DNA of 64,000 bases from an uncultured Chloroflexia bacterium. GTDB taxonomy: Bacteria > Chloroflexota > Anaerolineae > Anaerolineales > E44-bin32. The translations under genes and the position numbers were made by a program. Below the pieces are notes generated by a model. The model did not search any database, was not told where the DNA came from, and saw only the letters and a program-made list of their open reading frames with translations. Positions 1 to 64,000 of the stretch are shown one piece after another. The stretch spans positions 1,285,617 to 1,349,616 of the forward strand of contig CAWAND010000010.1 of NCBI GenBank assembly GCA_963783335.1, read 5' to 3'. Each line of letters starts with the position of its first letter. The stretch's first letter is position 1.

Positions 1-2372
1 ATGTGGATCGCCTGAAGGTGCTCCAAACCGTCTATCAAGAGGAAGCCAGAGCTGCTGTCGAGGCCGGCCTGATATTTCCGGCTCATGACTACATCCTCAA
101 GAGTTCGCATGCGTTCAATGTCTTGGATGCGCGTGGGGCTGTGGGTGTCACCGAGCGTGCGGCTCTGTTCGGCAAGATGAGGGGCCTGGCACAGCGTGTG
201 GCCGAAGCTTATGTGGAAGACCGCCGGCAGCTTGGATTTCCGTGGTTGGATCGATGGCCGAAAACCAGCCTGGCCGCTCCTGAGGATCAGGCGGTCGATG
301 GTCCAGCTCCCGAAGGCCCTGCCGACTTCTTGCTTGAGATCGGTACCGAGGAACTGCCGGCAGGAGACCTAGCCGCAGCCGTCGAGCAGCTCACAAGTAC
401 CGTCCCCACCGCACTTGACGCAATGCGGCTGGGGCATGGCGCCGTGCATATCACAGGCACACCGCGCCGGCTGATCGTTCATGTGGAATCGCTCGCCCCA
501 AGGCAGCTTGACGCCGTGACAACGGTCAAGGGCCCTCCAGCTGACCGAGCCTACGACGAAGCAGGGGAGCCAACCCAGGCGGCCCAAGGTTTTGCTCGCG
601 GCCAGGGTGTCAGTGTGGACGAGCTGGAGATACGCGACCTCGACGGCGGGCGCTACGTGGTGGCTGAAGTCCGGCAGCCTGGTGAGTCGGCCGACAAAGT
701 GCTATCTGGACTTGTACCGGAGTTGCTTTCGGGCCTGCGCTTCGAGAAGACCATGCGTTGGGATGATTCCGAAGTGAGCTTCTCGAGGCCGATCAGAAAC
801 TTGCTCGCGCTGCATGGTTCACACGTGATTCCCATCCGCTACGCTGATCTGACTTCTGGCCGGAGGACTTTTGGGCTCAGGATGGACGGCGCTGGTGAAC
901 TGCCGGTCGAAGATGCCGCTGACTACTTCAAGCAGGTTGAGACCCAAGGTGTCGTGGTTGATGCAGATCGACGTAGAGAACTCATATGGGACAGAACACT
1001 GGAGCTCGCTGGTGAAGTTGGCGGACAAGTGGAGGGCGATCCAGATCTGCTGAATGAAGTCACGGGTCTGGTCGAAGCACCGGCTGTGTTCCGTGGGGCA
1101 ATCCCTGCAGACTACCTTGAGCTGCCGAGGGCCGTGTTGGTCTCCGTGATGAAGAAGCATCAACGCTATTTCCCGGTCGAGTCCGATGGAAAACTCATGG
1201 CCTATTTCATAGGGGTCCGAAATGGCCGAGAAGAGAAACTTGAGGAAGTGATCCGCGGCAACGAGGCCGTCGTCAAGGCGCGCTTTGCCGACGCGGACTA
1301 CTTCGTGAAGCATGATCTTTCCCAGCCTCTCGAAGCCTACTTGCCTCGATTGGATACGCTTGTCTTCCAGTCTCAGTTGGGATCGATGCTGGACAAGGTC
1401 AAGCGTATCGAGCGGCTGACGGGTGTCATCGCTGAACGGTTGGGCTTGGACAAGGCACAATCCGATGCCGCCCAACGCGCGGCCCGGTTGTCCAAAGCCG
1501 ACTTGGCCACGCAGATGGTGGTCGAGATGACATCTCTGCAGGGCGAGATGGGCAGGATTTACGCCCAAGCAGCCGGAGAGTCGACTGCCGTGGCCCAGGC
1601 GATCTTCGAGCACTATCTACCTCGATATGCAGGTGACCAGCTGCCGAGCAGCCTGCCTGGGCTGACAGTGGGTATCGCCGATCGGTTGGATTCACTCAGC
1701 GGACTGTTTGCGGCGGGATTGGAGCCGACCGGGGGCAGCGATCCGTACGCGCTCCGGCGAGCTGCGATTGGCCTTATTCAGAGCCTGGTGGCGCATGAAA
1801 TCTCCTTAGACTTGACCTGGGCCATTGGGCAGGCTGCCGAAGGGCTGCCCGTCGAGGCGTCCCCCAAGGCGCTGCAGGAGTGCCTCGATTTCATGCGGGG
1901 TCGGGAGAATCCCTCCTGCTGAGCGAGGGCCATCGGCATGACGTCGTCAAGGCAATTCTCCGAGAGCAATGGCACGATCCTGCCGGCGCCGCCCAAGGCG
2001 TGGATCAACTCGGAGAATGGGTAGAGCAGGATGATTGGGAAGCAACGCTTCAAGCTTATGCCGCGGTGTGCCCGAATCACTCGGAGTCAGCCAGGGGATC
2101 GCCAGGTTGACCCAAAAATCTTCCAGGACGAGGCAGAAAAGACCCTGTTTGGTGCGCTGCGGACGGCCGAAGACCAAGAAAGGGATCCTGGATCGGTGGA
2201 TGGCTTTCGGACGGCGTTCACGCCGATGATCTCGCCGATTAACGCCTTCTTTGAAGAGGTCTTGGTCATGGCGGAGGATCCGAAGCTCCAAAGCAACCGC
2301 CTGGGTCTTCTCGATCGAGTCGTTGCCCTCGCCGCCGGAGTGGCTGATTTTTCCCAGCTAGAGGGATTCTGA
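1..2372 (+). CDS. glyS: Fused glycine-tRNA ligase alpha+beta (5' end outside window; two apparent frameshifts near 1905 and 2061)
   Basis: GlyQ C-terminal motif (HDYILKSSHAFNVLDARGAVGVTER) is in frame with GlyS motifs (FLLEIGTEELP, MKKHQRYF, KADL, SDPYALRR). The C-terminus continues in ORFs 1880-2110 and 2031-2372 (FFEEVLVMAED..NRLGLL). Confidence 0.93.
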
Positions 2373-2400
2373 CCCAGCCTGGCAGTTTTTCTCCCCGCAT

Positions 2401-2430
2401 TTGCCTGAGGATCAGTCTAGAGGCTATAAT
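2401..2430 (+). promoter_or_regulatory. sigma70-type promoter for dnaG-rpoD
   Basis: TTGCCT-N18-TATAAT, about 90 nt upstream of the dnaG ATG. Confidence 0.6.
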
Positions 2431-2464
2431 GCCGGCCCAGTCAAGGATGGGGCGGCTCTTTTTT
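2431..2464 (+). terminator. Probable intrinsic terminator after glyQS
   Basis: Imperfect GCCGGCCCA/TGGGGCGGC stem followed by TCTTTTTT. Confidence 0.5.
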
Positions 2465-2521
2465 CGCCCTCGCGTTCCGGGGGCGCAACATCGGTCGATC
2501 CCCTGATTTACGAGGAATCAG

Positions 2522-4445
2522 ATGAACGTTGTAGACGAAGTCAAGGACCGAATTGACATCGTCGAGCTGGTCGGCGAGACGGTCAAGTTGAGGAAATCGG
2601 GCAAGAACTACACCGGCTTTTGCCCATTTCACTCGAATACGCGCACGCCTGCGTTTGTCGTCTTCCCCGATACCGGGACTTGGCGCTGCTTTGGAGCCTG
2701 CAACGAGGGCGGCGACATCTTCACCTATGTCATGAAGAAGGAAGGTTGGGACTTTCCCGAGGCGCTGCGAATCCTGGGCGAGCGAGCCGGGGTCGAGGTC
2801 CGCCCGTTGACGCCCGAACGAGCGGCGGAGGCCGAGGCGCACGAACAGCTCCGAGAGCTTCTCGAATCGGCCGTTACCTTCTTCCGTCATCAGCTGCGAG
2901 CGACCGAGGAAGGCAAGCGCGTGCTGGCCTATCTGCTGGGGCGTGGCCTGAACGAATTGGCCCTCGAGGCATTTGAGCTAGGTTTTGCACCTAACTCATG
3001 GGATGCGACCCTGACCCATCTGCTGGACAAAGGACACACACCCGAAGACCTCGCGGCAGTTGGCTTGGTGAGCGAGCGCGAGTCTGGGGGAATCTACGAT
3101 CGATTTCGGAATCGCATTATGATCCCGATCCGCGATCCGCGTGGCCGAATGGTTGGTTTTGGCGCCAGGGTGGTCGACCCCGACGACCTGCCCAAGTTCC
3201 TCAACTCCCCGCAGACCGTCCTCTTCGACAAGGGTCGGCTGCTCTATGGCTTGGATCGTGCCCGCAAAGCCATTCGAGCGGAAGATCAAGCCGTTATCGT
3301 TGAGGGCTATCTCGATGTCATCGCGCTCCACCAGGCAGGTTTCAAAAACGCCGTCTCCCCGATGGGAACGGCTCTGTCTGAGCCCCAGTTGGCGCTCTTG
3401 AAACGATACAGCCGGCGGATGATCTTGGCATTGGACTCTGATGCGGCAGGTGACAAGGCCACATTGCGTGGGCTGGACATTGCCCGAGAGGCGCTCGACC
3501 GTGAGTTCGATCCGGTGTTTGATGCGCGCGGTCTGGTCCGTCACGAGGGTCGCCTGGACGCCGAGCTAAGGATCGTAAGCTTGCCGGAAGGGCGGGATCC
3601 CGACGAGGTGGTGGTCGAGTCTCCGGAGGCTTGGCCCGAGCTGCTCAAAGACGCTCAAACGGTGGTCGACTACGTGATGAATGTCGCCATGCGCGGCCGG
3701 GATCTTGATGATGCGAAAGTGAAAGCCGAAGTGGCTCGGCAGGTGCTGCCATTGATCGAGGATGTCTCCGATGCCGTCGAGCGTGAAGCCTATCGGCAGA
3801 AGTTGGCCCGATCCTTGCACGTGGACGAACGGGCACTGATGGCCTGGCGAGCTGAGCCGCGGCGAGGATCCAGGAGTCAGTCTTCTGCGGACACTTCAAA
3901 GCGGGGACCTTCCCGGAATGGGCAACAAGCTCAGCACGAGAGATTCTGCCTCGGACTTCTGCTACATCAACCGGGTCTGATCTACCGCTTGGATCGGGAG
4001 CTACAGTCTCTTGATTTGGAGCGGTTGGAACGGGATGATTTCACGAGTACTGAACGCCAAATGATCTTCTCTGCGCTCAAGAAGGGGATGGCGCAGGAGG
4101 ACGTTGACCCTGACCGGGCGTGGCGGCTGGGGTTGGAGCCAAGCTTGGTTGAATATGCTGAGAGCCTCAAAGCAGAGCGTGCAGGAGGAGGACTTGGCTC
4201 CGCAGTCGGCTCTGACTTCGGTCCTGGAGAACGCATTGCGAATTCGACAGCGTAGGATCAGCGACGAGTTGCTGCAGATTCAGTTTCGTCAACAGACGGC
4301 GCATGAGTCAAACGACCAGGAATCGACGAATGATCTGGATGCGAGGGCGGTCTTCTTGGCGGCCGAGAAGCGGAAATTGGACAGAGCACAGGCCCCCCGG
4401 AGACCTGAACGAGCGGGAGCGGCCTCCCGCATCGGGACCGGGTAG
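2522..4445 (+). CDS. dnaG: DNA primase (apparent frameshift near 4169)
   Basis: CPFH..C..C zinc finger, [23 protein letters not shown] and TOPRIM DSDAAG. The C-terminal helical domain continues in ORF 4104-4445, which ends 2 nt before rpoD. Confidence 0.93.
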
Positions 4446-4447
4446 GC

Positions 4448-6046
4448 ATGGCTGACTCCGGGAAGTCACGCCCCGCCAAGGTGCCCAAGCGCCGGCGTCC
4501 GCAGCGTCACGAAGATGATGATGCGGTAGACGTGGTCGATGGCCTGCCGGTAGATGTCGACCCCGATCTGAACAGTGACGAGGTCGACCTCGACTCGGAT
4601 GAACACGAAGAGGATGAATCAAATCAATCACACGACGATGCGGACAGTCGCGAGGAGGTCAATCTGACGGTCGATCAGACCAATGATCCGGTTCGCCTGT
4701 ATCTGAAAGAGATCGGGCGCGTGGATCTCTTGGAATCCCATCAAGAGCTCTGGCTGAGCGTGCGCATGGAAGCCGCCAGGCGGCTGGATGTCCTGCGAGC
4801 GGGGCGTGCGGCCCGGACTGTTAAGGATGAAGACAAGCAGGCCCGGGCGGTTCAAGAGGAGATCTTTGAAGACCTCAAGACCGCTTGGAAACGCGTGGTG
4901 GAGGACGGAAAGCGCTTGGGGCACGGGAAGCCGGACCTGGGGCTCATCCTGGAGGAGGCCCGCCAGCTTCGTCAGGATTGGATGGTTGAAACCCCATCCT
5001 ATCTACGCGCCTGGCTCGACAATGGGATGTGGGGAAATGACCCGGCCTGGGAGCAGCTGGCTCGCAACGCCATAGAAGTCTTCATTGCTTTCTACCTCTT
5101 CACTCCGGAAATCCAAGCCCGACTGTCAGAGCGGTTTGCTAAAGGAGAAGGAGTCCCGACGAAGCGAACCTTCCGTCGCTGGCTTCCCGAGCGGGAGATG
5201 ATTGATGCAGATGCCCGCGTGGTCCACGCTCTGGCCGACGAGGCCCAGGCCGATCTGATCCGGGCCAATCTGCGCCTCGTGGTGAGTGTTGCCAAGCGCT
5301 ACATGGGGCGTGGCATTGCATTTCAAGATCTGATCCAGGAGGGAAATATTGGCCTTCTGCGGGCGGTGGAGAAATTCGACCCGGCGAAGGGATACAAGTT
5401 CAGCACCTATGCCACATGGTGGATTCGCCAAGCCATAAGCAGGGCTATTGCCGACCAGGCTCGGACGATTCGCATTCCGGTTCACATGTTCGAAACCATT
5501 AACAGGCTCATGCGCATTCAACGCCGCATGGTGCAAGACCTGGGGCGTGAGCCCACTTCCGAGGAGTTGGCGCTCGAGATGGAACTGCTCGAGCCCGACG
5601 AAATCGCCGGCATTCGTACCAGCATTGAAGAAGGAGTCCCGCCGGCTCCTGTGCTGATGCGGAAGTGGCGTCGAGCGGCTGCCAAGGTGCGCAAGATCAT
5701 CAGGACCGCCCAGGAGCCGATGTCCTTGGAAACCCCGATTGGCACGGAAGAGTCGAGCCAACTGGGCGATTTCATCGAAGACGATAGCATGCCAGAGCCT
5801 GTTGATGCAGCCGCCAAGCAGCTGCTCAAAGAACAGGTTCAGAATGCACTTGCGGTGCTCACGGAGCGCGAGCGGCAGGTCCTCGAAATGCGTTTTGGTT
5901 TGCAGGATGGCAAGGATTACACGCTCGAAGAGGTCGGAAAATACTTCAACGTAACCCGCGAGCGTATTCGGCAGATTGAAGCCAAGGCTCTGAGAAAGCT
6001 GCGTCACCCGACGCGCAGCCGGCATTTGCGCGACTATCTTTCTTAG
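4448..6046 (+). CDS. rpoD: Primary RNA polymerase sigma factor RpoD/SigA
   Basis: [67 protein letters not shown]; follows dnaG. Confidence 0.96.
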
Positions 6047-6136
6047 GCATCCCCAGCGTCAGACCCCTCAAGAAGGACCTGAATAGGAGCCAGCCTCATC
6101 TGATGGATGGGCTGCCCTGCCTCCTTTGCCTCGAAT

Positions 6137-6164
6137 TTGACCGCCGATTCGCTTGTGATAAAAT
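6137..6164 (+). promoter_or_regulatory. sigma70-type promoter of nuo operon
   Basis: TTGACC-N16-TAAAAT with extended TG; GAGGAG SD before the ATG at 6221. Confidence 0.6.
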
Positions 6165-6220
6165 GAACTAGTTGCCGATCCAGGAGGCAGGTTGTGCCTG
6201 GGACCATCACCGAGGAGCGC

Positions 6221-6580
6221 ATGCTCGCTGACTACCTTCCCATTGCCATTGTGCTTGTCCTCGCCACGGCGGTGGCGTTTTTGGTGGTTGGCATCGGGCA
6301 TACATTTGGCCCTCGGAAACACACTCTTCGCAAGTCTCTACCCTACGAATCAGGTATGCGCCCGTATGGCGCCGGACGAAGGCAGATCCCGGTCCACTAC
6401 TATCGTGTGGCCGTCCTCTTCATCTTGTTTGATGTGGAGACCGTCTTCCTGATTCCTTGGGCAATCGTCCTCAGGAGTCTCAAAGTCTTCGGTCTGATCG
6501 AGATGGGCCTATTTATCCTGATCCTGCTCGTCGGTTTTGCCTATGCGTGGCGGAAAGGCGCCCTTGAATGGGAGCTGTGA
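6221..6580 (+). CDS. nuoA: NADH-quinone oxidoreductase subunit A
   Basis: PYESG, FILFDVE, KGALEW; 3 TM helices. Confidence 0.95.
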
Positions 6581-7053
6581 GTCAGAAGACAGGTAGTTTT
6601 GGTGCGGTGGCCATGCCGCTTGAAAAGGCTGTCAATTGGGCCAGAACAGGTGCGATGTGGCCGATGCTGTTCGGTTTGGCCTGCTGTGCGATCGAAATGA
6701 TGTCGGCGCAAGCCTCCGACTACGACATGAGCCGGTTCGGGATGGAGCTGATGCGGGGCAGCCCCCGTCAGAGCGATCTAATGATCGTCGCTGGTCGGGT
6801 GAGTCGAAAGATGGCGCCCGTTCTCCGCCGGCTCTATGATCAAATGCCGTCGCCCAAATGGGTCATTTCAATGGGTGATTGTGCGTCTTGCAGCGGGGTC
6901 TTTAACAACTATGCCCTGATGCAAGGTGTGGACGAGGTGGTCCCTGTCGATGTGTACGTCGCCGGCTGCCCGCCGCGCCCTGAGGCGCTGATTCACGGCG
7001 TCCTGCTGCTTCATGAGAAGGTCAAAAAGGAAAAGCTGGCCGATTGGGCCTGA
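6568..7053 (+). CDS. nuoB: NADH-quinone oxidoreductase subunit B
   Basis: [24 protein letters not shown]. Confidence 0.96.
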
Positions 7054-7128
7054 TTTGTCGCCGCTTGCGTGCCGTCGCCCAAGTAACTTGGACGGCATCG
7101 CGCGAAACGAAATCCACCGAGGAGCACC

Positions 7129-7650
7129 ATGAGCGTCACTGAACAATCCGTCGCCTTGCTCAAGGACCGCCTGGGGGATGACATCCTTGACGTGTCCACA
7201 TTCCGCGGCGATACGACAGTGACGCTTGAACCAAAGGCCGTGGTCATGGCCTGCAAGCTTCTGCATGACGACCCTGACCTCAATTTCGATTTCCTTGCCC
7301 TGCTGACAGCGGTCGACTATTGGCCGGCGGAGCCGCGTTTTGCCGTCGTCTACCGCTTGTACAGCGTGGCGAACAACTTGTTCTTCGGATTGAGGGTGCC
7401 GGTTCCCGGCCAGGATCCAGTTGTCCCGACCGTTAAATCGGTGTTCAAGAACGCCAACTGGCACGAGCGCGAGGTGTATGACATGTTTGGCGTTCAATTC
7501 GAAGGTCATTCGGACATGCGCCGGATCTTGATGCCGGAGGATTGGGAAGGCCATCCTCTGCGTAAAGACTATCCCTTGGGATACGAAGAAGTCCAATTCA
7601 CATTCAACTTCGACGAGATCGACCGACGAAAGCCGTACGCGAAGGAATGA
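7129..7650 (+). CDS. nuoC: NADH-quinone oxidoreductase subunit C
   Basis: EREVYDMFG, RRILMP, GHPLRKDYP. Confidence 0.96.
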   Translation: MSVTEQSVALLKDRLGDDILDVSTFRGDTTVTLEPKAVVMACKLLHDDPDLNFDFLALLTAVDYWPAEPRFAVVYRLYSVANNLFFGLRVPVPGQDPVVPTVKSVFKNANWHEREVYDMFGVQFEGHSDMRRILMPEDWEGHPLRKDYPLGYEEVQFTFNFDEIDRRKPYAKE

Positions 7651-8912
7651 TGACCGACAATACTAAGGACGAACACCTCGCCTCCGAAACCGGAGATGAG
7701 GCCATCCCAGAAGAACTCAAACACCTGGTGTCGGAGCGCGCCTTCACTGGCGAAACGATGCTGTTGAACATGGGGCCGCAGCATCCTAGCACGCATGGGG
7801 TTCTGCGGCTGCTTCTCGAACTTGATGGCGAGGAGATCGTCAACTGCATCCCGGATATTGGCTTCTTACACACCGGGATTGAGAAGAACATGGAAGCCAA
7901 GACCTACGAGAAGGCCTTGGTCATGACCGACCGGATGGACTATCTAAACAACATGGGCAACAACCTCACCTATTGCTTGGCGATCGAGAAGCTGGTCGGT
8001 CTCGACGTGCCAGAGCGTGCCCAGGCCATCCGCGTGATCGGTGTCGAGCTGCAGCGAATCAACTCACATCTGGTGTGGTTGGGGACCCACGCGCTGGATC
8101 TGGCTGCGCAGTCTGTGTTTCTGTACACATTTCGCGAGCGCGAGCTCATCCTGGATATGTTTGAAATCCTGTCCGGGGCCAGGATGATGGGCTCATACAT
8201 CCGGCCGGGGGGCGTCTGGCGTGATCTACCCGAAGAGTTCGAGCCGGCTCTTCGCAGCTTTCTTGACGGATTCCCAACCAGACTGGATCAGTATGAGGCT
8301 CTTCTCACAAAGAATCCCATTTGGCTTGACCGAACCCGGGGCATAAGCCGGATGACGACGGATGAGGCGCTGCAGGAGGGGCTTACGGGGCCCCTGTTGA
8401 GGGCCACAGGTCTGGGCTTCGATCTGCGCAAAGCGCAGCCCTACAGCGGCTACGAAAAATACGATTTCGACATTCCCACGGAGTCCACCGGCGACGTGTA
8501 TGACCGTTACCAGGTGCGTATGCGTGAGATGCGTGAATCGCTGCGCATCATTAAGCAGGCCATTGATGATCTACCCGGGGGTCTATTCAGGAGCGACAAC
8601 CGGAAATTTGTCCCGCCGCCGCGGGCTGAATTGGGCCACAGCATGGAAGCCGTCATCCACCACTTCAAGCTGTGGACCGAGGGTTTTCGCGCGCCGAGCG
8701 GCGAAGTCTACGTTGCCACCGAGTCGCCGCGCGGCATCTTGGGATGTTATCTGGTTGGCGATGGCAGCCCGCATCCCTATCGGGTGCACTTCCGGACAGG
8801 GAGTTTTGCCGGTCTGCAGGCGCTTCCCGCCATGGCCAGGGGCCATCTCGTTTCCGACCTGGTGGCGATCATTAGCAGCGTCGACCCCGTATTGGGCGAC
8901 TCGGATCGCTAG
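7647..8912 (+). CDS. nuoD: NADH-quinone oxidoreductase subunit D
   Basis: NMGPQHPSTHGVLRL, HTGIEK, C-terminal D..DR. Confidence 0.96.
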   Translation: MMTDNTKDEHLASETGDEAIPEELKHLVSERAFTGETMLLNMGPQHPSTHGVLRLLLELDGEEIVNCIPDIGFLHTGIEKNMEAKTYEKALVMTDRMDYLNNMGNNLTYCLAIEKLVGLDVPERAQAIRVIGVELQRINSHLVWLGTHALDLAAQSVFLYTFRERELILDMFEILSGARMMGSYIRPGGVWRDLPEEFEPALRSFLDGFPTRLDQYEALLTKNPIWLDRTRGISRMTTDEALQEGLTGPLLRATGLGFDLRKAQPYSGYEKYDFDIPTESTGDVYDRYQVRMREMRESLRIIKQAIDDLPGGLFRSDNRKFVPPPRAELGHSMEAVIHHFKLWTEGFRAPSGEVYVATESPRGILGCYLVGDGSPHPYRVHFRTGSFAGLQALPAMARGHLVSDLVAIISSVDPVLGDSDR

Positions 8913-8951
8913 GGTGCAGTCTCAGCGGTCACGCATTCAGGAGTAAGGTCT

Positions 8952-9452
8952 TTGCTGGCAGATAAGTATCGCGAGCGAATTGATGGCATTCTGGCCAAGT
9001 ATCCGGAAGGACACAGAAGGGCCGCCATTATGCCGTTGTTGTATATGGCGCAGCACGAATACGGCTACCTCTCAAGACAGGCAGTGGATGAGGTGGCAGG
9101 CATCTTGGGGTTGGACCCGACTGAAGTCGGCAAGCTGATCGGCTTCTACACGCTGTTTCACGACGAACCCGGAGGGCGAGCAAGGGTGCAAATCTGCACC
9201 GATCTCCCCTGCGCCCTGCGCGGGGCAGAGCACTTCGCCGACGCGTTGTGCGAGAACATCGGCGTGCAACTTGGTGAGACGACGGAGGACGGTGCGCTGA
9301 CCATCGAAGCGGTCATGTGCCTGGCAGGTTGCGATCGTGCGCCGATGTTCCAGGTTCAAGATAGTGAAGGAATTCACTATCACGAGAATCAAACCGTTAA
9401 ATCGGCGATGGAGATCATCGAGGGGCTGAGAAAGCAGGCCGCCGATGACTGA
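8952..9452 (+). CDS. nuoE: NADH-quinone oxidoreductase subunit E (TTG start)
   Basis: CTDLPC..CLAGC 2Fe-2S ligands; AGGAG SD. Confidence 0.93.
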   Translation: MLADKYRERIDGILAKYPEGHRRAAIMPLLYMAQHEYGYLSRQAVDEVAGILGLDPTEVGKLIGFYTLFHDEPGGRARVQICTDLPCALRGAEHFADALCENIGVQLGETTEDGALTIEAVMCLAGCDRAPMFQVQDSEGIHYHENQTVKSAMEIIEGLRKQAADD

Positions 9453-10696
9453 GCATATTGTCCTTCGCCATCGTGATATCCCCGATATCGGCCAGCTCGA
9501 GGTCTATCTCAAGCATGGCGGGTTTGAAACCTTCACCGACGTGGTCAAGAACAAGTCTCCCCAGGAAATCATCGACGTTGTCAAAGCTTCCGGCCTGCGC
9601 GGGCGTGGGGGAGCGGGGTTCCCGACCGGATTGAAATGGAGCTTTCTCGGAAAGGCGAAGCCGCGGTATGTGGCGGTCAATGCCGACGAATCCGAGCCGG
9701 GGACGTTCAAAGACCGCGAGATCATGGAACACAATCCGTTCCAGTTCCTGGAAGGTGTGGCCATCTGCTGCTATGCCGCCGAAGCCAACCATGCCTACAT
9801 TTACATGCGCGGCGAGTTCTGGGACAACGCCGCCCGGATGGAAGAACACATCCAGCAGCTGTATGATCGGGGCTTCCTGGGCAAGAACCTGTTCGGTGCG
9901 GGATTCGATCTGGACTTTCATGTTCACCTGGGAGCGGGTGCCTACATCTGCGGCGAAGAGAGCGCCCTGCTGGAGTCGCTGGAAGGCAAGCTCGGCATGC
10001 CCCGCTTGCGGCCGCCGTTTCCGACGGTCAATGGGCTGTTCAGTGCTCCGACGGTGATCAACAATGTTGAGACGCTGACCAATGTGCCACTGATCGTTTC
10101 ACGGGGGTCTGATTGGTACCGGAGCTTCGGCACGGAAAAGAGCCCGGGCACCAAGATCTTCTGTCTTTCGGGAAACATCGCCAAGCCCGGCAACTACGAA
10201 CTGCCCCTGGGGACGCCCTTCCGAGAACTCATTTTTGAGCATGGCGGCGGGATTCCGGACGGGAAGAAGCTCAAGGCGATCCTGCCCGCTGGGGCTTCGG
10301 CTCCGATTCTTATGGCCACGGATGAGGTGCTCGACACGAAAATGGACTATGAGTCCGTCCCGAATGTCGGATCACAGCTCGGCTCAGCCTCGGTCATTAT
10401 CATTGACGAACTCGGTTGACATCTCGTGGGTGGAATACAAGATCACCAAATTCTTCAAACATGAGTCGTGTGGTAAGTGCACCCCCTGTCGTGAAGGAAC
10501 GTACTGGATGCTCCACATCCTTGAACGGATACATGAAGGCACGGCGACGCCGGATGATGTAGATCTGCTGGATTCTGTGGCTCAGGGGGTTCAGGGCAAG
10601 TGTCTCTGCGCGCTGGGAGAGTTCGCTTCTGGTGCCGTGGTGGCCGGAGTGGAAAGGTTCCGCTCGGACTTCGATCTCAAGGTAGCGAGCCAATAA
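9445..10696 (+). CDS. nuoF: NADH-quinone oxidoreductase subunit F (apparent frameshift near 10409)
   Basis: GLRGRGGAGFPTG, DESEPGTFKDR and GAGAYICGEE in the first frame; HESCGKCTPCREG..CLC cluster motif in ORF 10235-10696. Confidence 0.93.
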
Positions 10697-13206
10697 TGGC
10701 CGACAAGACAGTCACTCTGACAATCCAAGGCATTGAAGTCACCGTTCCAGCAGGGACGCTCCTGGTGGATGCGGCCAAGCAGGCTGGCATCTACATCCCT
10801 GTCTTCTGCTACCATCCAAAACTTGAGCCGGTTGGCATGTGCCGCATGTGTCTGGTGGAAATTGGCAGGCCCAAGAAGGATCGCCAATCCGGCGAGTTGA
10901 TGACCGACGAATCCGGTGAACCGATCATTGAGTTTGGCCCCAAGCTGGAGACCTCCTGCACCACGCCCGTCGGCGAAGGATGGGTGGTTCGCACCTCATC
11001 CGAAAGAGCTCTCCAGGGCCAGAAGCAAATCGTCGAATATCTGCTGACTTCCCACCCGCTGGATTGCCCGGTTTGTGACAAGGGCGGTGAGTGCCCTCTG
11101 CAAGAGCTGACCATGGATTTCGGCTCAGGGAAGAGCCGGTTCCTGTATGACGAGAAGATGCACCTCGCCAAGCATGTGCCGCTGGGAGACTTGATCTTTC
11201 TGGACCGTGAGCGTTGCATCCAATGCGCCCGCTGCACGCGATTCCAGGAGGAAGTCGTTGACGATCCGGTCATCGGATTTGAACAACGCGGTCGCAGCCT
11301 GCAAATTGTGACCTACTCTGACCCCGGTTTCAACTCATATTTCTCTGGAAACACGACCGATATCTGCCCGGTTGGGGCGCTGACGACAGCTGATTTCCGA
11401 TTTGAAGCCCGGCCCTGGGAACTCAAGCAAGCCGCATCGATCTGCCCGCACTGCCCGGTGGGATGCAATCTCACGCTGAACACGCGGCGCCAGCCGGATC
11501 AAGATGGCCGGGTGACGATCCAGCGCATCATGCCGCGTCACAATGAAGCCGTGAATGAGACCTGGATTTGTGACAAGGGCCGCTTTGCCCACCATTTCAC
11601 CCGCAGCCCTCGCCGCCTGAGTTCTCCCAAGATCCGGCGTGACAACGATTGGGTCGATTGCACCTGGGAAGAAGCCCTGCAAGTTGTGGCGAAAGCGGTG
11701 AAGAAGGCGGGCGACGGACTGGTTGGCGTGGCTGGCGGCAGGGCGAGCAATGAAGACCTGTTTGCGTTCAAGAAGCTGGTGGACGGCCTGGGAGGGAAGG
11801 CGCTGCTGGCCGATTCGATGGGCGGCGGCGATTGGGTCCAGAAGGTGGGCGTCGGCCCCGGGACCAATCTAAGAGATTTGGGCCAGGGAGACGCCATTCT
11901 GGTCGTCGCTTCCGACTTGCACGAAGAGGCGCCCGTCTGGTGGCTGCGTGTCAAGCAGGCTTGCGACCGCGGGGCTGATCTTGTGCTGGTCAACCCACGC
12001 GCAACACGATTGGATAAGTTCGCCAGCACACGGATAGGCTGTGAATTCGGCGAGGCACCTTCCGTCGTCTCGGCTCTATCCGATGGTATGGCATCACCTG
12101 AGGGTGTTCCCGGAAGACTGAAATCTGCGGCCAAGAAACTGGCTGCGGCGGAACACCTGGTGGTTTTCTATGGTCAGGAGGGACTTCCCGCGGCTGGCAG
12201 TCAGGCGCTGGCTGAGGCAAGCGCCGCCTTGCTCATCAACTCCGGGCACGTGGGCTCGCCGAACAACGGTTTGATCCCCGTGTGGCCTCACAACAACACA
12301 CAGGGTGGATGGGATATGGGCCTGAAGCCCACAACCAAGGGCCTCGCCAGCGCCCTGGATGGCGCCAAGGCCATTTACTTGATGGCGAGTGATCCTGTGG
12401 GGGATGATCCGAAACTGGCCGAGCAGCTGAAAGCTGCGCCCTTCGTGGTGGTACAGGATCTGTTTATGACTGAGACGGCCCGCGAGGCGGATGTCGTTCT
12501 CCCGGCTCAGGCATTTGCCGAGCGGGCGGGGACCTATACGACCGGGGAGCGCCGGGTTCAGCGTTCGTACATGACTTTGCCTCCGCTGGGAGAAGCTCGG
12601 CCGGACTGGTTGATTGTCAGCCAGATCGGCAAGCAGGCGGGCGTATCGTTCGAGGCCGGCTCGGTAGTTTCCCTTTTTGCGGAAGTCGCGGCGTCCATTC
12701 CGGCCTACGGGGATCTGACCTATCAGTCATTGGCGGAGTTCAAGATCGAATGGCCGCCTGTCGGAGGCGATGACCTCTACTTCGGCGGAACGTCCTACAG
12801 CAATCGCCAGGGCTTGGGCATCCAGCTTGATCACGTCCAAAAGGTGGGCAAGGCCCCCAAGGTGACTTGGACGCAAACAGCACATGCTCCGGCCGATCAA
12901 CAACTCTTGCTCGTCCCGGTGGAGCGCCTGCTGGATCGCGGCACCACCGTGGTGCCTTCCGACATGCTGGCCAACCGCCTTCAGGCGCGGCACATAGAAG
13001 TCAATCCCAAGGACGCCGTTCGACTTGGCCTGCAGGATGGCGCCGAAGCGGTGATCGAGATGAACGGCAGCGTTCACAAGATCGACGTCGTGCTCCGGGA
13101 TTCTGTTCCGGAAGGCTCGGCCTTGCTGCCACGGTCGATCGGAGTGCCTGCCGTCGAACCCAAGCTGGCCAAGATACAGCCTGTGCGAGAAAAGCAGACC
13201 GAATGA
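10696..13206 (+). CDS. nuoG: NADH-quinone oxidoreductase subunit G
   Basis: FCYHP, CRMC, HPLDCPVCDKGGEC, CIQCARC, CPHCPVGC..ICDKGR; TAATG overlap with nuoF. Confidence 0.95.
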   Translation: MADKTVTLTIQGIEVTVPAGTLLVDAAKQAGIYIPVFCYHPKLEPVGMCRMCLVEIGRPKKDRQSGELMTDESGEPIIEFGPKLETSCTTPVGEGWVVRTSSERALQGQKQIVEYLLTSHPLDCPVCDKGGECPLQELTMDFGSGKSRFLYDEKMHLAKHVPLGDLIFLDRERCIQCARCTRFQEEVVDDPVIGFEQRGRSLQIVTYSDPGFNSYFSGNTTDICPVGALTTADFRFEARPWELKQAASICPHCPVGCNLTLNTRRQPDQDGRVTIQRIMPRHNEAVNETWICDKGRFAHHFTRSPRRLSSPKIRRDNDWVDCTWEEALQVVAKAVKKAGDGLVGVAGGRASNEDLFAFKKLVDGLGGKALLADSMGGGDWVQKVGVGPGTNLRDLGQGDAILVVASDLHEEAPVWWLRVKQACDRGADLVLVNPRATRLDKFASTRIGCEFGEAPSVVSALSDGMASPEGVPGRLKSAAKKLAAAEHLVVFYGQEGLPAAGSQALAEASAALLINSGHVGSPNNGLIPVWPHNNTQGGWDMGLKPTTKGLASALDGAKAIYLMASDPVGDDPKLAEQLKAAPFVVVQDLFMTETAREADVVLPAQAFAERAGTYTTGERRVQRSYMTLPPLGEARPDWLIVSQIGKQAGVSFEAGSVVSLFAEVAASIPAYGDLTYQSLAEFKIEWPPVGGDDLYFGGTSYSNRQGLGIQLDHVQKVGKAPKVTWTQTAHAPADQQLLLVPVERLLDRGTTVVPSDMLANRLQARHIEVNPKDAVRLGLQDGAEAVIEMNGSVHKIDVVLRDSVPEGSALLPRSIGVPAVEPKLAKIQPVREKQTE

Positions 13207-14225
13207 ACTGGATACCCATCATCGAGGCCGTCGTCAAATCCATCATCCTGATCGCCTTCCTGGTCACCGGCTTTGCCTACGTAACGCTGTTCGAAAGACG
13301 GGCCCTGGCGCGTATCCAATCGAGGATTGGGCCAAACAGGGTCGGTCCGTGGGGCCTACTTCAACCGGTGGCGGATGGCCTCAAGCTGATCTTCAAAGAA
13401 GAGCTCATTCCGGCCAAGGCCGACAAAATACTGTTCATCATTGCCCCAGTGCTCACCGTTATTCCAGCCTTGATCATCATGGCTGTTGTCCCGTTTGGTC
13501 CCCCTATCGATCTTTTTGGCCAGACCATTCGGCTGGGAATCGCCGATGATGTCAACGTTGGCGCACTGTACATCTTGGCGGTGAGCTCGATTGCCGTCTA
13601 CGGGATCACGCTGGCGGGCTGGTCGTCAGGCAACAAATACGCCCTGCTTGGCGGCCTGAGATCAGCCGCGCAAATGGTGAGCTACGAACTGGCACTCGGA
13701 TTGTCATTTGTGGTTCCGATTCTCCTGGCCAACTCGATGAGTTTGGCTGCGATTGTGATGGCCCAGCAGAACTTTTGGGATTGGTATGTCTTCCGCCAGC
13801 CGCTGGCTTTGCTCGTGCTCTTCATCGCGTTCATCGCCGAGATCAACAGGGCACCGTTTGATGAGCCTGAAGCCGAGCAGGAACTCGTGGCAGGCTATCA
13901 CGTTGAGTATTCCGGCATGAAGTTCGCACTGTTCTTCATGGCCGAATACATCAAGATGATCGCTGTCAGCGGCATCACCGTGGCCTTCTTCTTTGGGGGC
14001 TATTGGGGACCGTTTGTCAACCAGTACCCGATACTTGGGCCGGTCTATTTCTTGATCAAGATTATCGTCCTGCTGTTCATCATGATCTGGATCCGCGCCA
14101 CACTACCGCGCCTGCGATACGATCGTCTGATGGCATTGGGCTGGAAGATCCTCCTGCCGGTGTCGCTTCTGAATGTGATCGGTACTGCGATCTATGTTGT
14201 TCTGCGGGGAGGTATGGGCTCGTGA
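13203..14225 (+). CDS. nuoH: NADH-quinone oxidoreductase subunit H
   Basis: RIGPNRVG, ADGLKLIFKE, NRAPFD..EAEQELVAGY, PRLRYD. Confidence 0.96.
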   Translation: MNWIPIIEAVVKSIILIAFLVTGFAYVTLFERRALARIQSRIGPNRVGPWGLLQPVADGLKLIFKEELIPAKADKILFIIAPVLTVIPALIIMAVVPFGPPIDLFGQTIRLGIADDVNVGALYILAVSSIAVYGITLAGWSSGNKYALLGGLRSAAQMVSYELALGLSFVVPILLANSMSLAAIVMAQQNFWDWYVFRQPLALLVLFIAFIAEINRAPFDEPEAEQELVAGYHVEYSGMKFALFFMAEYIKMIAVSGITVAFFFGGYWGPFVNQYPILGPVYFLIKIIVLLFIMIWIRATLPRLRYDRLMALGWKILLPVSLLNVIGTAIYVVLRGGMGS

Positions 14226-14725
14226 ATCCACTTGAAATCCTACGCGGAATGTGGACCACGTTTCGGAACATGTTCACGGCGCCGGTGACGTTCCAGTATC
14301 CGGAAATCAAGCGGCCCGTTCGAGAACGGTTCAAGGGGCGACATGAGCTGAAGCGGTATGCCAATGGGCTGGAAAAGTGCATCGGCTGTTCTTTGTGTGC
14401 CGCGGCCTGTCCTGCAGACGCCATCTTCGTCGAAGCCTCCGAGAACACGGACGAAGTGCGGTTCTCTCCAGGGGAACGCTATGCCAGCACCTACCAGATC
14501 AATATGCTGCGGTGCATCTTCTGCGGATATTGCGAGGATGCCTGTCCCACGGAAGCCATTGTCCTGGAGCACAACTACGAGCTGTCGTTTACTGACCGCA
14601 GGGATGCGATCTACACGAAAGAGATGTTGATTCAGCCTGTTCCGGCCGGGGGGAATCCGACCCCCCAAGTCACCAATCCGGGCAGTTTCGACAAACCGAT
14701 TCCCGAGATGGAGAACCCGAAATGA
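14222..14725 (+). CDS. nuoI: NADH-quinone oxidoreductase subunit I
   Basis: Two CxxCxxCxxxCP motifs; GTGA overlap with nuoH. Confidence 0.95.
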   Translation: MNPLEILRGMWTTFRNMFTAPVTFQYPEIKRPVRERFKGRHELKRYANGLEKCIGCSLCAAACPADAIFVEASENTDEVRFSPGERYASTYQINMLRCIFCGYCEDACPTEAIVLEHNYELSFTDRRDAIYTKEMLIQPVPAGGNPTPQVTNPGSFDKPIPEMENPK

Positions 14726-14789
14726 GTTCTGTTACCCGACAAGGGTCCTTACATCGAGGGCGAGGTCGAGTTCGGATTGAGAGCCTGGG

Positions 14790-15314
14790 ATGACCCCGAC
14801 GCCTGATTTGATCATATTCTTGCTCTTGGCGGCGCTTGCCATTGCTTCAGCCGTCATGACGCTGGCCAGCAGGCAGGCCGTGTATTCCGCGTTGTTTCTG
14901 GTGTTCAATTTCCTGGTTATTGCGGTGCTGTTCCTTCTCTTGCATGCGCCGTTCATCGCCTTAATCCAGATCACTGTCTACGCCGGGGCCATCATGGTCC
15001 TCTTCTTGTTTGTGATTATGCTGCTGGGTTTGCAGAGCCTTCATACGGAATCAAAGCTCAGGTGGCAAGCACCTTCGGCAGTGATCTTGGCCTTGATCCT
15101 GGTTGGGACCCTGGTCTACGCGTTCTTCCGAGAGCCGGGTGCCGCTGCGGCGCTTCTTCCGCCCCTTCAGTCGGGTTTCGGCAGCCCAGCTCAAGTGGGG
15201 CAAGTGCTGTTCAATCAGTACTTGGTGCCATTTGAGATAACTTCCGTGTTGCTCCTGGTAGCGATGGTCGGCGCCATCTTCCTTTCCACTTTCAAACGAA
15301 AGAGTTCCGAATGA
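14790..15314 (+). CDS. nuoJ: NADH-quinone oxidoreductase subunit J
   Basis: [27 protein letters not shown]. Confidence 0.95.
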
Positions 15315-15616
15315 ATGTGCCAACGGTCTACGTGATCGGTCTGTCGGCCGTCTTGTTCTCGCTGGGCGTGACCGGGGTGCTGGTCAGGCGCAATGCGATC
15401 GTGATCTTCATGTCTATTGAGTTGATGCTCAACGCTGCCAACTTGGCGTTTATCGCCTTCGCGCGAGAAGCGGGTTCCATGGCAGGGCAGGTCTTTGTCT
15501 TCTTTGTGATTGCTGTGGCAGCGGCAGAGGTGGCCGTGGGATTGGCCCTGATTGTCGCCATCCATCGGTCTCGTGGCACCATCGACATCGATGAAATCAG
15601 CTCGTTGCGCGGATGA
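15311..15616 (+). CDS. nuoK: NADH-quinone oxidoreductase subunit K
   Basis: [21 protein letters not shown]. Confidence 0.96.
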
Positions 15617-15635
15617 GGCCGATACGGAGTAGTTC

Positions 15636-17729
15636 ATGATCATGAGTCAACTCGCAGGCGCTGTCGGTTGGTTCGGCCTGGCCCCTTGGGTGATCGGGTT
15701 CCCGCTGCTTGGTCTGATTGTCAATCTCCTGATCGGGAGCAAGATCCCTGAGCGTCTGGTAGGGTGGATTGCGAGTGCGGCCGTCGGGCTGGCGTTTGTT
15801 GTTGCAGTGCTTCAGTTTCTCGCCGTCCAGGCGGATCCAGCTGGTCGCGAGGTGGCGGTTGCCACATGGATTTCCGTTGGCAGCCTGAATATCCAGTGGG
15901 CGCTCAAGGTCGACAGCCTGTCTGTGATGATGATGCTGATGGTGAGCGGGGTCAGTGCGCTCATACACATCTATGCCATCGGATACATGCATGCTGATGT
16001 TCGCTTCAAGGGGGATCCCCACCGGTACCGCCGCTTCTTCGTCTTTTTCAACCTTTTCGTAGCCCTGATGATGGTCTTGGTCACGGCCGACAGCTATCTG
16101 ATGATGTTTGTCGGATGGGAAGGCGTCGGGCTGTGTTCCTATCTGCTCATCAGCTTCTGGTTTGAGGGTGGGCTCGAAGGTCTGGGCAATGCTATTGCTG
16201 GCAAGAAAGCGTTCGTGGTCAATCGAATTGGCGATGTCGGATTCTTGTTGGCCATGTTCGTCACGTTCTGGACGTTCGGAAGCCTGCAGTTTGATGCCGT
16301 TTTCCATCAAGCTCAATCGATGGGGGCAGCTGCTGTCGGGCCGGTGACGGTCATCACGCTGCTTCTTCTCTTGGGCGTGGCGGGCAAATCGGCCCAACTC
16401 CCGTTGTTTGTGTGGCTCCCGGACGCCATGGCTGGCCCCACGCCTGTGTCGGCGCTGATTCATGCCGCCACGATGGTGACGGCTGGCATCTATCTTGTGG
16501 CCCGAAACCATGTGTTGTTTGCGCTGGCCCCAGTGAGCGCCAACACGGCCGCCATGCTCGGGGCGCTGACAGCCCTGTTCTCGGCGACAATCGCCGTGGC
16601 GCAATTTGACATCAAGAAGGTGCTCGCCTATTCGACCATCAGCCAGCTTGGCTTCATGTTGGCTGCCGTCGGTCTGGGCGGTTACGTCGCTGGTCTCTTC
16701 CACCTCATGACACATGCTTTCTTCAAAGCACTCCTGTTCCTTGGGGCGGGCTCGGTGATCCAAGGGGTCGAACATGCGCATGAAGCCTCGCATGGTGAGC
16801 ACGCGCATGGTGAGCCATTTGACCCTCAGGACATGCGGAACATGGGCGGCCTCAGAACGCGGATGAAGACCACTTTCTGGGTCTACTTGATCGCCGGTCT
16901 CTCTTTGGCGGGAGTGCCGCCGCTTTCGGGGTTCTTCTCAAAGGACGAGATCCTACTCGATGCGCTGCATGCAAACCCCGTTGTCTATGTGCTCTTGGCC
17001 GCGGCGGCCTTCTTGACAGCTTTCTACATCGGGCGCCAGCTGTTCATGGTCTTTGCCGGACAACCCCGGACTGAGTTTGCCAAGCAGGCCAAAGAGAATC
17101 CCCCGGTAATGACCCTTCCCTTGGTGGGTCTGGCGCTTCTGGCGGTGCTCGGCGGTGGTTTGAACTTCCCGGGGACACACGCCTTGGCCGAGTGGTTAAA
17201 GCTGACCATCTCTGAAATCGAGATCTCCGGCTTTGACTTCCAGGTTGCGGGCATTTCAACGGGCATCGCCCTGGTTGCACTCGTTCTGGCCTGGTGGATC
17301 TACGGGCGGAAACCCATGGCGGAAGGATCCCAAGATCCCCTGCGCTCCTCGCTGGGCGCCTTGTTCACCGCCCTATCCCGTAAGTGGTGGGTCGATGAGT
17401 TGTATGCGGCCACCGTGGTGCGGGGGTATGAGGGATTGGCGGCCCTGATGGTTGTCGGGGAAGACGCTCAATTTGCTGGCAACAGGTTTTGGACCAATTG
17501 GCTCGATCAAATCGGTTCGCGGAAAGGGAAACAGGCAGCCCGTGGTTTGTTGGGGATGATCGTCGATCTTTCGTTTGTGGATTCCATCATGATCACCTCC
17601 GGTGACCTTGCCAAGGGCGCCGCGCAACGCCTTTCCAGGCTGCAAACTGGCTTTATCCGCAACTACGCCCTGGCAATTCTGCTGGGTATCCTGGGTGTCC
17701 TCGTATTCATGATCTTCGGGGGAGGCTAA
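15636..17729 (+). CDS. nuoL: NADH-quinone oxidoreductase subunit L
   Basis: GWEGVGLCSY, WLPDAMAGPTPVSALIHAATMV, HAFFKALLFL. Confidence 0.96.
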   Translation: MIMSQLAGAVGWFGLAPWVIGFPLLGLIVNLLIGSKIPERLVGWIASAAVGLAFVVAVLQFLAVQADPAGREVAVATWISVGSLNIQWALKVDSLSVMMMLMVSGVSALIHIYAIGYMHADVRFKGDPHRYRRFFVFFNLFVALMMVLVTADSYLMMFVGWEGVGLCSYLLISFWFEGGLEGLGNAIAGKKAFVVNRIGDVGFLLAMFVTFWTFGSLQFDAVFHQAQSMGAAAVGPVTVITLLLLLGVAGKSAQLPLFVWLPDAMAGPTPVSALIHAATMVTAGIYLVARNHVLFALAPVSANTAAMLGALTALFSATIAVAQFDIKKVLAYSTISQLGFMLAAVGLGGYVAGLFHLMTHAFFKALLFLGAGSVIQGVEHAHEASHGEHAHGEPFDPQDMRNMGGLRTRMKTTFWVYLIAGLSLAGVPPLSGFFSKDEILLDALHANPVVYVLLAAAAFLTAFYIGRQLFMVFAGQPRTEFAKQAKENPPVMTLPLVGLALLAVLGGGLNFPGTHALAEWLKLTISEIEISGFDFQVAGISTGIALVALVLAWWIYGRKPMAEGSQDPLRSSLGALFTALSRKWWVDELYAATVVRGYEGLAALMVVGEDAQFAGNRFWTNWLDQIGSRKGKQAARGLLGMIVDLSFVDSIMITSGDLAKGAAQRLSRLQTGFIRNYALAILLGILGVLVFMIFGGG

Positions 17730-17802
17730 AGCGCTCAGACGCGGGACCGGACATGAATCTGACACGACTTGACACTGCAAGGAACTCGCGAGAGGCCCAT
17801 TG

Positions 17803-19287
17803 ATGGATCTACTTTCCCTGCTCATCTTTTCCCCAGTCTTGGGGATGATCGTCCTGCTCTTTCTCAAGGCCGATCAGAAACGGGCCATTCGCTGGGTGGC
17901 GTTGATCACCAGCCTATTGACCCTGGGTCTGGCGCTGGTGGTTGTGGCGAACTTCGATCCTTCCAGACCGGACCTTCAAATGACGGTCAGCATTCCGTGG
18001 ATTGAAGTCTCGGGGCTCCCGATTGCCTACCACGTCGGTGTAGATGGCCTGAGCATTTTGCTCGTGTTGCTCACAGCCATCCTTACACCTGTTTCCATCC
18101 TGTCTACTTGGACGGCCATTGAAGAAGACGTCAAGACCTTCATGCTCTTCTTCCTGATGCTGGAAGTCGGCGTGATGGGTGTCTTCCTTGCCTTGGACTT
18201 GTTCTTGTTCTATGTCTTCTGGGAATTCAGCTTGGTGCCGATGTACTTCTTGATCGGTGTTTGGGGAAGCGATCGCCGCATCTACGCCGCGATCAAGTTC
18301 TTCCTATACACGATGGCCGGCTCGATTCTTATGCTGCTGGCCATCCTGTGGCTGGGTATTCAGGGTGGCACATTCTCGCTACCTCAGCTCCAGGCGGCGG
18401 GTGGAATACCTCTTAACATCCAAATCTGGTTGTTCCTGGCCTTCGGTGTGGCGTTTGCGATCAAGGTCCCCATGTGGGCGTTCCATTCATGGCTCCCCGA
18501 TGCGCACACCGAGGCTCCAACCGCCGGTTCGATCATCTTGGCCGGCGTGCTGCTGAAGATGGGCGCGTACGGATTCCTGCGCTTCAACCTCTCTCTATTT
18601 CCCCAAGCCACGGTTCGGTTGGCGCCTTGGGTCGCCGCCCTGGCGGTGATCGGGATCATCTACGGCGCCATCGTGTCGTTCCCGCAGCCAGATATGAAGC
18701 GGCTGGTGGCATATTCTTCAATCAGCCACATGGGCTTTATCGTCCTGGGCTTGTTTGCCCTAAACACGGAGGGCCTGCAGGGCGCAATCTTGCAGATGGT
18801 CAACCACGGCGTGAGCACGGGAGCGCTGTTCTTGCTGGTGGGCCTGATCTATGAGCGCAGGCACACGCGGCTGATGGAGCATTTTGGTGGGTTATGGAAG
18901 GTGATGCCTATCTATGCCAGCATCACACTCATTGTGACACTATCCTCGATAGGACTCCCTGGGCTGAACGGATTTGTGGGAGAATTCACGATCTTGCTTG
19001 GCGCCTTCCACTCGGCCGTTCTGGGTTCGCCCTGGTATGCTGCGATTGGCGTGCTCGGGGTCATTCTTGCGGCCATCTACCTCCTGACCATGTTCCAGAG
19101 AACCTTTTTTGGTGAGGTGACTGAAGAAGAGAACACCCAGCTCAAAGACCTGAATTGGCGGGAGATTGTGAGTTTGGCGCCGCTGTTGGTGCTTATCTTC
19201 TGGATTGGCCTCTACCCCAAGCCGTTCTTTCATTTGATCGCGCCTACGGTAAATCATCTGGCAGCCACGCTGCAGGCGGCTTATTAA
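17803..19287 (+). CDS. nuoM: NADH-quinone oxidoreductase subunit M
   Basis: FWE..PMYFLIG, HSWLPDAHTEAPT, GLPGLNGFVGEF. Confidence 0.96.
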   Translation: MDLLSLLIFSPVLGMIVLLFLKADQKRAIRWVALITSLLTLGLALVVVANFDPSRPDLQMTVSIPWIEVSGLPIAYHVGVDGLSILLVLLTAILTPVSILSTWTAIEEDVKTFMLFFLMLEVGVMGVFLALDLFLFYVFWEFSLVPMYFLIGVWGSDRRIYAAIKFFLYTMAGSILMLLAILWLGIQGGTFSLPQLQAAGGIPLNIQIWLFLAFGVAFAIKVPMWAFHSWLPDAHTEAPTAGSIILAGVLLKMGAYGFLRFNLSLFPQATVRLAPWVAALAVIGIIYGAIVSFPQPDMKRLVAYSSISHMGFIVLGLFALNTEGLQGAILQMVNHGVSTGALFLLVGLIYERRHTRLMEHFGGLWKVMPIYASITLIVTLSSIGLPGLNGFVGEFTILLGAFHSAVLGSPWYAAIGVLGVILAAIYLLTMFQRTFFGEVTEEENTQLKDLNWREIVSLAPLLVLIFWIGLYPKPFFHLIAPTVNHLAATLQAAY

Positions 19288-20735
19288 TGATCTCGCAATC
19301 CATCCTTTTCAGCGCCCCGCTCATCATCGTTGCCGGCTGGGGCACCATTCTCCTGGCCATCGACCTGTTTGTGTCACGACGCCGCTGGATCACGCCGCTA
19401 CTGGCGGCGCTGGGGTTGGTCGCCTCCATGGTCGTGGTGCTCCTTCAGTTCGGGGGACAAGCGGTACTCTTCAACGGGATGTTGATCCAAGACGCATTTG
19501 GCTCGTTCCTGCAGCTGATCTTCTTGTTGTCAGCAGTGTTGGGCATCGCGTTGGCGTACGACTACTTGAAGCGGCTGGGCTTGGACAAGGGAGAGTACTA
19601 CACCCTGCTGATGTTCACTGTGAGCGGGATGATGCTCATGGCCATGGCGGGGGATCTGATCATCGTCTTCTTGGCCCTGGAACTGCTTTCCTTCCCGCTC
19701 TACATCTTGTCGGGTTTTGCACGTCCGGCTCCGGCATCCGAAGAGTCGGCCATGAAGTATTTCTTGCTGGGAGCCTTCTCGTCGGGGTTTGTCTTATACG
19801 GGATTGCGCTCGTTTACGGGGCAGCCCAAACCACGCGATTGGACGGATTGGCGACGATCCTTCAGTCAGGCGGGTACCCACACGGACTGATGCTGGCCGG
19901 CGTGGGGCTCATTCTGGTTGGGTTGGCGTTCAAAGTGGCCGCGGTCCCGTTTCACATGTGGACGCCGGACGTCTATCAGGGCGCGCCTTCCTCGATTGTT
20001 GCCTTCATGACGGTTGGCGCCAAGGCCGGGGGCTTCGCCGCCCTGCTCAGATTCTTCGTCGTCGGCTTCCCCGCCCTGTCGGCTTCATGGGCCCCGGTGT
20101 TGGTAGGGATTTCTGCATTGACGATGATCTGGGGCAACGTGGCAGCCGTGGCTCAAAGCAATATCAAGCGGATGCTGGCCTATTCAAGCATTGCCCATGC
20201 GGGGTACATCTTGATGGTCCTGCCTGCAACAGCACAAGGCGGCCTGGCGTCTATCGCAGTCAGCTCAGCCCTGTTCTATCTCTTCGCCTACATGGCCACC
20301 AACTTGGGGGCTTGGGGCGTGGTACTGGCCGTTGAGAAGCGAGATGGAGAAGGCGGAGCGATTGACGATTTCGCCGGGTTGGCTTCCCGACACCCACTGC
20401 TCGCTTTCGCCATGGCCGTGTTTATGTTTTCCCTCATTGGCGTCCCGCCAACGTTGGGATTTGTCGGGAAGTACTATATCTTCCAGACCGCCGTGCATGC
20501 CAACCTGATTGGGCTGGCGCTGATTGGGGTTCTGACCTCCCTCGTATCTGCATACTACTATCTGCGGGTCGTGGTCGTGATGTATATGAAATCGGGCGAG
20601 GTTCAACCTCGATCGGAGCTGTGGCTGAACGGGGCTGTCGGGCTGACGGCTTTGGTTACCCTGGTTCTCGGTATAGTTCCGGCGCCATTGTTTGATTTCG
20701 CCTCTCGCTCCGTGCTCATGCTGTTCGGCTCGTAG
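19287..20735 (+). CDS. nuoN: NADH-quinone oxidoreductase subunit N
   Basis: ESAMKYFLLG, FKVAAVPFHMWTPDVYQGAP, KRMLAYSSIAHAGY, YYYLRV. Confidence 0.96.
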   Translation: MISQSILFSAPLIIVAGWGTILLAIDLFVSRRRWITPLLAALGLVASMVVVLLQFGGQAVLFNGMLIQDAFGSFLQLIFLLSAVLGIALAYDYLKRLGLDKGEYYTLLMFTVSGMMLMAMAGDLIIVFLALELLSFPLYILSGFARPAPASEESAMKYFLLGAFSSGFVLYGIALVYGAAQTTRLDGLATILQSGGYPHGLMLAGVGLILVGLAFKVAAVPFHMWTPDVYQGAPSSIVAFMTVGAKAGGFAALLRFFVVGFPALSASWAPVLVGISALTMIWGNVAAVAQSNIKRMLAYSSIAHAGYILMVLPATAQGGLASIAVSSALFYLFAYMATNLGAWGVVLAVEKRDGEGGAIDDFAGLASRHPLLAFAMAVFMFSLIGVPPTLGFVGKYYIFQTAVHANLIGLALIGVLTSLVSAYYYLRVVVVMYMKSGEVQPRSELWLNGAVGLTALVTLVLGIVPAPLFDFASRSVLMLFGS

Positions 20736-20761
20736 CGGTCTGAATAGACCATTGATCCAGG

Positions 20762-20788
20762 AGCAGGCACCCCATGCGGGTGCCTGCT
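20762..20788 (+). terminator. Hairpin after nuoN
   Basis: AGCAGGCACCC-catgc-GGGTGCCTGCT perfect 11-bp stem, weak U tail. Confidence 0.6.
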
Positions 20789-20859
20789 TGCATTTGAAGG
20801 GGAAAGGAGATTTCGCTACGATAGAGGAACCGGTCGCGACGAGTGAGAAAGGTTGTGAC

Positions 20860-21150
20860 GTGACGCAGGAGAAGCCGGAGGCAAGGGCACACGTGGTGAT
20901 CAGCGGCCGAGTCCAGGGCGTAAATTTCAGATACCACACGGTTCAGATGGCGCAGCGGCTCCAGGTGACAGGCTGGGTTCGCAATCGGGCCGATGGCACT
21001 GTCGAGGCGGTGTTCCAAGGCAGCAAGGGCGCAGTAGAATCGATGAATGCTTGGTGCCGAAAGGGCCCACCGGCTGCAAGTGTCGACAACATGGATGTTG
21101 AATGGGAGGAGCCGACGGAAGAGTTTTCCGGATTCAACATTCGCTTTTGA
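20860..21150 (+). CDS. acyP: Acylphosphatase
   Basis: GRVQGVNFR, GWVRNRADGTVE, GPPAASV; GTG start after AAAGG. Confidence 0.92.
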   Translation: MTQEKPEARAHVVISGRVQGVNFRYHTVQMAQRLQVTGWVRNRADGTVEAVFQGSKGAVESMNAWCRKGPPAASVDNMDVEWEEPTEEFSGFNIRF

Positions 21151-21215
21151 TGGGCCCTGGTGTTTGACCTGGCGTCTCGGAACAGCCGGGGGATCTGGAT
21201 CTAAACCGGGCTGTG

Positions 21216-21244
21216 TTGAGAGCACTGTGGGATGGTGCTATACT
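21216..21244 (+). promoter_or_regulatory. sigma70-type promoter of SARP-ATPase gene
   Basis: TTGAGA-N17-TATACT with extended TG. Confidence 0.6.
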
Positions 21245-21320
21245 GTCGACGGCCAGACCGTTACCCCGGTACCGATCCCACCCCAGACCAACGAAGAAAG
21301 GCCGGTCCCCAGCTCGACAG

Positions 21321-24300
21321 ATGCTGGAACTTCGCATACTAGGGCAGTTTGACGTCCAACTCGATGGCAAGACCATCGAGATTGCCTCGCGCCCGGCACA
21401 ATCGCTGTTTGCCTACCTGTGTTTCCATCAGACTGTGCAGCACCGTCGGGAGAAGCTGGCCGGTATGCTGTGGCCGGATTCGGATGAATCCAATGCCCGC
21501 AGCAATCTTCGCCACGCCCTGTGGCGTCTGGGAGAGAGCGTTGGCAAGGGCCAATTCTTGGCAGATAAGCTGAGCATCGCGATCAATCCTGATGCAGAAT
21601 TGTGGGTAGATGTGGCAGCATTCGAGGCGGTCACCGACGATGACTCGCTCGAAGCCGTGCTTTCGGCCGTGCAGCTGTACCATGGAGAACTTCTTCCCGG
21701 TTTCTATGATGACTGGGTCGAACTAGAACGTGAAAGACTGCGTGCTGCGTACGATCGCAAAGTTGAGCGCCTGATCGCTCTTCAGCTCGAGGCCGGACGT
21801 TGGGCAGCTGCCATTCAATGGGCGGAACGATGGATTGCCGAGGGCCATGTTCCGGAGTCGGCTTTTCGTTCGCTCATGATTGCCCATCACGCCCTGGGTG
21901 ACGTCGCCAAAGTCGTGAGCACCTATGAGCGCTGCCGGGCGATCCTACGGGAAGACCTGGATGTGGAGCCCTCATCGGAGACGAGGCAACTCTTCCAGGA
22001 GTTGACTCAGCAAGGTGTATCCGGCGATTCGCTTCGGGTCCCCGAGCCAGAGGGGCCATCAAGAGGGTTCGACGCACAGCCGGTCATCAGCGGTGGCTCC
22101 AGGCGGCAAGCGTGGCTGGAGGAAAATGGCTCGGGTGTGTTCGTCGGGCGTGAAAAGCAGCTGGACGAATTAGAGCGCATGCTCAGTGTCAGTCTGCAGG
22201 GGCAAGGTCAGCTGGCCATGATTGTTGGGGAAGCGGGCAGCGGGAAGACGACCTTGGCCACCTCCTTTGCTCGCGAAGTCTTGTCAAAACGGCCCGACAT
22301 GAAGGTGGCGATCGGGCGATGCGACCTTTACACCGGCGCGGGCAATCCCTATGCACCTTTCCAATCCGTGCTCGGAGCGCTTCTAGAGCAAGGCACAGCA
22401 CCCGTCGAGAACGGTGGGGCGAAGAACGGGGATCGGGTCTCTGAGCTATCTCCGACAACGCGTTGGCTCCGGCAACGTTTGATGGCATTCGCGCCCGACC
22501 TCTTGGGCACCATGATCCCTAAGCACTGGTTGAGCACGTCACTGGTGGATAAACCCCCTCAACCTCATTCTTGGGAGGAAGCTGTGGGCCGGATCGTGGT
22601 CTCCGGCGGCGGATCGGGATCGGCGTCCGTGCTGCATCGCAATCGTGTGCTGGAGGCGTATGCTGATGTCCTGCTCGGCTACAGTGCTCAGCGTCCGTTG
22701 TTGATCGTCCTCGATGATCTGCACTGGATCGACCCATCGTCTGCCAACCTGTTGCGATTCCTGGCAAGTGAGATGCAGAATTCGCCGATGCTTCTGGTTG
22801 GTACCTACCGGCCCGACGAGATCGGGCCGAGGCCTGACGGCGCGCCTCATCCCCTTGCAGAAGTCTTGCCGGACTTGAAGCGGGTTTTTGGCGATATGTG
22901 GTTGGACGTCGAGCAGAGCGATCCGGAGGATGCTCGTATCTTTGTTGATCAACTCCTTGAGACGCAGTCCATTGAAGTTGGGCCGGGTTTTCGCCAATCC
23001 CTTGCGGACACCACTCGGGGCCACCCATTCTTCGTTCTTGAATTGATCAAGGATCTGCAGGAAAGAGGAGGTCTGATAGAAAGCGAGGGTGGAACGTGGG
23101 TGGAGGCGGAGGGTCTAGATCTCGGTGTGCTCCCAACGCGAGTGGAGGCGGTAGTAGAGGATCGGGTCGGACGGCTTGATGCCGAGATGCTGGAGGCGGT
23201 AAGCATCGCCAGTGTGCAAGGTGATGATTTCATCGCCGAAGTAGTCGCCGAAATTCAACAAGTAGACCCGGCGGCTTTGGTTCGCCGCCTGACAGACGAG
23301 CTGGGTCGGGAACATCGCTTGGTCGAAGAGGTGGGCATCGAACGCGTGCAGGGGCAGTTGTTGACGCGCTTCGCGTTTCGGCACGTTTTGATCCAGAAGT
23401 ACCTCTATCAACGCCTTGGGAAGGGCGAACGCGCTTACTTGCACGAAGCGACTGGGCGGGGCCTGGAAAGGGTATATGCGGCCAGCGATTTCCCTCCCGC
23501 CAGCCAACTGGCGCGTCACTACGTTGAGGCGGGTCTGGGGAAGGAAGCTGCTGCCTACTTGCAGCTGGCTGGCGAGCAGGCGCTCAAGGTATCGGCATAT
23601 CCCGAGGCGATCGCCCATTTGATGCAGGCACGCCGGCTGTCCCCCGCTGGAACAGCTGAAGAAGCGGGTGCCAATCGTGTGGCCCAGGCTCGGCAGGAGC
23701 GTTTGTTGGGCGAAGCCCACTACGGTCTCGGAGATCTGGGGAAGAGTTCCGCGCACTTGGAGCGGGCGGCAAAGCACCTGGGAAAAGCGGTTCCCCACGG
23801 CACATCACACGTTGGCCTAGGCCTGGCCGGAGAGATACTCGTCCAAGGGTTGCGCCTGGCTTTCGGATCGCACTTTCGCGCCGGCCCGGGGCGAGAGGCA
23901 GAATTGTTTCACGAGGCGGCTGTCACCTACAAGCTGCTGGCAGAGATCTATCTGGTGAGGAATGAGACCTTGCTCACCGTATATGCGGCGGTGCGCGGCC
24001 TGAATCTGGCAGAGAATTCCGGTTCGCACTCCGACCTGGCGCGCGCGTATGCCGACGCGACAGTGATTGCGCCTCTTCTCAGGCTACGTGGGCTGGGGGA
24101 GCGCTATCGCCAACGAGCGCTGCAGCAGGTTGAACTTGATGAAGGGTCGCGAGCCCACGCCTACGTCGACCTCTCCACAAGCATCTATACGCTGGGTGAG
24201 GCCAACTGGGGAGCGGCGCATGCGTCGATAGAAGCGGCCAATCATGCTCACGAACAAGCGGGAGATTGGAACCGGCTCGGCGTCGGCCTGATGCTCATGG

Positions 24301-25064
24301 CCAACTATCTATCCCTGCGCGGCGAGAATGAGGCGAGCCTAGAAACATACTTGCGGTTATCCGCGTTGGCTGAACGCAGTGGCAACACGCAGCACCTGGC
24401 CTGGGGCATCGACGGTCGGGCAAAGTGCCTTATCCGGCGCGGCGAAAAGCGAGATCTTGTGACGGCGGTCGAGCTCCTCGCTCGGTCGGTGGCGATGTTG
24501 AAGGACGAGGGGATGCACCAAGAGGAGGTCGAAGCGCTCGGATTCTTGGCCTTCGCGCAGTGGAGCCTCGGGCGACCAGAGGCTGCCCTATCTGCAGCCG
24601 AAAAGGCGTCATTGATTTTGGAGCGGTCAGCGCCCAACTTCTTTTCACAAGTCGAAGGGTACGCGGGGGTCGTGCGCACCTATCTTCTGGCCTGGGAAGC
24701 GGAAACGGTCTCTGGAGGCAAACCCGGAAGCCACCTTCGTCAGCGCACTGCGCACGCGGTCAACGCTCTCGATCGGCTGGCCCGTATCTTCCCGGTTTGC
24801 GTGCCTCGGGCGACCATCTGGCATGCGAGTTTGGATTGGATGGGCAATCGGCGCGCGAGTGCCCTTCGAGGTTGGCAGAAAGGGCTGAAACTTGCCATTG
24901 CACTAGAGATGCCCTATGAAGAAGCTCTTGCCCATCTGGAACTGGGAAGCCACCTATCCCAAGGGGACGCCGACCGCAGCCGACATCTCAAATTGGCTGA
25001 GGATCTGTTTAAGCGACAGTCAGCTGCCGGTGAACTGGCCCTTGTCCGAAAGGCGAAGGGCTAG
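21321..25064 (+). CDS. Large transcriptional regulator: SARP-type wHTH + BTAD + AAA ATPase + TPR-like helical region
   Basis: LRILGQF..LAGMLWP..ARSNLRHALWRL, LYHGELLPG..W..ERERL, DLDVEPSSET; Walker A GEAGSGKT, Walker B LLIVLDDLHW; helical C-terminus. Confidence 0.88.
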   Translation: MLELRILGQFDVQLDGKTIEIASRPAQSLFAYLCFHQTVQHRREKLAGMLWPDSDESNARSNLRHALWRLGESVGKGQFLADKLSIAINPDAELWVDVAAFEAVTDDDSLEAVLSAVQLYHGELLPGFYDDWVELERERLRAAYDRKVERLIALQLEAGRWAAAIQWAERWIAEGHVPESAFRSLMIAHHALGDVAKVVSTYERCRAILREDLDVEPSSETRQLFQELTQQGVSGDSLRVPEPEGPSRGFDAQPVISGGSRRQAWLEENGSGVFVGREKQLDELERMLSVSLQGQGQLAMIVGEAGSGKTTLATSFAREVLSKRPDMKVAIGRCDLYTGAGNPYAPFQSVLGALLEQGTAPVENGGAKNGDRVSELSPTTRWLRQRLMAFAPDLLGTMIPKHWLSTSLVDKPPQPHSWEEAVGRIVVSGGGSGSASVLHRNRVLEAYADVLLGYSAQRPLLIVLDDLHWIDPSSANLLRFLASEMQNSPMLLVGTYRPDEIGPRPDGAPHPLAEVLPDLKRVFGDMWLDVEQSDPEDARIFVDQLLETQSIEVGPGFRQSLADTTRGHPFFVLELIKDLQERGGLIESEGGTWVEAEGLDLGVLPTRVEAVVEDRVGRLDAEMLEAVSIASVQGDDFIAEVVAEIQQVDPAALVRRLTDELGREHRLVEEVGIERVQGQLLTRFAFRHVLIQKYLYQRLGKGERAYLHEATGRGLERVYAASDFPPASQLARHYVEAGLGKEAAAYLQLAGEQALKVSAYPEAIAHLMQARRLSPAGTAEEAGANRVAQARQERLLGEAHYGLGDLGKSSAHLERAAKHLGKAVPHGTSHVGLGLAGEILVQGLRLAFGSHFRAGPGREAELFHEAAVTYKLLAEIYLVRNETLLTVYAAVRGLNLAENSGSHSDLARAYADATVIAPLLRLRGLGERYRQRALQQVELDEGSRAHAYVDLSTSIYTLGEANWGAAHASIEAANHAHEQAGDWNRLGVGLMLMANYLSLRGENEASLETYLRLSALAERSGNTQHLAWGIDGRAKCLIRRGEKRDLVTAVELLARSVAMLKDEGMHQEEVEALGFLAFAQWSLGRPEAALSAAEKASLILERSAPNFFSQVEGYAGVVRTYLLAWEAETVSGGKPGSHLRQRTAHAVNALDRLARIFPVCVPRATIWHASLDWMGNRRASALRGWQKGLKLAIALEMPYEEALAHLELGSHLSQGDADRSRHLKLAEDLFKRQSAAGELALVRKAKG

Positions 25065-25069
25065 GGGGC

Positions 25070-25867
25070 ATGAGCTTGATGTCAAGGGCTTTGAGGCGAG
25101 CGCGGGCGAAATTGCTCGCACGTTGGTACGCGCGTCTTGCCACGATGCTGGTCACGACGCCCATCGTCTGCTTGAACTACGGTTACGTACCGTTGCGCGA
25201 AGGTCCGACCCTGGCGGAGATCACGCCTCTCCAAGAACCCATGCGGCATTACCTGCAGCTGTACGCGTATGTGGCTGGAGCGATGGAGTTGGCGGGAAAG
25301 GATGTGCTGGAAATCAGCTGTGGCTACGGGGGCGGAGCCGATTTCATCAACACTGGTTGGCGGCCACAAACTTACGTTGGGCTGGATCTGATCGAGGCTC
25401 CACTGCAGGCTGCCACAAGGCGCTTCTCTTCGAATGGCCTCTCGTTCGTGTCAGGGAGGGCCGATTCGGTGGGTTTGGCTTCGGCGGCCTTCGATGCTGT
25501 CATTAGCGTTGAAGCCTCGCACTGCTATCCGAGCATTTCCCGCTTCTTGGATGAGGTCCACCGGCTGCTTCGCCCTGGCGGGAAGTTGGTGCTGGCGGAT
25601 TATCGTCCGGCCTCAGCCATGTTGGAACTCACGCGACAGTTCCCGCAGAGTGGGTTGGAATTGGTCGAGATGGTCGACATCACGGCAAATGTCTTGATGT
25701 CGCTTGAAGAGACACATGCGCAGCGATCCCGATGGATCGCCAACTACGGCCCCCTGTGGCTGCGGCCGTTCATGGGCCAGCTGGCGGGCGTGCGAGGGTC
25801 GGTCGTCTATCGCGGGTTTCGGTCGGGCAGGTTGGTTTACCGGCGGTTCCTGCTGAGCAGGGCCTAG
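25070..25867 (+). CDS. Class I SAM-dependent methyltransferase, resembling mycobacterial phthiotriol/fatty-acid O-methyltransferases
   Basis: LNYGY, LQLY, VLEISCGYGGGA, YVGLDL, VEASHCYP, LRPGG. Confidence 0.82.
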   Translation: MSLMSRALRRARAKLLARWYARLATMLVTTPIVCLNYGYVPLREGPTLAEITPLQEPMRHYLQLYAYVAGAMELAGKDVLEISCGYGGGADFINTGWRPQTYVGLDLIEAPLQAATRRFSSNGLSFVSGRADSVGLASAAFDAVISVEASHCYPSISRFLDEVHRLLRPGGKLVLADYRPASAMLELTRQFPQSGLELVEMVDITANVLMSLEETHAQRSRWIANYGPLWLRPFMGQLAGVRGSVVYRGFRSGRLVYRRFLLSRA

Positions 25868-25876
25868 CCGCCTTGC

Positions 25877-26086
25877 CTAGGCTTCTCCGTCAGGTCGAGG
25901 TGGATACGATTTCGGCGGTGTGCCAGCAGCCGACCAGTCGTAGAACATCGGAATCAGGGAAAGGCTCCGATATGTGTTCGCGCCGCCGCAAGCGGTGCAC
26001 TGCGGCGGCGGGTGGTGACCGGTATTGGCTGCACGAGGATAGAACCTAGAACCGCAGTCCAGGCAAACGTGCTCGTGGATATGCAT
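25877..26086 (-). CDS. Small zinc-ribbon protein (FmdB-like)
   Basis: MHIHEHVCLDCG..F..CTACG; strong GGAGG SD. Confidence 0.7.
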   Translation of the reverse strand: MHIHEHVCLDCGSRFYPRAANTGHHPPPQCTACGGANTYRSLSLIPMFYDWSAAGTPPKSYPPRPDGEA

Positions 26087-26140
26087 CGTCCTCCCTCTCC
26101 CAAAGGTATCTGGATCAGCGAAAGCTTGCTCAGGGCTGGC

Positions 26141-27598
26141 TCAATCATCCCCCTCCGGCGTCGGTGAGCTCTCGCCTTCCGAACCAGAGTCCTTCTTTTC
26201 AATCTTCAGGGCCAAAAGGCTGCCGTCCGAGTATGTGACGGCTTTCACTTGGGCGCGATCGCCGACTTCTGGTGCTCCCTCGATATCGGTCTCTGAATCA
26301 ATGCCGACGGTGCGACCATCGACTACCCATTGGTCAGAGGCGATGGAATCAACCCTGCCGCTGAATTCGATCTCCTCTCCTCGATCATCCCCGGATCCGT
26401 CGCCGCCACTCTCTATGAGGCGGATCCGCTGCGCCTGCAATGTGCCGTCGGCAAGGCGCGTCCCTTGCACTTCGACCGTGTCGCCGATCCCAATCGCCCC
26501 GTCTATCTCCGTGCGGCTGGTGACGGCTACGTTTTCTCCGCTGATGGACCAATTCCCTTGGCCCTTCGATTCCACTTTTCCGGAGAAGGTTATCGTCTCT
26601 GAGCCGTCTGCTTCAGGCGCGGGTGTCTCTTGCTCGGACTCACGGGTTTCGGTGGGAGCAATTTGGGGCTGAGGTGTGTCTGATGGTGTCGCAACCAGCG
26701 GAAGGGCTGTTGCCGCTGGATGGTTTTGGCCTTTTTCCAGCAAGTGGATTGAAGCGACCACAGTCATGCCCGCCTCGTTGTGGATCTGAACGGCGACCTG
26801 GTCGCCTATCCCTATGCCGTTATCTATCTGGGTGTCGGGCGCCAGGCGGACAGCACGCCCCGAGATTGTCCACACGTTCGCGTTCATGGCCTCGACCACG
26901 CCCACGAATTGCTGGCCCGTGCGCTGCACACTGGCGGCCAGAACCCAGCCTGAGGGGTGGGTGTTGCCAGCCACACTCACAAAGTCGCCCGGCCTGAGAT
27001 CAGCCGTGAGCTGCGCCCCAGGGGAGGGTAGGACGAGGACGCCGTCGACGGTGAAGAAGCCTCCGGAGATCGATTCGAGTCGACCTTCAAATTGGACTCG
27101 CGCCACCCGGCCCAAAACCAGGAGCCGCTTGACCTCTTCGACTCGCCTTTTGTCAAACGATGATGCAAGCGAGAGTTGGGAGGATGAACCCAGTGAAAGG
27201 CTGAGCCGGACCTGCTCAACCGCCCGCTTGACGGGATACAGGCTTTCTCCGGGAAGCGATTCGGCAGACGCCACCACCAGGCCGGTGCTGCCGAAGATGA
27301 ACACCAACACCAGGGCAATGCCAATGGCTGCCAGCCGGGGAATGCTTGTCTGGGGACGCCTCGCAGGGGCGCTCCTGCGAAGCTCTGACGCTCGGCCGAG
27401 CAAGCGGGTGCGGCTGCGCAGAGCTCGTTCTCTGGATACGGGCACATCCCAAGGCTTGTGAGCTTCGATGGCGGCCATAAGCAGCGGCCGGAGTTCCGCG
27501 CTCAGTTCGGGGTATCTTGAAAGGCAGGATTCCAGCGACTCGTCCTGAAGCAGAGCAGCCCAGCACCGATCGAAGGCATCTTCAATACGCGTGCTCAT
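26141..27598 (-). CDS. Putative anti-sigma factor: N-terminal helical domain, 1 TM, DUF5667-like motif and four DUF5666-like repeats
   Basis: ATGA-coupled to the ECF sigma; SLPGESLYPVKRAVEQVRL; four FxGxV..W/F..G..VGD.V.V..A..I repeats. Confidence 0.8.
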   Translation of the reverse strand: MSTRIEDAFDRCWAALLQDESLESCLSRYPELSAELRPLLMAAIEAHKPWDVPVSRERALRSRTRLLGRASELRRSAPARRPQTSIPRLAAIGIALVLVFIFGSTGLVVASAESLPGESLYPVKRAVEQVRLSLSLGSSSQLSLASSFDKRRVEEVKRLLVLGRVARVQFEGRLESISGGFFTVDGVLVLPSPGAQLTADLRPGDFVSVAGNTHPSGWVLAASVQRTGQQFVGVVEAMNANVWTISGRAVRLAPDTQIDNGIGIGDQVAVQIHNEAGMTVVASIHLLEKGQNHPAATALPLVATPSDTPQPQIAPTETRESEQETPAPEADGSETITFSGKVESKGQGNWSISGENVAVTSRTEIDGAIGIGDTVEVQGTRLADGTLQAQRIRLIESGGDGSGDDRGEEIEFSGRVDSIASDQWVVDGRTVGIDSETDIEGAPEVGDRAQVKAVTYSDGSLLALKIEKKDSGSEGESSPTPEGDD

Positions 27599-28134
27599 GA
27601 TTGGTCCACGCCCATTTGACGGCGCAACGCTTGAATGGCGCGAAACTGAAGGGCTTTGACTGCGTTGACACGTCTACCCATGAGGGTTGCGGTCTCCTGC
27701 AGGGTGCAACCTGCGCCAAAACGAAGGGCAACCACGTGCTGCTGATCGGGGGTGAGTTTCGCCAAGGCTGCCTGAAGCCCTGCCCTATCTTCTTGGTTGT
27801 CCAAGATTGAAACCGGACCGGGGCTTTCCTCGGCAACTGATTCGGCCAACTCTGCCACATCGTGCCGGTAGATTTTGCGGAAATAGTCATTGACGGCATT
27901 TGAGCACGTGCTCAAGAGCCAGCCCCGCAAGTTGGTGTGAGGGGTTTTGCCCCTACCCACCGCCTCCAACAAGCGTACGAAGACATCGGAAACGATATCT
28001 TCGGCGACATCTGGGCTGGACACACGAAAACGCGCGTACCTGAAGAGCTCGGTGAAGTAGCGATCGTGGACTTCAGCCACGGCCCTAGGATCCATCTGGG
28101 CCAAGCGCTTCAGGTTGATAGATTCGTCGCTCAT
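27595..28134 (-). CDS. ECF sigma-70 factor (BldN-like)
   Basis: AEDIVSDVF, LRGWL, LTPDQQHVVALRF, ETATLMGRRVNAVKALQFRA; ATG at 28134 lies downstream of an extended -10. Confidence 0.9.
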   Translation of the reverse strand: MSDESINLKRLAQMDPRAVAEVHDRYFTELFRYARFRVSSPDVAEDIVSDVFVRLLEAVGRGKTPHTNLRGWLLSTCSNAVNDYFRKIYRHDVAELAESVAEESPGPVSILDNQEDRAGLQAALAKLTPDQQHVVALRFGAGCTLQETATLMGRRVNAVKALQFRAIQALRRQMGVDQS

Positions 28135-28197
28135 GAGCGAGTCCGGCGCGCAACCGATGGCGAGAAAGCAGGGTTTTGAGGCGGCATATTCGAGCGA

Positions 28198-28206
28198 GTA
28201 TAGCAT
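28198..28206 (-). promoter_or_regulatory. Extended -10 element upstream of ECF sigma gene
   Basis: TGCTATACT on the minus strand, about 65 nt before ATG 28134. Confidence 0.45.
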
Positions 28207-28319
28207 GCGGGAATTCATGGGTGAGGTGTGCCATTCCTGGACAGGAAATCGCACACCTCACCTCTACGGTCGAAACCGGACCCATCGACTAGGGGTGCCA
28301 ATCGGGCACCTGGCCAGGC

Positions 28320-29354
28320 CTAGTCGTCGGAAGCAGAGCCACTGCCGTCATGGCCCTCGTCCGAACTTGACTTCGAATCGTCGCCACTCCCTTCATGATG
28401 GTCCTCGGATCGGGTGCCGTCCTCAGCTTCATAGGCTCCATCCGACGACGTGCTGGTTGAGATAGCTGTGCCGGACTTGACTTCGACGCTCTTGGCGCTC
28501 AAGGAGCCGTCGGCGTTCAGGGCCGCCTCGACCTGAACCTGGACTCCCACGTCCAAGGCACCTTCGATCTTCGTGGAGGGGAGCAAGTCGATGCTCTGCC
28601 CGTTGACAGTTATAGAGGTGCTGGAGTAGGCATCAACCGTCCCACTGACCTGCATCTCGATGCCGTCCTGTTCGCTGTCGCCATTCTGATCGCCGCTCTG
28701 CTTGGGCAACTCCCCGGTCGAAGAGAGCTTGATCTCTTGGGCAGCAATGGTGCCGTCAATGGTGACTTTGGCTTGGACCTCTACTGTGTCTCCCAGAATG
28801 ATGGCATCCTTGACCTCGGTCTGGTCGGTGATGGTGACGGTCTTGTCGCCAATCGTCCATGTCCCCGCCGCCATGGCAGTGACCACACCAACAAACTCGT
28901 AATCTCCTGCCTCGGGCGTCTCATCAGGGGACGGGGTGGATGACATCTCTTGCGTGGGTTCTGGTGTCTTGTCCGTGGCGGTGTCGGTCGGCGACTCATC
29001 AGTTTGGGGCTCGGTCGAGGTCTCGATTTCCGTGGCCAGCAGTGTGCCAGCTGCCGAATCCAATGTCAGGTGAACCTTCACCATGTCGCCGACGGCGATA
29101 TCACCCTTAATCTGGGTGGCACCATTGACGTTGAATGAGACCCCCTCCACCGTCCAGCTGTCGCTGCTCATCGCCTGGACGTGACCGCTGAACGACATTT
29201 CCGAGCCGGAGTCGCTGATCTTGACATTATCTGGGAGCGCGGCCATAAGATCTGCAGGGAGCGCACCGCCGCACGCGCTCAGCAGGCTGGCGAGCAGGAT
29301 GCCCACCCCCAGAATCACAAGCGATCGACCTAATTTGCTCATCGCAAAAACCAT
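28320..29354 (-). CDS. Lipoprotein with three DUF5666-like repeats and an acidic Ser/Asp/His tail
   Basis: Signal peptide with LSAC lipobox; three repeats matching those of the anti-sigma. Confidence 0.82.
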   Translation of the reverse strand: MVFAMSKLGRSLVILGVGILLASLLSACGGALPADLMAALPDNVKISDSGSEMSFSGHVQAMSSDSWTVEGVSFNVNGATQIKGDIAVGDMVKVHLTLDSAAGTLLATEIETSTEPQTDESPTDTATDKTPEPTQEMSSTPSPDETPEAGDYEFVGVVTAMAAGTWTIGDKTVTITDQTEVKDAIILGDTVEVQAKVTIDGTIAAQEIKLSSTGELPKQSGDQNGDSEQDGIEMQVSGTVDAYSSTSITVNGQSIDLLPSTKIEGALDVGVQVQVEAALNADGSLSAKSVEVKSGTAISTSTSSDGAYEAEDGTRSEDHHEGSGDDSKSSSDEGHDGSGSASDD

Positions 29355-29400
29355 CCTTCCAGCTACTTGGTACGGCTAAATCATCGCAACTTCATATAGG

Positions 29401-29429
29401 TTGTCGTCAATGGGCAAGCAAAGGTTACG
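29401..29429 (-). promoter_or_regulatory. Candidate ECF-sigma promoter
   Basis: CGTAAC-N17-CGACAA, 46 nt upstream of the lipoprotein ATG. Confidence 0.4.
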
Positions 29430-29495
29430 GCCGATCGCGGAATCGGTCCTTATGGGCTATTCGAGATGGGTAGGGGAAACAGAATGCGCGGCTGC

Positions 29496-30416
29496 TCAGT
29501 CTGGCCGGCGCACCTGGAACTGGTCGAAGTCGCGGGCCACGCTGGTGTTGGGGAAGACCTGGGAGGCTTCGGCCAACACGTCTTTTTCGCGGTAGCGCCG
29601 TGAAATGTGCGTTAGATAGAGCTTCCCGACGCCGGCGTCCCTTGCCAGCCCAGCGGCGTCTTTGGCCGTCAAGTGGCCGAATTGCCTGGCAAGCTGGGTC
29701 TCGTACTCCAGATAAGTAGATTCGATGACCAGTGCATCTGCATCTCGGCAGACCTCGAGAAGATTGTCGGTCCGAGCACAATCGCCAACATGGATCATTT
29801 TGGCGCCGCGTCGTTCGGGGCCAAGCACAGCCTCGGGAGGGATGACTCGCCCATCGGGCAGTCTGGCCTCCCGCCCTTCAACCAGATCCTTGCGGATCGG
29901 GCCCGCAGGGACGCCCAATTCCTCTGCTTTCTCTGCCAGGAACGGACGACGGGACTCCTCGATGAAGGCGTAACCGTAGCAGTCTGGCCCGCGATGTGTC
30001 ACCGGAAACGCTTCCACGCGGACGCCATCTGCCTGATAGAGAAGTCCCGGCTCGACAGGCACCAGGCGGATGTCGAGGGGAGGGCGGGCGCCGCGCAGCA
30101 CCACCCCGAACACGAGGTCGTGGATGCGTTCGAGTGCCCAGCTTCCGGCGAAGATTTCCAGAGTTTCAATGGCCTCCCAGCGGGCGAAGGTTGAGAGCAG
30201 ACCGGCCAATCCGAGGATGTGATCCAAATGGCCGTGAGTGATCAGCACCCGGTTCAGCCTACGGAAGCCGATGCCGGAGCGAAGAATCTGCCGTTGGGTG
30301 CCTTCACCACAGTCGATCAGAAAGCGTTGATCTCGGAAGCTGACCACGTGCGAAGAAAGCCCGCGGTGAACGGACGGGGCAGAAGCCGATGTTCCAAGAA
30401 ATATGAATTCAAACAC
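29496..30416 (-). CDS. rnz: Ribonuclease Z
   Basis: FLGTS, DCGEGTQRQ, THGHLDH, GP-rich flexible arm, THISRRY. Confidence 0.93.
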   Translation of the reverse strand: MFEFIFLGTSASAPSVHRGLSSHVVSFRDQRFLIDCGEGTQRQILRSGIGFRRLNRVLITHGHLDHILGLAGLLSTFARWEAIETLEIFAGSWALERIHDLVFGVVLRGARPPLDIRLVPVEPGLLYQADGVRVEAFPVTHRGPDCYGYAFIEESRRPFLAEKAEELGVPAGPIRKDLVEGREARLPDGRVIPPEAVLGPERRGAKMIHVGDCARTDNLLEVCRDADALVIESTYLEYETQLARQFGHLTAKDAAGLARDAGVGKLYLTHISRRYREKDVLAEASQVFPNTSVARDFDQFQVRRPD

Positions 30417-30503
30417 GGGGCGTCGATCCGTCGTGGGACAAGGTCTGGGCCCGTACCCATGACGGACCCTCAGGGGCCATTGTACCTTAAGGGTCGATCG
30501 AGA

Positions 30504-30962
30504 TCAGAGGAGCTTGGGCTCGATGAATAATGCGGCGGCGCCGGCGGCGATGGAAGACAGCCCCACCAACACTGGAAAGAGTGTGCCGCTGGACAGCCCG
30601 AGACTGAAGCCCCACAGAGCCGAAAGCGCCATGGCTGCGGCGAAGTAGCGCCGTCCGAAGGTTGGACGCCATACCTGTGGGGGAGTCCAAACGGGCTGGA
30701 TCAGAGCAAGCAGGATCACCGCGGCTGAAATCATCAGTAGAGTGAGTCGCAAGATCGGCGGCCAGCCGGACCGGAAGAGGACAAACACCGTGGCCGGCAG
30801 GAAGAGCAGGACTATGTAGCCCGCGCCGAGCAGCAAGGTTTGCCGGGAGCGGCGATGGCCCATCGTTCGAAGCAGCAAACCGAGCACGCCGCTGAAACCA
30901 AGGTACAGCGAAGCCGCACCCAAAACGTAAGCGGTAGGGGATAGGGACGACAGATTTGCCAT
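30504..30962 (-). CDS. Hypothetical membrane protein (~5 TM)
   Basis: Hydrophobic 152-aa ORF co-oriented with its neighbours. Confidence 0.65.
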   Translation of the reverse strand: MANLSSLSPTAYVLGAASLYLGFSGVLGLLLRTMGHRRSRQTLLLGAGYIVLLFLPATVFVLFRSGWPPILRLTLLMISAAVILLALIQPVWTPPQVWRPTFGRRYFAAAMALSALWGFSLGLSSGTLFPVLVGLSSIAAGAAALFIEPKLL

Positions 30963-31009
30963 AGTGGTCGAAAGGGTGCAAGTCGCGTGCCGATGTGCTG
31001 CGGAGAAGG

Positions 31010-31519
31010 TCAGGCGGTGCGCGCGATCGCCGTCAAGGCGAGCACGATCAGGCTGAGGGCCAGGTTAACCCGAGTGAGGCGAGCCTGGCTTTGAACGGTC
31101 CCTTCACGGGGCAAGACTGCGTCAGGACGCTTTGCGCGCAGAAGAAGCGTACGCTCGAGTTTCGGCTGCAGGAACCAGGTCTGATAGGCTGCCGCCGCCA
31201 CCATCAGGGCTATCGAAATGTGTTTGAGCAGGATGGCTTGCGCCCAGCGGCTGCCGATGACCAGAAAGCCCTGATACTGGGGGCTGGCTTCCATCTGAAT
31301 CAACCCAGTGACGACCAAGGCGCCCAGGCTGAGCCAGGCGATCGGCTCGAACCGTCGCCGCATTCCCCGCAAGATGTCTTCCCATAGCTGCGGTTGACGG
31401 CTGTCGGACAGAATGGGATTGAGGACAAAAGCTTGAAAGAAGAGGCCACCGATCCAGGCTACGGTGGCGGCCATATGCACCCAGAAGGCGACCGTCAACA
31501 CCCACGTTGGCGTGGTCAT
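31010..31519 (-). CDS. CopD/DUF4149-like membrane protein
   Basis: HMAATVAWIGG, ALVVTG, LLKH motifs; 4 TM. Confidence 0.75.
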   Translation of the reverse strand: MTTPTWVLTVAFWVHMAATVAWIGGLFFQAFVLNPILSDSRQPQLWEDILRGMRRRFEPIAWLSLGALVVTGLIQMEASPQYQGFLVIGSRWAQAILLKHISIALMVAAAAYQTWFLQPKLERTLLLRAKRPDAVLPREGTVQSQARLTRVNLALSLIVLALTAIARTA

Positions 31520-31543
31520 GGCTGACCGCCCCTGACAGATGGA

Positions 31544-32636
31544 CTAGCCACCGCCATCGGTTGTGGGTGTGGCGCTGGGCTCTGGTGTATCCGTCGGTGA
31601 GCCGCCGCCATCACCGGGGGTTGGCGTATCTGTGGGCGGCTTGGGCTTGGGGCGCTCTGCCGTGGCCGTCTTGCAGGCCCGGTGTGCCTTGGTGGCGGTG
31701 GGATAGAGGGTAGCGTTGTCCCACGCAGCCAGGGATTCGCTGTACATGTTTTCGGCCGCACAAGGGTCGTCGGCGTTGATCAGTTGATCGCCATAGTTTT
31801 GGGCTGAAATAGCGTACTTGATATAGGCATCGTTCTTGAGGTAGGGAGCCACCAGATAGACTTGGGCGAACGCGGCGGCCGCCTTGGCCCAATTCAGCCC
31901 CATATAGCTGTTGGCCTGCAGGTAGAGCTGGGCCCAACTTCGCCAGTTGTCAGCGTCGCGGTCCAGCGGACCGAATTGTTCGGCGCGCGACAGATCAAAG
32001 ATGCCCTGCTCAAGCTGACCTTGGTTGGATATTAAATCAATGCCTCGGTTTCTCAACGCCAGGTACATCAAATCATCACGTTCGACGGCTTTGTAGCCGG
32101 CATCCTTGGATTTCATCAGAACGAGGGTGTCGATAGCTGTCGACCAACCGCCATTCTGGATGGAAGCCTTGGCTTGTTCGAACAGATCCTGAACAGGAGC
32201 CAAGTTGGGAGTCGGCGTCACCTGCGGCGTGGGCTGCGACGTCGGCTGATTGAGGGCAAGCAGCGCCTGGGCCAGGCGATCGGGCGCGCCGGGATAGCTG
32301 GGATCAATCTGGATAACGTATTCGAGCCGTTGTCTGGCAATCTCGTAGCGACCAGCATCCAAGTCTTGGACGCTCAGGTCGAATTGCTCTTTGGCCACCT
32401 GGGTGATGGCGTCTTTTCGGGCGACCTCGCGTTGACGGATCCCAGCAAAGTAGCCGATCGTCCCTGTCGCTACAACGATCACCAAGAAGCCGAGGGCATA
32501 CCATCGGACCATCCGCCACAAGCCGGAGCGACCACTGGCGTCGTTCGAACTCGGTTTCTTCGGGTACGGGAAGCGGGGTGCCGGTGGAGGAGGGCTCCGT
32601 TTCCCCTGTGGATTTGGAGGTAGATTCGGGAGACAT
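31544..32636 (-). CDS. Membrane-anchored helical/TPR-like protein with Thr/Pro linkers (apparent frameshift near 32521)
   Basis: ORF 32304-32636 supplies the N-terminus and ORF 31544-32521 the TM and helical domain; removing one T joins them. TATAAT lies 7 nt before ATG 32636. Confidence 0.72.
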
Positions 32637-32643
32637 GTGGCAG

Positions 32644-32698
32644 ATTATACCTTATGGATTTGACCGGCTTGACGCTCGCTTTAAGGGGGTGGTAAGAT
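32644..32698. promoter_or_regulatory. Divergent promoters between TPR genes
   Basis: Minus-strand TATAAT at 32644-32649; plus-strand TTGACG-N18-TAAGAT (extended TG) at 32669-32698. Confidence 0.55.
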
Positions 32699-32772
32699 GC
32701 CATTCCCGCCGAAACTCTGGTCAAGCATGCACAGCATGCAACAATCTCTTGACCATCCAATGAGCAGGTGCA

Positions 32773-34302
32773 ATGTATCTTAGCGGTAGCAAGTGGAGTA
32801 TGCGTAAGAAGCGGCGACGGCCGCCAAATCCATGGCGTATCCTCGCCCTGGTCGTCCTGATTGGGGGGGCAGTCTACTTTGAACGAGCAATTGTGCCCAG
32901 CGTGCCCCCATTGTTTGTGCCCACGGCCACACCCACCAGAAGTTCGGCTGCCGTGCTCCTCGAGGCGCAGAGTCTGTTCCAAGCCGGGAAGCTCGCGCAA
33001 GCTGAGACAGCGTACGAAGAAGCCATCAGTGTTGATCCCAAGCAGGTGAACAACTACATTGATCTCTCGCGGATCCAGGCGCTTTCCGGTGAGCTGGACA
33101 AGGCAGAAACCAGTGCCCGTGATGCCCTGCTTATCGATTCGAACTCGGCGGCTGCGCAGGCAATGCTGGCCTGGGTGTTGGATCTAAGGGCCAATCAGGC
33201 CGGAACTGCGCAGGATCGGCTTCAGCTTCTCGATCAAGCGCAACAGGCAGTTGATCGTGCGATGAAGCAGAATCCAGGCTCGGCACTCGTGCACGCGATC
33301 AACGCTCAGGTTCTGATCGATCAATACCTCTTCGCCAATCAGCAGGATGCCTATCAGCAAGCCAGCGACGAAGCCAGGAAGGCGGTATCCATAGACCCAA
33401 CCTCCTTGGATGCCCAGTACGCCCTGGGGGTTGTTATGGAGTCCACCGGCAACTATGCTGATGCCTTGGATGCCTATCAAACAGCTTTGCGGGCCAACGG
33501 CAATCTCTCCCTGCTCCACCTCAAGGTGGGAGATATGTATCTGGCGGAGGCGGCCCAGGGCATTGGTGATGCTTCGCCGCAGGACCTGACCGACGCCGCG
33601 ATCAGCAGTTATGTCCACGCTTCTTCCCTTGCGCCCAACGACACCATCCCACTTCGCCGAATCGTTCAGGCTTATTCAAGAACTGGTCAGTATGCCCGGG
33701 CGAGTCAGTACGCGGCGGATGCTGTTCGCCTGGCTCCCGATGATCCCTATTTGCACGGATTGCTGGGACAGATGCTGAGGAAGAACAACGAACTGCAACA
33801 GGCCGTTGTCGAATTGGGCTGGGCAGTGCGCGGGGGGCGGATTCCAGGTGAGTGGACGGTCGACGGCAAATCCGTCCAGATCACTGACAGCAGCCGCCTG
33901 GAAGGGCAGTTTAAGGTCGGGGACCAGGTGCAAATCCAAACCACGACCGATGTCAACGGGGCACTGGTGGCCCAGTCCGTTGTGGCCGTCAATCCAGGCA
34001 CGCCGGTGGTCGATTCTACTGGATCTGCGATCACCGGGGAGATCCAGGCCATTCAGGACCCCGTGGCTATCGAGGGATTGCGTTTGGATCCTGGCGACTC
34101 GCGCTCCGTTGAGCTTTATTACACGTATGCACTGGCCCTCGCCGAAAACGGCCAATGTGATCTCGCCGTCCAGGTTTCGCAGGCGATTCTGTTGGGCATC
34201 CAGAATGATGACACGGCCCGCTTTAATGCCGAGGAGGCATTGCGGACATGCGGTGCCGAAGTCACCCCCACTCCGACACCGGCGGCGACTGCCGCGCCCT
34301 AG
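32773..34302 (+). CDS. Membrane-anchored TPR protein with an inserted DUF5666-like domain
   Basis: Basic N-terminus + TM + PTATPTRS, multiple TPRs (A...Y..A...DP), WTVDG..KVGDQVQI insert, Thr/Pro tail. Confidence 0.85.
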   Translation: MYLSGSKWSMRKKRRRPPNPWRILALVVLIGGAVYFERAIVPSVPPLFVPTATPTRSSAAVLLEAQSLFQAGKLAQAETAYEEAISVDPKQVNNYIDLSRIQALSGELDKAETSARDALLIDSNSAAAQAMLAWVLDLRANQAGTAQDRLQLLDQAQQAVDRAMKQNPGSALVHAINAQVLIDQYLFANQQDAYQQASDEARKAVSIDPTSLDAQYALGVVMESTGNYADALDAYQTALRANGNLSLLHLKVGDMYLAEAAQGIGDASPQDLTDAAISSYVHASSLAPNDTIPLRRIVQAYSRTGQYARASQYAADAVRLAPDDPYLHGLLGQMLRKNNELQQAVVELGWAVRGGRIPGEWTVDGKSVQITDSSRLEGQFKVGDQVQIQTTTDVNGALVAQSVVAVNPGTPVVDSTGSAITGEIQAIQDPVAIEGLRLDPGDSRSVELYYTYALALAENGQCDLAVQVSQAILLGIQNDDTARFNAEEALRTCGAEVTPTPTPAATAAP

Positions 34303-34326
34303 AGGCGCAGCGGACCTCACGAAGCC

Positions 34327-35853
34327 ATGAATTTACGCGGCGATCAGCTCAAGCTGGGACCAGATCGAGGCATCAATCTGGGCCGCATTCTGGTCCTCGT
34401 TGCGCTTATCGGGGGCGGCTTGTTTCTGCTCCAGATGCGCGAGTCGGGCCAGGTCAAACCTCTGTTCTTACCCACGCCCACAGCCACTCGCACCGTGAAG
34501 TCCTATGAGGAGGAAGCCACGGCCCGAGTCTCGGCCGGCAATCTCCCGGGCGCCATCGAGGCCTACACGAAAGCGCTCGAGGTCAACCCCGACAATGCCA
34601 CGCTGTGGGCAGAGCTGGCCCGCATTCAAACCTACTACAGTGCGCTCCAGGCCAGCAATGTCGACCGTCTGGCGCGGCTTGCGGAGGCGCGTCAGTCAAT
34701 CGATAAGGCAACGCGGCTGGCGCCCAATGACGGCTTCATTCGGTCCATTCGATCCAGAGTCTATGATTGGTCTGCTTCGGCATACCAGGGAGACGATAAG
34801 GCGCTGTTCGACGCTTACCTTACCGAAGCCGACCAAAGCGCGAGGCAGGCCCGGGAACTTGTCCCCAACAGCGCCTTGGCCCAGGCATACCAAGCCGAGG
34901 TCCAGGTCGATCAAGGCAACTATCTCACGGCCTATGACTCGGCCAAGAGCGCCGTCGATCGGATTGAGAGCGGCACGGCTGCCCAGTCGGGATCAGGTTC
35001 GGCAGATCTGGACGCCATCGATGCCTACTGGGTGTTCGGCATCGTTTCGGAGAACAATGGAGACTATCGGGGGGCGATCGCCACCTATCAGAAAGCTATA
35101 CAGATCAATCCCAATCTAACCTTTCTCTACCTGCGGTTGGGTACGAACTATCGCAAGCTTGCAGGGAACGCCATCAATTTGACAGAACGGCGGAGCCTGG
35201 TGGATCAGTCGCTGTCCGCCTTCGATCGGGCGGCGCGGATCAATGAGCAGAACAATGTACAAGACCCTGTCCCCTATTTGGCCATCGGGCGCACCTACCT
35301 CCAAGAAGGCGAGTTCTTCATTGCTGCCCGGAACGTGGAGCGGGCGGTTCTGTTGGACAAGAGCAATCCGGCGCTGTACGGGTTCTTGGGGGAGGTCTAC
35401 TATCGAGCGCGCAACTACGAAAGCTCACTCCAGGTTCTAAAGTGTTCCGTAGAGGGCTGCGATGCGCACCAGATCGGCGAGTTGCTGTGCAACGGGATTC
35501 AAATCTTGAACTGCGACCTCAACAACAAGACGGTCGATGACTACGGACAGGCAGTACCCGGCCTTCCATTGGATTCTGGAAGCCTGGAGTACTACTACAC
35601 GTATGCATCGGCGCTTGCCTATCTCTCCGGGTCCGCCGGATACGAAAACAACTGCCAAATCGCTGAAGGACTGTTCTCCCAGCTTATGTCGTCTTATGGG
35701 AACGATCCGACCGTGGCCGCCATCGTTGCCGACAATCAGGCCATCTGTGCGTCAGCCGGGACGAGCCCGAGGACTCCAGCTGGCACCGTCGGCCCCGAAA
35801 CATCGCCCACCCCTGAACCAAGTATGCTGGAAACCCCTTCTGCAACGCCTTAA
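34327..35853 (+). CDS. Membrane-anchored TPR protein, paralog of the upstream gene, with a Cys-rich insert
   Basis: TM + PTPTATRT, TPRs, shared GL.LD..S.E.YYTYA.ALA motif; stop codon lies within the IS target duplication. Confidence 0.85.
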   Translation: MNLRGDQLKLGPDRGINLGRILVLVALIGGGLFLLQMRESGQVKPLFLPTPTATRTVKSYEEEATARVSAGNLPGAIEAYTKALEVNPDNATLWAELARIQTYYSALQASNVDRLARLAEARQSIDKATRLAPNDGFIRSIRSRVYDWSASAYQGDDKALFDAYLTEADQSARQARELVPNSALAQAYQAEVQVDQGNYLTAYDSAKSAVDRIESGTAAQSGSGSADLDAIDAYWVFGIVSENNGDYRGAIATYQKAIQINPNLTFLYLRLGTNYRKLAGNAINLTERRSLVDQSLSAFDRAARINEQNNVQDPVPYLAIGRTYLQEGEFFIAARNVERAVLLDKSNPALYGFLGEVYYRARNYESSLQVLKCSVEGCDAHQIGELLCNGIQILNCDLNNKTVDDYGQAVPGLPLDSGSLEYYYTYASALAYLSGSAGYENNCQIAEGLFSQLMSSYGNDPTVAAIVADNQAICASAGTSPRTPAGTVGPETSPTPEPSMLETPSATP

Positions 35854-35856
35854 CTC
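35840..35856. repeat. 17-bp target-site duplication, left copy
   Basis: CTGCAACGCCTTAACTC, identical to 37304-37320. Confidence 0.93.
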
Positions 35857-37303
35857 TGTTGTAGGTCCGTGAAAATGTCACCCGAATAGTTCTGAGAAAA
35901 TGTCACCCCTCGGTCTTCTTCGGCTTGCCCTGGATGAGAAACGGCTTGCGCCAGGGGTGATCCGGAGGCGGTTTGTAGGGTTGTTGTGATTTTCTGGCTG
36001 GGCGTTTCCGGCTGGTGGGAGTGATCCTGACCCTGACGGGTTGGGGATCGGCGGGCGTGAACTTGGCGAGAGTAGGCGGACCGGCGAGCAGGGGCTTGAA
36101 GCGGGCAATCGGCTTGCCCTGGTAGGACACCAGGAGCTGGCCGTTGAGCAGCTGGCGGACCTCAACACGGCAGCGGGCGTAGCTGCGCCGAGGAGATCCT
36201 GGCTCGATGGAGAGCCGCTGACCACTGAAAGAAATGGCGTTGTCGTTGGCCACCACGCGCTCATGTTTGAAGCACAGGACATCTTCGGGCTTGAGTCCCG
36301 TTGGCCAGGGTCGATAAGCCGACGGCTCCTCGGCAGGAGGCACGGCAAAGCGGGCGTTGAAGCGCGACAGGAAGCCGGGCAGGACCTGATTAGCCTCTTC
36401 GAGGGACGTGGCCCCAGCCTGGCGGAGTGCCTTGACCAGGCGGTCCTGGAGGGTGCCGAACAGGCGCTCGATGCGACCCTTGGCCTGCGGTGAATGAGCT
36501 TTGATGAGCAGGATATCCAGTTCATCAAGCAAACGGCCAAACTGGCTCCGGGGGAGCTTCCCGGCCAGTTCTTCGGCGATCGTGGCCTTCTTCGGGCTCT
36601 GGAAGATGGTGTGGCGATCGGCGTAGACCGCTTCTGGGAGACCGTGGGTTTGGAGAATGTGCTGCAGGAGCAGGAAGTAGCCAACGGCGTCTTCCTCAGG
36701 ACGGAACACAGCCCACACCACCTCACCGGTGGCGTCGTCGATGGCGGCCAACAGCGACAACTTCGGGCCCCGGTTTTCAAGCCAGGCATGGTCGCTGCCG
36801 TCGATTTGCAGGAGCATGCCGCGGCGGGCCGAACGTGGCCGCTGGCTGCGGTGACGCGGGGAGCGTCGCTTCCGCGGCCCGGGCACGCCAGCTCCCCGAC
36901 GAATGCGCCGTACGCTGGACCGAGACAGGATGATGTCGTGTTCTTCGGCCAGGATCTCCGTCAGGTGGTAGTCGTTGTAGTCGGAGTAGCTGCTCTTGAC
37001 CAGGCCGACCACCTGCTCTCTGAGTCCAGGCGAGAGGCGGCGTGCCGTCGCCCGGCCGCGGTTGCCGTGAACCAGGGCCGACGGACCGTCGCGGCGACAG
37101 GCAGCCAGCAGTCGCCGCATCTGCCTCAACGACAGACCCAGCTTCTCAGCCCCTTCCGCAGCCGTCCAGCGACCTGCCACAACTTCTGTGATCACGAAGA
37201 GTTTTTTCTGTTCTCGAACGGTCAAGGTCACCTCTCTGGTTTTGTCCATGAGGTGACATTTTCTCGGAACCGTTACGGGTGACAAATTCTCAGAACTTTA
37301 GCA
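35857..37303 (-). mobile_element. Complete IS1202-family (ISNCY) insertion sequence, 1447 bp
   Basis: TG..CA termini; each end carries two copies of a GTTCYGAGAAAATGTCACC-like motif in inverted orientation; 17-bp flanking direct repeat. Confidence 0.9.
35903..37249 (-). CDS. DDE transposase (IS1202/ISNCY type)
   Basis: N-terminal HTH, HGNRG, QIDGS.H.W, YADRHTIF, SPQAKGRIERLFGTLQDRL, C-terminal HPWR. Confidence 0.93.
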   Translation of the reverse strand: MDKTREVTLTVREQKKLFVITEVVAGRWTAAEGAEKLGLSLRQMRRLLAACRRDGPSALVHGNRGRATARRLSPGLREQVVGLVKSSYSDYNDYHLTEILAEEHDIILSRSSVRRIRRGAGVPGPRKRRSPRHRSQRPRSARRGMLLQIDGSDHAWLENRGPKLSLLAAIDDATGEVVWAVFRPEEDAVGYFLLLQHILQTHGLPEAVYADRHTIFQSPKKATIAEELAGKLPRSQFGRLLDELDILLIKAHSPQAKGRIERLFGTLQDRLVKALRQAGATSLEEANQVLPGFLSRFNARFAVPPAEEPSAYRPWPTGLKPEDVLCFKHERVVANDNAISFSGQRLSIEPGSPRRSYARCRVEVRQLLNGQLLVSYQGKPIARFKPLLAGPPTLAKFTPADPQPVRVRITPTSRKRPARKSQQPYKPPPDHPWRKPFLIQGKPKKTEG

Positions 37304-37320
37304 CTGCAACGCCTTAACTC
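37304..37320. repeat. 17-bp target-site duplication, right copy
   Basis: CTGCAACGCCTTAACTC, identical to 35840-35856. Confidence 0.93.
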
Positions 37321-37349
37321 TTGACACTCAAGGCCAAATTGAGTAAACT
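37321..37349 (+). promoter_or_regulatory. groESL promoter
   Basis: TTGACA-N17-TAAACT. Confidence 0.8.
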
Positions 37350-37360
37350 GACCAAGCAAG

Positions 37361-37387
37361 TTAGCACTCGCGCCACGAGAGTGCTAA
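37361..37387 (+). promoter_or_regulatory. CIRCE element (HrcA operator)
   Basis: Perfect TTAGCACTC-N9-GAGTGCTAA upstream of groES. Confidence 0.97.
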
Positions 37388-37442
37388 CTTGCAGTGTGTG
37401 TAACTGACAGCCCAATATTCATACGTTTTCAGGAGGCTACGC

Positions 37443-37736
37443 ATGTCCCTCAATCTCAAACCTTTGGGCGACCGCTTGATCGTCAAGCCGCTCGAGCAAG
37501 AGGAAGTCACGTCCGGTGGGATCGTGCTTCCGGAAACCGCCAAAGAGAAGCCCCAGAAGGGCGAAGTGGTGGCGGCAGGTCCGGGTGCGCGAGACGAGGA
37601 CGGAGACCGAATCCCGATGGATGTCTCCGTCGGCGACAAGGTCTTGTTTGCCAAGTATGCAGGTACGGAAGTCAAACTCGATGGCGACAAGCATTTGATT
37701 CTGCGTGAGAGCGACATTCTCGCCATCGTCGAATAG
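37443..37736 (+). CDS. groES: Co-chaperonin GroES
   Basis: [42 protein letters not shown]. Confidence 0.98.
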
Positions 37737-37798
37737 CAGGGTCATTTCCCCCGATTCATCCGGCGGGTTCATCCCGCCCATCCGCTGAGAGGAGTTAA

Positions 37799-39439
<1,641 letters not shown>

Positions 39440-39478
39440 ACCGGCGATTCGCATAAAGAGTTTCAAATTGTCGGCAAT

Positions 39479-39504
39479 CATCGGCCCCCGTAAGGGGGCC
39501 GATG
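39479..39504 (+). terminator. Terminator hairpin after groEL
   Basis: CATCGGCCCCC-gtaa-GGGGGCCGATG. Confidence 0.75.
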
Positions 39505-39590
39505 TGCTTTCCGCTTGATGTCAGCCGATTGTCACGAGCTGAACCTCAACTCGAGGCAAAATGGTCACATACGAGAGGAGGTATCCATCC

Positions 39591-39794
39591 ATGATGGCAG
39601 AAAATGAACAGCGTGCACTTCGGCGGTCAAGGCGAAACCGAGTGGTTGCCGGCGTATGCGGAGGTCTGGGGGAGTTCTTTGGGATCAGCCCGACCTGGTT
39701 CCGGCTGGCATTCCTGATTGCACTCATCCCCGGCGGCGTGCCAGGACTCGGTCTCTATCTACTGCTCTGGCTGATCATCCCCTCGGGTCGATGA
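39591..39794 (+). CDS. PspC domain protein
   Basis: LRRSRRNRVVAGVCGGLGEFFG..YLLLWLIIP; GGAGG SD. Confidence 0.9.
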   Translation: MMAENEQRALRRSRRNRVVAGVCGGLGEFFGISPTWFRLAFLIALIPGGVPGLGLYLLLWLIIPSGR

Positions 39795-39879
39795 TATGGG
39801 GGAGACAAAGAGATCGGAAAGTCGATACGAGGAAGGCGAGATCTAAGCCTTCCTCGTTTTGGCGAAGAGACCCAAGATA

Positions 39880-41142
39880 TCAGATTTCGACGACTTCCCC
39901 ACGTTTGACCACCAAGGATACGAGATTGGCTCCGAAACGGTAGCCAAGATGTCGGTAATCCGGAACGTCCAGGATGATGGCGTCAGCTTGCTTTCCTGAC
40001 TCCAAGCTTCCGAGACGATCTTGAAGACCGACCGCGGCCGCGGCGTTAATCGTCGTGGCTGCAATGGCTTGCGCCGGGGTCAGGCCCATCTTTCGGCAGG
40101 CAAGCGCCAGGACGAACTGCATCGACTCGCACCAACCTGTGCCGGGATTAAGGTCGGATGCCAGAGCCAGCAGCCCGCCGGAAGATAGAATCTTCGATGC
40201 GGGTGTGTACGCTTGCTCGTTGAGCCCGAACGGGGTACAGGGGAGGGCGACGGCCACTGTATCCGACTGCGCCAGGCTGCGGATTTCCTCGTCCGTGGTT
40301 CGCACCAGATGATCTGCCGAGACGGCCCCCAATTCAACCGCTAACGCGGTTCCCCCGAGGGCCTTGAACTCGTCGACGTGCACCTTGAGCGGAAAGCCGA
40401 GGTCCCGAGCACTCGTCAGTATGCGCCGAGTCTGGTCAACCGAAAACGCCCCTTCTTCGCAGAATGCGTCCACGAACGGTAGGGGTCGATCGGGATGATC
40501 CTGTGCCCACCAGGATTTAAGATCGGGCAGCATCTGGTCAGCGACGATCGAAGCGTATGCATCCGCCCGGCCTTTAAACTCTGGGGGCACAGCGTGCGCG
40601 CCGAGGAAAGTCGGTACCAGCTCCATGGGTCCTGCGCTATCCACCTGCAGGATCGCCTGCATCAGCCGCTTTTCACTCTCCCATTCAAGCCCGTAACCGC
40701 TCTTGGCCTCGGCGGTGGTCGTCCCGTGGGCCAGCATTCGCTGGGCTCGGTCGAGAGACTGCCGCACAAGATCCTCGATGCTGGCTGCCCTGGAGCGGCG
40801 AACCGTGGAAAGGATGCCTCCCCCCTTGGCCAGAATCTCCATGTAGGTGGCGCCCTCTTGGCGCAGCTCGAACTCTTCTGCCCGGTCGCCCGACCAAACC
40901 AGGTGAGTATGCGGGTCAACGAAGCCGGGCATGACCAGCTTTCCTGAAGCGTCGATGGTGCGTTCGGCCTCGAATTGCTGGCGAAGTGCATTGCTCTCAC
41001 CCGTGTCGACCACGTCACCCTGATGGATGGCGACGGCCCCATCCTCAATCAATCCCAGCTCGCCCAGCGATGATCCCCGTTGAGGGCCGCCGGCGACCGT
41101 CAGGAGCTGATGGGCGGAATGGATTAGCAAGTCGATGGTCAT
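39880..41142 (-). CDS. hutI: Imidazolonepropionase
   Basis: PGFVDPHTH, GGGILSTV, KSGYGL, FLGAH, SADHL, DLNPG; ATGA overlap with the true MFS stop. Confidence 0.94.
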   Translation of the reverse strand: MTIDLLIHSAHQLLTVAGGPQRGSSLGELGLIEDGAVAIHQGDVVDTGESNALRQQFEAERTIDASGKLVMPGFVDPHTHLVWSGDRAEEFELRQEGATYMEILAKGGGILSTVRRSRAASIEDLVRQSLDRAQRMLAHGTTTAEAKSGYGLEWESEKRLMQAILQVDSAGPMELVPTFLGAHAVPPEFKGRADAYASIVADQMLPDLKSWWAQDHPDRPLPFVDAFCEEGAFSVDQTRRILTSARDLGFPLKVHVDEFKALGGTALAVELGAVSADHLVRTTDEEIRSLAQSDTVAVALPCTPFGLNEQAYTPASKILSSGGLLALASDLNPGTGWCESMQFVLALACRKMGLTPAQAIAATTINAAAAVGLQDRLGSLESGKQADAIILDVPDYRHLGYRFGANLVSLVVKRGEVVEI

Positions 41143-42342
41143 GAGACGACCTTTCTTGGCAGAGGCAATTCGTCGATCTTGACGAATGTGATCAGAATGA
41201 TGAGCGCCAGCACGTCCAACCCAGCGGAAAGGGCCACGTTGCCTCCCATCCCTTGATGGAAAAGCCTGGGCCCGAGAGGGGCGCCGATTGCCCGGCCGAG
41301 CGAGAGAGCGGCCACATTCGCGGCCATCACAGTCGCCCGGGCTGAGGGCAAGATCTCGGTCATCAGCGAGATGGATGCCACGATGACGATCTCGAAGGTG
41401 ATATAGAAAAAGAACAAGCGACACCAGAGCTCCGGGAATGGATGTCCCCAATCTGGGAATGGCAAGACATGAAAGCGCATTGGCAAAAATGAAAAAGCTC
41501 ATCATCTTGCGCTTCCCTAGGCGGTCGGAGATGGCGGCAACCAGTCCTTCGCCGCTGAGTTCTGCCAGCCCGATCACCGTCGAAGCTACCCCCAAGGCCA
41601 CCACCTGCAGGTGGAAGGCATCCTCGAGCCATACGCCGTAGACGATGTTGACCAACTCATTGGCCACGGTCGAGATCAGGCTCACCAAGAGCCCAGCTAC
41701 CGCCGGCGTGTGAGTCGCAACAAGCGCCATGCCTTTCAGCAGCCCACGCGGGCGTCCTATCGACTCGGTATCAGGGGGAAGGAGCCTCCAGAGCACCACC
41801 AATCCAGCCAAGCCAAGGAAGGCCAGGACCGGAAACGGAATGCTCCAGTTTGTGGAAGCGATCAACCAACCCACCAACGGGAGACCGACAAGACCCGCTG
41901 CCGACCATCCGAACTCGGTGATGGCGATGGCCAGCCCGCGTTGGGTGTAGGCAACCTGGTCGCCGATATAGGCTTGCATGGCCGGGTCGAACAGAAGCTT
42001 GCCAGCCATTGAGACGACCAATGCGGCGAACACGAACGCGTATGTGGGTCGGATGGGCACGAGGAAAAGGCCGCCGCTGAACAAGGCCAGACCGAGGAGC
42101 ATGGTCCATTTGCGGCCGCGAACATCGGCCAAAGATCCGATGGCGGGTGCGGCCAGGCCGAGCAGGGAGCGCGCCGTCACAGCCAGCGCCATCGTCTCCA
42201 AACTGACGCCTAGGCCGCGGGCAAACACCGGCAGGAAGGGATAGATCATCCGGAAGCTGGTGTTGAGGATGCCGCGTGTACCTGTAATCGCCAAGAGTTG
42301 AAATCTAAGCCGATGGCGTCGTGGCATGCCGGGGATAGTCAT
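41139..42342 (-). CDS. MFS transporter (apparent frameshift near 41417)
   Basis: GSLADVRGRK and SDRLGKR loop motifs; the last TMs are in ORF 41139-41486. Confidence 0.85.
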
Positions 42343-42423
42343 CGGCGATCGGTGGCTGGACGCGGCCGTCGGTCTACGCGTTTCACGGCTATGGCATCTG
42401 AGGGATGGACGTCGGGCTGGATC

Positions 42424-44079
42424 TCAGCCACCTTTTTCGAGCATCGGCATTTGGATGCCAAACCTGCGGGCAGCTTGAATCGCCTCAGGATAGCCAGCGT
42501 CGGCATGACGAACCACCCCCAACCCCGGATCCGTGGTGAGGACTCTCTCCAGACGTTGGGCTGCCTCGGGGGTGCCGTCGGCCACAATGACCTGGCCGGC
42601 ATGCTGACTGAAGCCGATGCCCACCCCACCACCGTGGTGAAAGGAGACCCAGGTGGCGCCTGCCACCGCGTTCAGCATGGCGTTCAGCAGTGGCCAGTCG
42701 CTGACAGCGTCGGTGCCGTCCATCATGCCTTCGGTCTCGCGATTAGGCGAGGCGACGGATCCGGCATCGAGATGGTCACGCCCGATCACAATCGGCGCCT
42801 TGAGTTCGCCGCTGGCGACCATCTCGTTGAACTTCAACCCGGCCCGAGCCCGCTCGCCGTAGCCCAGCCAGCAGATTCTCGCCGGCAGCCCCTGGAAGGG
42901 GACCCTTTCCTTGGCCATCTTGAGCCAACGATGAAGGTGCTCATCCTCCGGGAAGAGCTCCATCACCGCCTCATCGGTACGGAAGATGTCATCTTCTTCA
43001 CCCGAAAGAGCGACCCAACGGAAGGGCCCCTTTCCGAGACAGAACAACGGTCGGATATAGGCGGGTACAAAACCTGGGTAATCGAAAGCTGCTTTGACGC
43101 CGGCGTCGAAGGCCCGCTGGCGAAGGTTGTTGCCGTAGTCAAACACCTCGGCGCCGCGCGACTGGAAGGTCAACATCGCCTCGACATGGCGCGCCATAGA
43201 AGCCATGGCACGCTCCGAATAACCCTCGGGGTCCGAAGACCGAAGGGCGTCCGCCTCGTCGGCTGAGACATCGGATGGGATATAGGATAGAACGTCGTGC
43301 GCCGGAGTTTGATCGGTCACGACGTCCGGTGTCACCTTGCGTAGGGCGAGTTCGTCATAGACGTCCGCAGCGTTGCCAATCAGCCCCACGGAAAGCGGCC
43401 GGCCCTCTCCTAAGGCCTCCTCTACTTGGGTCATGGCCTCTTCCAATGTGTCAACGACAACGTCCACATAGCCTGCCTTAAGACGCCGTTCTGCCCGGAG
43501 TGGATCGACCTCGACCACCAGGCCGACGCCCTCGTTCATGGTGATCGCCATCGGCTGTGCGCCGCCCATGCCTCCCAACCCGGCAGTCAGCACGAACCTG
43601 CCTTTCAATGATCCCCAACCCCGTTGTTGTGCCAGGGCCCCCAAGGTTTCATACGTCCCCTGAAGGATTCCTTGGGTGCCGATGTAGATCCATGACCCGG
43701 CTGTCATCTGCCCGTACATGATCAAACCCTTGGCCGCAAGCTCATCGAAGTGTTCTTGCGAGGCCCAGTGCGGAACCAGATTGGAGTTGGCGATCAACAC
43801 TCGGGGGGCATCGCGATGGGTGCGAAAAATGGCCACCGGCTTCCCCGATTGCACCAGCAGAGTTTCATCTTCATTCAGGGATTCGAGGCTGTTCAGTATG
43901 GCGTCGAAGCTCTGCCAATCTCGGGCTGCCTGCCCGCGGCCGCCGTATACGACCAGATCCTCCGGGCGTTCGGCGACCTCCGGATCAAGGTTGTTCTGGA
44001 TCATGCGGTAGGGGGCTTCGATTTGCCACGATTTGCAGTGGAGCTGGGTGCCGCGCGGGGCTCGGACGATCTTGGGCAT
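42424..44079 (-). CDS. hutU: Urocanate hydratase
   Basis: [43 protein letters not shown]. Confidence 0.97.
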
Positions 44080-44151
44080 GGACTAACCTCCGTCGATTGC
44101 CCCGTCGATGAGCGCTGGACTTGGAGGATCGGCGCCGGCGCTCAGGGACGG

Positions 44152-44697
44152 TTAGCTTTGGTCCGATGGCTTGGATGGCTTGTTTGACCAAGTTTCAAAG
44201 CGGACACTGTCGTCAAAGCTTCGACGGCCACCGCGCTTTGGTGGGGCGCTCAAGTCATCGGGGTTGCGTGGGTATCCGAAACTGAGGGCCACGTGAAGGT
44301 GGACCTCATCGGGGAAGTTGAGGAGTGTGCGCGCCGCGTCGGGTTGATAGATGGTTGCCGGGCAGGAGGCGATTCCCATGTGCCAGGCCGCCAGCTGCAT
44401 GTAGGCAGCGGCCTGGCCGGCATCGAACATGATCGACCAGCGCTGCGCAGGGTCTGGCGTGAGAATGGCGACCGCCGCCGCCGCGCCTGCGAGGTGGCCC
44501 GCGAAATGGCCCAGCTTCGAAAGCGCCTCCAGCCGGGCGCGATCCCGGATGGCAATGAAAGTCCAAGGTTGCGTATTTTTGGATGATTGTGCTCTGCGGC
44601 CCGCATTGAGGATTTCTCGGAGCGCCTTGTCCGGGATGGTCTTGTCGGAGAACGCCCGCACGGCGCGTTTGGTTCGAATGGCTTGGTCGACCTCCAT
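44152..44697 (-). CDS. Nitroreductase family protein
   Basis: RAVRAF, SSKNTQPW, LAAW..GIAS, FGYP. Confidence 0.88.
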   Translation of the reverse strand: MEVDQAIRTKRAVRAFSDKTIPDKALREILNAGRRAQSSKNTQPWTFIAIRDRARLEALSKLGHFAGHLAGAAAAVAILTPDPAQRWSIMFDAGQAAAYMQLAAWHMGIASCPATIYQPDAARTLLNFPDEVHLHVALSFGYPRNPDDLSAPPKRGGRRSFDDSVRFETWSNKPSKPSDQS

Positions 44698-44812
44698 AAA
44701 GAGGCTTTCCTTTCTCCACGCGGCGTTGCTTGGATTATACGCCGGCCACAAACCGCCAGTCCCAGGCAGCGAGGATGCACCCCGATATGGATACGATCAC
44801 GTGCAATGGTGT

Positions 44813-45070
44813 CTATTCGATCGTGCGGCGAGGAGGTTCGGGGAGAGGGCGCAGGTAGACGACGCGAGGCGTGTAGGAAATCACAACCCCGTTGTTTTTC
44901 AGCGTCTCGAGATCTCCGTCCAGCATGCTTCGGCCATAGTCTGGCTCCCGAAAGGCCAAGAACTCGCCCGTCTGCACATCCTGGACTCGAGCGTCGCCGA
45001 CATCCAGGACATACTCCCCTGATTTGAGAACAAAAAGGAGATCTCTGGGAACTGGCATCCCGCTGGGCAT
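44813..45070 (-). CDS. Small hypothetical protein (85 aa)
   Basis: Protein-like ORF with a GAGG SD, co-oriented with the nitroreductase. Confidence 0.6.
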   Translation of the reverse strand: MPSGMPVPRDLLFVLKSGEYVLDVGDARVQDVQTGEFLAFREPDYGRSMLDGDLETLKNNGVVISYTPRVVYLRPLPEPPRRTIE

Positions 45071-45242
45071 AGGCAACCTCAACCCCTAATGTCGCAGAAG
45101 TGCGCGGAATGCGCAACCTTACTCTGGTCGGATAGGGATTATTCGACGGTTGAACGTTAGCATCGCGGCATGACCGTGGCGGGCTTGGCCATGGTATCAT
45201 TGCGCCTGCCCCTGCCGGGCGTAGGTTCAAAGAGGAGGATTT

Positions 45243-46577
45243 GTGAAAAATATCACAGTTGTCGGGGTCGGATACGTCGGCCTGGTGACTGGCGCCTGTT
45301 TTGCCGATCTTGGCAACCGGGTGACGGCCCTCGATATTGATGAGGAGCGAATAGCGGGGCTCAAGCGAGGCGAACTCCCGATCTATGAACCGGGGCTTGA
45401 GGAACTTGTTGAGCGCAATCTGGCCGCCGGGCGGTTGCACTTCACGACGTCCTACGAAGACGCGCTGCAGGACGCAGAGTTCGTCTTTATTGCCGTAGGC
45501 ACACCAGAAGGCGGCGACGGTGAGGCAGATCTGAAGTATGTGAGCTCGGCTGCCGAATCCATCGGCAAGACGATGTCTGCCTCCTGCATTATCGTCAACA
45601 AGTCGACGGTTCCGGTTGGGACTGGCGACTGGGTCGCCGATGTGATCAGGGCCAATCAAGATCAAAGTATTCCCTTTGCCGTGGTTTCCTGCCCTGAATT
45701 CCTGCGTGAAGGATCCGCCATCCAGGATTTCATGAACCCTGCACGAACGGTGCTTGGATCGCTTGATCTGGACGCCGCCGAGAAGGTCGCCCAACTGCAT
45801 CTCCCCCTTAGGGCGCCGATTGTGGTCACTGATCTTCGCACGGCGGAGATGATCAAATACGCGTCGAACGCGTTCCTGTCGACCAAGATTTCCTTCATCA
45901 ACGAGATCGCCAACATCTGCGAAGCGCTGGGCGCCGACGTCAAAGAGGTTGCTACCGGTATGGGTTACGATCCGCGGATTGGGCCCCATTTTCTGGATGC
46001 CGGATTGGGCTATGGTGGATCCTGCTTCCCCAAGGATGTGAAGGCCCTGGCCTATATGGCCGAGGAGAAGGGCCGCCACCCCCAGCTGCTCGACGCGGTC
46101 ATGGAAATCAACTCCGACCGGCGCCGGCAGTTGGCCGAGAAGGTTCGCACAGCACTCGGTGATTTGAAGGACAAGAACATTGGCCTCCTGGGTTTGACTT
46201 TCAAGCCCAATACGGATGACATGCGCGACGCCCCCTCAATCGACATCGCCCGCCTCTTGTCGGATGCCGGCGCCAAGGTATTGGCCTATGACCCGGTCGG
46301 CATGGAACGCGCCCAAGCGGTGATGCCGTCCGTGGAGATGGTGGCGGACCCTTATTCACTCGCCGAGCGCTGCCAGGCTCTGGTTGTCTGTACCGAGTGG
46401 AATGAATTCAAACAGCTCGATCTCGAGCGGCTGAGAGAGATCATGCCAACTCCCTTGATCGTTGATGGCCGCAACATCTACGATCCCAAGGTCATGGCGG
46501 GTCTGGGAATCCGCTATTTTGGGATGGGGCGGGGATATGGCCCGGATGGCAACCCTCTGAAGGAAGCTTCTGGATGA
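45243..46577 (+). CDS. ugd: UDP-glucose 6-dehydrogenase
   Basis: [45 protein letters not shown]. Confidence 0.93.
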
Positions 46578-47881
46578 CAAGAGCGGGTGCGTCAGCCATC
46601 GTCAAGCATCGGCTCAGAAACGGCCTCGAGGTTCGGCTGAAGCCCGTTCACACAGCGCCCTTGGTGAGCAGCTGGTTGTGGTACCGGGTGGGCTCCAGAA
46701 ATGAGCGCACCGGCCAAACCGGCGTGTCCCATTGGGTTGAGCACATGCAGTTCAAAGGCACACCCGCTTTTCCGAGTGGCGTGCTGGACAAGGCCATCTC
46801 GCGTGACGGCGGGTTGTGGAATGCAGGAACGTGGATCGATTGGACCACCTACTATGAGATCATGCCGGCCGATCGCATTGACCTGGCGCTTCGGTTGGAA
46901 GCCGACAGGATGGCCAACAGCAACTTCGATCCAGCCGAAGTGGAGTCGGAACGCACCGTCATTATTTCGGAACGTCAGGGTCATGAGAACAATCCGTCCT
47001 TCCGGCTTGCCGAAGAGGTTCAGGCGGCAGCCTTTCGGGTTCACTCATACCATCACGAGGTGATCGGCGACATGGCTGATCTGGAGGCCATGTCGCGCGA
47101 TGACCTGTATGGGTATTACCAAACCCACTACACGCCGAGCAACGCCGTTTTGGCGCTTGCCGGAGATTTCAAGCCGGGGCCAATGCTCAAACGCATTCGA
47201 GAGCTGTTTGGGAGTATTCCCAGGAGTCCACAGCCGGATACTTCCGTTCGAACGGAACCCGAGCAGCCGGGGGAGCGCAGGGTGGCCGTCGAGGGCCCTG
47301 ACCCTACCCCGATCGTCGAAGTGGCCTATCGCGTCCCGTCAGCAAAGGATCCCGATTTCGTTCCCCTGACTGTAATGGACAGCGTATTGGCAGGCGCCTC
47401 CAGCCTTAGTCCGTTCGGTGGGGGTCTCCCCAACAAGACCTCGCGCTTGTACAGGGCGCTGGTTCATGGCGGGCTGGCAGCTGCGGTTTCCGGAGGGCTA
47501 GCGGCAACGATTGATCCGTACCTCTACTCCCTGCGCGCCACCGTCCGACCGGATCGATCTCCCGATGCGGTGCTCGACAGGCTGGATGAGGAGGTCGACC
47601 GCCTGCTCCAAGAGGCAGTGGCCCCGGAGGAGGTTGAGAAAGCGATCAAGCAGGCCAAAGCCATCTTCGCCTACGATAGCGAGAGCATTACCCACCAGGG
47701 GATGTGGCTTGGGTACGCTGAGATGTTCGCCGACTACGCTTGGTTTGAGACCTTCTTGGACAGGATCAGCCGAGTCTCGCCAGAAGACGTCCTCAAGATG
47801 GCGCACAAGTACCTGCGCCCGTCAAACCGTGTGGCAGGCATCTACCGGCCATCGACGGAGGGATCACATGTCGGTAGCTAG
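46574..47881 (+). CDS. M16 family zinc peptidase, catalytic subunit
   Basis: HWVEH (HxxEH) motif, [15 protein letters not shown]. Confidence 0.92.
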
Positions 47882-49178
47882 CGACAGCATGCCTCAGCTC
47901 GATGTTGAAGCGTTGCCCGGCCCGGAAACGATCGCCCGGCGCGAGCTGTCCAATGGCATGGTGCTTCTGGCCAGAGAGAATTTCGCCAGTCCATCTGTGG
48001 TAGTGGCCGGCAACCTTGTGGCGGGCTCCCTCAATGAAGCGCCTGAGAAGGCAGGTCTCGCTGATTTGACTGCGTCGGCGCTTATGAGAGGCACGCGTTC
48101 CCGCTCCTTCGATGAGATCTATCAGACAATTGAGTCCATCGGGGCCAGCCTATCCATCGGCGCCGGCAGCCATCACACAAGTTTTAGGGGCAAGGCGCTG
48201 GCCGAGGACCTTCAGGTCATCCTCGATCTGCTCAATGATGTGCTCCGCTCCCCTGCATTCCCCAAACGCGATATTGAGCAGCTCCGAGCCGAAAAGCTAA
48301 CCGGGCTGGCCCTTCGAGATCAAGACACAAGCTCCGTGGCCGACATGGCATTTGATAAGCTGCTTTATAGACGGCATCCCTACAGTCAACCGTCTGATGG
48401 TTATCCGGATACGGTAGGAACTCTGACGGTGGCCGACCTTAGAGCGTTTCACAAGCGGGCCTACGGCCCTCGCAGGGCGATCTTGGCCATCGTGGGAGCA
48501 GTCAAGGCTGAGAAGGCCCTGGATGCGGTTGAAGCCCTGTTCGGAGACTGGTCGGCCAGGGGGCTGGATGAGCCGCCTGAGGTTCCGGACGCGCCAGCTT
48601 TGCGCAAAGCTGCCCGCAAGAATGTCGTCATGGAAGGCAAAACCCAGGTGGATTTGGTGATGGGCGCGGCCGGTCCGCGGCGGAGCGATCCGGATTATCT
48701 TGCGGCTTCGTTGGGCAATAACGTGCTTGGCCGGTTCGGCTTGTATGGGCGAATTGGAGATCGGGTGCGACAGCAAGAAGGGCTGGCGTACTACGCGTAC
48801 AGCAGCGTCAGCGGGGGTTCTGGCCCCGGACCCTGGAAAATCAGTGCTGGGGTCAATCCTGCCAACGCGGATCGGGCGGCTGAGCTGATCAAAGCTGAGA
48901 TTAAGCGATTCACCGAGAAGAAGATCGCCAAAAGTGAGTTGACCGACAATCAGGCGAACTTCATCGGCAGGCTTCCACTGCAGTTGGAATCCAACGGCGG
49001 GGTGGCCGGGGGTTTGGTCTACATTGAACGTCACGGGCTTGGGCTGGATTATTACCAGAAGTATCCGCAATCCATCATGAATATCTCACGCGAAGATGTT
49101 TTGGATGCAGCGCGGCACTATCTCGACCCAGACCGGCTGGCACTAGCGGTGGCAGGTCCAAGGCTCCCTGAGGCCTGA
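47868..49178 (+). CDS. M16 family peptidase, non-catalytic partner
   Basis: M16 pattern without HxxEH; R..VR..EGLAY motif. Confidence 0.88.
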
Positions 49179-49180
49179 GC

Positions 49181-49564
49181 ATGTTGCGTTCCGGCGTGGA
49201 CATCATTGAAATCGAGCGCATAGACCGGGCTATCCTGCGTCATGGCCAGCGGTTCTTCGATCGTTTCTTTACGCCCCGTGAGTTGATTGACTGCGGCGGG
49301 AGAACGCCTGCGCTGGCGGCTCGCTTTGCCGCCAAGGAAGCCGTGGCCAAGGCCATGGGCACTGGGATCGGCGACATCGGCTGGAAAGAGATCGAGGTCG
49401 TCAACGGCGAACGGCGGGAGCCGCACTTGAGGCTCCACGGACACGCCAAGCACCTCGCCCAGGGTCTCGGACTTCGGATCTGGTCGGTGAGTCTCAGCCA
49501 CACACACGAGCATGCAGTGGCGGTGGCCGTGGCCTTGATTCCGGAGCTTGACCTCGCAGATTGA
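49181..49564 (+). CDS. acpS: Holo-ACP synthase
   Basis: [27 protein letters not shown]. Confidence 0.95.
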
Positions 49565-49625
49565 CTCGACCTTCAATTCTTAGCCTTTGAACCCATCGGT
49601 GAGCAGCCGATGCCCCACTTTGTCG

Positions 49626-49790
49626 TGGTATACTGGTCCCACTCCCGCTGGGGCACGTCAGCCTGCGGGAGTGACTATGCCCTAACAGGGCAAAATTCGC
49701 ACGCTTCCTGATCCTCTCGGCCGTGCCGGTTGGCCAACCGGTTCCGTGAGGAGTTGAAGGGAGCGGAGGCCCAACGAATTGGAGGATCCA
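49626..49790 (+). promoter_or_regulatory. rpsB promoter (extended -10) and structured S2-type leader
   Basis: TGGTATACT; hairpins at 49640-49673 and 49678-49692; CGCACGCTTCC..GGGAGCGGAG long-range stem (49698-49768). Confidence 0.65.
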
Positions 49791-50851
49791 ATGGCCGTCA
49801 TAAGTATGAAAGCCCTGCTCGAAACAGGGGTCCACTTCGGTCACCGTACACGCAAGTGGAATCCCCACATGAAGCCCTACATCTTCACCGAACGCAATGG
49901 AATCCATATCATCGACCTCCAGCAGACGCTGGAGGCCCTGGAAGAGGCCTACGCTCTGGTTAGAGACACGGTCTCTGCGGGTGGTGCCGTATTGTTCGTA
50001 GGTACCAAGCGCCAGGCCCAGGAAACGATCCAGGTCGAAGCCGAGCGCGCCGGAATGCCCTACGTGAATGCACGCTGGCTCGGCGGGACGCTCACCAATT
50101 GGCGGACGATCCGCAGCCGGATCGACGAACTCAAGGAACTGGAGCGCCGTCGGGATGAAGGCGAGTTCGACCTCCTGACGAAGAAGGAAGCCCTGATGCT
50201 CAACCGGAAGATCGACCGGCTGCAAGAGCGGCTTGGCGGGATCCGGGAGATGAAGGGCCTGCCCAAACTCATGTTCGCGGTCGATGTGCGGCGGGAGGAG
50301 ACGGCAGTTCACGAAGCCAACCTGCTCGAGATCCCGGTTGTGGCCCTGGTGGACACCAATTGCGACCCGGGCAAGATCGATTATGTGATCCCTTCCAACG
50401 ACGATGCCATACGCGCCATCAAGCTGCTGACCAGCAAGATGGCCGACGCAGTCTTGGAAGGCAAGGCCCTCCGCAAGGATGAAATGGAAGAAGAGGAGAC
50501 CGAAGGACCCGCCACCGCCGAACGGGGTGATGAAGAGGTCGAGTTTGAGGAAGCCTCAGATGAGGAGCTGTTGGGCGAGGCCACACTGGCCAAGCTGAAG
50601 AGCGGCGACTACGGTGACGAAGGCGAATCCGAGGCAGAAGAGACCGAGGTGGCCGAAGAAGAAGATGAAAAGGCCGCGGCCGATGAAGAATCTGAGGCCG
50701 AGCCAGAGTCGTCTGAAGCTGAGGCCGAAGCAGATGACGATGCTCCGGCGGACGAAGATGACGCCGGGGAAGCAGAAGACGAAGCAGACGAAGAAGACGA
50801 AAAAGACGAAGACGCCTCGCCTGAGGAGTCTGCAGAAGAGAGCAAAGACGC

Positions 50852-50855
<4 letters not shown>
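49791..50855 (+). CDS. rpsB: 30S ribosomal protein S2 with a long acidic tail
   Basis: [38 protein letters not shown]. Confidence 0.97.
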
Positions 50856-52239
<1,384 letters not shown>

Positions 52240-52349
52240 TCTCATCGCAAACCCCCCACGAAATGGCGCGGTTTCGCATTTTCGGGGGTTTTGCATTATG
52301 CTTATAGGACCCTTTCGTTCACGGCCAAACCCACACATAGGAGCCAAAG

Positions 52350-52907
52350 ATGGTCGAGGATTGGTTGGTCGAGGGCGACAATCGGATGCGAGGCGCGGTC
52401 AAGACTCTCGAAGAGGACCTGGCTGCCATCAGAACCGGGCGAGCGTCGCCGGCGCTGGTTGAGCGGCTTGAGGTTGAGTATTACGGGACACGAACGCCCC
52501 TTCAGCAGATCGCCAATATTTCCGCCCCCGAGCCGCGGCTGGTCACCATCAAACCCTTTGATCCGTCCACGATGAAGGACATCGAGCGCGCGATCCAGGT
52601 CTCGGATCTGGGACTGACGCCGAGCAATGATGGCAAGATCATCCGCTTGAGCATCCCCCCGCTCACCGAAGAACGTCGGCATGAGTTGGTCAAGTTGGTT
52701 CGTTCTAGAACGGAAGAAGCTCGCGTGGCCGTCCGGAATGTGCGCCGCGACGTGCAGAACGAACTGCGAGACTTGGAAAAGGAGAAAGAGATCTCAGAGG
52801 ACGAGCTCTATCGATCCGAGGAAAGGCTTCAGAAGCTGACCGACGAACACATCGAAGCCATCAACGCCGTCTCGGAAAAGAAGGAAGCTGAAGTCCTCGA
52901 GGTCTAA
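52350..52907 (+). CDS. frr: Ribosome recycling factor
   Basis: IRTGRAS, P.LTEERR, RVAVRNVRRD. Confidence 0.97.
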   Translation: MVEDWLVEGDNRMRGAVKTLEEDLAAIRTGRASPALVERLEVEYYGTRTPLQQIANISAPEPRLVTIKPFDPSTMKDIERAIQVSDLGLTPSNDGKIIRLSIPPLTEERRHELVKLVRSRTEEARVAVRNVRRDVQNELRDLEKEKEISEDELYRSEERLQKLTDEHIEAINAVSEKKEAEVLEV

Positions 52908-52922
52908 TACACCTCGCTCACC

Positions 52923-53663
52923 ATGGCCAAGGCACTCGACAAGAAGGAACTCCCGCAACCGGTCCCTGCACATGTAGCCATCATTATGGATGGGAACGGG
53001 CGCTGGGCGCGCTCGCGTGGGCTGCCGCGGCTGGCGGGGCACCGGGCCGGGGTTGAGAATCTGCGCCGGGTTATCGAAGCCAGCGTCGAATTCGGGATCT
53101 CCTACTTGACCATCTACGCGTTCTCGACCGAAAACTGGGAACGACCGCCTGCCGAAGTTCGCGGCCTGATGGGAATCGTAGAGGAAGTCATCGATACTCA
53201 GCTGGCGGAGCTGCATGAGAACGGGGTACAGCTCCGTCACATTGGCCGGCTGGATGGTCTGGATCCCAAGCTGCAGACAAAGGTCAAGTACGCCATTGAT
53301 CTGACGCGAGACAATCGACGCCTGGTGCTGAATGTGGCCTTCAACTACGGCGGCCGGGACGAGATCGTGCATGCCATACGCGATATCATCGCCGATGGCG
53401 TGAGCCCGGAAGAGGTCGACGAGGATCTTGTCAGTCGCTACCTGTACACATCCAATTCGCCCGATCCCGACCTGATCATTCGGACGTCCGGTGAATTACG
53501 CGTCAGCAACTTCCTCATTTGGCAAGGGGCCTACGCAGAGTGGTACGTCACGCCCACTTTCTGGCCGGATTTTGGTCGGGAAGAGCTGTACAAGGCGCTG
53601 TGTGAGTTCGCCCGTCGCGAGCGCCGGTTCGGACGTGTCCCTGGCCCAGTTCACCCCAGCTAG
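52923..53663 (+). CDS. uppS: Polyprenyl (undecaprenyl) diphosphate synthase
   Basis: [36 protein letters not shown]. Confidence 0.96.
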
Positions 53664-53664
53664 G

Positions 53665-54483
53665 ATGCTTCGGCAGCGACTGATCGTCGCCATTGTCTTC
53701 GTTCCCCTTATATTCGCCGTCGTCGCCTATGGAAGATGGGTGTATCCATTAATGATCACCCTTTTCATGGCCTTGGCGGCGCTTGAATACGGCCAGCTGT
53801 ACCGGCGGGCCAAGCTGAGGCCGGCACTGCCCTTGCTGGTGGCAGGCGTCGTCATCATCTGCGTTGGGCGCGCCATATACCAGTTCTCCGTCGGTCCGGC
53901 CATCCTGGCGGCGGTTCTCCTGCTCAGCATGACCTGGCACCTGGTTGATTTTGAGCGTGGGGCATCCAACTCAGGCCAGGATTTCGCCCTGACCGTGGCC
54001 GGAACGCTCTATTTGGGGTGGATCGGTGCCTACTTGATTTCGCTGCGCCAGGTCCCGGACGGCGAGTGGTGGGTCCTGCTTGCCCTGTCCAGTGTTTGGC
54101 TGGCCGATTCTGCGGCCTTCTTTGTCGGAAAGCGTTGGGGGAAACATCCCATGGCACCCCGCTTGAGCCCCAAGAAAACCTGGGAAGGCTACCTGTCGGG
54201 TGTGGTGGCAGGCGCTGTCAGCGGGGCCGGCCTGGCCGCTCTGTGGCGGATTGGCGCCGGACCCCTCTCCACCGTGACAGCAGTTCGCGGGCTCGAGTTG
54301 GGATTGCTGCTGGGCGTGTTGGCGCCTCTGGGCGATCTGGGAATCAGCATGATGAAACGCGAGATTGGCGTCAAGGACACTGGCGGCCTCGTGCCTGGCC
54401 ACGGCGGAGCGCTCGACCGCACCGACAGTTGGGTGTGGGCCGGAGTCATCGCCTATTACTTTGTGACATTTTTCACAATCTGA
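53665..54483 (+). CDS. cdsA: Phosphatidate cytidylyltransferase
   Basis: [29 protein letters not shown]. Confidence 0.95.
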
Positions 54484-54521
54484 TCGGCAGCTTTCGGCTG
54501 CACGAAGGAGAAGAAAGCATA

Positions 54522-55544
54522 ATGAGCGATTCTCACAACGATGCCCCCTCCCGCAACCTCGCCCTCGACCTTGTTCGGGTGACCGAGGCGGCAGCCATGT
54601 CGGCGGGCCGATTCATGGGTAGGGGGGATAAAGAAGGCGGCGATAAGGCTGCCGTCGACGGCATGAGGCTGATGTTGTCCACCATCGATATCGATGGCGT
54701 GGTGGTCATCGGGGAGGGTGAGAAGGACGAAGCCCCGATGCTCTTTAACGGCGAGGTGCTGGGGACCGGGAAGGGTCCCAAGGTAGATATCGCCGTCGAC
54801 CCCATTGACGGAACCCGCCTGCTGGCTCTGGGGCGGACGAACTCAATCGCCACAGTTGCTGTGGCTGAACGCGGGTCAATGTTCGACCCGGGCCCCATGG
54901 TCTACATGCACAAGATCGCCGTGGGCCCGAGCGCCAAAGGACACATCGACGTGAACGCGCCGGCCACCGACAACCTTAAGAGCGTGGCAAAGGCAAAGGG
55001 CGCAGATGTGGATGACCTGACGGTGATGATATTGGAACGGCCGCGTCATCGGGAATTGATCGAGGAAGTGCGCAAGGCCGGCGCCCGCATTCGTCTCATC
55101 ACCGATGGGGACGTGGCCGGAGCGATTATGACCGCTCGGCCCGAATCCGGGATCGACATGCTGATCGGCATCGGGGGCACCCCGGAAGGCGTGTTGGCAG
55201 CCTGTGCTCTAACTGCCATGGATGGAGAAATCCAGGGGCGCTTGTTTGCGCGCAATGACGAAGAACTGGCCAAGGCCAAGAAAATGGGCTACGACATGGA
55301 CCAGGTGCTGACCCACAAGGATCTGGTCAACAGCCAGGATGTGTTCTTTGCGCTCACCGGAATCACCGATGGCGAGCTCGTGCACGGGGTCAAGTACTAT
55401 GGCTCAGGGGCAACGACGCACAGCCTGGTCATGCGCGCCAAATCCGGGACAGTGCGCGAGATCCATGCCCAGCACCGTTGGGAGAAGCTGATGGAAATCA
55501 GCCAGATTGAGTACGATATTGAGAAGCCAGGACGCGCCGAGTAA
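54522..55544 (+). CDS. glpX: Class II fructose-1,6-bisphosphatase
   Basis: [36 protein letters not shown]. Confidence 0.96.
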
Positions 55545-55554
55545 GCACCAGCCG

Positions 55555-56625
55555 ATGCCGCCCGCCCGATCATCCGACGAACAGCCGCTTGATGATTTGC
55601 GCCGACAGGCAGAGGACCTCGGCTTAGTTTGGGCCGAGAGCTGGGACAGGGCGCGCCTGAACGCGGCCATCGATCGGGCCGGGGCGTTGAAACGGATGCA
55701 GGTCGACGAGCTGAAGCAGCGGGCAGGAGCCCTGGGCGTGCCGCCGGGCGAAAAACCGCGCAAGGCAGACTGGCTCAAAGCAATTCTCAGAGCGGAGTTC
55801 CCGGCGGAGCCAGCGAAACTGCCGTCTCAGTCGGCCAGACCAGGAGGAGCCGGCTCATGGTGGCTCCGGTGGTCAGGTGCGCTGGGCATGGCCATCATCA
55901 TTCTGGCCATGCTGCTCACTCCCTTCGGCGCGTGGCGCCTCAGCCAGGCTTCCCAAGCCGGGCTGAAGGCTGGCGGGATCTGGGCGGAGCAAACCGCTGG
56001 CACGATTCACCAAAGCTCGGAAGCTCTGCGCGCGGCTTCGAGTGCTTTGGATAGTTCCAATCAAGCCCTGCGTTCGGTAGGCACCAGCTTGAACGATGCC
56101 CAACCTTTGCTCTCTTCCATAGGGGATATGCTTGGCAGTCAGCTTCCGGACGCCATCACCACCGCTCGTCAGTCCTTGGTGAATGCCCAATCCGGTGCCC
56201 AGTCGATCGACCGCGTCCTGAACAGCCTGAGCTTTTTTGGCATCGGGTACAATCCAGACCAGCCTCTGGCTCAAGGACTGGCCGAAACGGCGGACAGCCT
56301 GGCACCGCTTCCCCAAGCGCTCAGTGATGCCAGCGATCACCTCGCCACCACGCGAGACGATATCAGCCAGGTTGGCCAAGACGTTCTCCAGGTGTCCGAT
56401 GATCTGGCAAACATGTCATCTCAACTTGGGCCGGTGGCGGATGATCTCGAGCGTGAAGCGGATAGACTGGACAAGCTGGCCAGCAGCCTGGACCTGGCTG
56501 CTGGGCGGATTGGGATCTGGATCTGGGTCGGCGCAGGAGTCATGGAGCTCCTGCTGTTGATTGGAGCCAGTACCCAATACGCTGTGTGGCTGGTCGGCCG
56601 GCCGAAGAACGCAGTGATCACGTGA
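55555..56625 (+). CDS. Two-TM membrane protein with N-terminal tandem Rho_N/HeH-like motifs and a long helical loop
   Basis: LDDLRRQAEDLGL..RARLNAAI and VDELKQRAGALGV..KPRKADWLKAIL; TM; Ala/Ser/Leu helical region; TM. Confidence 0.65.
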   Translation: MPPARSSDEQPLDDLRRQAEDLGLVWAESWDRARLNAAIDRAGALKRMQVDELKQRAGALGVPPGEKPRKADWLKAILRAEFPAEPAKLPSQSARPGGAGSWWLRWSGALGMAIIILAMLLTPFGAWRLSQASQAGLKAGGIWAEQTAGTIHQSSEALRAASSALDSSNQALRSVGTSLNDAQPLLSSIGDMLGSQLPDAITTARQSLVNAQSGAQSIDRVLNSLSFFGIGYNPDQPLAQGLAETADSLAPLPQALSDASDHLATTRDDISQVGQDVLQVSDDLANMSSQLGPVADDLEREADRLDKLASSLDLAAGRIGIWIWVGAGVMELLLLIGASTQYAVWLVGRPKNAVIT

Positions 56626-56647
56626 ATCGTTGAATTTGGGAGTTGCC

Positions 56648-56676
56648 TTGCGGACCTAGAATGGGCGTGCTATAAT
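56648..56676 (+). promoter_or_regulatory. rho promoter
   Basis: TTGCGG-N17-TATAAT with extended TG, about 205 nt before the ATG. Confidence 0.7.
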
Positions 56677-56881
56677 CGCGGTGGTATGAGAGCCGTCCAC
56701 GGCTTGATGACGGCGACCTCCCCGCGAAGACATTCCGTCTTTTATTGATGACTTTCTTGAATAGTCAACCCTCGTTCTTCTGAGAGCAGTCTGACGAATC
56801 CACATTTCTTTGACATTGTCAATTGGGCCCAGCCCCGGTATGCCCAGAATCGACCTGCCATGCCCTTTGGAGCTTATCAAC

Positions 56882-58162
56882 ATGAATATTAGTGAACTCG
56901 AGTCCAAGACCCTAGCCGACCTCAGGGACCTGTCGGAACAATACGACATCCAAGGGGCCAAGAAGCTGAAGAAGGAGGATCTCGTTCTTCGGATTATGCA
57001 AGCCGAGGCGGAAAGAAAAGGCCTTGAGCTGCGCGGCGGGGTGCTGGATGTGATGAACGAAGGCATGGGTTTCTTGCGTGCCGATCACTTCATGCCGGGA
57101 CCGAATGACATCTATGTCTCCCAGTCACAGATTCGTCGCTTCAGCCTGCGGACAGGTGACTTTGTGATCGGACAGATTCGACCGCCCAAGGACACCGAAA
57201 AGTATTTCGGGCTGCTCCGGGTCGAGTCGATCAACGGCATGAACCCTGAGCAAGCCAAGCATCGCCCGAAGTTTGAAGCCCTTACCCCGATCTTCCCAGA
57301 AGAACGCTTCAACTTGGAAACCGACCGCTACACGCTTGCCACGCGGCTGTTGAATTTGATCGCACCCATCGGCAAGGGTCAACGCGGCCTGATCGTTTCC
57401 CCGCCCAAGGCCGGCAAGACCACCGTCCTGAAGCAGGTGGCGAACGCCATATCCCAGAATTACCCCGAAGTCCATCTGATGGTGGCCCTGATCGGCGAGC
57501 GACCGGAAGAGGTTACCGATATGGATCGCTCGGTGGATGCCGAGGTGGTATCCTCCACCTTCGATGAGCCGGTGACGTCGCACGTGCGGGTAGCCGAGAT
57601 GGTGCTCGAGCGGGCCAAGCGGCTCACGGAGTGCGGTCGGGACGTGGTGATCATGCTCGACTCGATTACGCGCCTGGCGCGAGCCTACAACTTGATGGTT
57701 ACTCCGTCAGGGCGGACATTGTCCGGTGGCCTTGACCCGGCGGCTTTGTATCCGCCCAAGCGGTTCTTCGGCGCCGCGCGGAATATCGAGGAAGGCGGAT
57801 CTTTGACGATTATCGCCACCTGTCTGGTTGACACCGGATCCCGTATGGATGACGTGGTCTATGAGGAATTCAAGGGAACTGGCAATATGGAACTGCACCT
57901 TTCCCGCCGATTACAGGAGCGCCGCATCTTCCCCGCCTTCGATGTCGATCGCTCGTCCACTCGAAGGGAAGAACTCCTGCTCGGCCCCGATATCACTCAG
58001 CGTGTGTGGCTCATGCGGCGGATGTACTCGCAGATGATCGCCAGCCCGCCGAGTGGAGCCGGAATGGATATCGGCACCGCCACGGAGGCTCTGATCCAAC
58101 GTATGGCCCGCACTGATGACAACATGGAATTCGTTGAGACGTTGACGGAGGATAACCTCTAG
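56882..58162 (+). CDS. rho: Transcription termination factor Rho
   Basis: [54 protein letters not shown]. Confidence 0.98.
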
Positions 58163-58166
58163 CCGG

Positions 58167-59249
58167 ATGGTCAATTCGCTCATACGGGCGGGAAGGTTCA
58201 TCAAATCCCAAGCCCCGTATGTTCTTGGAGTCCTTGGACTCTCGGTCGCTATCTGGGCCAGCTGGCTGAACCTTGGCCAGTCTCAGGCGATAGATCCACT
58301 CGTTGGGTCATCCTCAACCCGGACGGTCCCCACAGCATCGGCAGTCGATACCAGTGTGCCGCTTCCCGCATTCTCCAGTACCTCCGGGATTGCATCAGAT
58401 GTCACGCGGCGCATCAATCTCGACACGGTTATCCCCAAGCGCCCGCGCATGGAAGTCATCAGGTACACGGTCCAGATCGGTGACTCCGTGTTCGGTATAG
58501 CCGAACATTTCGGCATCAAGCCCGAGACCGTGTTGTGGGGTAACTACGATGTACTGAACGATGACCCCCACCTGCTGAAGCCGGGACAGGAGCTGAACAT
58601 CCTTCCGGTGGATGGCGTCTACTATCAGTGGCAGGATGGGGACAACCTTCAGTCTGTCGCCGATCGGTTTGGGGCCCAAGTGGAAGATATCGTTGACTTC
58701 CCCGGCAATCATCTTGATCCGTTCCAACCCGAAATCAAGCCCGGAACCTGGCTCGTCATACCCGGTGGCCATCGAGAGTTCCGACAGTGGCTGGTTCCCA
58801 CGATCGCCCGCGGTCGCGCTGGAGTGGGCGCCGCTCTTGGAGCAGGCGGATGCAGCGGCGATTTTTCAGGTGGTGCCGTTGGAACGGGCGGTTTCATCTG
58901 GCCCAGCGCCAACCACTTCCTGTCAGGCAACGATTTCTGGAGCGGACACCTTGCGATCGACATTGCCGCCGCTCTAGGCGATCCCGTGTGGGCCGCCGAC
59001 AGCGGAGTCATTGTCTTCGCTGGCCCTTCGATTGGGGGGTACGGCAACATGGTCATGATCGATCACGGCAACGGCTGGCAGACTCTGTACGCCCACCTGA
59101 GCAAGGTCTTGGTGCACTGCGGTCAGAGTGTGACCCAGGGTCAAACGATCGGGCTGGCTGGGTCCACCGGCAACTCCACCGGGGCGCACCTTCACTTCGA
59201 AACCCGCTTTGAGGGCGGCTTCATCAACCCTTGGTTTGTCCTGCCCTAG
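58167..59249 (+). CDS. TM + 2x LysM + M23 peptidase
   Basis: YTVQIGDSVFGIA, GDNLQSVADRFG; HLAID, YAHL, GNSTGAHLHFE. Confidence 0.92.
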   Translation: MVNSLIRAGRFIKSQAPYVLGVLGLSVAIWASWLNLGQSQAIDPLVGSSSTRTVPTASAVDTSVPLPAFSSTSGIASDVTRRINLDTVIPKRPRMEVIRYTVQIGDSVFGIAEHFGIKPETVLWGNYDVLNDDPHLLKPGQELNILPVDGVYYQWQDGDNLQSVADRFGAQVEDIVDFPGNHLDPFQPEIKPGTWLVIPGGHREFRQWLVPTIARGRAGVGAALGAGGCSGDFSGGAVGTGGFIWPSANHFLSGNDFWSGHLAIDIAAALGDPVWAADSGVIVFAGPSIGGYGNMVMIDHGNGWQTLYAHLSKVLVHCGQSVTQGQTIGLAGSTGNSTGAHLHFETRFEGGFINPWFVLP

Positions 59250-59265
59250 CCCAAAAACGGCTAGC

Positions 59266-59294
59266 TTGACGACCCCATGGCGGCTTGTTATGAT
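59266..59294 (+). promoter_or_regulatory. sigma70 promoter for the second LysM-M23 gene
   Basis: TTGACG-N17-TATGAT with extended TG. Confidence 0.7.
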
Positions 59295-59354
59295 GCATCG
59301 ATGTGCACGATGAATTCTGGGTGCACCCTTCGTTGGTAGAAGCTAGAGGGCAAT

Positions 59355-60545
59355 ATGGCCAAGATTCGGCAATCCGGTCCAACAGATCCGCCCCCCGAAG
59401 ATGTTCAGCCATCCAATCAGGCCTCACCGCTGAAGGGCAGGCGAGGCGGGAAATCCACCATCAGGACTTGGTTTTCCCAGTATGGCAGCCACCTGGCCGT
59501 TTTGGCATTGATCATCTTGGGTGCATTTGCCGCCAGGGTGGGATTGCGAACCCTGCCCGTGGATGCTGCCATCAGCCCTCCCACCAATTCGGCGGCCAGT
59601 ACGCCCACACAGGCACCGGTTTCCCAGATCAAACTGGCCGACCTTCCGGCCTACGCGACCCCTTCGAACCAGACAGACGATATCACGCGGTCCTCGGATA
59701 TTCACACCATCATCCCTGACCGTCCGCGGATGAAAGTGATCACGTACAAGGTAAAAGATGGGGATACGTTGTTTGGCATCGCTGACAAATACGGCCTCAA
59801 GCCGGAGACCATCCTGTGGGGCAACTACGACACGCTCAAGGATGATGTCCATTTCTTGAGTCCTGGCCAAGATCTCAATATCCTGCCGGTTGACGGGACG
59901 TACTACAAGTGGCATGAGGGCGACAGTCTGCGAGGGGTGGCCGATTTCTTTGGTGTGACGCCAGAAGACATCCTTGACTGGCCGGGCAACAACCTGCCGG
60001 CGACGCTGGATCCTGAGAAAACCGACATCAAGGCCGGCACGATGCTCGTCATCCCGGGCGGCCACCGCGAACTGGTCAGTTGGCAGGCGCCGCGCGTCTA
60101 CCGAAGCAACCCGGCAGTGGCACGCGTGGCCGGCCCCGGCTTCTGCGGCAAGATCGTGGATGGGGCCATCGGCACCGGATCATTCGTGTGGCCGACCCCC
60201 GGCAAGTGGATCTCCGGGTACCATTTCATCCCCGGGATTCACCCCGGGATCGATATCGGCGGTGCAATCGGGAACGCCATCTACGCCGCCGACAGCGGGG
60301 TTGTCGTCTACGCTGGATGGAACACATACGGCTATGGCAACCTGATCATCATCGACCACGGGAATGGTTGGCAAACGGTCTACGGCCACTTGAGTGTGGT
60401 CGGCGTACAGTGTGGTCAGTCGGTCTTCAAGGGGTCGATCATCGGCGCCATGGGCTGCACCGGCAACTGCACCGGGCCGCACCTTCACTTCGAAATGGCC
60501 AGTGATCAGTACGGCAAAGTCAACCCGCTCCAATTCCTTCCCTAG
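59355..60545 (+). CDS. TM + 2x LysM + M23 peptidase (paralog)
   Basis: YKVKDGDTLFGIA; HPGID, YGHL, GPHLHFE; long blocks shared with the upstream gene. Confidence 0.92.
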   Translation: MAKIRQSGPTDPPPEDVQPSNQASPLKGRRGGKSTIRTWFSQYGSHLAVLALIILGAFAARVGLRTLPVDAAISPPTNSAASTPTQAPVSQIKLADLPAYATPSNQTDDITRSSDIHTIIPDRPRMKVITYKVKDGDTLFGIADKYGLKPETILWGNYDTLKDDVHFLSPGQDLNILPVDGTYYKWHEGDSLRGVADFFGVTPEDILDWPGNNLPATLDPEKTDIKAGTMLVIPGGHRELVSWQAPRVYRSNPAVARVAGPGFCGKIVDGAIGTGSFVWPTPGKWISGYHFIPGIHPGIDIGGAIGNAIYAADSGVVVYAGWNTYGYGNLIIIDHGNGWQTVYGHLSVVGVQCGQSVFKGSIIGAMGCTGNCTGPHLHFEMASDQYGKVNPLQFLP

Positions 60546-60571
60546 TCAACCCTCAAGAGGACGTATCAAAT

Positions 60572-60595
60572 CGGGACGGCCAATTGGCCGTCCCG
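60572..60595. terminator. Palindromic hairpin between convergent genes
   Basis: CGGGACGGCC-AATT-GGCCGTCCCG perfect 24-bp palindrome. Confidence 0.75.
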
Positions 60596-60636
60596 TTCCA
60601 TTTTTCATTACTCTAGCCCTGAAGCAACGCATGGAT

Positions 60637-61797
60637 CTACCGGAAGCCGATCTGCTTGGGCAGTACGTCCCTTACACTCGGCAGGGGCGAGATCAACCAG
60701 CTGGCGGCTTTCAGCAGCTGCCAGACGCCGAGCATCATCAGGTGATTGTGACTGACACGGTAGACAAGGCTGGCGACAAACCAACGCAGCAGCAGGTACC
60801 GCCCGACAGGGGAGAGGAGGACGCGCGTGCGATAGTTGCTGAAAGACCAGTCATCCTGAACGTAAGCGGAATGCAGGGCTCTGGCAGCCACGCGTCCATA
60901 CCCTAAGGCCACCCCGATCCCCTCCCCGAACAGCGGGTCGGCGCCGGCTGTGTCGCCCGCCAGCGCGACCCGCTCGCCGGAAAACAGATTGGTGGGCGAG
61001 AACCAGTGGATCGGGTGCCCCTCGATTTTCAGGTCCTCCGGAGAGACGCCATGGGCTTGGGCCGTTTGATGGAGGATTTGAGGCAGATTGGCGCGCGGGC
61101 TCTCCGGGTTGACCCGTCCATCGTAGACGCCGCGATTCATGTGTGGGGCACCCCGGACCAGGCTAGGGAAATCCCAGTAGTAGCCCTGGAGCGCATCCCG
61201 AAGGGCGCCGAAATCGAAGCGCGCCATGCGGTTGCGGAACTCGGGCTCGTTGCCCTTCGCCGGGGTGACAACTTCAAGCAGCCTGGCCACGCGCGGCCTC
61301 GGTTCACGGGCGCCCAGCCAGCGCCGGACAATGCCTTTGGAGCCATCGGCGCCGACGATGGCCTTGGCGGAGATTTGGCCCCTGTTGGTTGACACGAGCA
61401 CACCCTCAGCCCGCCGTTCGATCTCAAGAACCAGAGTGTTTTCCAGAAGTTGGATCCCGCGCGCCTTGGCTTGACGAGCCAACCACTCATCGAACTCGGG
61501 GCGACGCGTCACGGCAATGGCGGGCTGCCCCCTGATCACCGCCGCCCGATCACCATACTCCAACCGGGCATCCGTTACCGGAATGAATGGGATGTCTAAA
61601 GATAGGCCTAGGAGGTGAAGCTGCTGGAGAGCGAATGGAGTCAAGCCGCCGGCGCACAGCTTGTGGCGCGGGTGCGTTTCCTTTTCCAAGACAACCAACC
61701 TGTCCCTCCACCCCGTGTCCTCCTGGATGAGATGCATGGCAGTGCTCAGACCAGCCGGTCCCCCGCCGATGATCACCACATCCGATTGAGTATCCAT
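60637..61797 (-). CDS. FAD-dependent oxidoreductase, geranylgeranyl-reductase-like
   Basis: IGGGPAG, KLCAGG, GADG, GDTAG..P..GEGI. Confidence 0.85.
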   Translation of the reverse strand: MDTQSDVVIIGGGPAGLSTAMHLIQEDTGWRDRLVVLEKETHPRHKLCAGGLTPFALQQLHLLGLSLDIPFIPVTDARLEYGDRAAVIRGQPAIAVTRRPEFDEWLARQAKARGIQLLENTLVLEIERRAEGVLVSTNRGQISAKAIVGADGSKGIVRRWLGAREPRPRVARLLEVVTPAKGNEPEFRNRMARFDFGALRDALQGYYWDFPSLVRGAPHMNRGVYDGRVNPESPRANLPQILHQTAQAHGVSPEDLKIEGHPIHWFSPTNLFSGERVALAGDTAGADPLFGEGIGVALGYGRVAARALHSAYVQDDWSFSNYRTRVLLSPVGRYLLLRWFVASLVYRVSHNHLMMLGVWQLLKAASWLISPLPSVRDVLPKQIGFR

Positions 61798-61854
61798 GTT
61801 GGCCTCCTCCAGCCTGTGGTTGAACTTGAGAGACTTCGCACGCCGCTGGGCGTA

Positions 61855-63360
61855 CTAGGACGGATACAACGCCTCGAATTTGTCGCGCAAATAGGAGAGG
61901 TAGGGTTCAAGCTCCAAGGCTCGTCCGGTGGCACGTTCGACAAGTTCTTCCGGCGTGAACTTTCGGCCCGGGCGGTGGACATGCTCGGCCAACCACTGGC
62001 TCAGGTGGCTGAAGTCGCCCCGCCTCAAGTCATCGTCGATCGATGGATATGCTGTCTTGGCAGCCTGCATGAATTGTGCGCTCATTATGTTGCCGAGAGT
62101 GTAGCTTTGGAATCCGCCTCCAATCCTCCCACTGTACCAATGCACATCTTGAAGTACGCCGTCTCTGTCATCCGGGGGCTCAATGCCCAGATCCTGCTTG
62201 TATCGGCTGCGCCAGGCCTCCGGCAGGTCTCGGACTTCGAGACGTCCCTCGAGCAGGTCGAGTTCCAGATCGAACCGAATCATCACGTGGAGATTGTAGG
62301 TTACCTCGTCGGCATCGGTGCGGATCAGGGAGCGCTGGACGCGGTTGATGGACCGGTAGAAGGCCTCCAGAGGCACCTTGCTCAGCTGATCTGGGAAGGC
62401 GGCTTGAAGCTGCGGATAGGTGTGCTCCCAATAGGGAAGGCTCCGCCCTACCAGGTTTTCCCATAGGCGGGATTGGCTCTCGTGAACACCTGATGACGAT
62501 GCTGCCGCCAAGGGGGTGCCCTCATAGGCGGGATCGATGCCCAGCTCATAGAGGGCATGGCCGGTCTCATGCAGCGTGCTGAACAAGGATTCAGTGAGAT
62601 CATCCTGCTTGACCCGGGTCGTCATTCGGATGTCGCCCAAGGAAATGCGGGTCATGAAGGGATGGGCAGACCTGTCCTGCCGGGCACGCTGCGGGTCGAA
62701 TCCAATCTGTCGGACAAGATCCAGGCCGAGTTCAAGCTGCCTGGCGGGCGGGAAACGCTGGTGGACGGGTGACATATCCGGCTCCGGTTGCTGGACGATC
62801 CTTTCCACCATGGGCACCAGGGCCTGCCTGAGTTCAGAAAACCAGGCCCGCACGCGGGAGGCCTTCATCCCATATTCGTGAACGTCAATCAGCGGGTCGG
62901 CGATGTGCTCGTAGCCCGGGAAGAACTCAGCGTAGGCCCGGCTCATTTCCAGAGTCTTTTCCAAATAGGGGCGGACACGCGCGAAATCGTTCTCCGGGCG
63001 TGCCTGCCGCCAGACTTCATAGGATTCAGATAGGTGCTGGTGGAACTCCGACAGATGGTCCGCAGGCACACGGGTCGCCCGGTCGAAATCCCGCCGGGCC
63101 AGCCGAATCAAGCTCGCATCGTCTGAGTCGTACGGCAGATCGGCTGTGAGGGGCTCCAGCCTATCCAGAAGATGGCCGAGTTCAGCGTCGACCAAGCGCT
63201 CATGGGCAAGCGTGGCTGCCAGCGCCAGCTGACGGCCGCGCGCCGAACTTCCTCCAGGTGGCATATAGGTGGATTGATCCCAGCTCAGAAGGGAGGCGAT
63301 GGCTTCCAAATCGTAGATTTCCTGCAAGCGTGCTTTGAGTTTGTCGAGATCTGTGGGCAT
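61855..63360 (-). CDS. M32 carboxypeptidase (Taq-type)
   Basis: HPF, HETGH, HESQ, IRTDADE, QDVHW. Confidence 0.95.
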   Translation of the reverse strand: MPTDLDKLKARLQEIYDLEAIASLLSWDQSTYMPPGGSSARGRQLALAATLAHERLVDAELGHLLDRLEPLTADLPYDSDDASLIRLARRDFDRATRVPADHLSEFHQHLSESYEVWRQARPENDFARVRPYLEKTLEMSRAYAEFFPGYEHIADPLIDVHEYGMKASRVRAWFSELRQALVPMVERIVQQPEPDMSPVHQRFPPARQLELGLDLVRQIGFDPQRARQDRSAHPFMTRISLGDIRMTTRVKQDDLTESLFSTLHETGHALYELGIDPAYEGTPLAAASSSGVHESQSRLWENLVGRSLPYWEHTYPQLQAAFPDQLSKVPLEAFYRSINRVQRSLIRTDADEVTYNLHVMIRFDLELDLLEGRLEVRDLPEAWRSRYKQDLGIEPPDDRDGVLQDVHWYSGRIGGGFQSYTLGNIMSAQFMQAAKTAYPSIDDDLRRGDFSHLSQWLAEHVHRPGRKFTPEELVERATGRALELEPYLSYLRDKFEALYPS

Positions 63361-63564
63361 TGTTTCGTGGCTCCTGGATTTGAAAAAGAACTCACCCGTT
63401 ACGCAAAGGCTGCCAACACGTTAGGTCCCGTAAGGTGGCTGTAAGTCCACAGGTGTAATGCAAACTGTACATTCTTGTTAACCAAGGTGAAGATGCCGGG
63501 CAAGTTCATTCGCCCGATCATTTGAGAGCCGACCTTTTTACATCTTTGTGGAGTGAGGACGATA

Positions 63565-63771
63565 ATGGCCATCAGCACAATTTCTACCGTTGACGAAGCA
63601 ATGGAATTCGCCACCTTGGCGATCGAAAAGGGCGAACATGACAAGGCCAAGTCAGCCTTAAGCTGGGTCCTCCAGCGTGAGCCCCGCAACGGTCTGGCGT
63701 GGTTGTGGATGGCCTGCTGTGTTCCCGATGAGGGCGCCAAGAACGAGTGCTATCGGCGCGCTGCAAGCTGA
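63565..63771 (+). CDS. Small single-TPR-like protein (68 aa)
   Basis: A..A..G....A...L..VL...P.N..AWLWMA pattern; GAGGA SD. Confidence 0.7.
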   Translation: MAISTISTVDEAMEFATLAIEKGEHDKAKSALSWVLQREPRNGLAWLWMACCVPDEGAKNECYRRAAS

Positions 63772-64000
63772 GTGGCATGTCGTCCAGCTTAATTTGATTA
63801 TAGCCTTGTAGGGGGATGGACAGGGCTGGATGTGAGCGGCCCGGCGAGATGCCGGGTCGCAGTGATTCAAGGGGGAACGCACAAGGCTGCCGTGAGGCAG
63901 CCAGGGCGAGAGTGGGACCACAGGCGGAGGTTGCCCGTGTTAAGGTGCACCTCTGACAACGCCCCAGCCTCGAGGACGTTACGGCGCCAAGGTCCCAGAG

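Follow-up and report, generated by a model that had tools for sequence, protein, structure and literature searches.

What kind of regulatory unit is formed by a sigma factor, a membrane-bound anti-sigma, and a lipoprotein, when the latter two carry outside the membrane copies of the same little-known domain? The question is raised by a locus on contig CAWAND010000010.1 (assembly GCA_963783335.1) of an uncultured Anaerolineae-type bacterium, analyzed here within a stretch of 64,000 nt (the window); the genome searched comprises 3.7 Mb and is 89.6% complete. The locus apparently places a stress-type (ECF) sigma, a membrane anti-sigma, and a lipoprotein in one self-activated operon, a familiar type of switch built from unstudied component parts. 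The gene positions given in an initial annotation are confirmed (Table 1), and we consider it probable, if well short of assured, that the three genes constitute a BldN-like ECF sigma module under its own control.

Table 1. Features of the sigma factor locus and its surroundings, in window coordinates.
Feature	Position	Strand	Basis or remark
FmdB-like zinc-ribbon ORF, 69 aa	25877..26086	-	Sub-threshold family matches
Single-pass anti-sigma, 485 aa	26141..27598	-	Pfam, local HMM, hydrophobic segment, structure model
ECF sigma factor	27595..28254	-	Longest ORF 219 aa; Pfam Sigma70_r2 40.9, Sigma70_r4 43.0, Sigma70_ECF 23.2 bits
Two strong RNA hairpins	28220..28325	-	Between lipoprotein stop and likely sigma start
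Lipoprotein, 344 aa, with signal peptide and lipobox LSAC (Cys28)	28320..29354	-	Pfam PF18914, local HMM, model
Predicted ECF-type promoter, CC + GTAAC (-35), N17, CGAC (-10)	29403..29428	-	48 nt upstream of lipoprotein ATG
N-terminally anchored TPR protein, 509 aa	32773..34302	+	Partial DUF5666 bead, aa 358-403 (nt 33844-33981)

Pfam domains and gene adjacency both agree with the proposal that an ECF sigma is paired here with an anti-sigma whose extracytoplasmic sensor consists of DUF5666 repeats. The sigma also resembles BldN, as the initial annotation held: TIGR02952 ("BldN family") is clearly its best NCBIfam model (153.9 bits, under the cut-off of 206.45, compared with 88.9 for the general ECF model), and its C-terminus aligns to PDB chain 6dxo_A (E = 5.8e-18; runner-up 2.3e-8), presumably the BldN structure. 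Six such BldN-like sigmas, this one among them, occur in the genome. Translation likely starts at Met42 (position 28131), since the family models align only from residue 47 on, and the end of the sigma gene shares 4 nt (27595-27598) with the beginning of the anti-sigma gene. Among 40 relatives' anti-sigma loci in the order, a sigma gene lies immediately upstream in 39, and the remaining locus ends at a contig end.

Four cytoplasmic helices are predicted at the N-terminus of the anti-sigma (aa 3-17, 22-27, 30-51, and 56-76), followed by a membrane helix at approximately aa 83-104, marked by a hydrophobic segment. The ectodomain comprises DUF5667 (33.2 bits, cut-off 27; aa 114-163), whose helical hairpin opens with LPGESLYPVKR, a motif in which the initial annotation saw a possible likeness to RsbN; four DUF5666 stretches (125.7 bits), placed by a local HMM as OB beads at aa 170-223, 231-282, 338-392, and 412-466; and a short acidic tail with DD as its last residues. 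Residues P116, G117, Y121, and K124 are invariant across 20 homologs, and the structure model has pLDDT values of 80-95 across all folded parts. DUF5667 was found in 146 of 201 genomes sampled from the class; searches of the PDB with the protein and with a profile matched no anti-sigma chain.

One repeat was originally described as occurring four times in the anti-sigma, three times in the lipoprotein, and once in the TPR protein, and Pfam DUF5666 returns the same tally, with the TPR copy partial and borderline (26.0 bits against a cut-off of 27; profile positions 10-59, aa 359-403). That copy scores 31.7 bits in a six-frame genome scan and E = 3e-12 with the local HMM. The lipoprotein scores 135.7 bits over three stretches; its beads (aa 55-110, 154-208, and 237-290 by the local HMM) are connected by P/T/E-rich linkers, with modeled pLDDT of 85-92 for the three beta domains and below 50 for the linkers. 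The six-frame scan yielded nine DUF5666 matches, eight of them inside these three genes, including all seven above the cut-off; the ninth (contig C8, 24.2 bits) is not recovered by the local HMM, and all DUF5666 genes of the genome fall within 8.2 kb. The eight window repeats do co-align as one family, at pairwise identities of just 21-46% and with two Gly and one Ala as the invariant columns. Sensor and lipoprotein repeats resemble one another no more than they resemble the repeats of other genomes (21-46% identity), and nothing indicates matched surfaces.

All 16 aligned homologs keep the lipobox residues Ala27 and Cys28. At the other end of the protein, aa 296-344 form an acidic Ser/Gly/His tail with a terminal DD. 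In composition, anti-sigma and lipoprotein tails are more alike within genomes (mean cosine 0.786) than across them (0.626), a value matched in 0 of 20,000 permutations; the likeness could come from a genome-wide low-complexity habit. The linkage of the lipoprotein to the sigma pair extends to some relatives and not to others. DUF5666 is present in 27 of the 40 anti-sigmas of the family, and a separate DUF5666 lipoprotein gene lies within 3 kb at nine of these 27 loci, from five families of the order. The other 18, of which some three to four have flanking DNA too short to judge, show no separate DUF5666 gene within that distance; the lipoprotein is therefore optional. It occupies the same operon, upstream of sigma, in the window and in five relatives.

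The tie between lipoprotein and sigma is upheld by the predicted ECF-type promoter in front of the lipoprotein gene, the boxes of which recur at the same place in relatives. GTAAC-N15-17-CGWC has its sole match in the 64-kb window here; a single match is at chance level (expectation 0.91; 60 of 100 shuffles hold at least one), and the promoter call draws its weight from place and recurrence. The same boxes precede the lipoprotein operon in L038, L042, L043, L047, L053, and L080, and L033 has the variant CCATAAC; L080 preserves both boxes with a wholly changed spacer between them. Among the nine relatives' loci with a nearby lipoprotein, the exact motif falls within 120 nt upstream in five (L038, L042, L043, L047, L053), against a background of 35 matches per 633,922 bases on both strands. 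One (L033) has the CCATAAC variant. In two more (L037 and L039) the motif stands before the gene that precedes the lipoprotein gene in the same divergent operon, and another (L044) is cut by a contig end. Unlinked DUF5666 lipoprotein genes with the motif in front also occur (L090, L093): in genome G207 the lipoprotein gene lies on a separate contig and the motif precedes both it and the sigma gene, and G238 (L093) supplies a second unlinked lipoprotein gene with the motif. Six unlinked DUF5666-only genes were examined; the motif is missing at three (L102, L103, L106) and lies 1.7 kb upstream at L104.

No sigma-70-like promoter was found across 25700-29600, and the stretch between lipoprotein and sigma yielded neither a canonical terminator nor a sigma-70 promoter. 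One of the two hairpins there has a perfect 12-bp stem, and both lack a T tail; the minus strand of 28125-28325 folds at -79.4 kcal/mol (z = -3.53, with 0 of 200 shuffles as good). The BldN site is published as CGTAAC-N16-CGTTGA (PMC2375139). Because the predicted promoter precedes it, recurs in relatives, and resembles this site, an autoregulated operon probably has the lipoprotein as its first product.

In near relatives, sigma, anti-sigma, and lipoprotein are lost or diverging as one unit. Window positions 25866-29499 are replaced by 532 bp in L081. In L080 the trio proteins are 62-73% identical to those of the window (lipoprotein 62%, anti-sigma 73%), compared with 90-97% for the right flank, from RNase Z to the TPR pair, and 83-86% for the two genes on the left. 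The zinc-ribbon ORF, which had been taken to close the run, is probably a neighbor and not part of the module: it follows the anti-sigma in L033 and L080, but in L082, which lacks the trio, it directly follows RNase Z. Its family scores are 24.6 for PF09723 (cut-off 34.4) and 23.9 for TIGR02605 (cut-off 31.3).

These observations suggest how the module may operate. CCGTAAC-N17-CGAC would probably drive lipoprotein, sigma, and anti-sigma jointly, and the N-terminal helices of the anti-sigma, given the invariable adjacency and 4-nt overlap of the two genes, would probably hold the sigma at the membrane. On the outside, according to the model, the anti-sigma would expose its DUF5667 hairpin, four OB-fold beads, and acidic tail. 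An envelope cue acting on this ectodomain would inactivate the anti-sigma, most likely through regulated proteolysis by analogy with RseA, RsiW, and RsiV, and the sigma, once free, would transcribe its own operon. The operon would yield first, and probably in the greatest amount, the lipoprotein, by which three beads of the sensor's own family and a matching acidic tail would be tethered to the membrane's outer surface. Since sensor and lipoprotein carry the same module, a common envelope component is the most economical reading; we infer that both may engage it, and that the lipoprotein could buffer or compete for the sensed signal, as negative feedback.

It is possible, though we think it doubtful, that the coupling is purely transcriptional, with DUF5666 a generic spacer or wall-binding bead, the lipoprotein an ordinary envelope cargo of the regulon, and the domain shared with the sensor devoid of signaling meaning. 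The 18 of 27 DUF5666-type anti-sigmas without a nearby lipoprotein would fit such a role, as would the 13 of 40 family anti-sigmas lacking DUF5666 altogether, the generic nature of the OB fold, and the absence of sensor-lipoprotein repeat pairing; yet the product encoded nearest the promoter is recurrently a DUF5666 protein, both in cis and in trans, the trio is lost or diverges as a unit, and the tails match. The common domain and matching tails could also mean that the lipoprotein is an accessory regulator, binding the anti-sigma ectodomain bead to bead and shielding it from, or exposing it to, the first protease. RseB plays such a protease-gating role toward RseA; in Streptomyces, sigE is modulated by CseA. 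The place upstream of sigma in the same operon, in the window and five relatives, and the faster evolution of the L080 lipoprotein and anti-sigma relative to their flanks are consistent with this; most loci, however, have no lipoprotein, and the repeats show no sign of co-variation; we consider direct regulation of this kind unlikely.

The fold itself raises the idea that the beads are CusF-like metal binders, sensing and buffering copper, silver, or another metal of the envelope with the help of the His/Asp-rich tails. A structure search with a single lipoprotein bead returned an OB fold, its top four matches being E. coli CusF entries (Z 9.6-10.1, 27-30% identity, 61-70 aligned residues; the best at Z 10.1, rmsd 1.3 Å, 61 residues, 30% identity), followed by the SilB C-terminal domain (Z 8.4) and the silver chaperone 8bxj (Z 7.5). 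Acidic, His-containing tails and a CopD-family gene (Pfam 45.6 bits) 1.7 kb away would fit as well. But the metal ligands of CusF are His/Met/Met, and the eight window repeats hold no conserved His, Met, or Cys column, so a site of this type is not kept; the repeat profile found no CusF by sequence among PDB chains at E up to 10; and the CopD-like gene persists in L081-L083, where the trio is deleted. Metal binding is the most improbable of these proposals, only a little below membership of the TPR protein, which we also regard as quite improbable. As a third member, its inserted bead would dock on a partner common to sensor and lipoprotein, and the confinement of the genome's DUF5666 genes to 8.2 kb accords with this, as does retention of the insert (PF18914) in 22 of 120 listed homolog clusters, all within the best 28 and down to 45% identity. 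In G249, moreover, the tandem paralog gained DUF5666 (Pfam 36.7 bits) at another position and with its parts permuted, and the domain was therefore recruited twice, separately, to the TPR pair. Against this, the spacer upstream contains sigma-70-like promoters and lacks the ECF motif, the insert occurs in none of three same-family orthologs, the L081 ortholog retains it without the trio, and in family f65, where the trio adjoins RNase Z, the 20 kb examined include no such TPR gene. The insert is also absent, by alignment, from the protein's tandem paralog and from one ortholog. The membership first proposed for this protein is accordingly not sustained; it appears to be a syntenic neighbor with its own predicted sigma-70-like promoter.

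Read as an autoregulated module whose sensor and first product may engage one envelope component, the locus has several partial counterparts. CusF, the periplasmic Cu(I)/Ag(I) chaperone of E. coli (PDB 2vb2, 3e6z, 2qcp, 1zeq), is likewise a small extracytoplasmic OB barrel; the window repeats differ in lacking conserved His/Met columns and any sequence-level match, and in being strung as beads in sensor and lipoprotein. In the sigE-cseA-cseB-cseC operon of Streptomyces coelicolor, the lipoprotein CseA modulates the promoter of its own ECF sigma operon, and a lipoprotein is similarly encoded with the ECF sigma here; sigE, however, is under two-component control in place of an anti-sigma, and CseA is not known to contain DUF5666. 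The autoregulated E. coli operon rpoE-rseA-rseB combines a sigma and its single-pass anti-sigma with an accessory protein outside the cytoplasm that acts on the outer domain of the anti-sigma. The same three types of part share one predicted autoregulated operon in the window, but its anti-sigma and accessory protein are non-homologous to those of E. coli, and the accessory gene comes first, with a lipid-anchored product that has a domain in common with the sensor and whose binding is putative.

The closest likeness is to BldN/RsbN of Streptomyces venezuelae (ECF121), in that TIGR02952 is the nearest family and 6dxo_A the nearest solved chain, and in that both anti-sigmas are single-pass proteins with a large ectodomain. 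The predicted promoter has CGTAAC and a 17-nt spacer, and the BldN site CGTAAC and 16 nt (PMC2375139). The window sigma nevertheless falls under the equivalog cut-off, as one of six such in its genome; its anti-sigma shows no sequence likeness to any PDB chain and has four predicted cytoplasmic helices where three are described for RsbN; and the chaplin/rodlin regulon of BldN has no counterpart here. In published accounts (PMC6101532; PMC7826278), the structure accession named is 6C03, RsbN homologs are reported to occur only in Streptomyces, and ECF121 is said to be mainly actinobacterial. These accounts also contain the authors' speculation that products of the regulon act back on RsbN from outside (PMC6101532; PMC7826278), an arrangement akin to the feedback that may operate here.

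Four co-oriented genes occupy positions 25877–29428 on the minus strand of the window. Three of them, encoding a lipoprotein, an ECF sigma factor, and an anti-sigma factor, form a trio whose computed architecture marks it as a genuine and coherent ECF module that has yet to be characterised. The initial annotation had described a single repeat recurring four times in the anti-sigma factor, three times in the lipoprotein, and once in a nearby TPR protein, and on this Pfam and a local HMM built from the repeats agree. DUF5666 (PF18914, here "beads") is matched by Pfam in four copies in the anti-sigma factor (125.7 bits) and three in the lipoprotein (135.7 bits), both over the gathering score; the single copy in the first TPR protein is partial and borderline, covering profile positions 10–59 at 26.0 bits against a cut-off of 27, with 31.7 bits in a six-frame genome scan and E = 3e-12 with the local HMM. 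Whether the repeats constitute one family had been set as a test, and all eight align end to end over their full length, at a pairwise identity of only 21–46%. Nine DUF5666 matches occur in the 3.7-Mb assembly (89.6% complete); eight of these, including all seven over the cut-off, fall within the anti-sigma, lipoprotein, and TPR genes, and no fourth DUF5666 gene was found in the assembly by the local HMM. This concentration in three genes indicates that the observation is real and not chance clustering. Recent local duplication was considered as a source of the shared domain and was ruled out, given the low identity and the finding that copies are no closer within a genome than across genomes.

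Features of the module, its surroundings, and related loci (window positions unless a locus is named)
Feature	Location	Strand	Remarks
Lipoprotein	28320–29354	−	First in transcription order
ECF sigma factor	27595–28254, likely start 28131	−	Second in transcription order
Anti-sigma factor	26141–27598	−	Third; start overlaps sigma stop by 4 nt
Small zinc-ribbon ORF	25877–26086	−	Fourth
RNase Z	Upstream of lipoprotein gene	−	NF000801, 263.4 bits vs. cut-off 252
Four-helix membrane protein, no family	Upstream of RNase Z	−	Hydrophobicity and family search
CopD-family membrane protein, then anchored TPR-like protein	Farther upstream, same strand	−	Annotation
Tandem anchored TPR paralogues	32773–34302, 34327–35853	+	Annotation
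BTAD/AAA_16 regulator (1283 aa) and class I methyltransferase	21213–25867	+	Other flank of module
Trio and zinc-ribbon indel, 3.6 kb	25866–29499; L080:3100–6730; L081:5442–5973		
~490-aa membrane protein	L037:11425–12894, L039:1711–3177, L042:4655–6130, L044:10222–11730		

The lipoprotein is called as such by sequence pattern: a hydrophobic segment (aa 2–20) is followed by the lipobox L-S-A-C with Cys28, and Ala27 and Cys28 are invariant in all 16 homologues. Its model contains three beta domains (pLDDT 85–92), for which Foldseek returned OB-fold arrays, namely the cold-shock domains of Unr (E = 1.2e-7) and ribosomal protein S1; an ESM Atlas look-up of two of its beads led, with scores of 0.80 and 0.76, to unnamed clusters and was uninformative. 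The lipoprotein and the anti-sigma factor also both end in low-complexity acidic tails, which over the C-terminal 40 residues are alike in composition within a genome. Across the window and eight related loci (L033, L037, L038, L042, L043, L044, L047, and L053), and for these two proteins only, the mean cosine is 0.786 within a genome vs. 0.626 across genomes, a value reached in none of 20,000 permutations. Asn-rich tails are paired with Asn-rich tails, GNDN repeats with GNDN repeats, and Asp/Gly with Asp/Gly, and in close relatives both proteins carry DD at the C-terminus.

The sigma factor consists of regions 2 and 4 only (Sigma70_r2 40.9, Sigma70_r4 43.0, and Sigma70_ECF 23.2 bits, all above cut-offs), and its score of 88.9 bits on TIGR02937, where the cut-off is 42.9, places it in the ECF group (group 4). 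Among named families it scores best, by a wide margin, on the BldN family TIGR02952, with 153.9 bits vs. an equivalog cut-off of 206.45. Six sigma factors of this genome, the window's included, score 111–156 bits on this model and none reaches the cut-off; this makes the window's gene a member of a local BldN-like clade, not a BldN equivalog. The best solved chain is 6dxo_A (E = 5.8e-18; next 2.3e-8), and its alignment spans the C-terminal stretch in which the initial annotation saw a resemblance to BldN. The 6dxo entry is probably BldN of the RsbN complex; the BldN/RsbN paper gives the structure accession 6C03. The ECF classification (PMC7826278) describes the BldN family, ECF121, as having an N-terminal pro-sequence that is cleaved off by proteolysis; ECF121 is reported chiefly from Actinobacteria. 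In the longest ORF of the window's sigma factor, 41 codons precede the likely start and overlap a 12-bp hairpin, and the N-termini of its relatives are mutually unlike.

The anti-sigma factor has a single hydrophobic segment (aa 83–101). Its model orders four N-terminal helices, a membrane helix, a two-helix hairpin, and four beta domains; the folded parts have pLDDT 80–95, with low-confidence linkers between the beta domains, and a fold search with the whole model recovered OB-fold arrays throughout. The hairpin corresponds to a Pfam match to DUF5667 (PF18915; 33.2 bits vs. 27, aa 114–163). The motif LPGESLYPVKR is the opening of this match, and its P116, G117, Y121, and K124 are invariant across 20 homologues. 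Among the matches listed, all 30 other anti-sigma homologue clusters carry PF18915 and/or PF18914. Linker matches aside, no PDB relative was found at E ≤ 1 with the protein or at E ≤ 10 with a 20-sequence profile. The cytoplasmic domain of RsbN is described with three helices; the model here shows four at the N-terminus. The anti-sigma factor presumably holds the sigma factor inactive by sequestration.

This type of module is widespread: DUF5667 occurs in 146 of 201 genomes sampled across the class (97 of 120 genera) and anti-sigma matches in 45 of 61 genomes sampled across the order, with homologues named by their sources as Anaerolineae, Anaerolineales, or Chloroflexota. To survey its layout, 40 places hit by the anti-sigma factor in its N-terminal region or in DUF5667—mostly the best-scoring such rows of the order-wide search, with weaker rows excluded—were annotated with local HMMs over up to 20 kb each. 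A sigma gene lies directly upstream of the anti-sigma gene in 39 of the 40, the remaining one being cut by a contig end, and 27 of the 40 anti-sigma factors bear one to four beads. The linkage of the lipoprotein to this pair is partial but recurrent, so that the initial annotation's expectation of linkage in relatives holds for part of the sample. Nine of the 27 bead-bearing loci, representing five families of the order, have a separate DUF5666-only gene no more than 3 kb away; the other 18, of which about three to four have insufficient flanking DNA to judge, have none at that distance. The gene is directly upstream of the sigma gene and co-oriented with it, as in the window, in five loci (L033, L038, L043, L047, and L053) and about 1.5–1.8 kb off in four (L037, L039, L042, and L044); a lipobox is present in all three proteins of the latter group with a complete N-terminus, that of L044 being cut. 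In the genome G222, from the window's own family, RNase Z, lipoprotein, sigma, anti-sigma, and zinc ribbon follow in identical order. Seven more sigma/anti-sigma pairs (L094–L097, L099, L100, and L105, in genomes G203, G224, G209, G252, and G238) have very long anti-sigma factors, six of them (755–882 aa) with five to six beads and one (692 aa) with two; L039 encodes a 612-aa lipoprotein in which a FecR domain is fused to DUF5666. Further, a conserved ~490-aa polytopic membrane protein of no Pfam family, with an N-terminal DG(Y/F)YH motif, lies between the sigma and lipoprotein genes in four loci; no homologue of it was found in the window's genome.

The 141 bp of spacer that precede the lipoprotein gene contain a two-box motif, CCGTAAC-17 nt-CGAC, which ends 48 nt before the ATG. 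The 64-kb window holds one such match, about as many as chance predicts (0.91), but the motif is conserved in position: the same boxes with a 16-nt spacer recur at the same place in L038, L042, L043, L047, and L053, with the variant CCATAAC in L033. As background, the motif matches 35 times when both strands of 633,922 bases are counted, once per 36 kb of strand. In L037 and L039 they precede the first gene of a divergent lipoprotein-bearing operon and, again, the sigma gene. The near relative L080 retains both boxes while the spacer is wholly different. In G207, where the sigma pair has no adjacent lipoprotein, the motif lies 45 nt before the sigma ORF and also ~40 nt before a three-bead lipoprotein gene on another contig (L090). 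This gene and a three-bead gene in G238 (L093) are the two of six judgeable unlinked DUF5666-only genes with the motif within 100 nt; in L104 it is 1.7 kb upstream, and it is absent upstream of the remaining three (L102, L103, and L106). The motif also precedes the ~490-aa membrane protein in L037, L039, and L042, L044 being cut before the promoter region. PMC2375139 gives the BldN site as CGTAAC-N16-CGTTGA; the predicted promoter has its −35 box and spacer (N16/17), and the −10 box departs after CG. No sigma-70-like promoter was found in 25700–29600. The loose motif is matched 44 times across the 3.7-Mb genome; two strict forms are matched 8 and 11 times, almost always within long ORFs, and the only full fit is at the lipoprotein gene. 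Outside the window, an intergenic TGTAAC-N16-CGTC at C10:243248(+) lies ~40 nt before a small membrane-protein ORF and resembles the motif upstream of sister sigma pairs that lack DUF5666 (L054, L060, and L063). These sequence patterns predict one autoregulated promoter, with the lipoprotein as its first product. The lipoprotein–sigma spacer can fold at 28220–28325(−) into two strong hairpins (z = −3.53); neither has a T tail, and the 12-bp stem of one is perfectly paired. They might set the lipoprotein:sigma transcript ratio.

The trio behaves as one unit. Gene order in the locus L080 (Ga0315556_1000117) matches that of the window all the way from the large BTAD regulator through the TPR pair. 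To the right of the trio its proteins are 97% (RNase Z), 95–96% (three TPR-type proteins), and ~91% identical (the small membrane protein and CopD); leftward, the BTAD regulator is 86% and the methyltransferase 83% identical. Within the trio it falls to 73% for the anti-sigma factor, 70% for the sigma factor, and 62% for the lipoprotein. At the DNA level identity is 60–73% across 26972–29671 and steps sharply to 91% at 29672, on the RNase Z side. In L081 (Ga0307417_10000085), 532 bp stand in place of 25866–29499, a stretch that takes in the zinc ribbon, all three genes of the trio, and the promoter; both flanks are intact. The BTAD regulator and methyltransferase are collinear in both loci. 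The indel and the high divergence suggest that alleles of the module have been replaced or that it evolves fast. The zinc-ribbon ORF, which the initial annotation had counted as closing the run, probably does not belong to it: in L082 the trio is absent and such an ORF directly follows RNase Z, and it is thus more likely a neighbor of RNase Z than a module member.

In operation, the anti-sigma factor would sequester the sigma factor until a cue outside the membrane triggered its removal, a mode of release also supposed for RsbN. The freed sigma factor would then read its own promoter, and the lipoprotein would be made first. Given its shared beads and its compositionally similar tail, the lipoprotein could, speculatively, meet the same envelope partner as the sensor and then damp the signal. 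The fullest form of this reading is an extracytoplasmic decoy loop, in which the first product of the sigma factor, a lipid-anchored copy of the sensor beads and acidic tail, would bind up the inducing ligand or else the protease initiating anti-sigma cleavage, and the gain of the switch would thereby be set on the outer side of the membrane; we regard it as rather unlikely. In the same reading the trio, gained, lost, and replaced as a unit and evolving faster than its flanks (62–73% vs. 90–97% rightward), may be under diversifying pressure from an agent targeting the surface beads, for example a phage or antagonist.

Several rival readings bear on the same evidence. The TPR protein had been proposed as a member of the system, and its bead is stable in environmental relatives: PF18914 occurs in 22 of 120 listed TPR homologue clusters, all of them among the 28 top-ranking ones, with identity as low as 45%. 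However, the ECF motif is absent from its upstream spacer, where each strand has sigma-70-like boxes, the insert is missing from the tandem paralogue and the G207 orthologue, residues ~358–429 are covered by none of the three same-family orthologues found, and the orthologue in L081 keeps its insert although the trio is gone; membership of the TPR protein is thus not borne out. A separate case concerns the genome G249 (91% complete), whose sole DUF5666 found is an insert in the orthologue of the second TPR paralogue (L078:1501–3165, G249:C53), at a different site (about aa 150–235; Pfam 36.7 bits). With the local HMM, the second half of this domain matches before the first, and it is likely circularly permuted. 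Two separate recruitments of DUF5666 to the TPR pair are curious, and provide no link between these proteins and the sigma module. Just past the pair lies a 460-aa ORF, 35903–37285(−), which matches helix-turn-helix and integrase-core (rve_3) families below threshold and probably encodes the transposase of an insertion sequence.

The lipoprotein might alternatively be a metal buffer. The four top single-domain structural matches of the bead are E. coli CusF entries (Z 9.6–10.1); 2vb2 aligns over 61 residues with Z 10.1, an rmsd of 1.3 Å, and 30% identity, and the C-terminal domain of SilB is next. The metal site of CusF is formed by His/Met/Met ligands, however, and these have no conserved counterpart in the beads: the alignment of the eight window repeats has no conserved His, Met, or Cys column, and none of these residues is among the invariant columns of 20 anti-sigma factors and 16 lipoproteins. 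A search of the PDB with the repeat profile recovered no CusF by sequence, only hexapeptide-repeat enzymes at E ≥ 0.01. As modeled, the bead is an OB barrel of CusF-like shape in which a CusF-type metal site is not retained. Alternatively, the lipoprotein may be cargo only, a product of the promoter with no part in regulation. It could also be a direct accessory regulator, a role with precedent in the operons discussed below. Should the shared module indeed mediate feedback, it would represent a simple rule of design by which a membrane switch is tuned extracellularly, and would echo the feedback speculated for BldN/RsbN; if it does not, a Chloroflexota signaling module that is common and unstudied has still been soundly annotated.

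No paper in the literature searched mentions DUF5667; DUF5666 occurs in six papers, never in the title or abstract, and in two of them only as a table entry. The literature searched on BldN, ECF factors, Chloroflexi, and anti-sigma factors offered nothing on this group; the ECF classification (PMC7826278) may already include a Chloroflexi group with such anti-sigma factors. By sequence and promoter, BldN is the nearest family, although the window's sigma factor scores below the TIGR02952 cut-off. Known ECF operons with an extracytoplasmic accessory protein include rpoE-rseA-rseB and sigE-cseA, and the window module has this operon design in common with them. Switches built on other ECF factors have been reconstructed in a heterologous host (PMC6426705). 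The new elements are a DUF5667 hairpin joined to a CusF-like OB-bead sensor, and a promoter-proximal product built of the same beads. The locus thereby provides a concrete parts list for the DUF5667-type group: a predicted promoter, a CusF-like OB-bead sensor, and a regulon product of the same beads.
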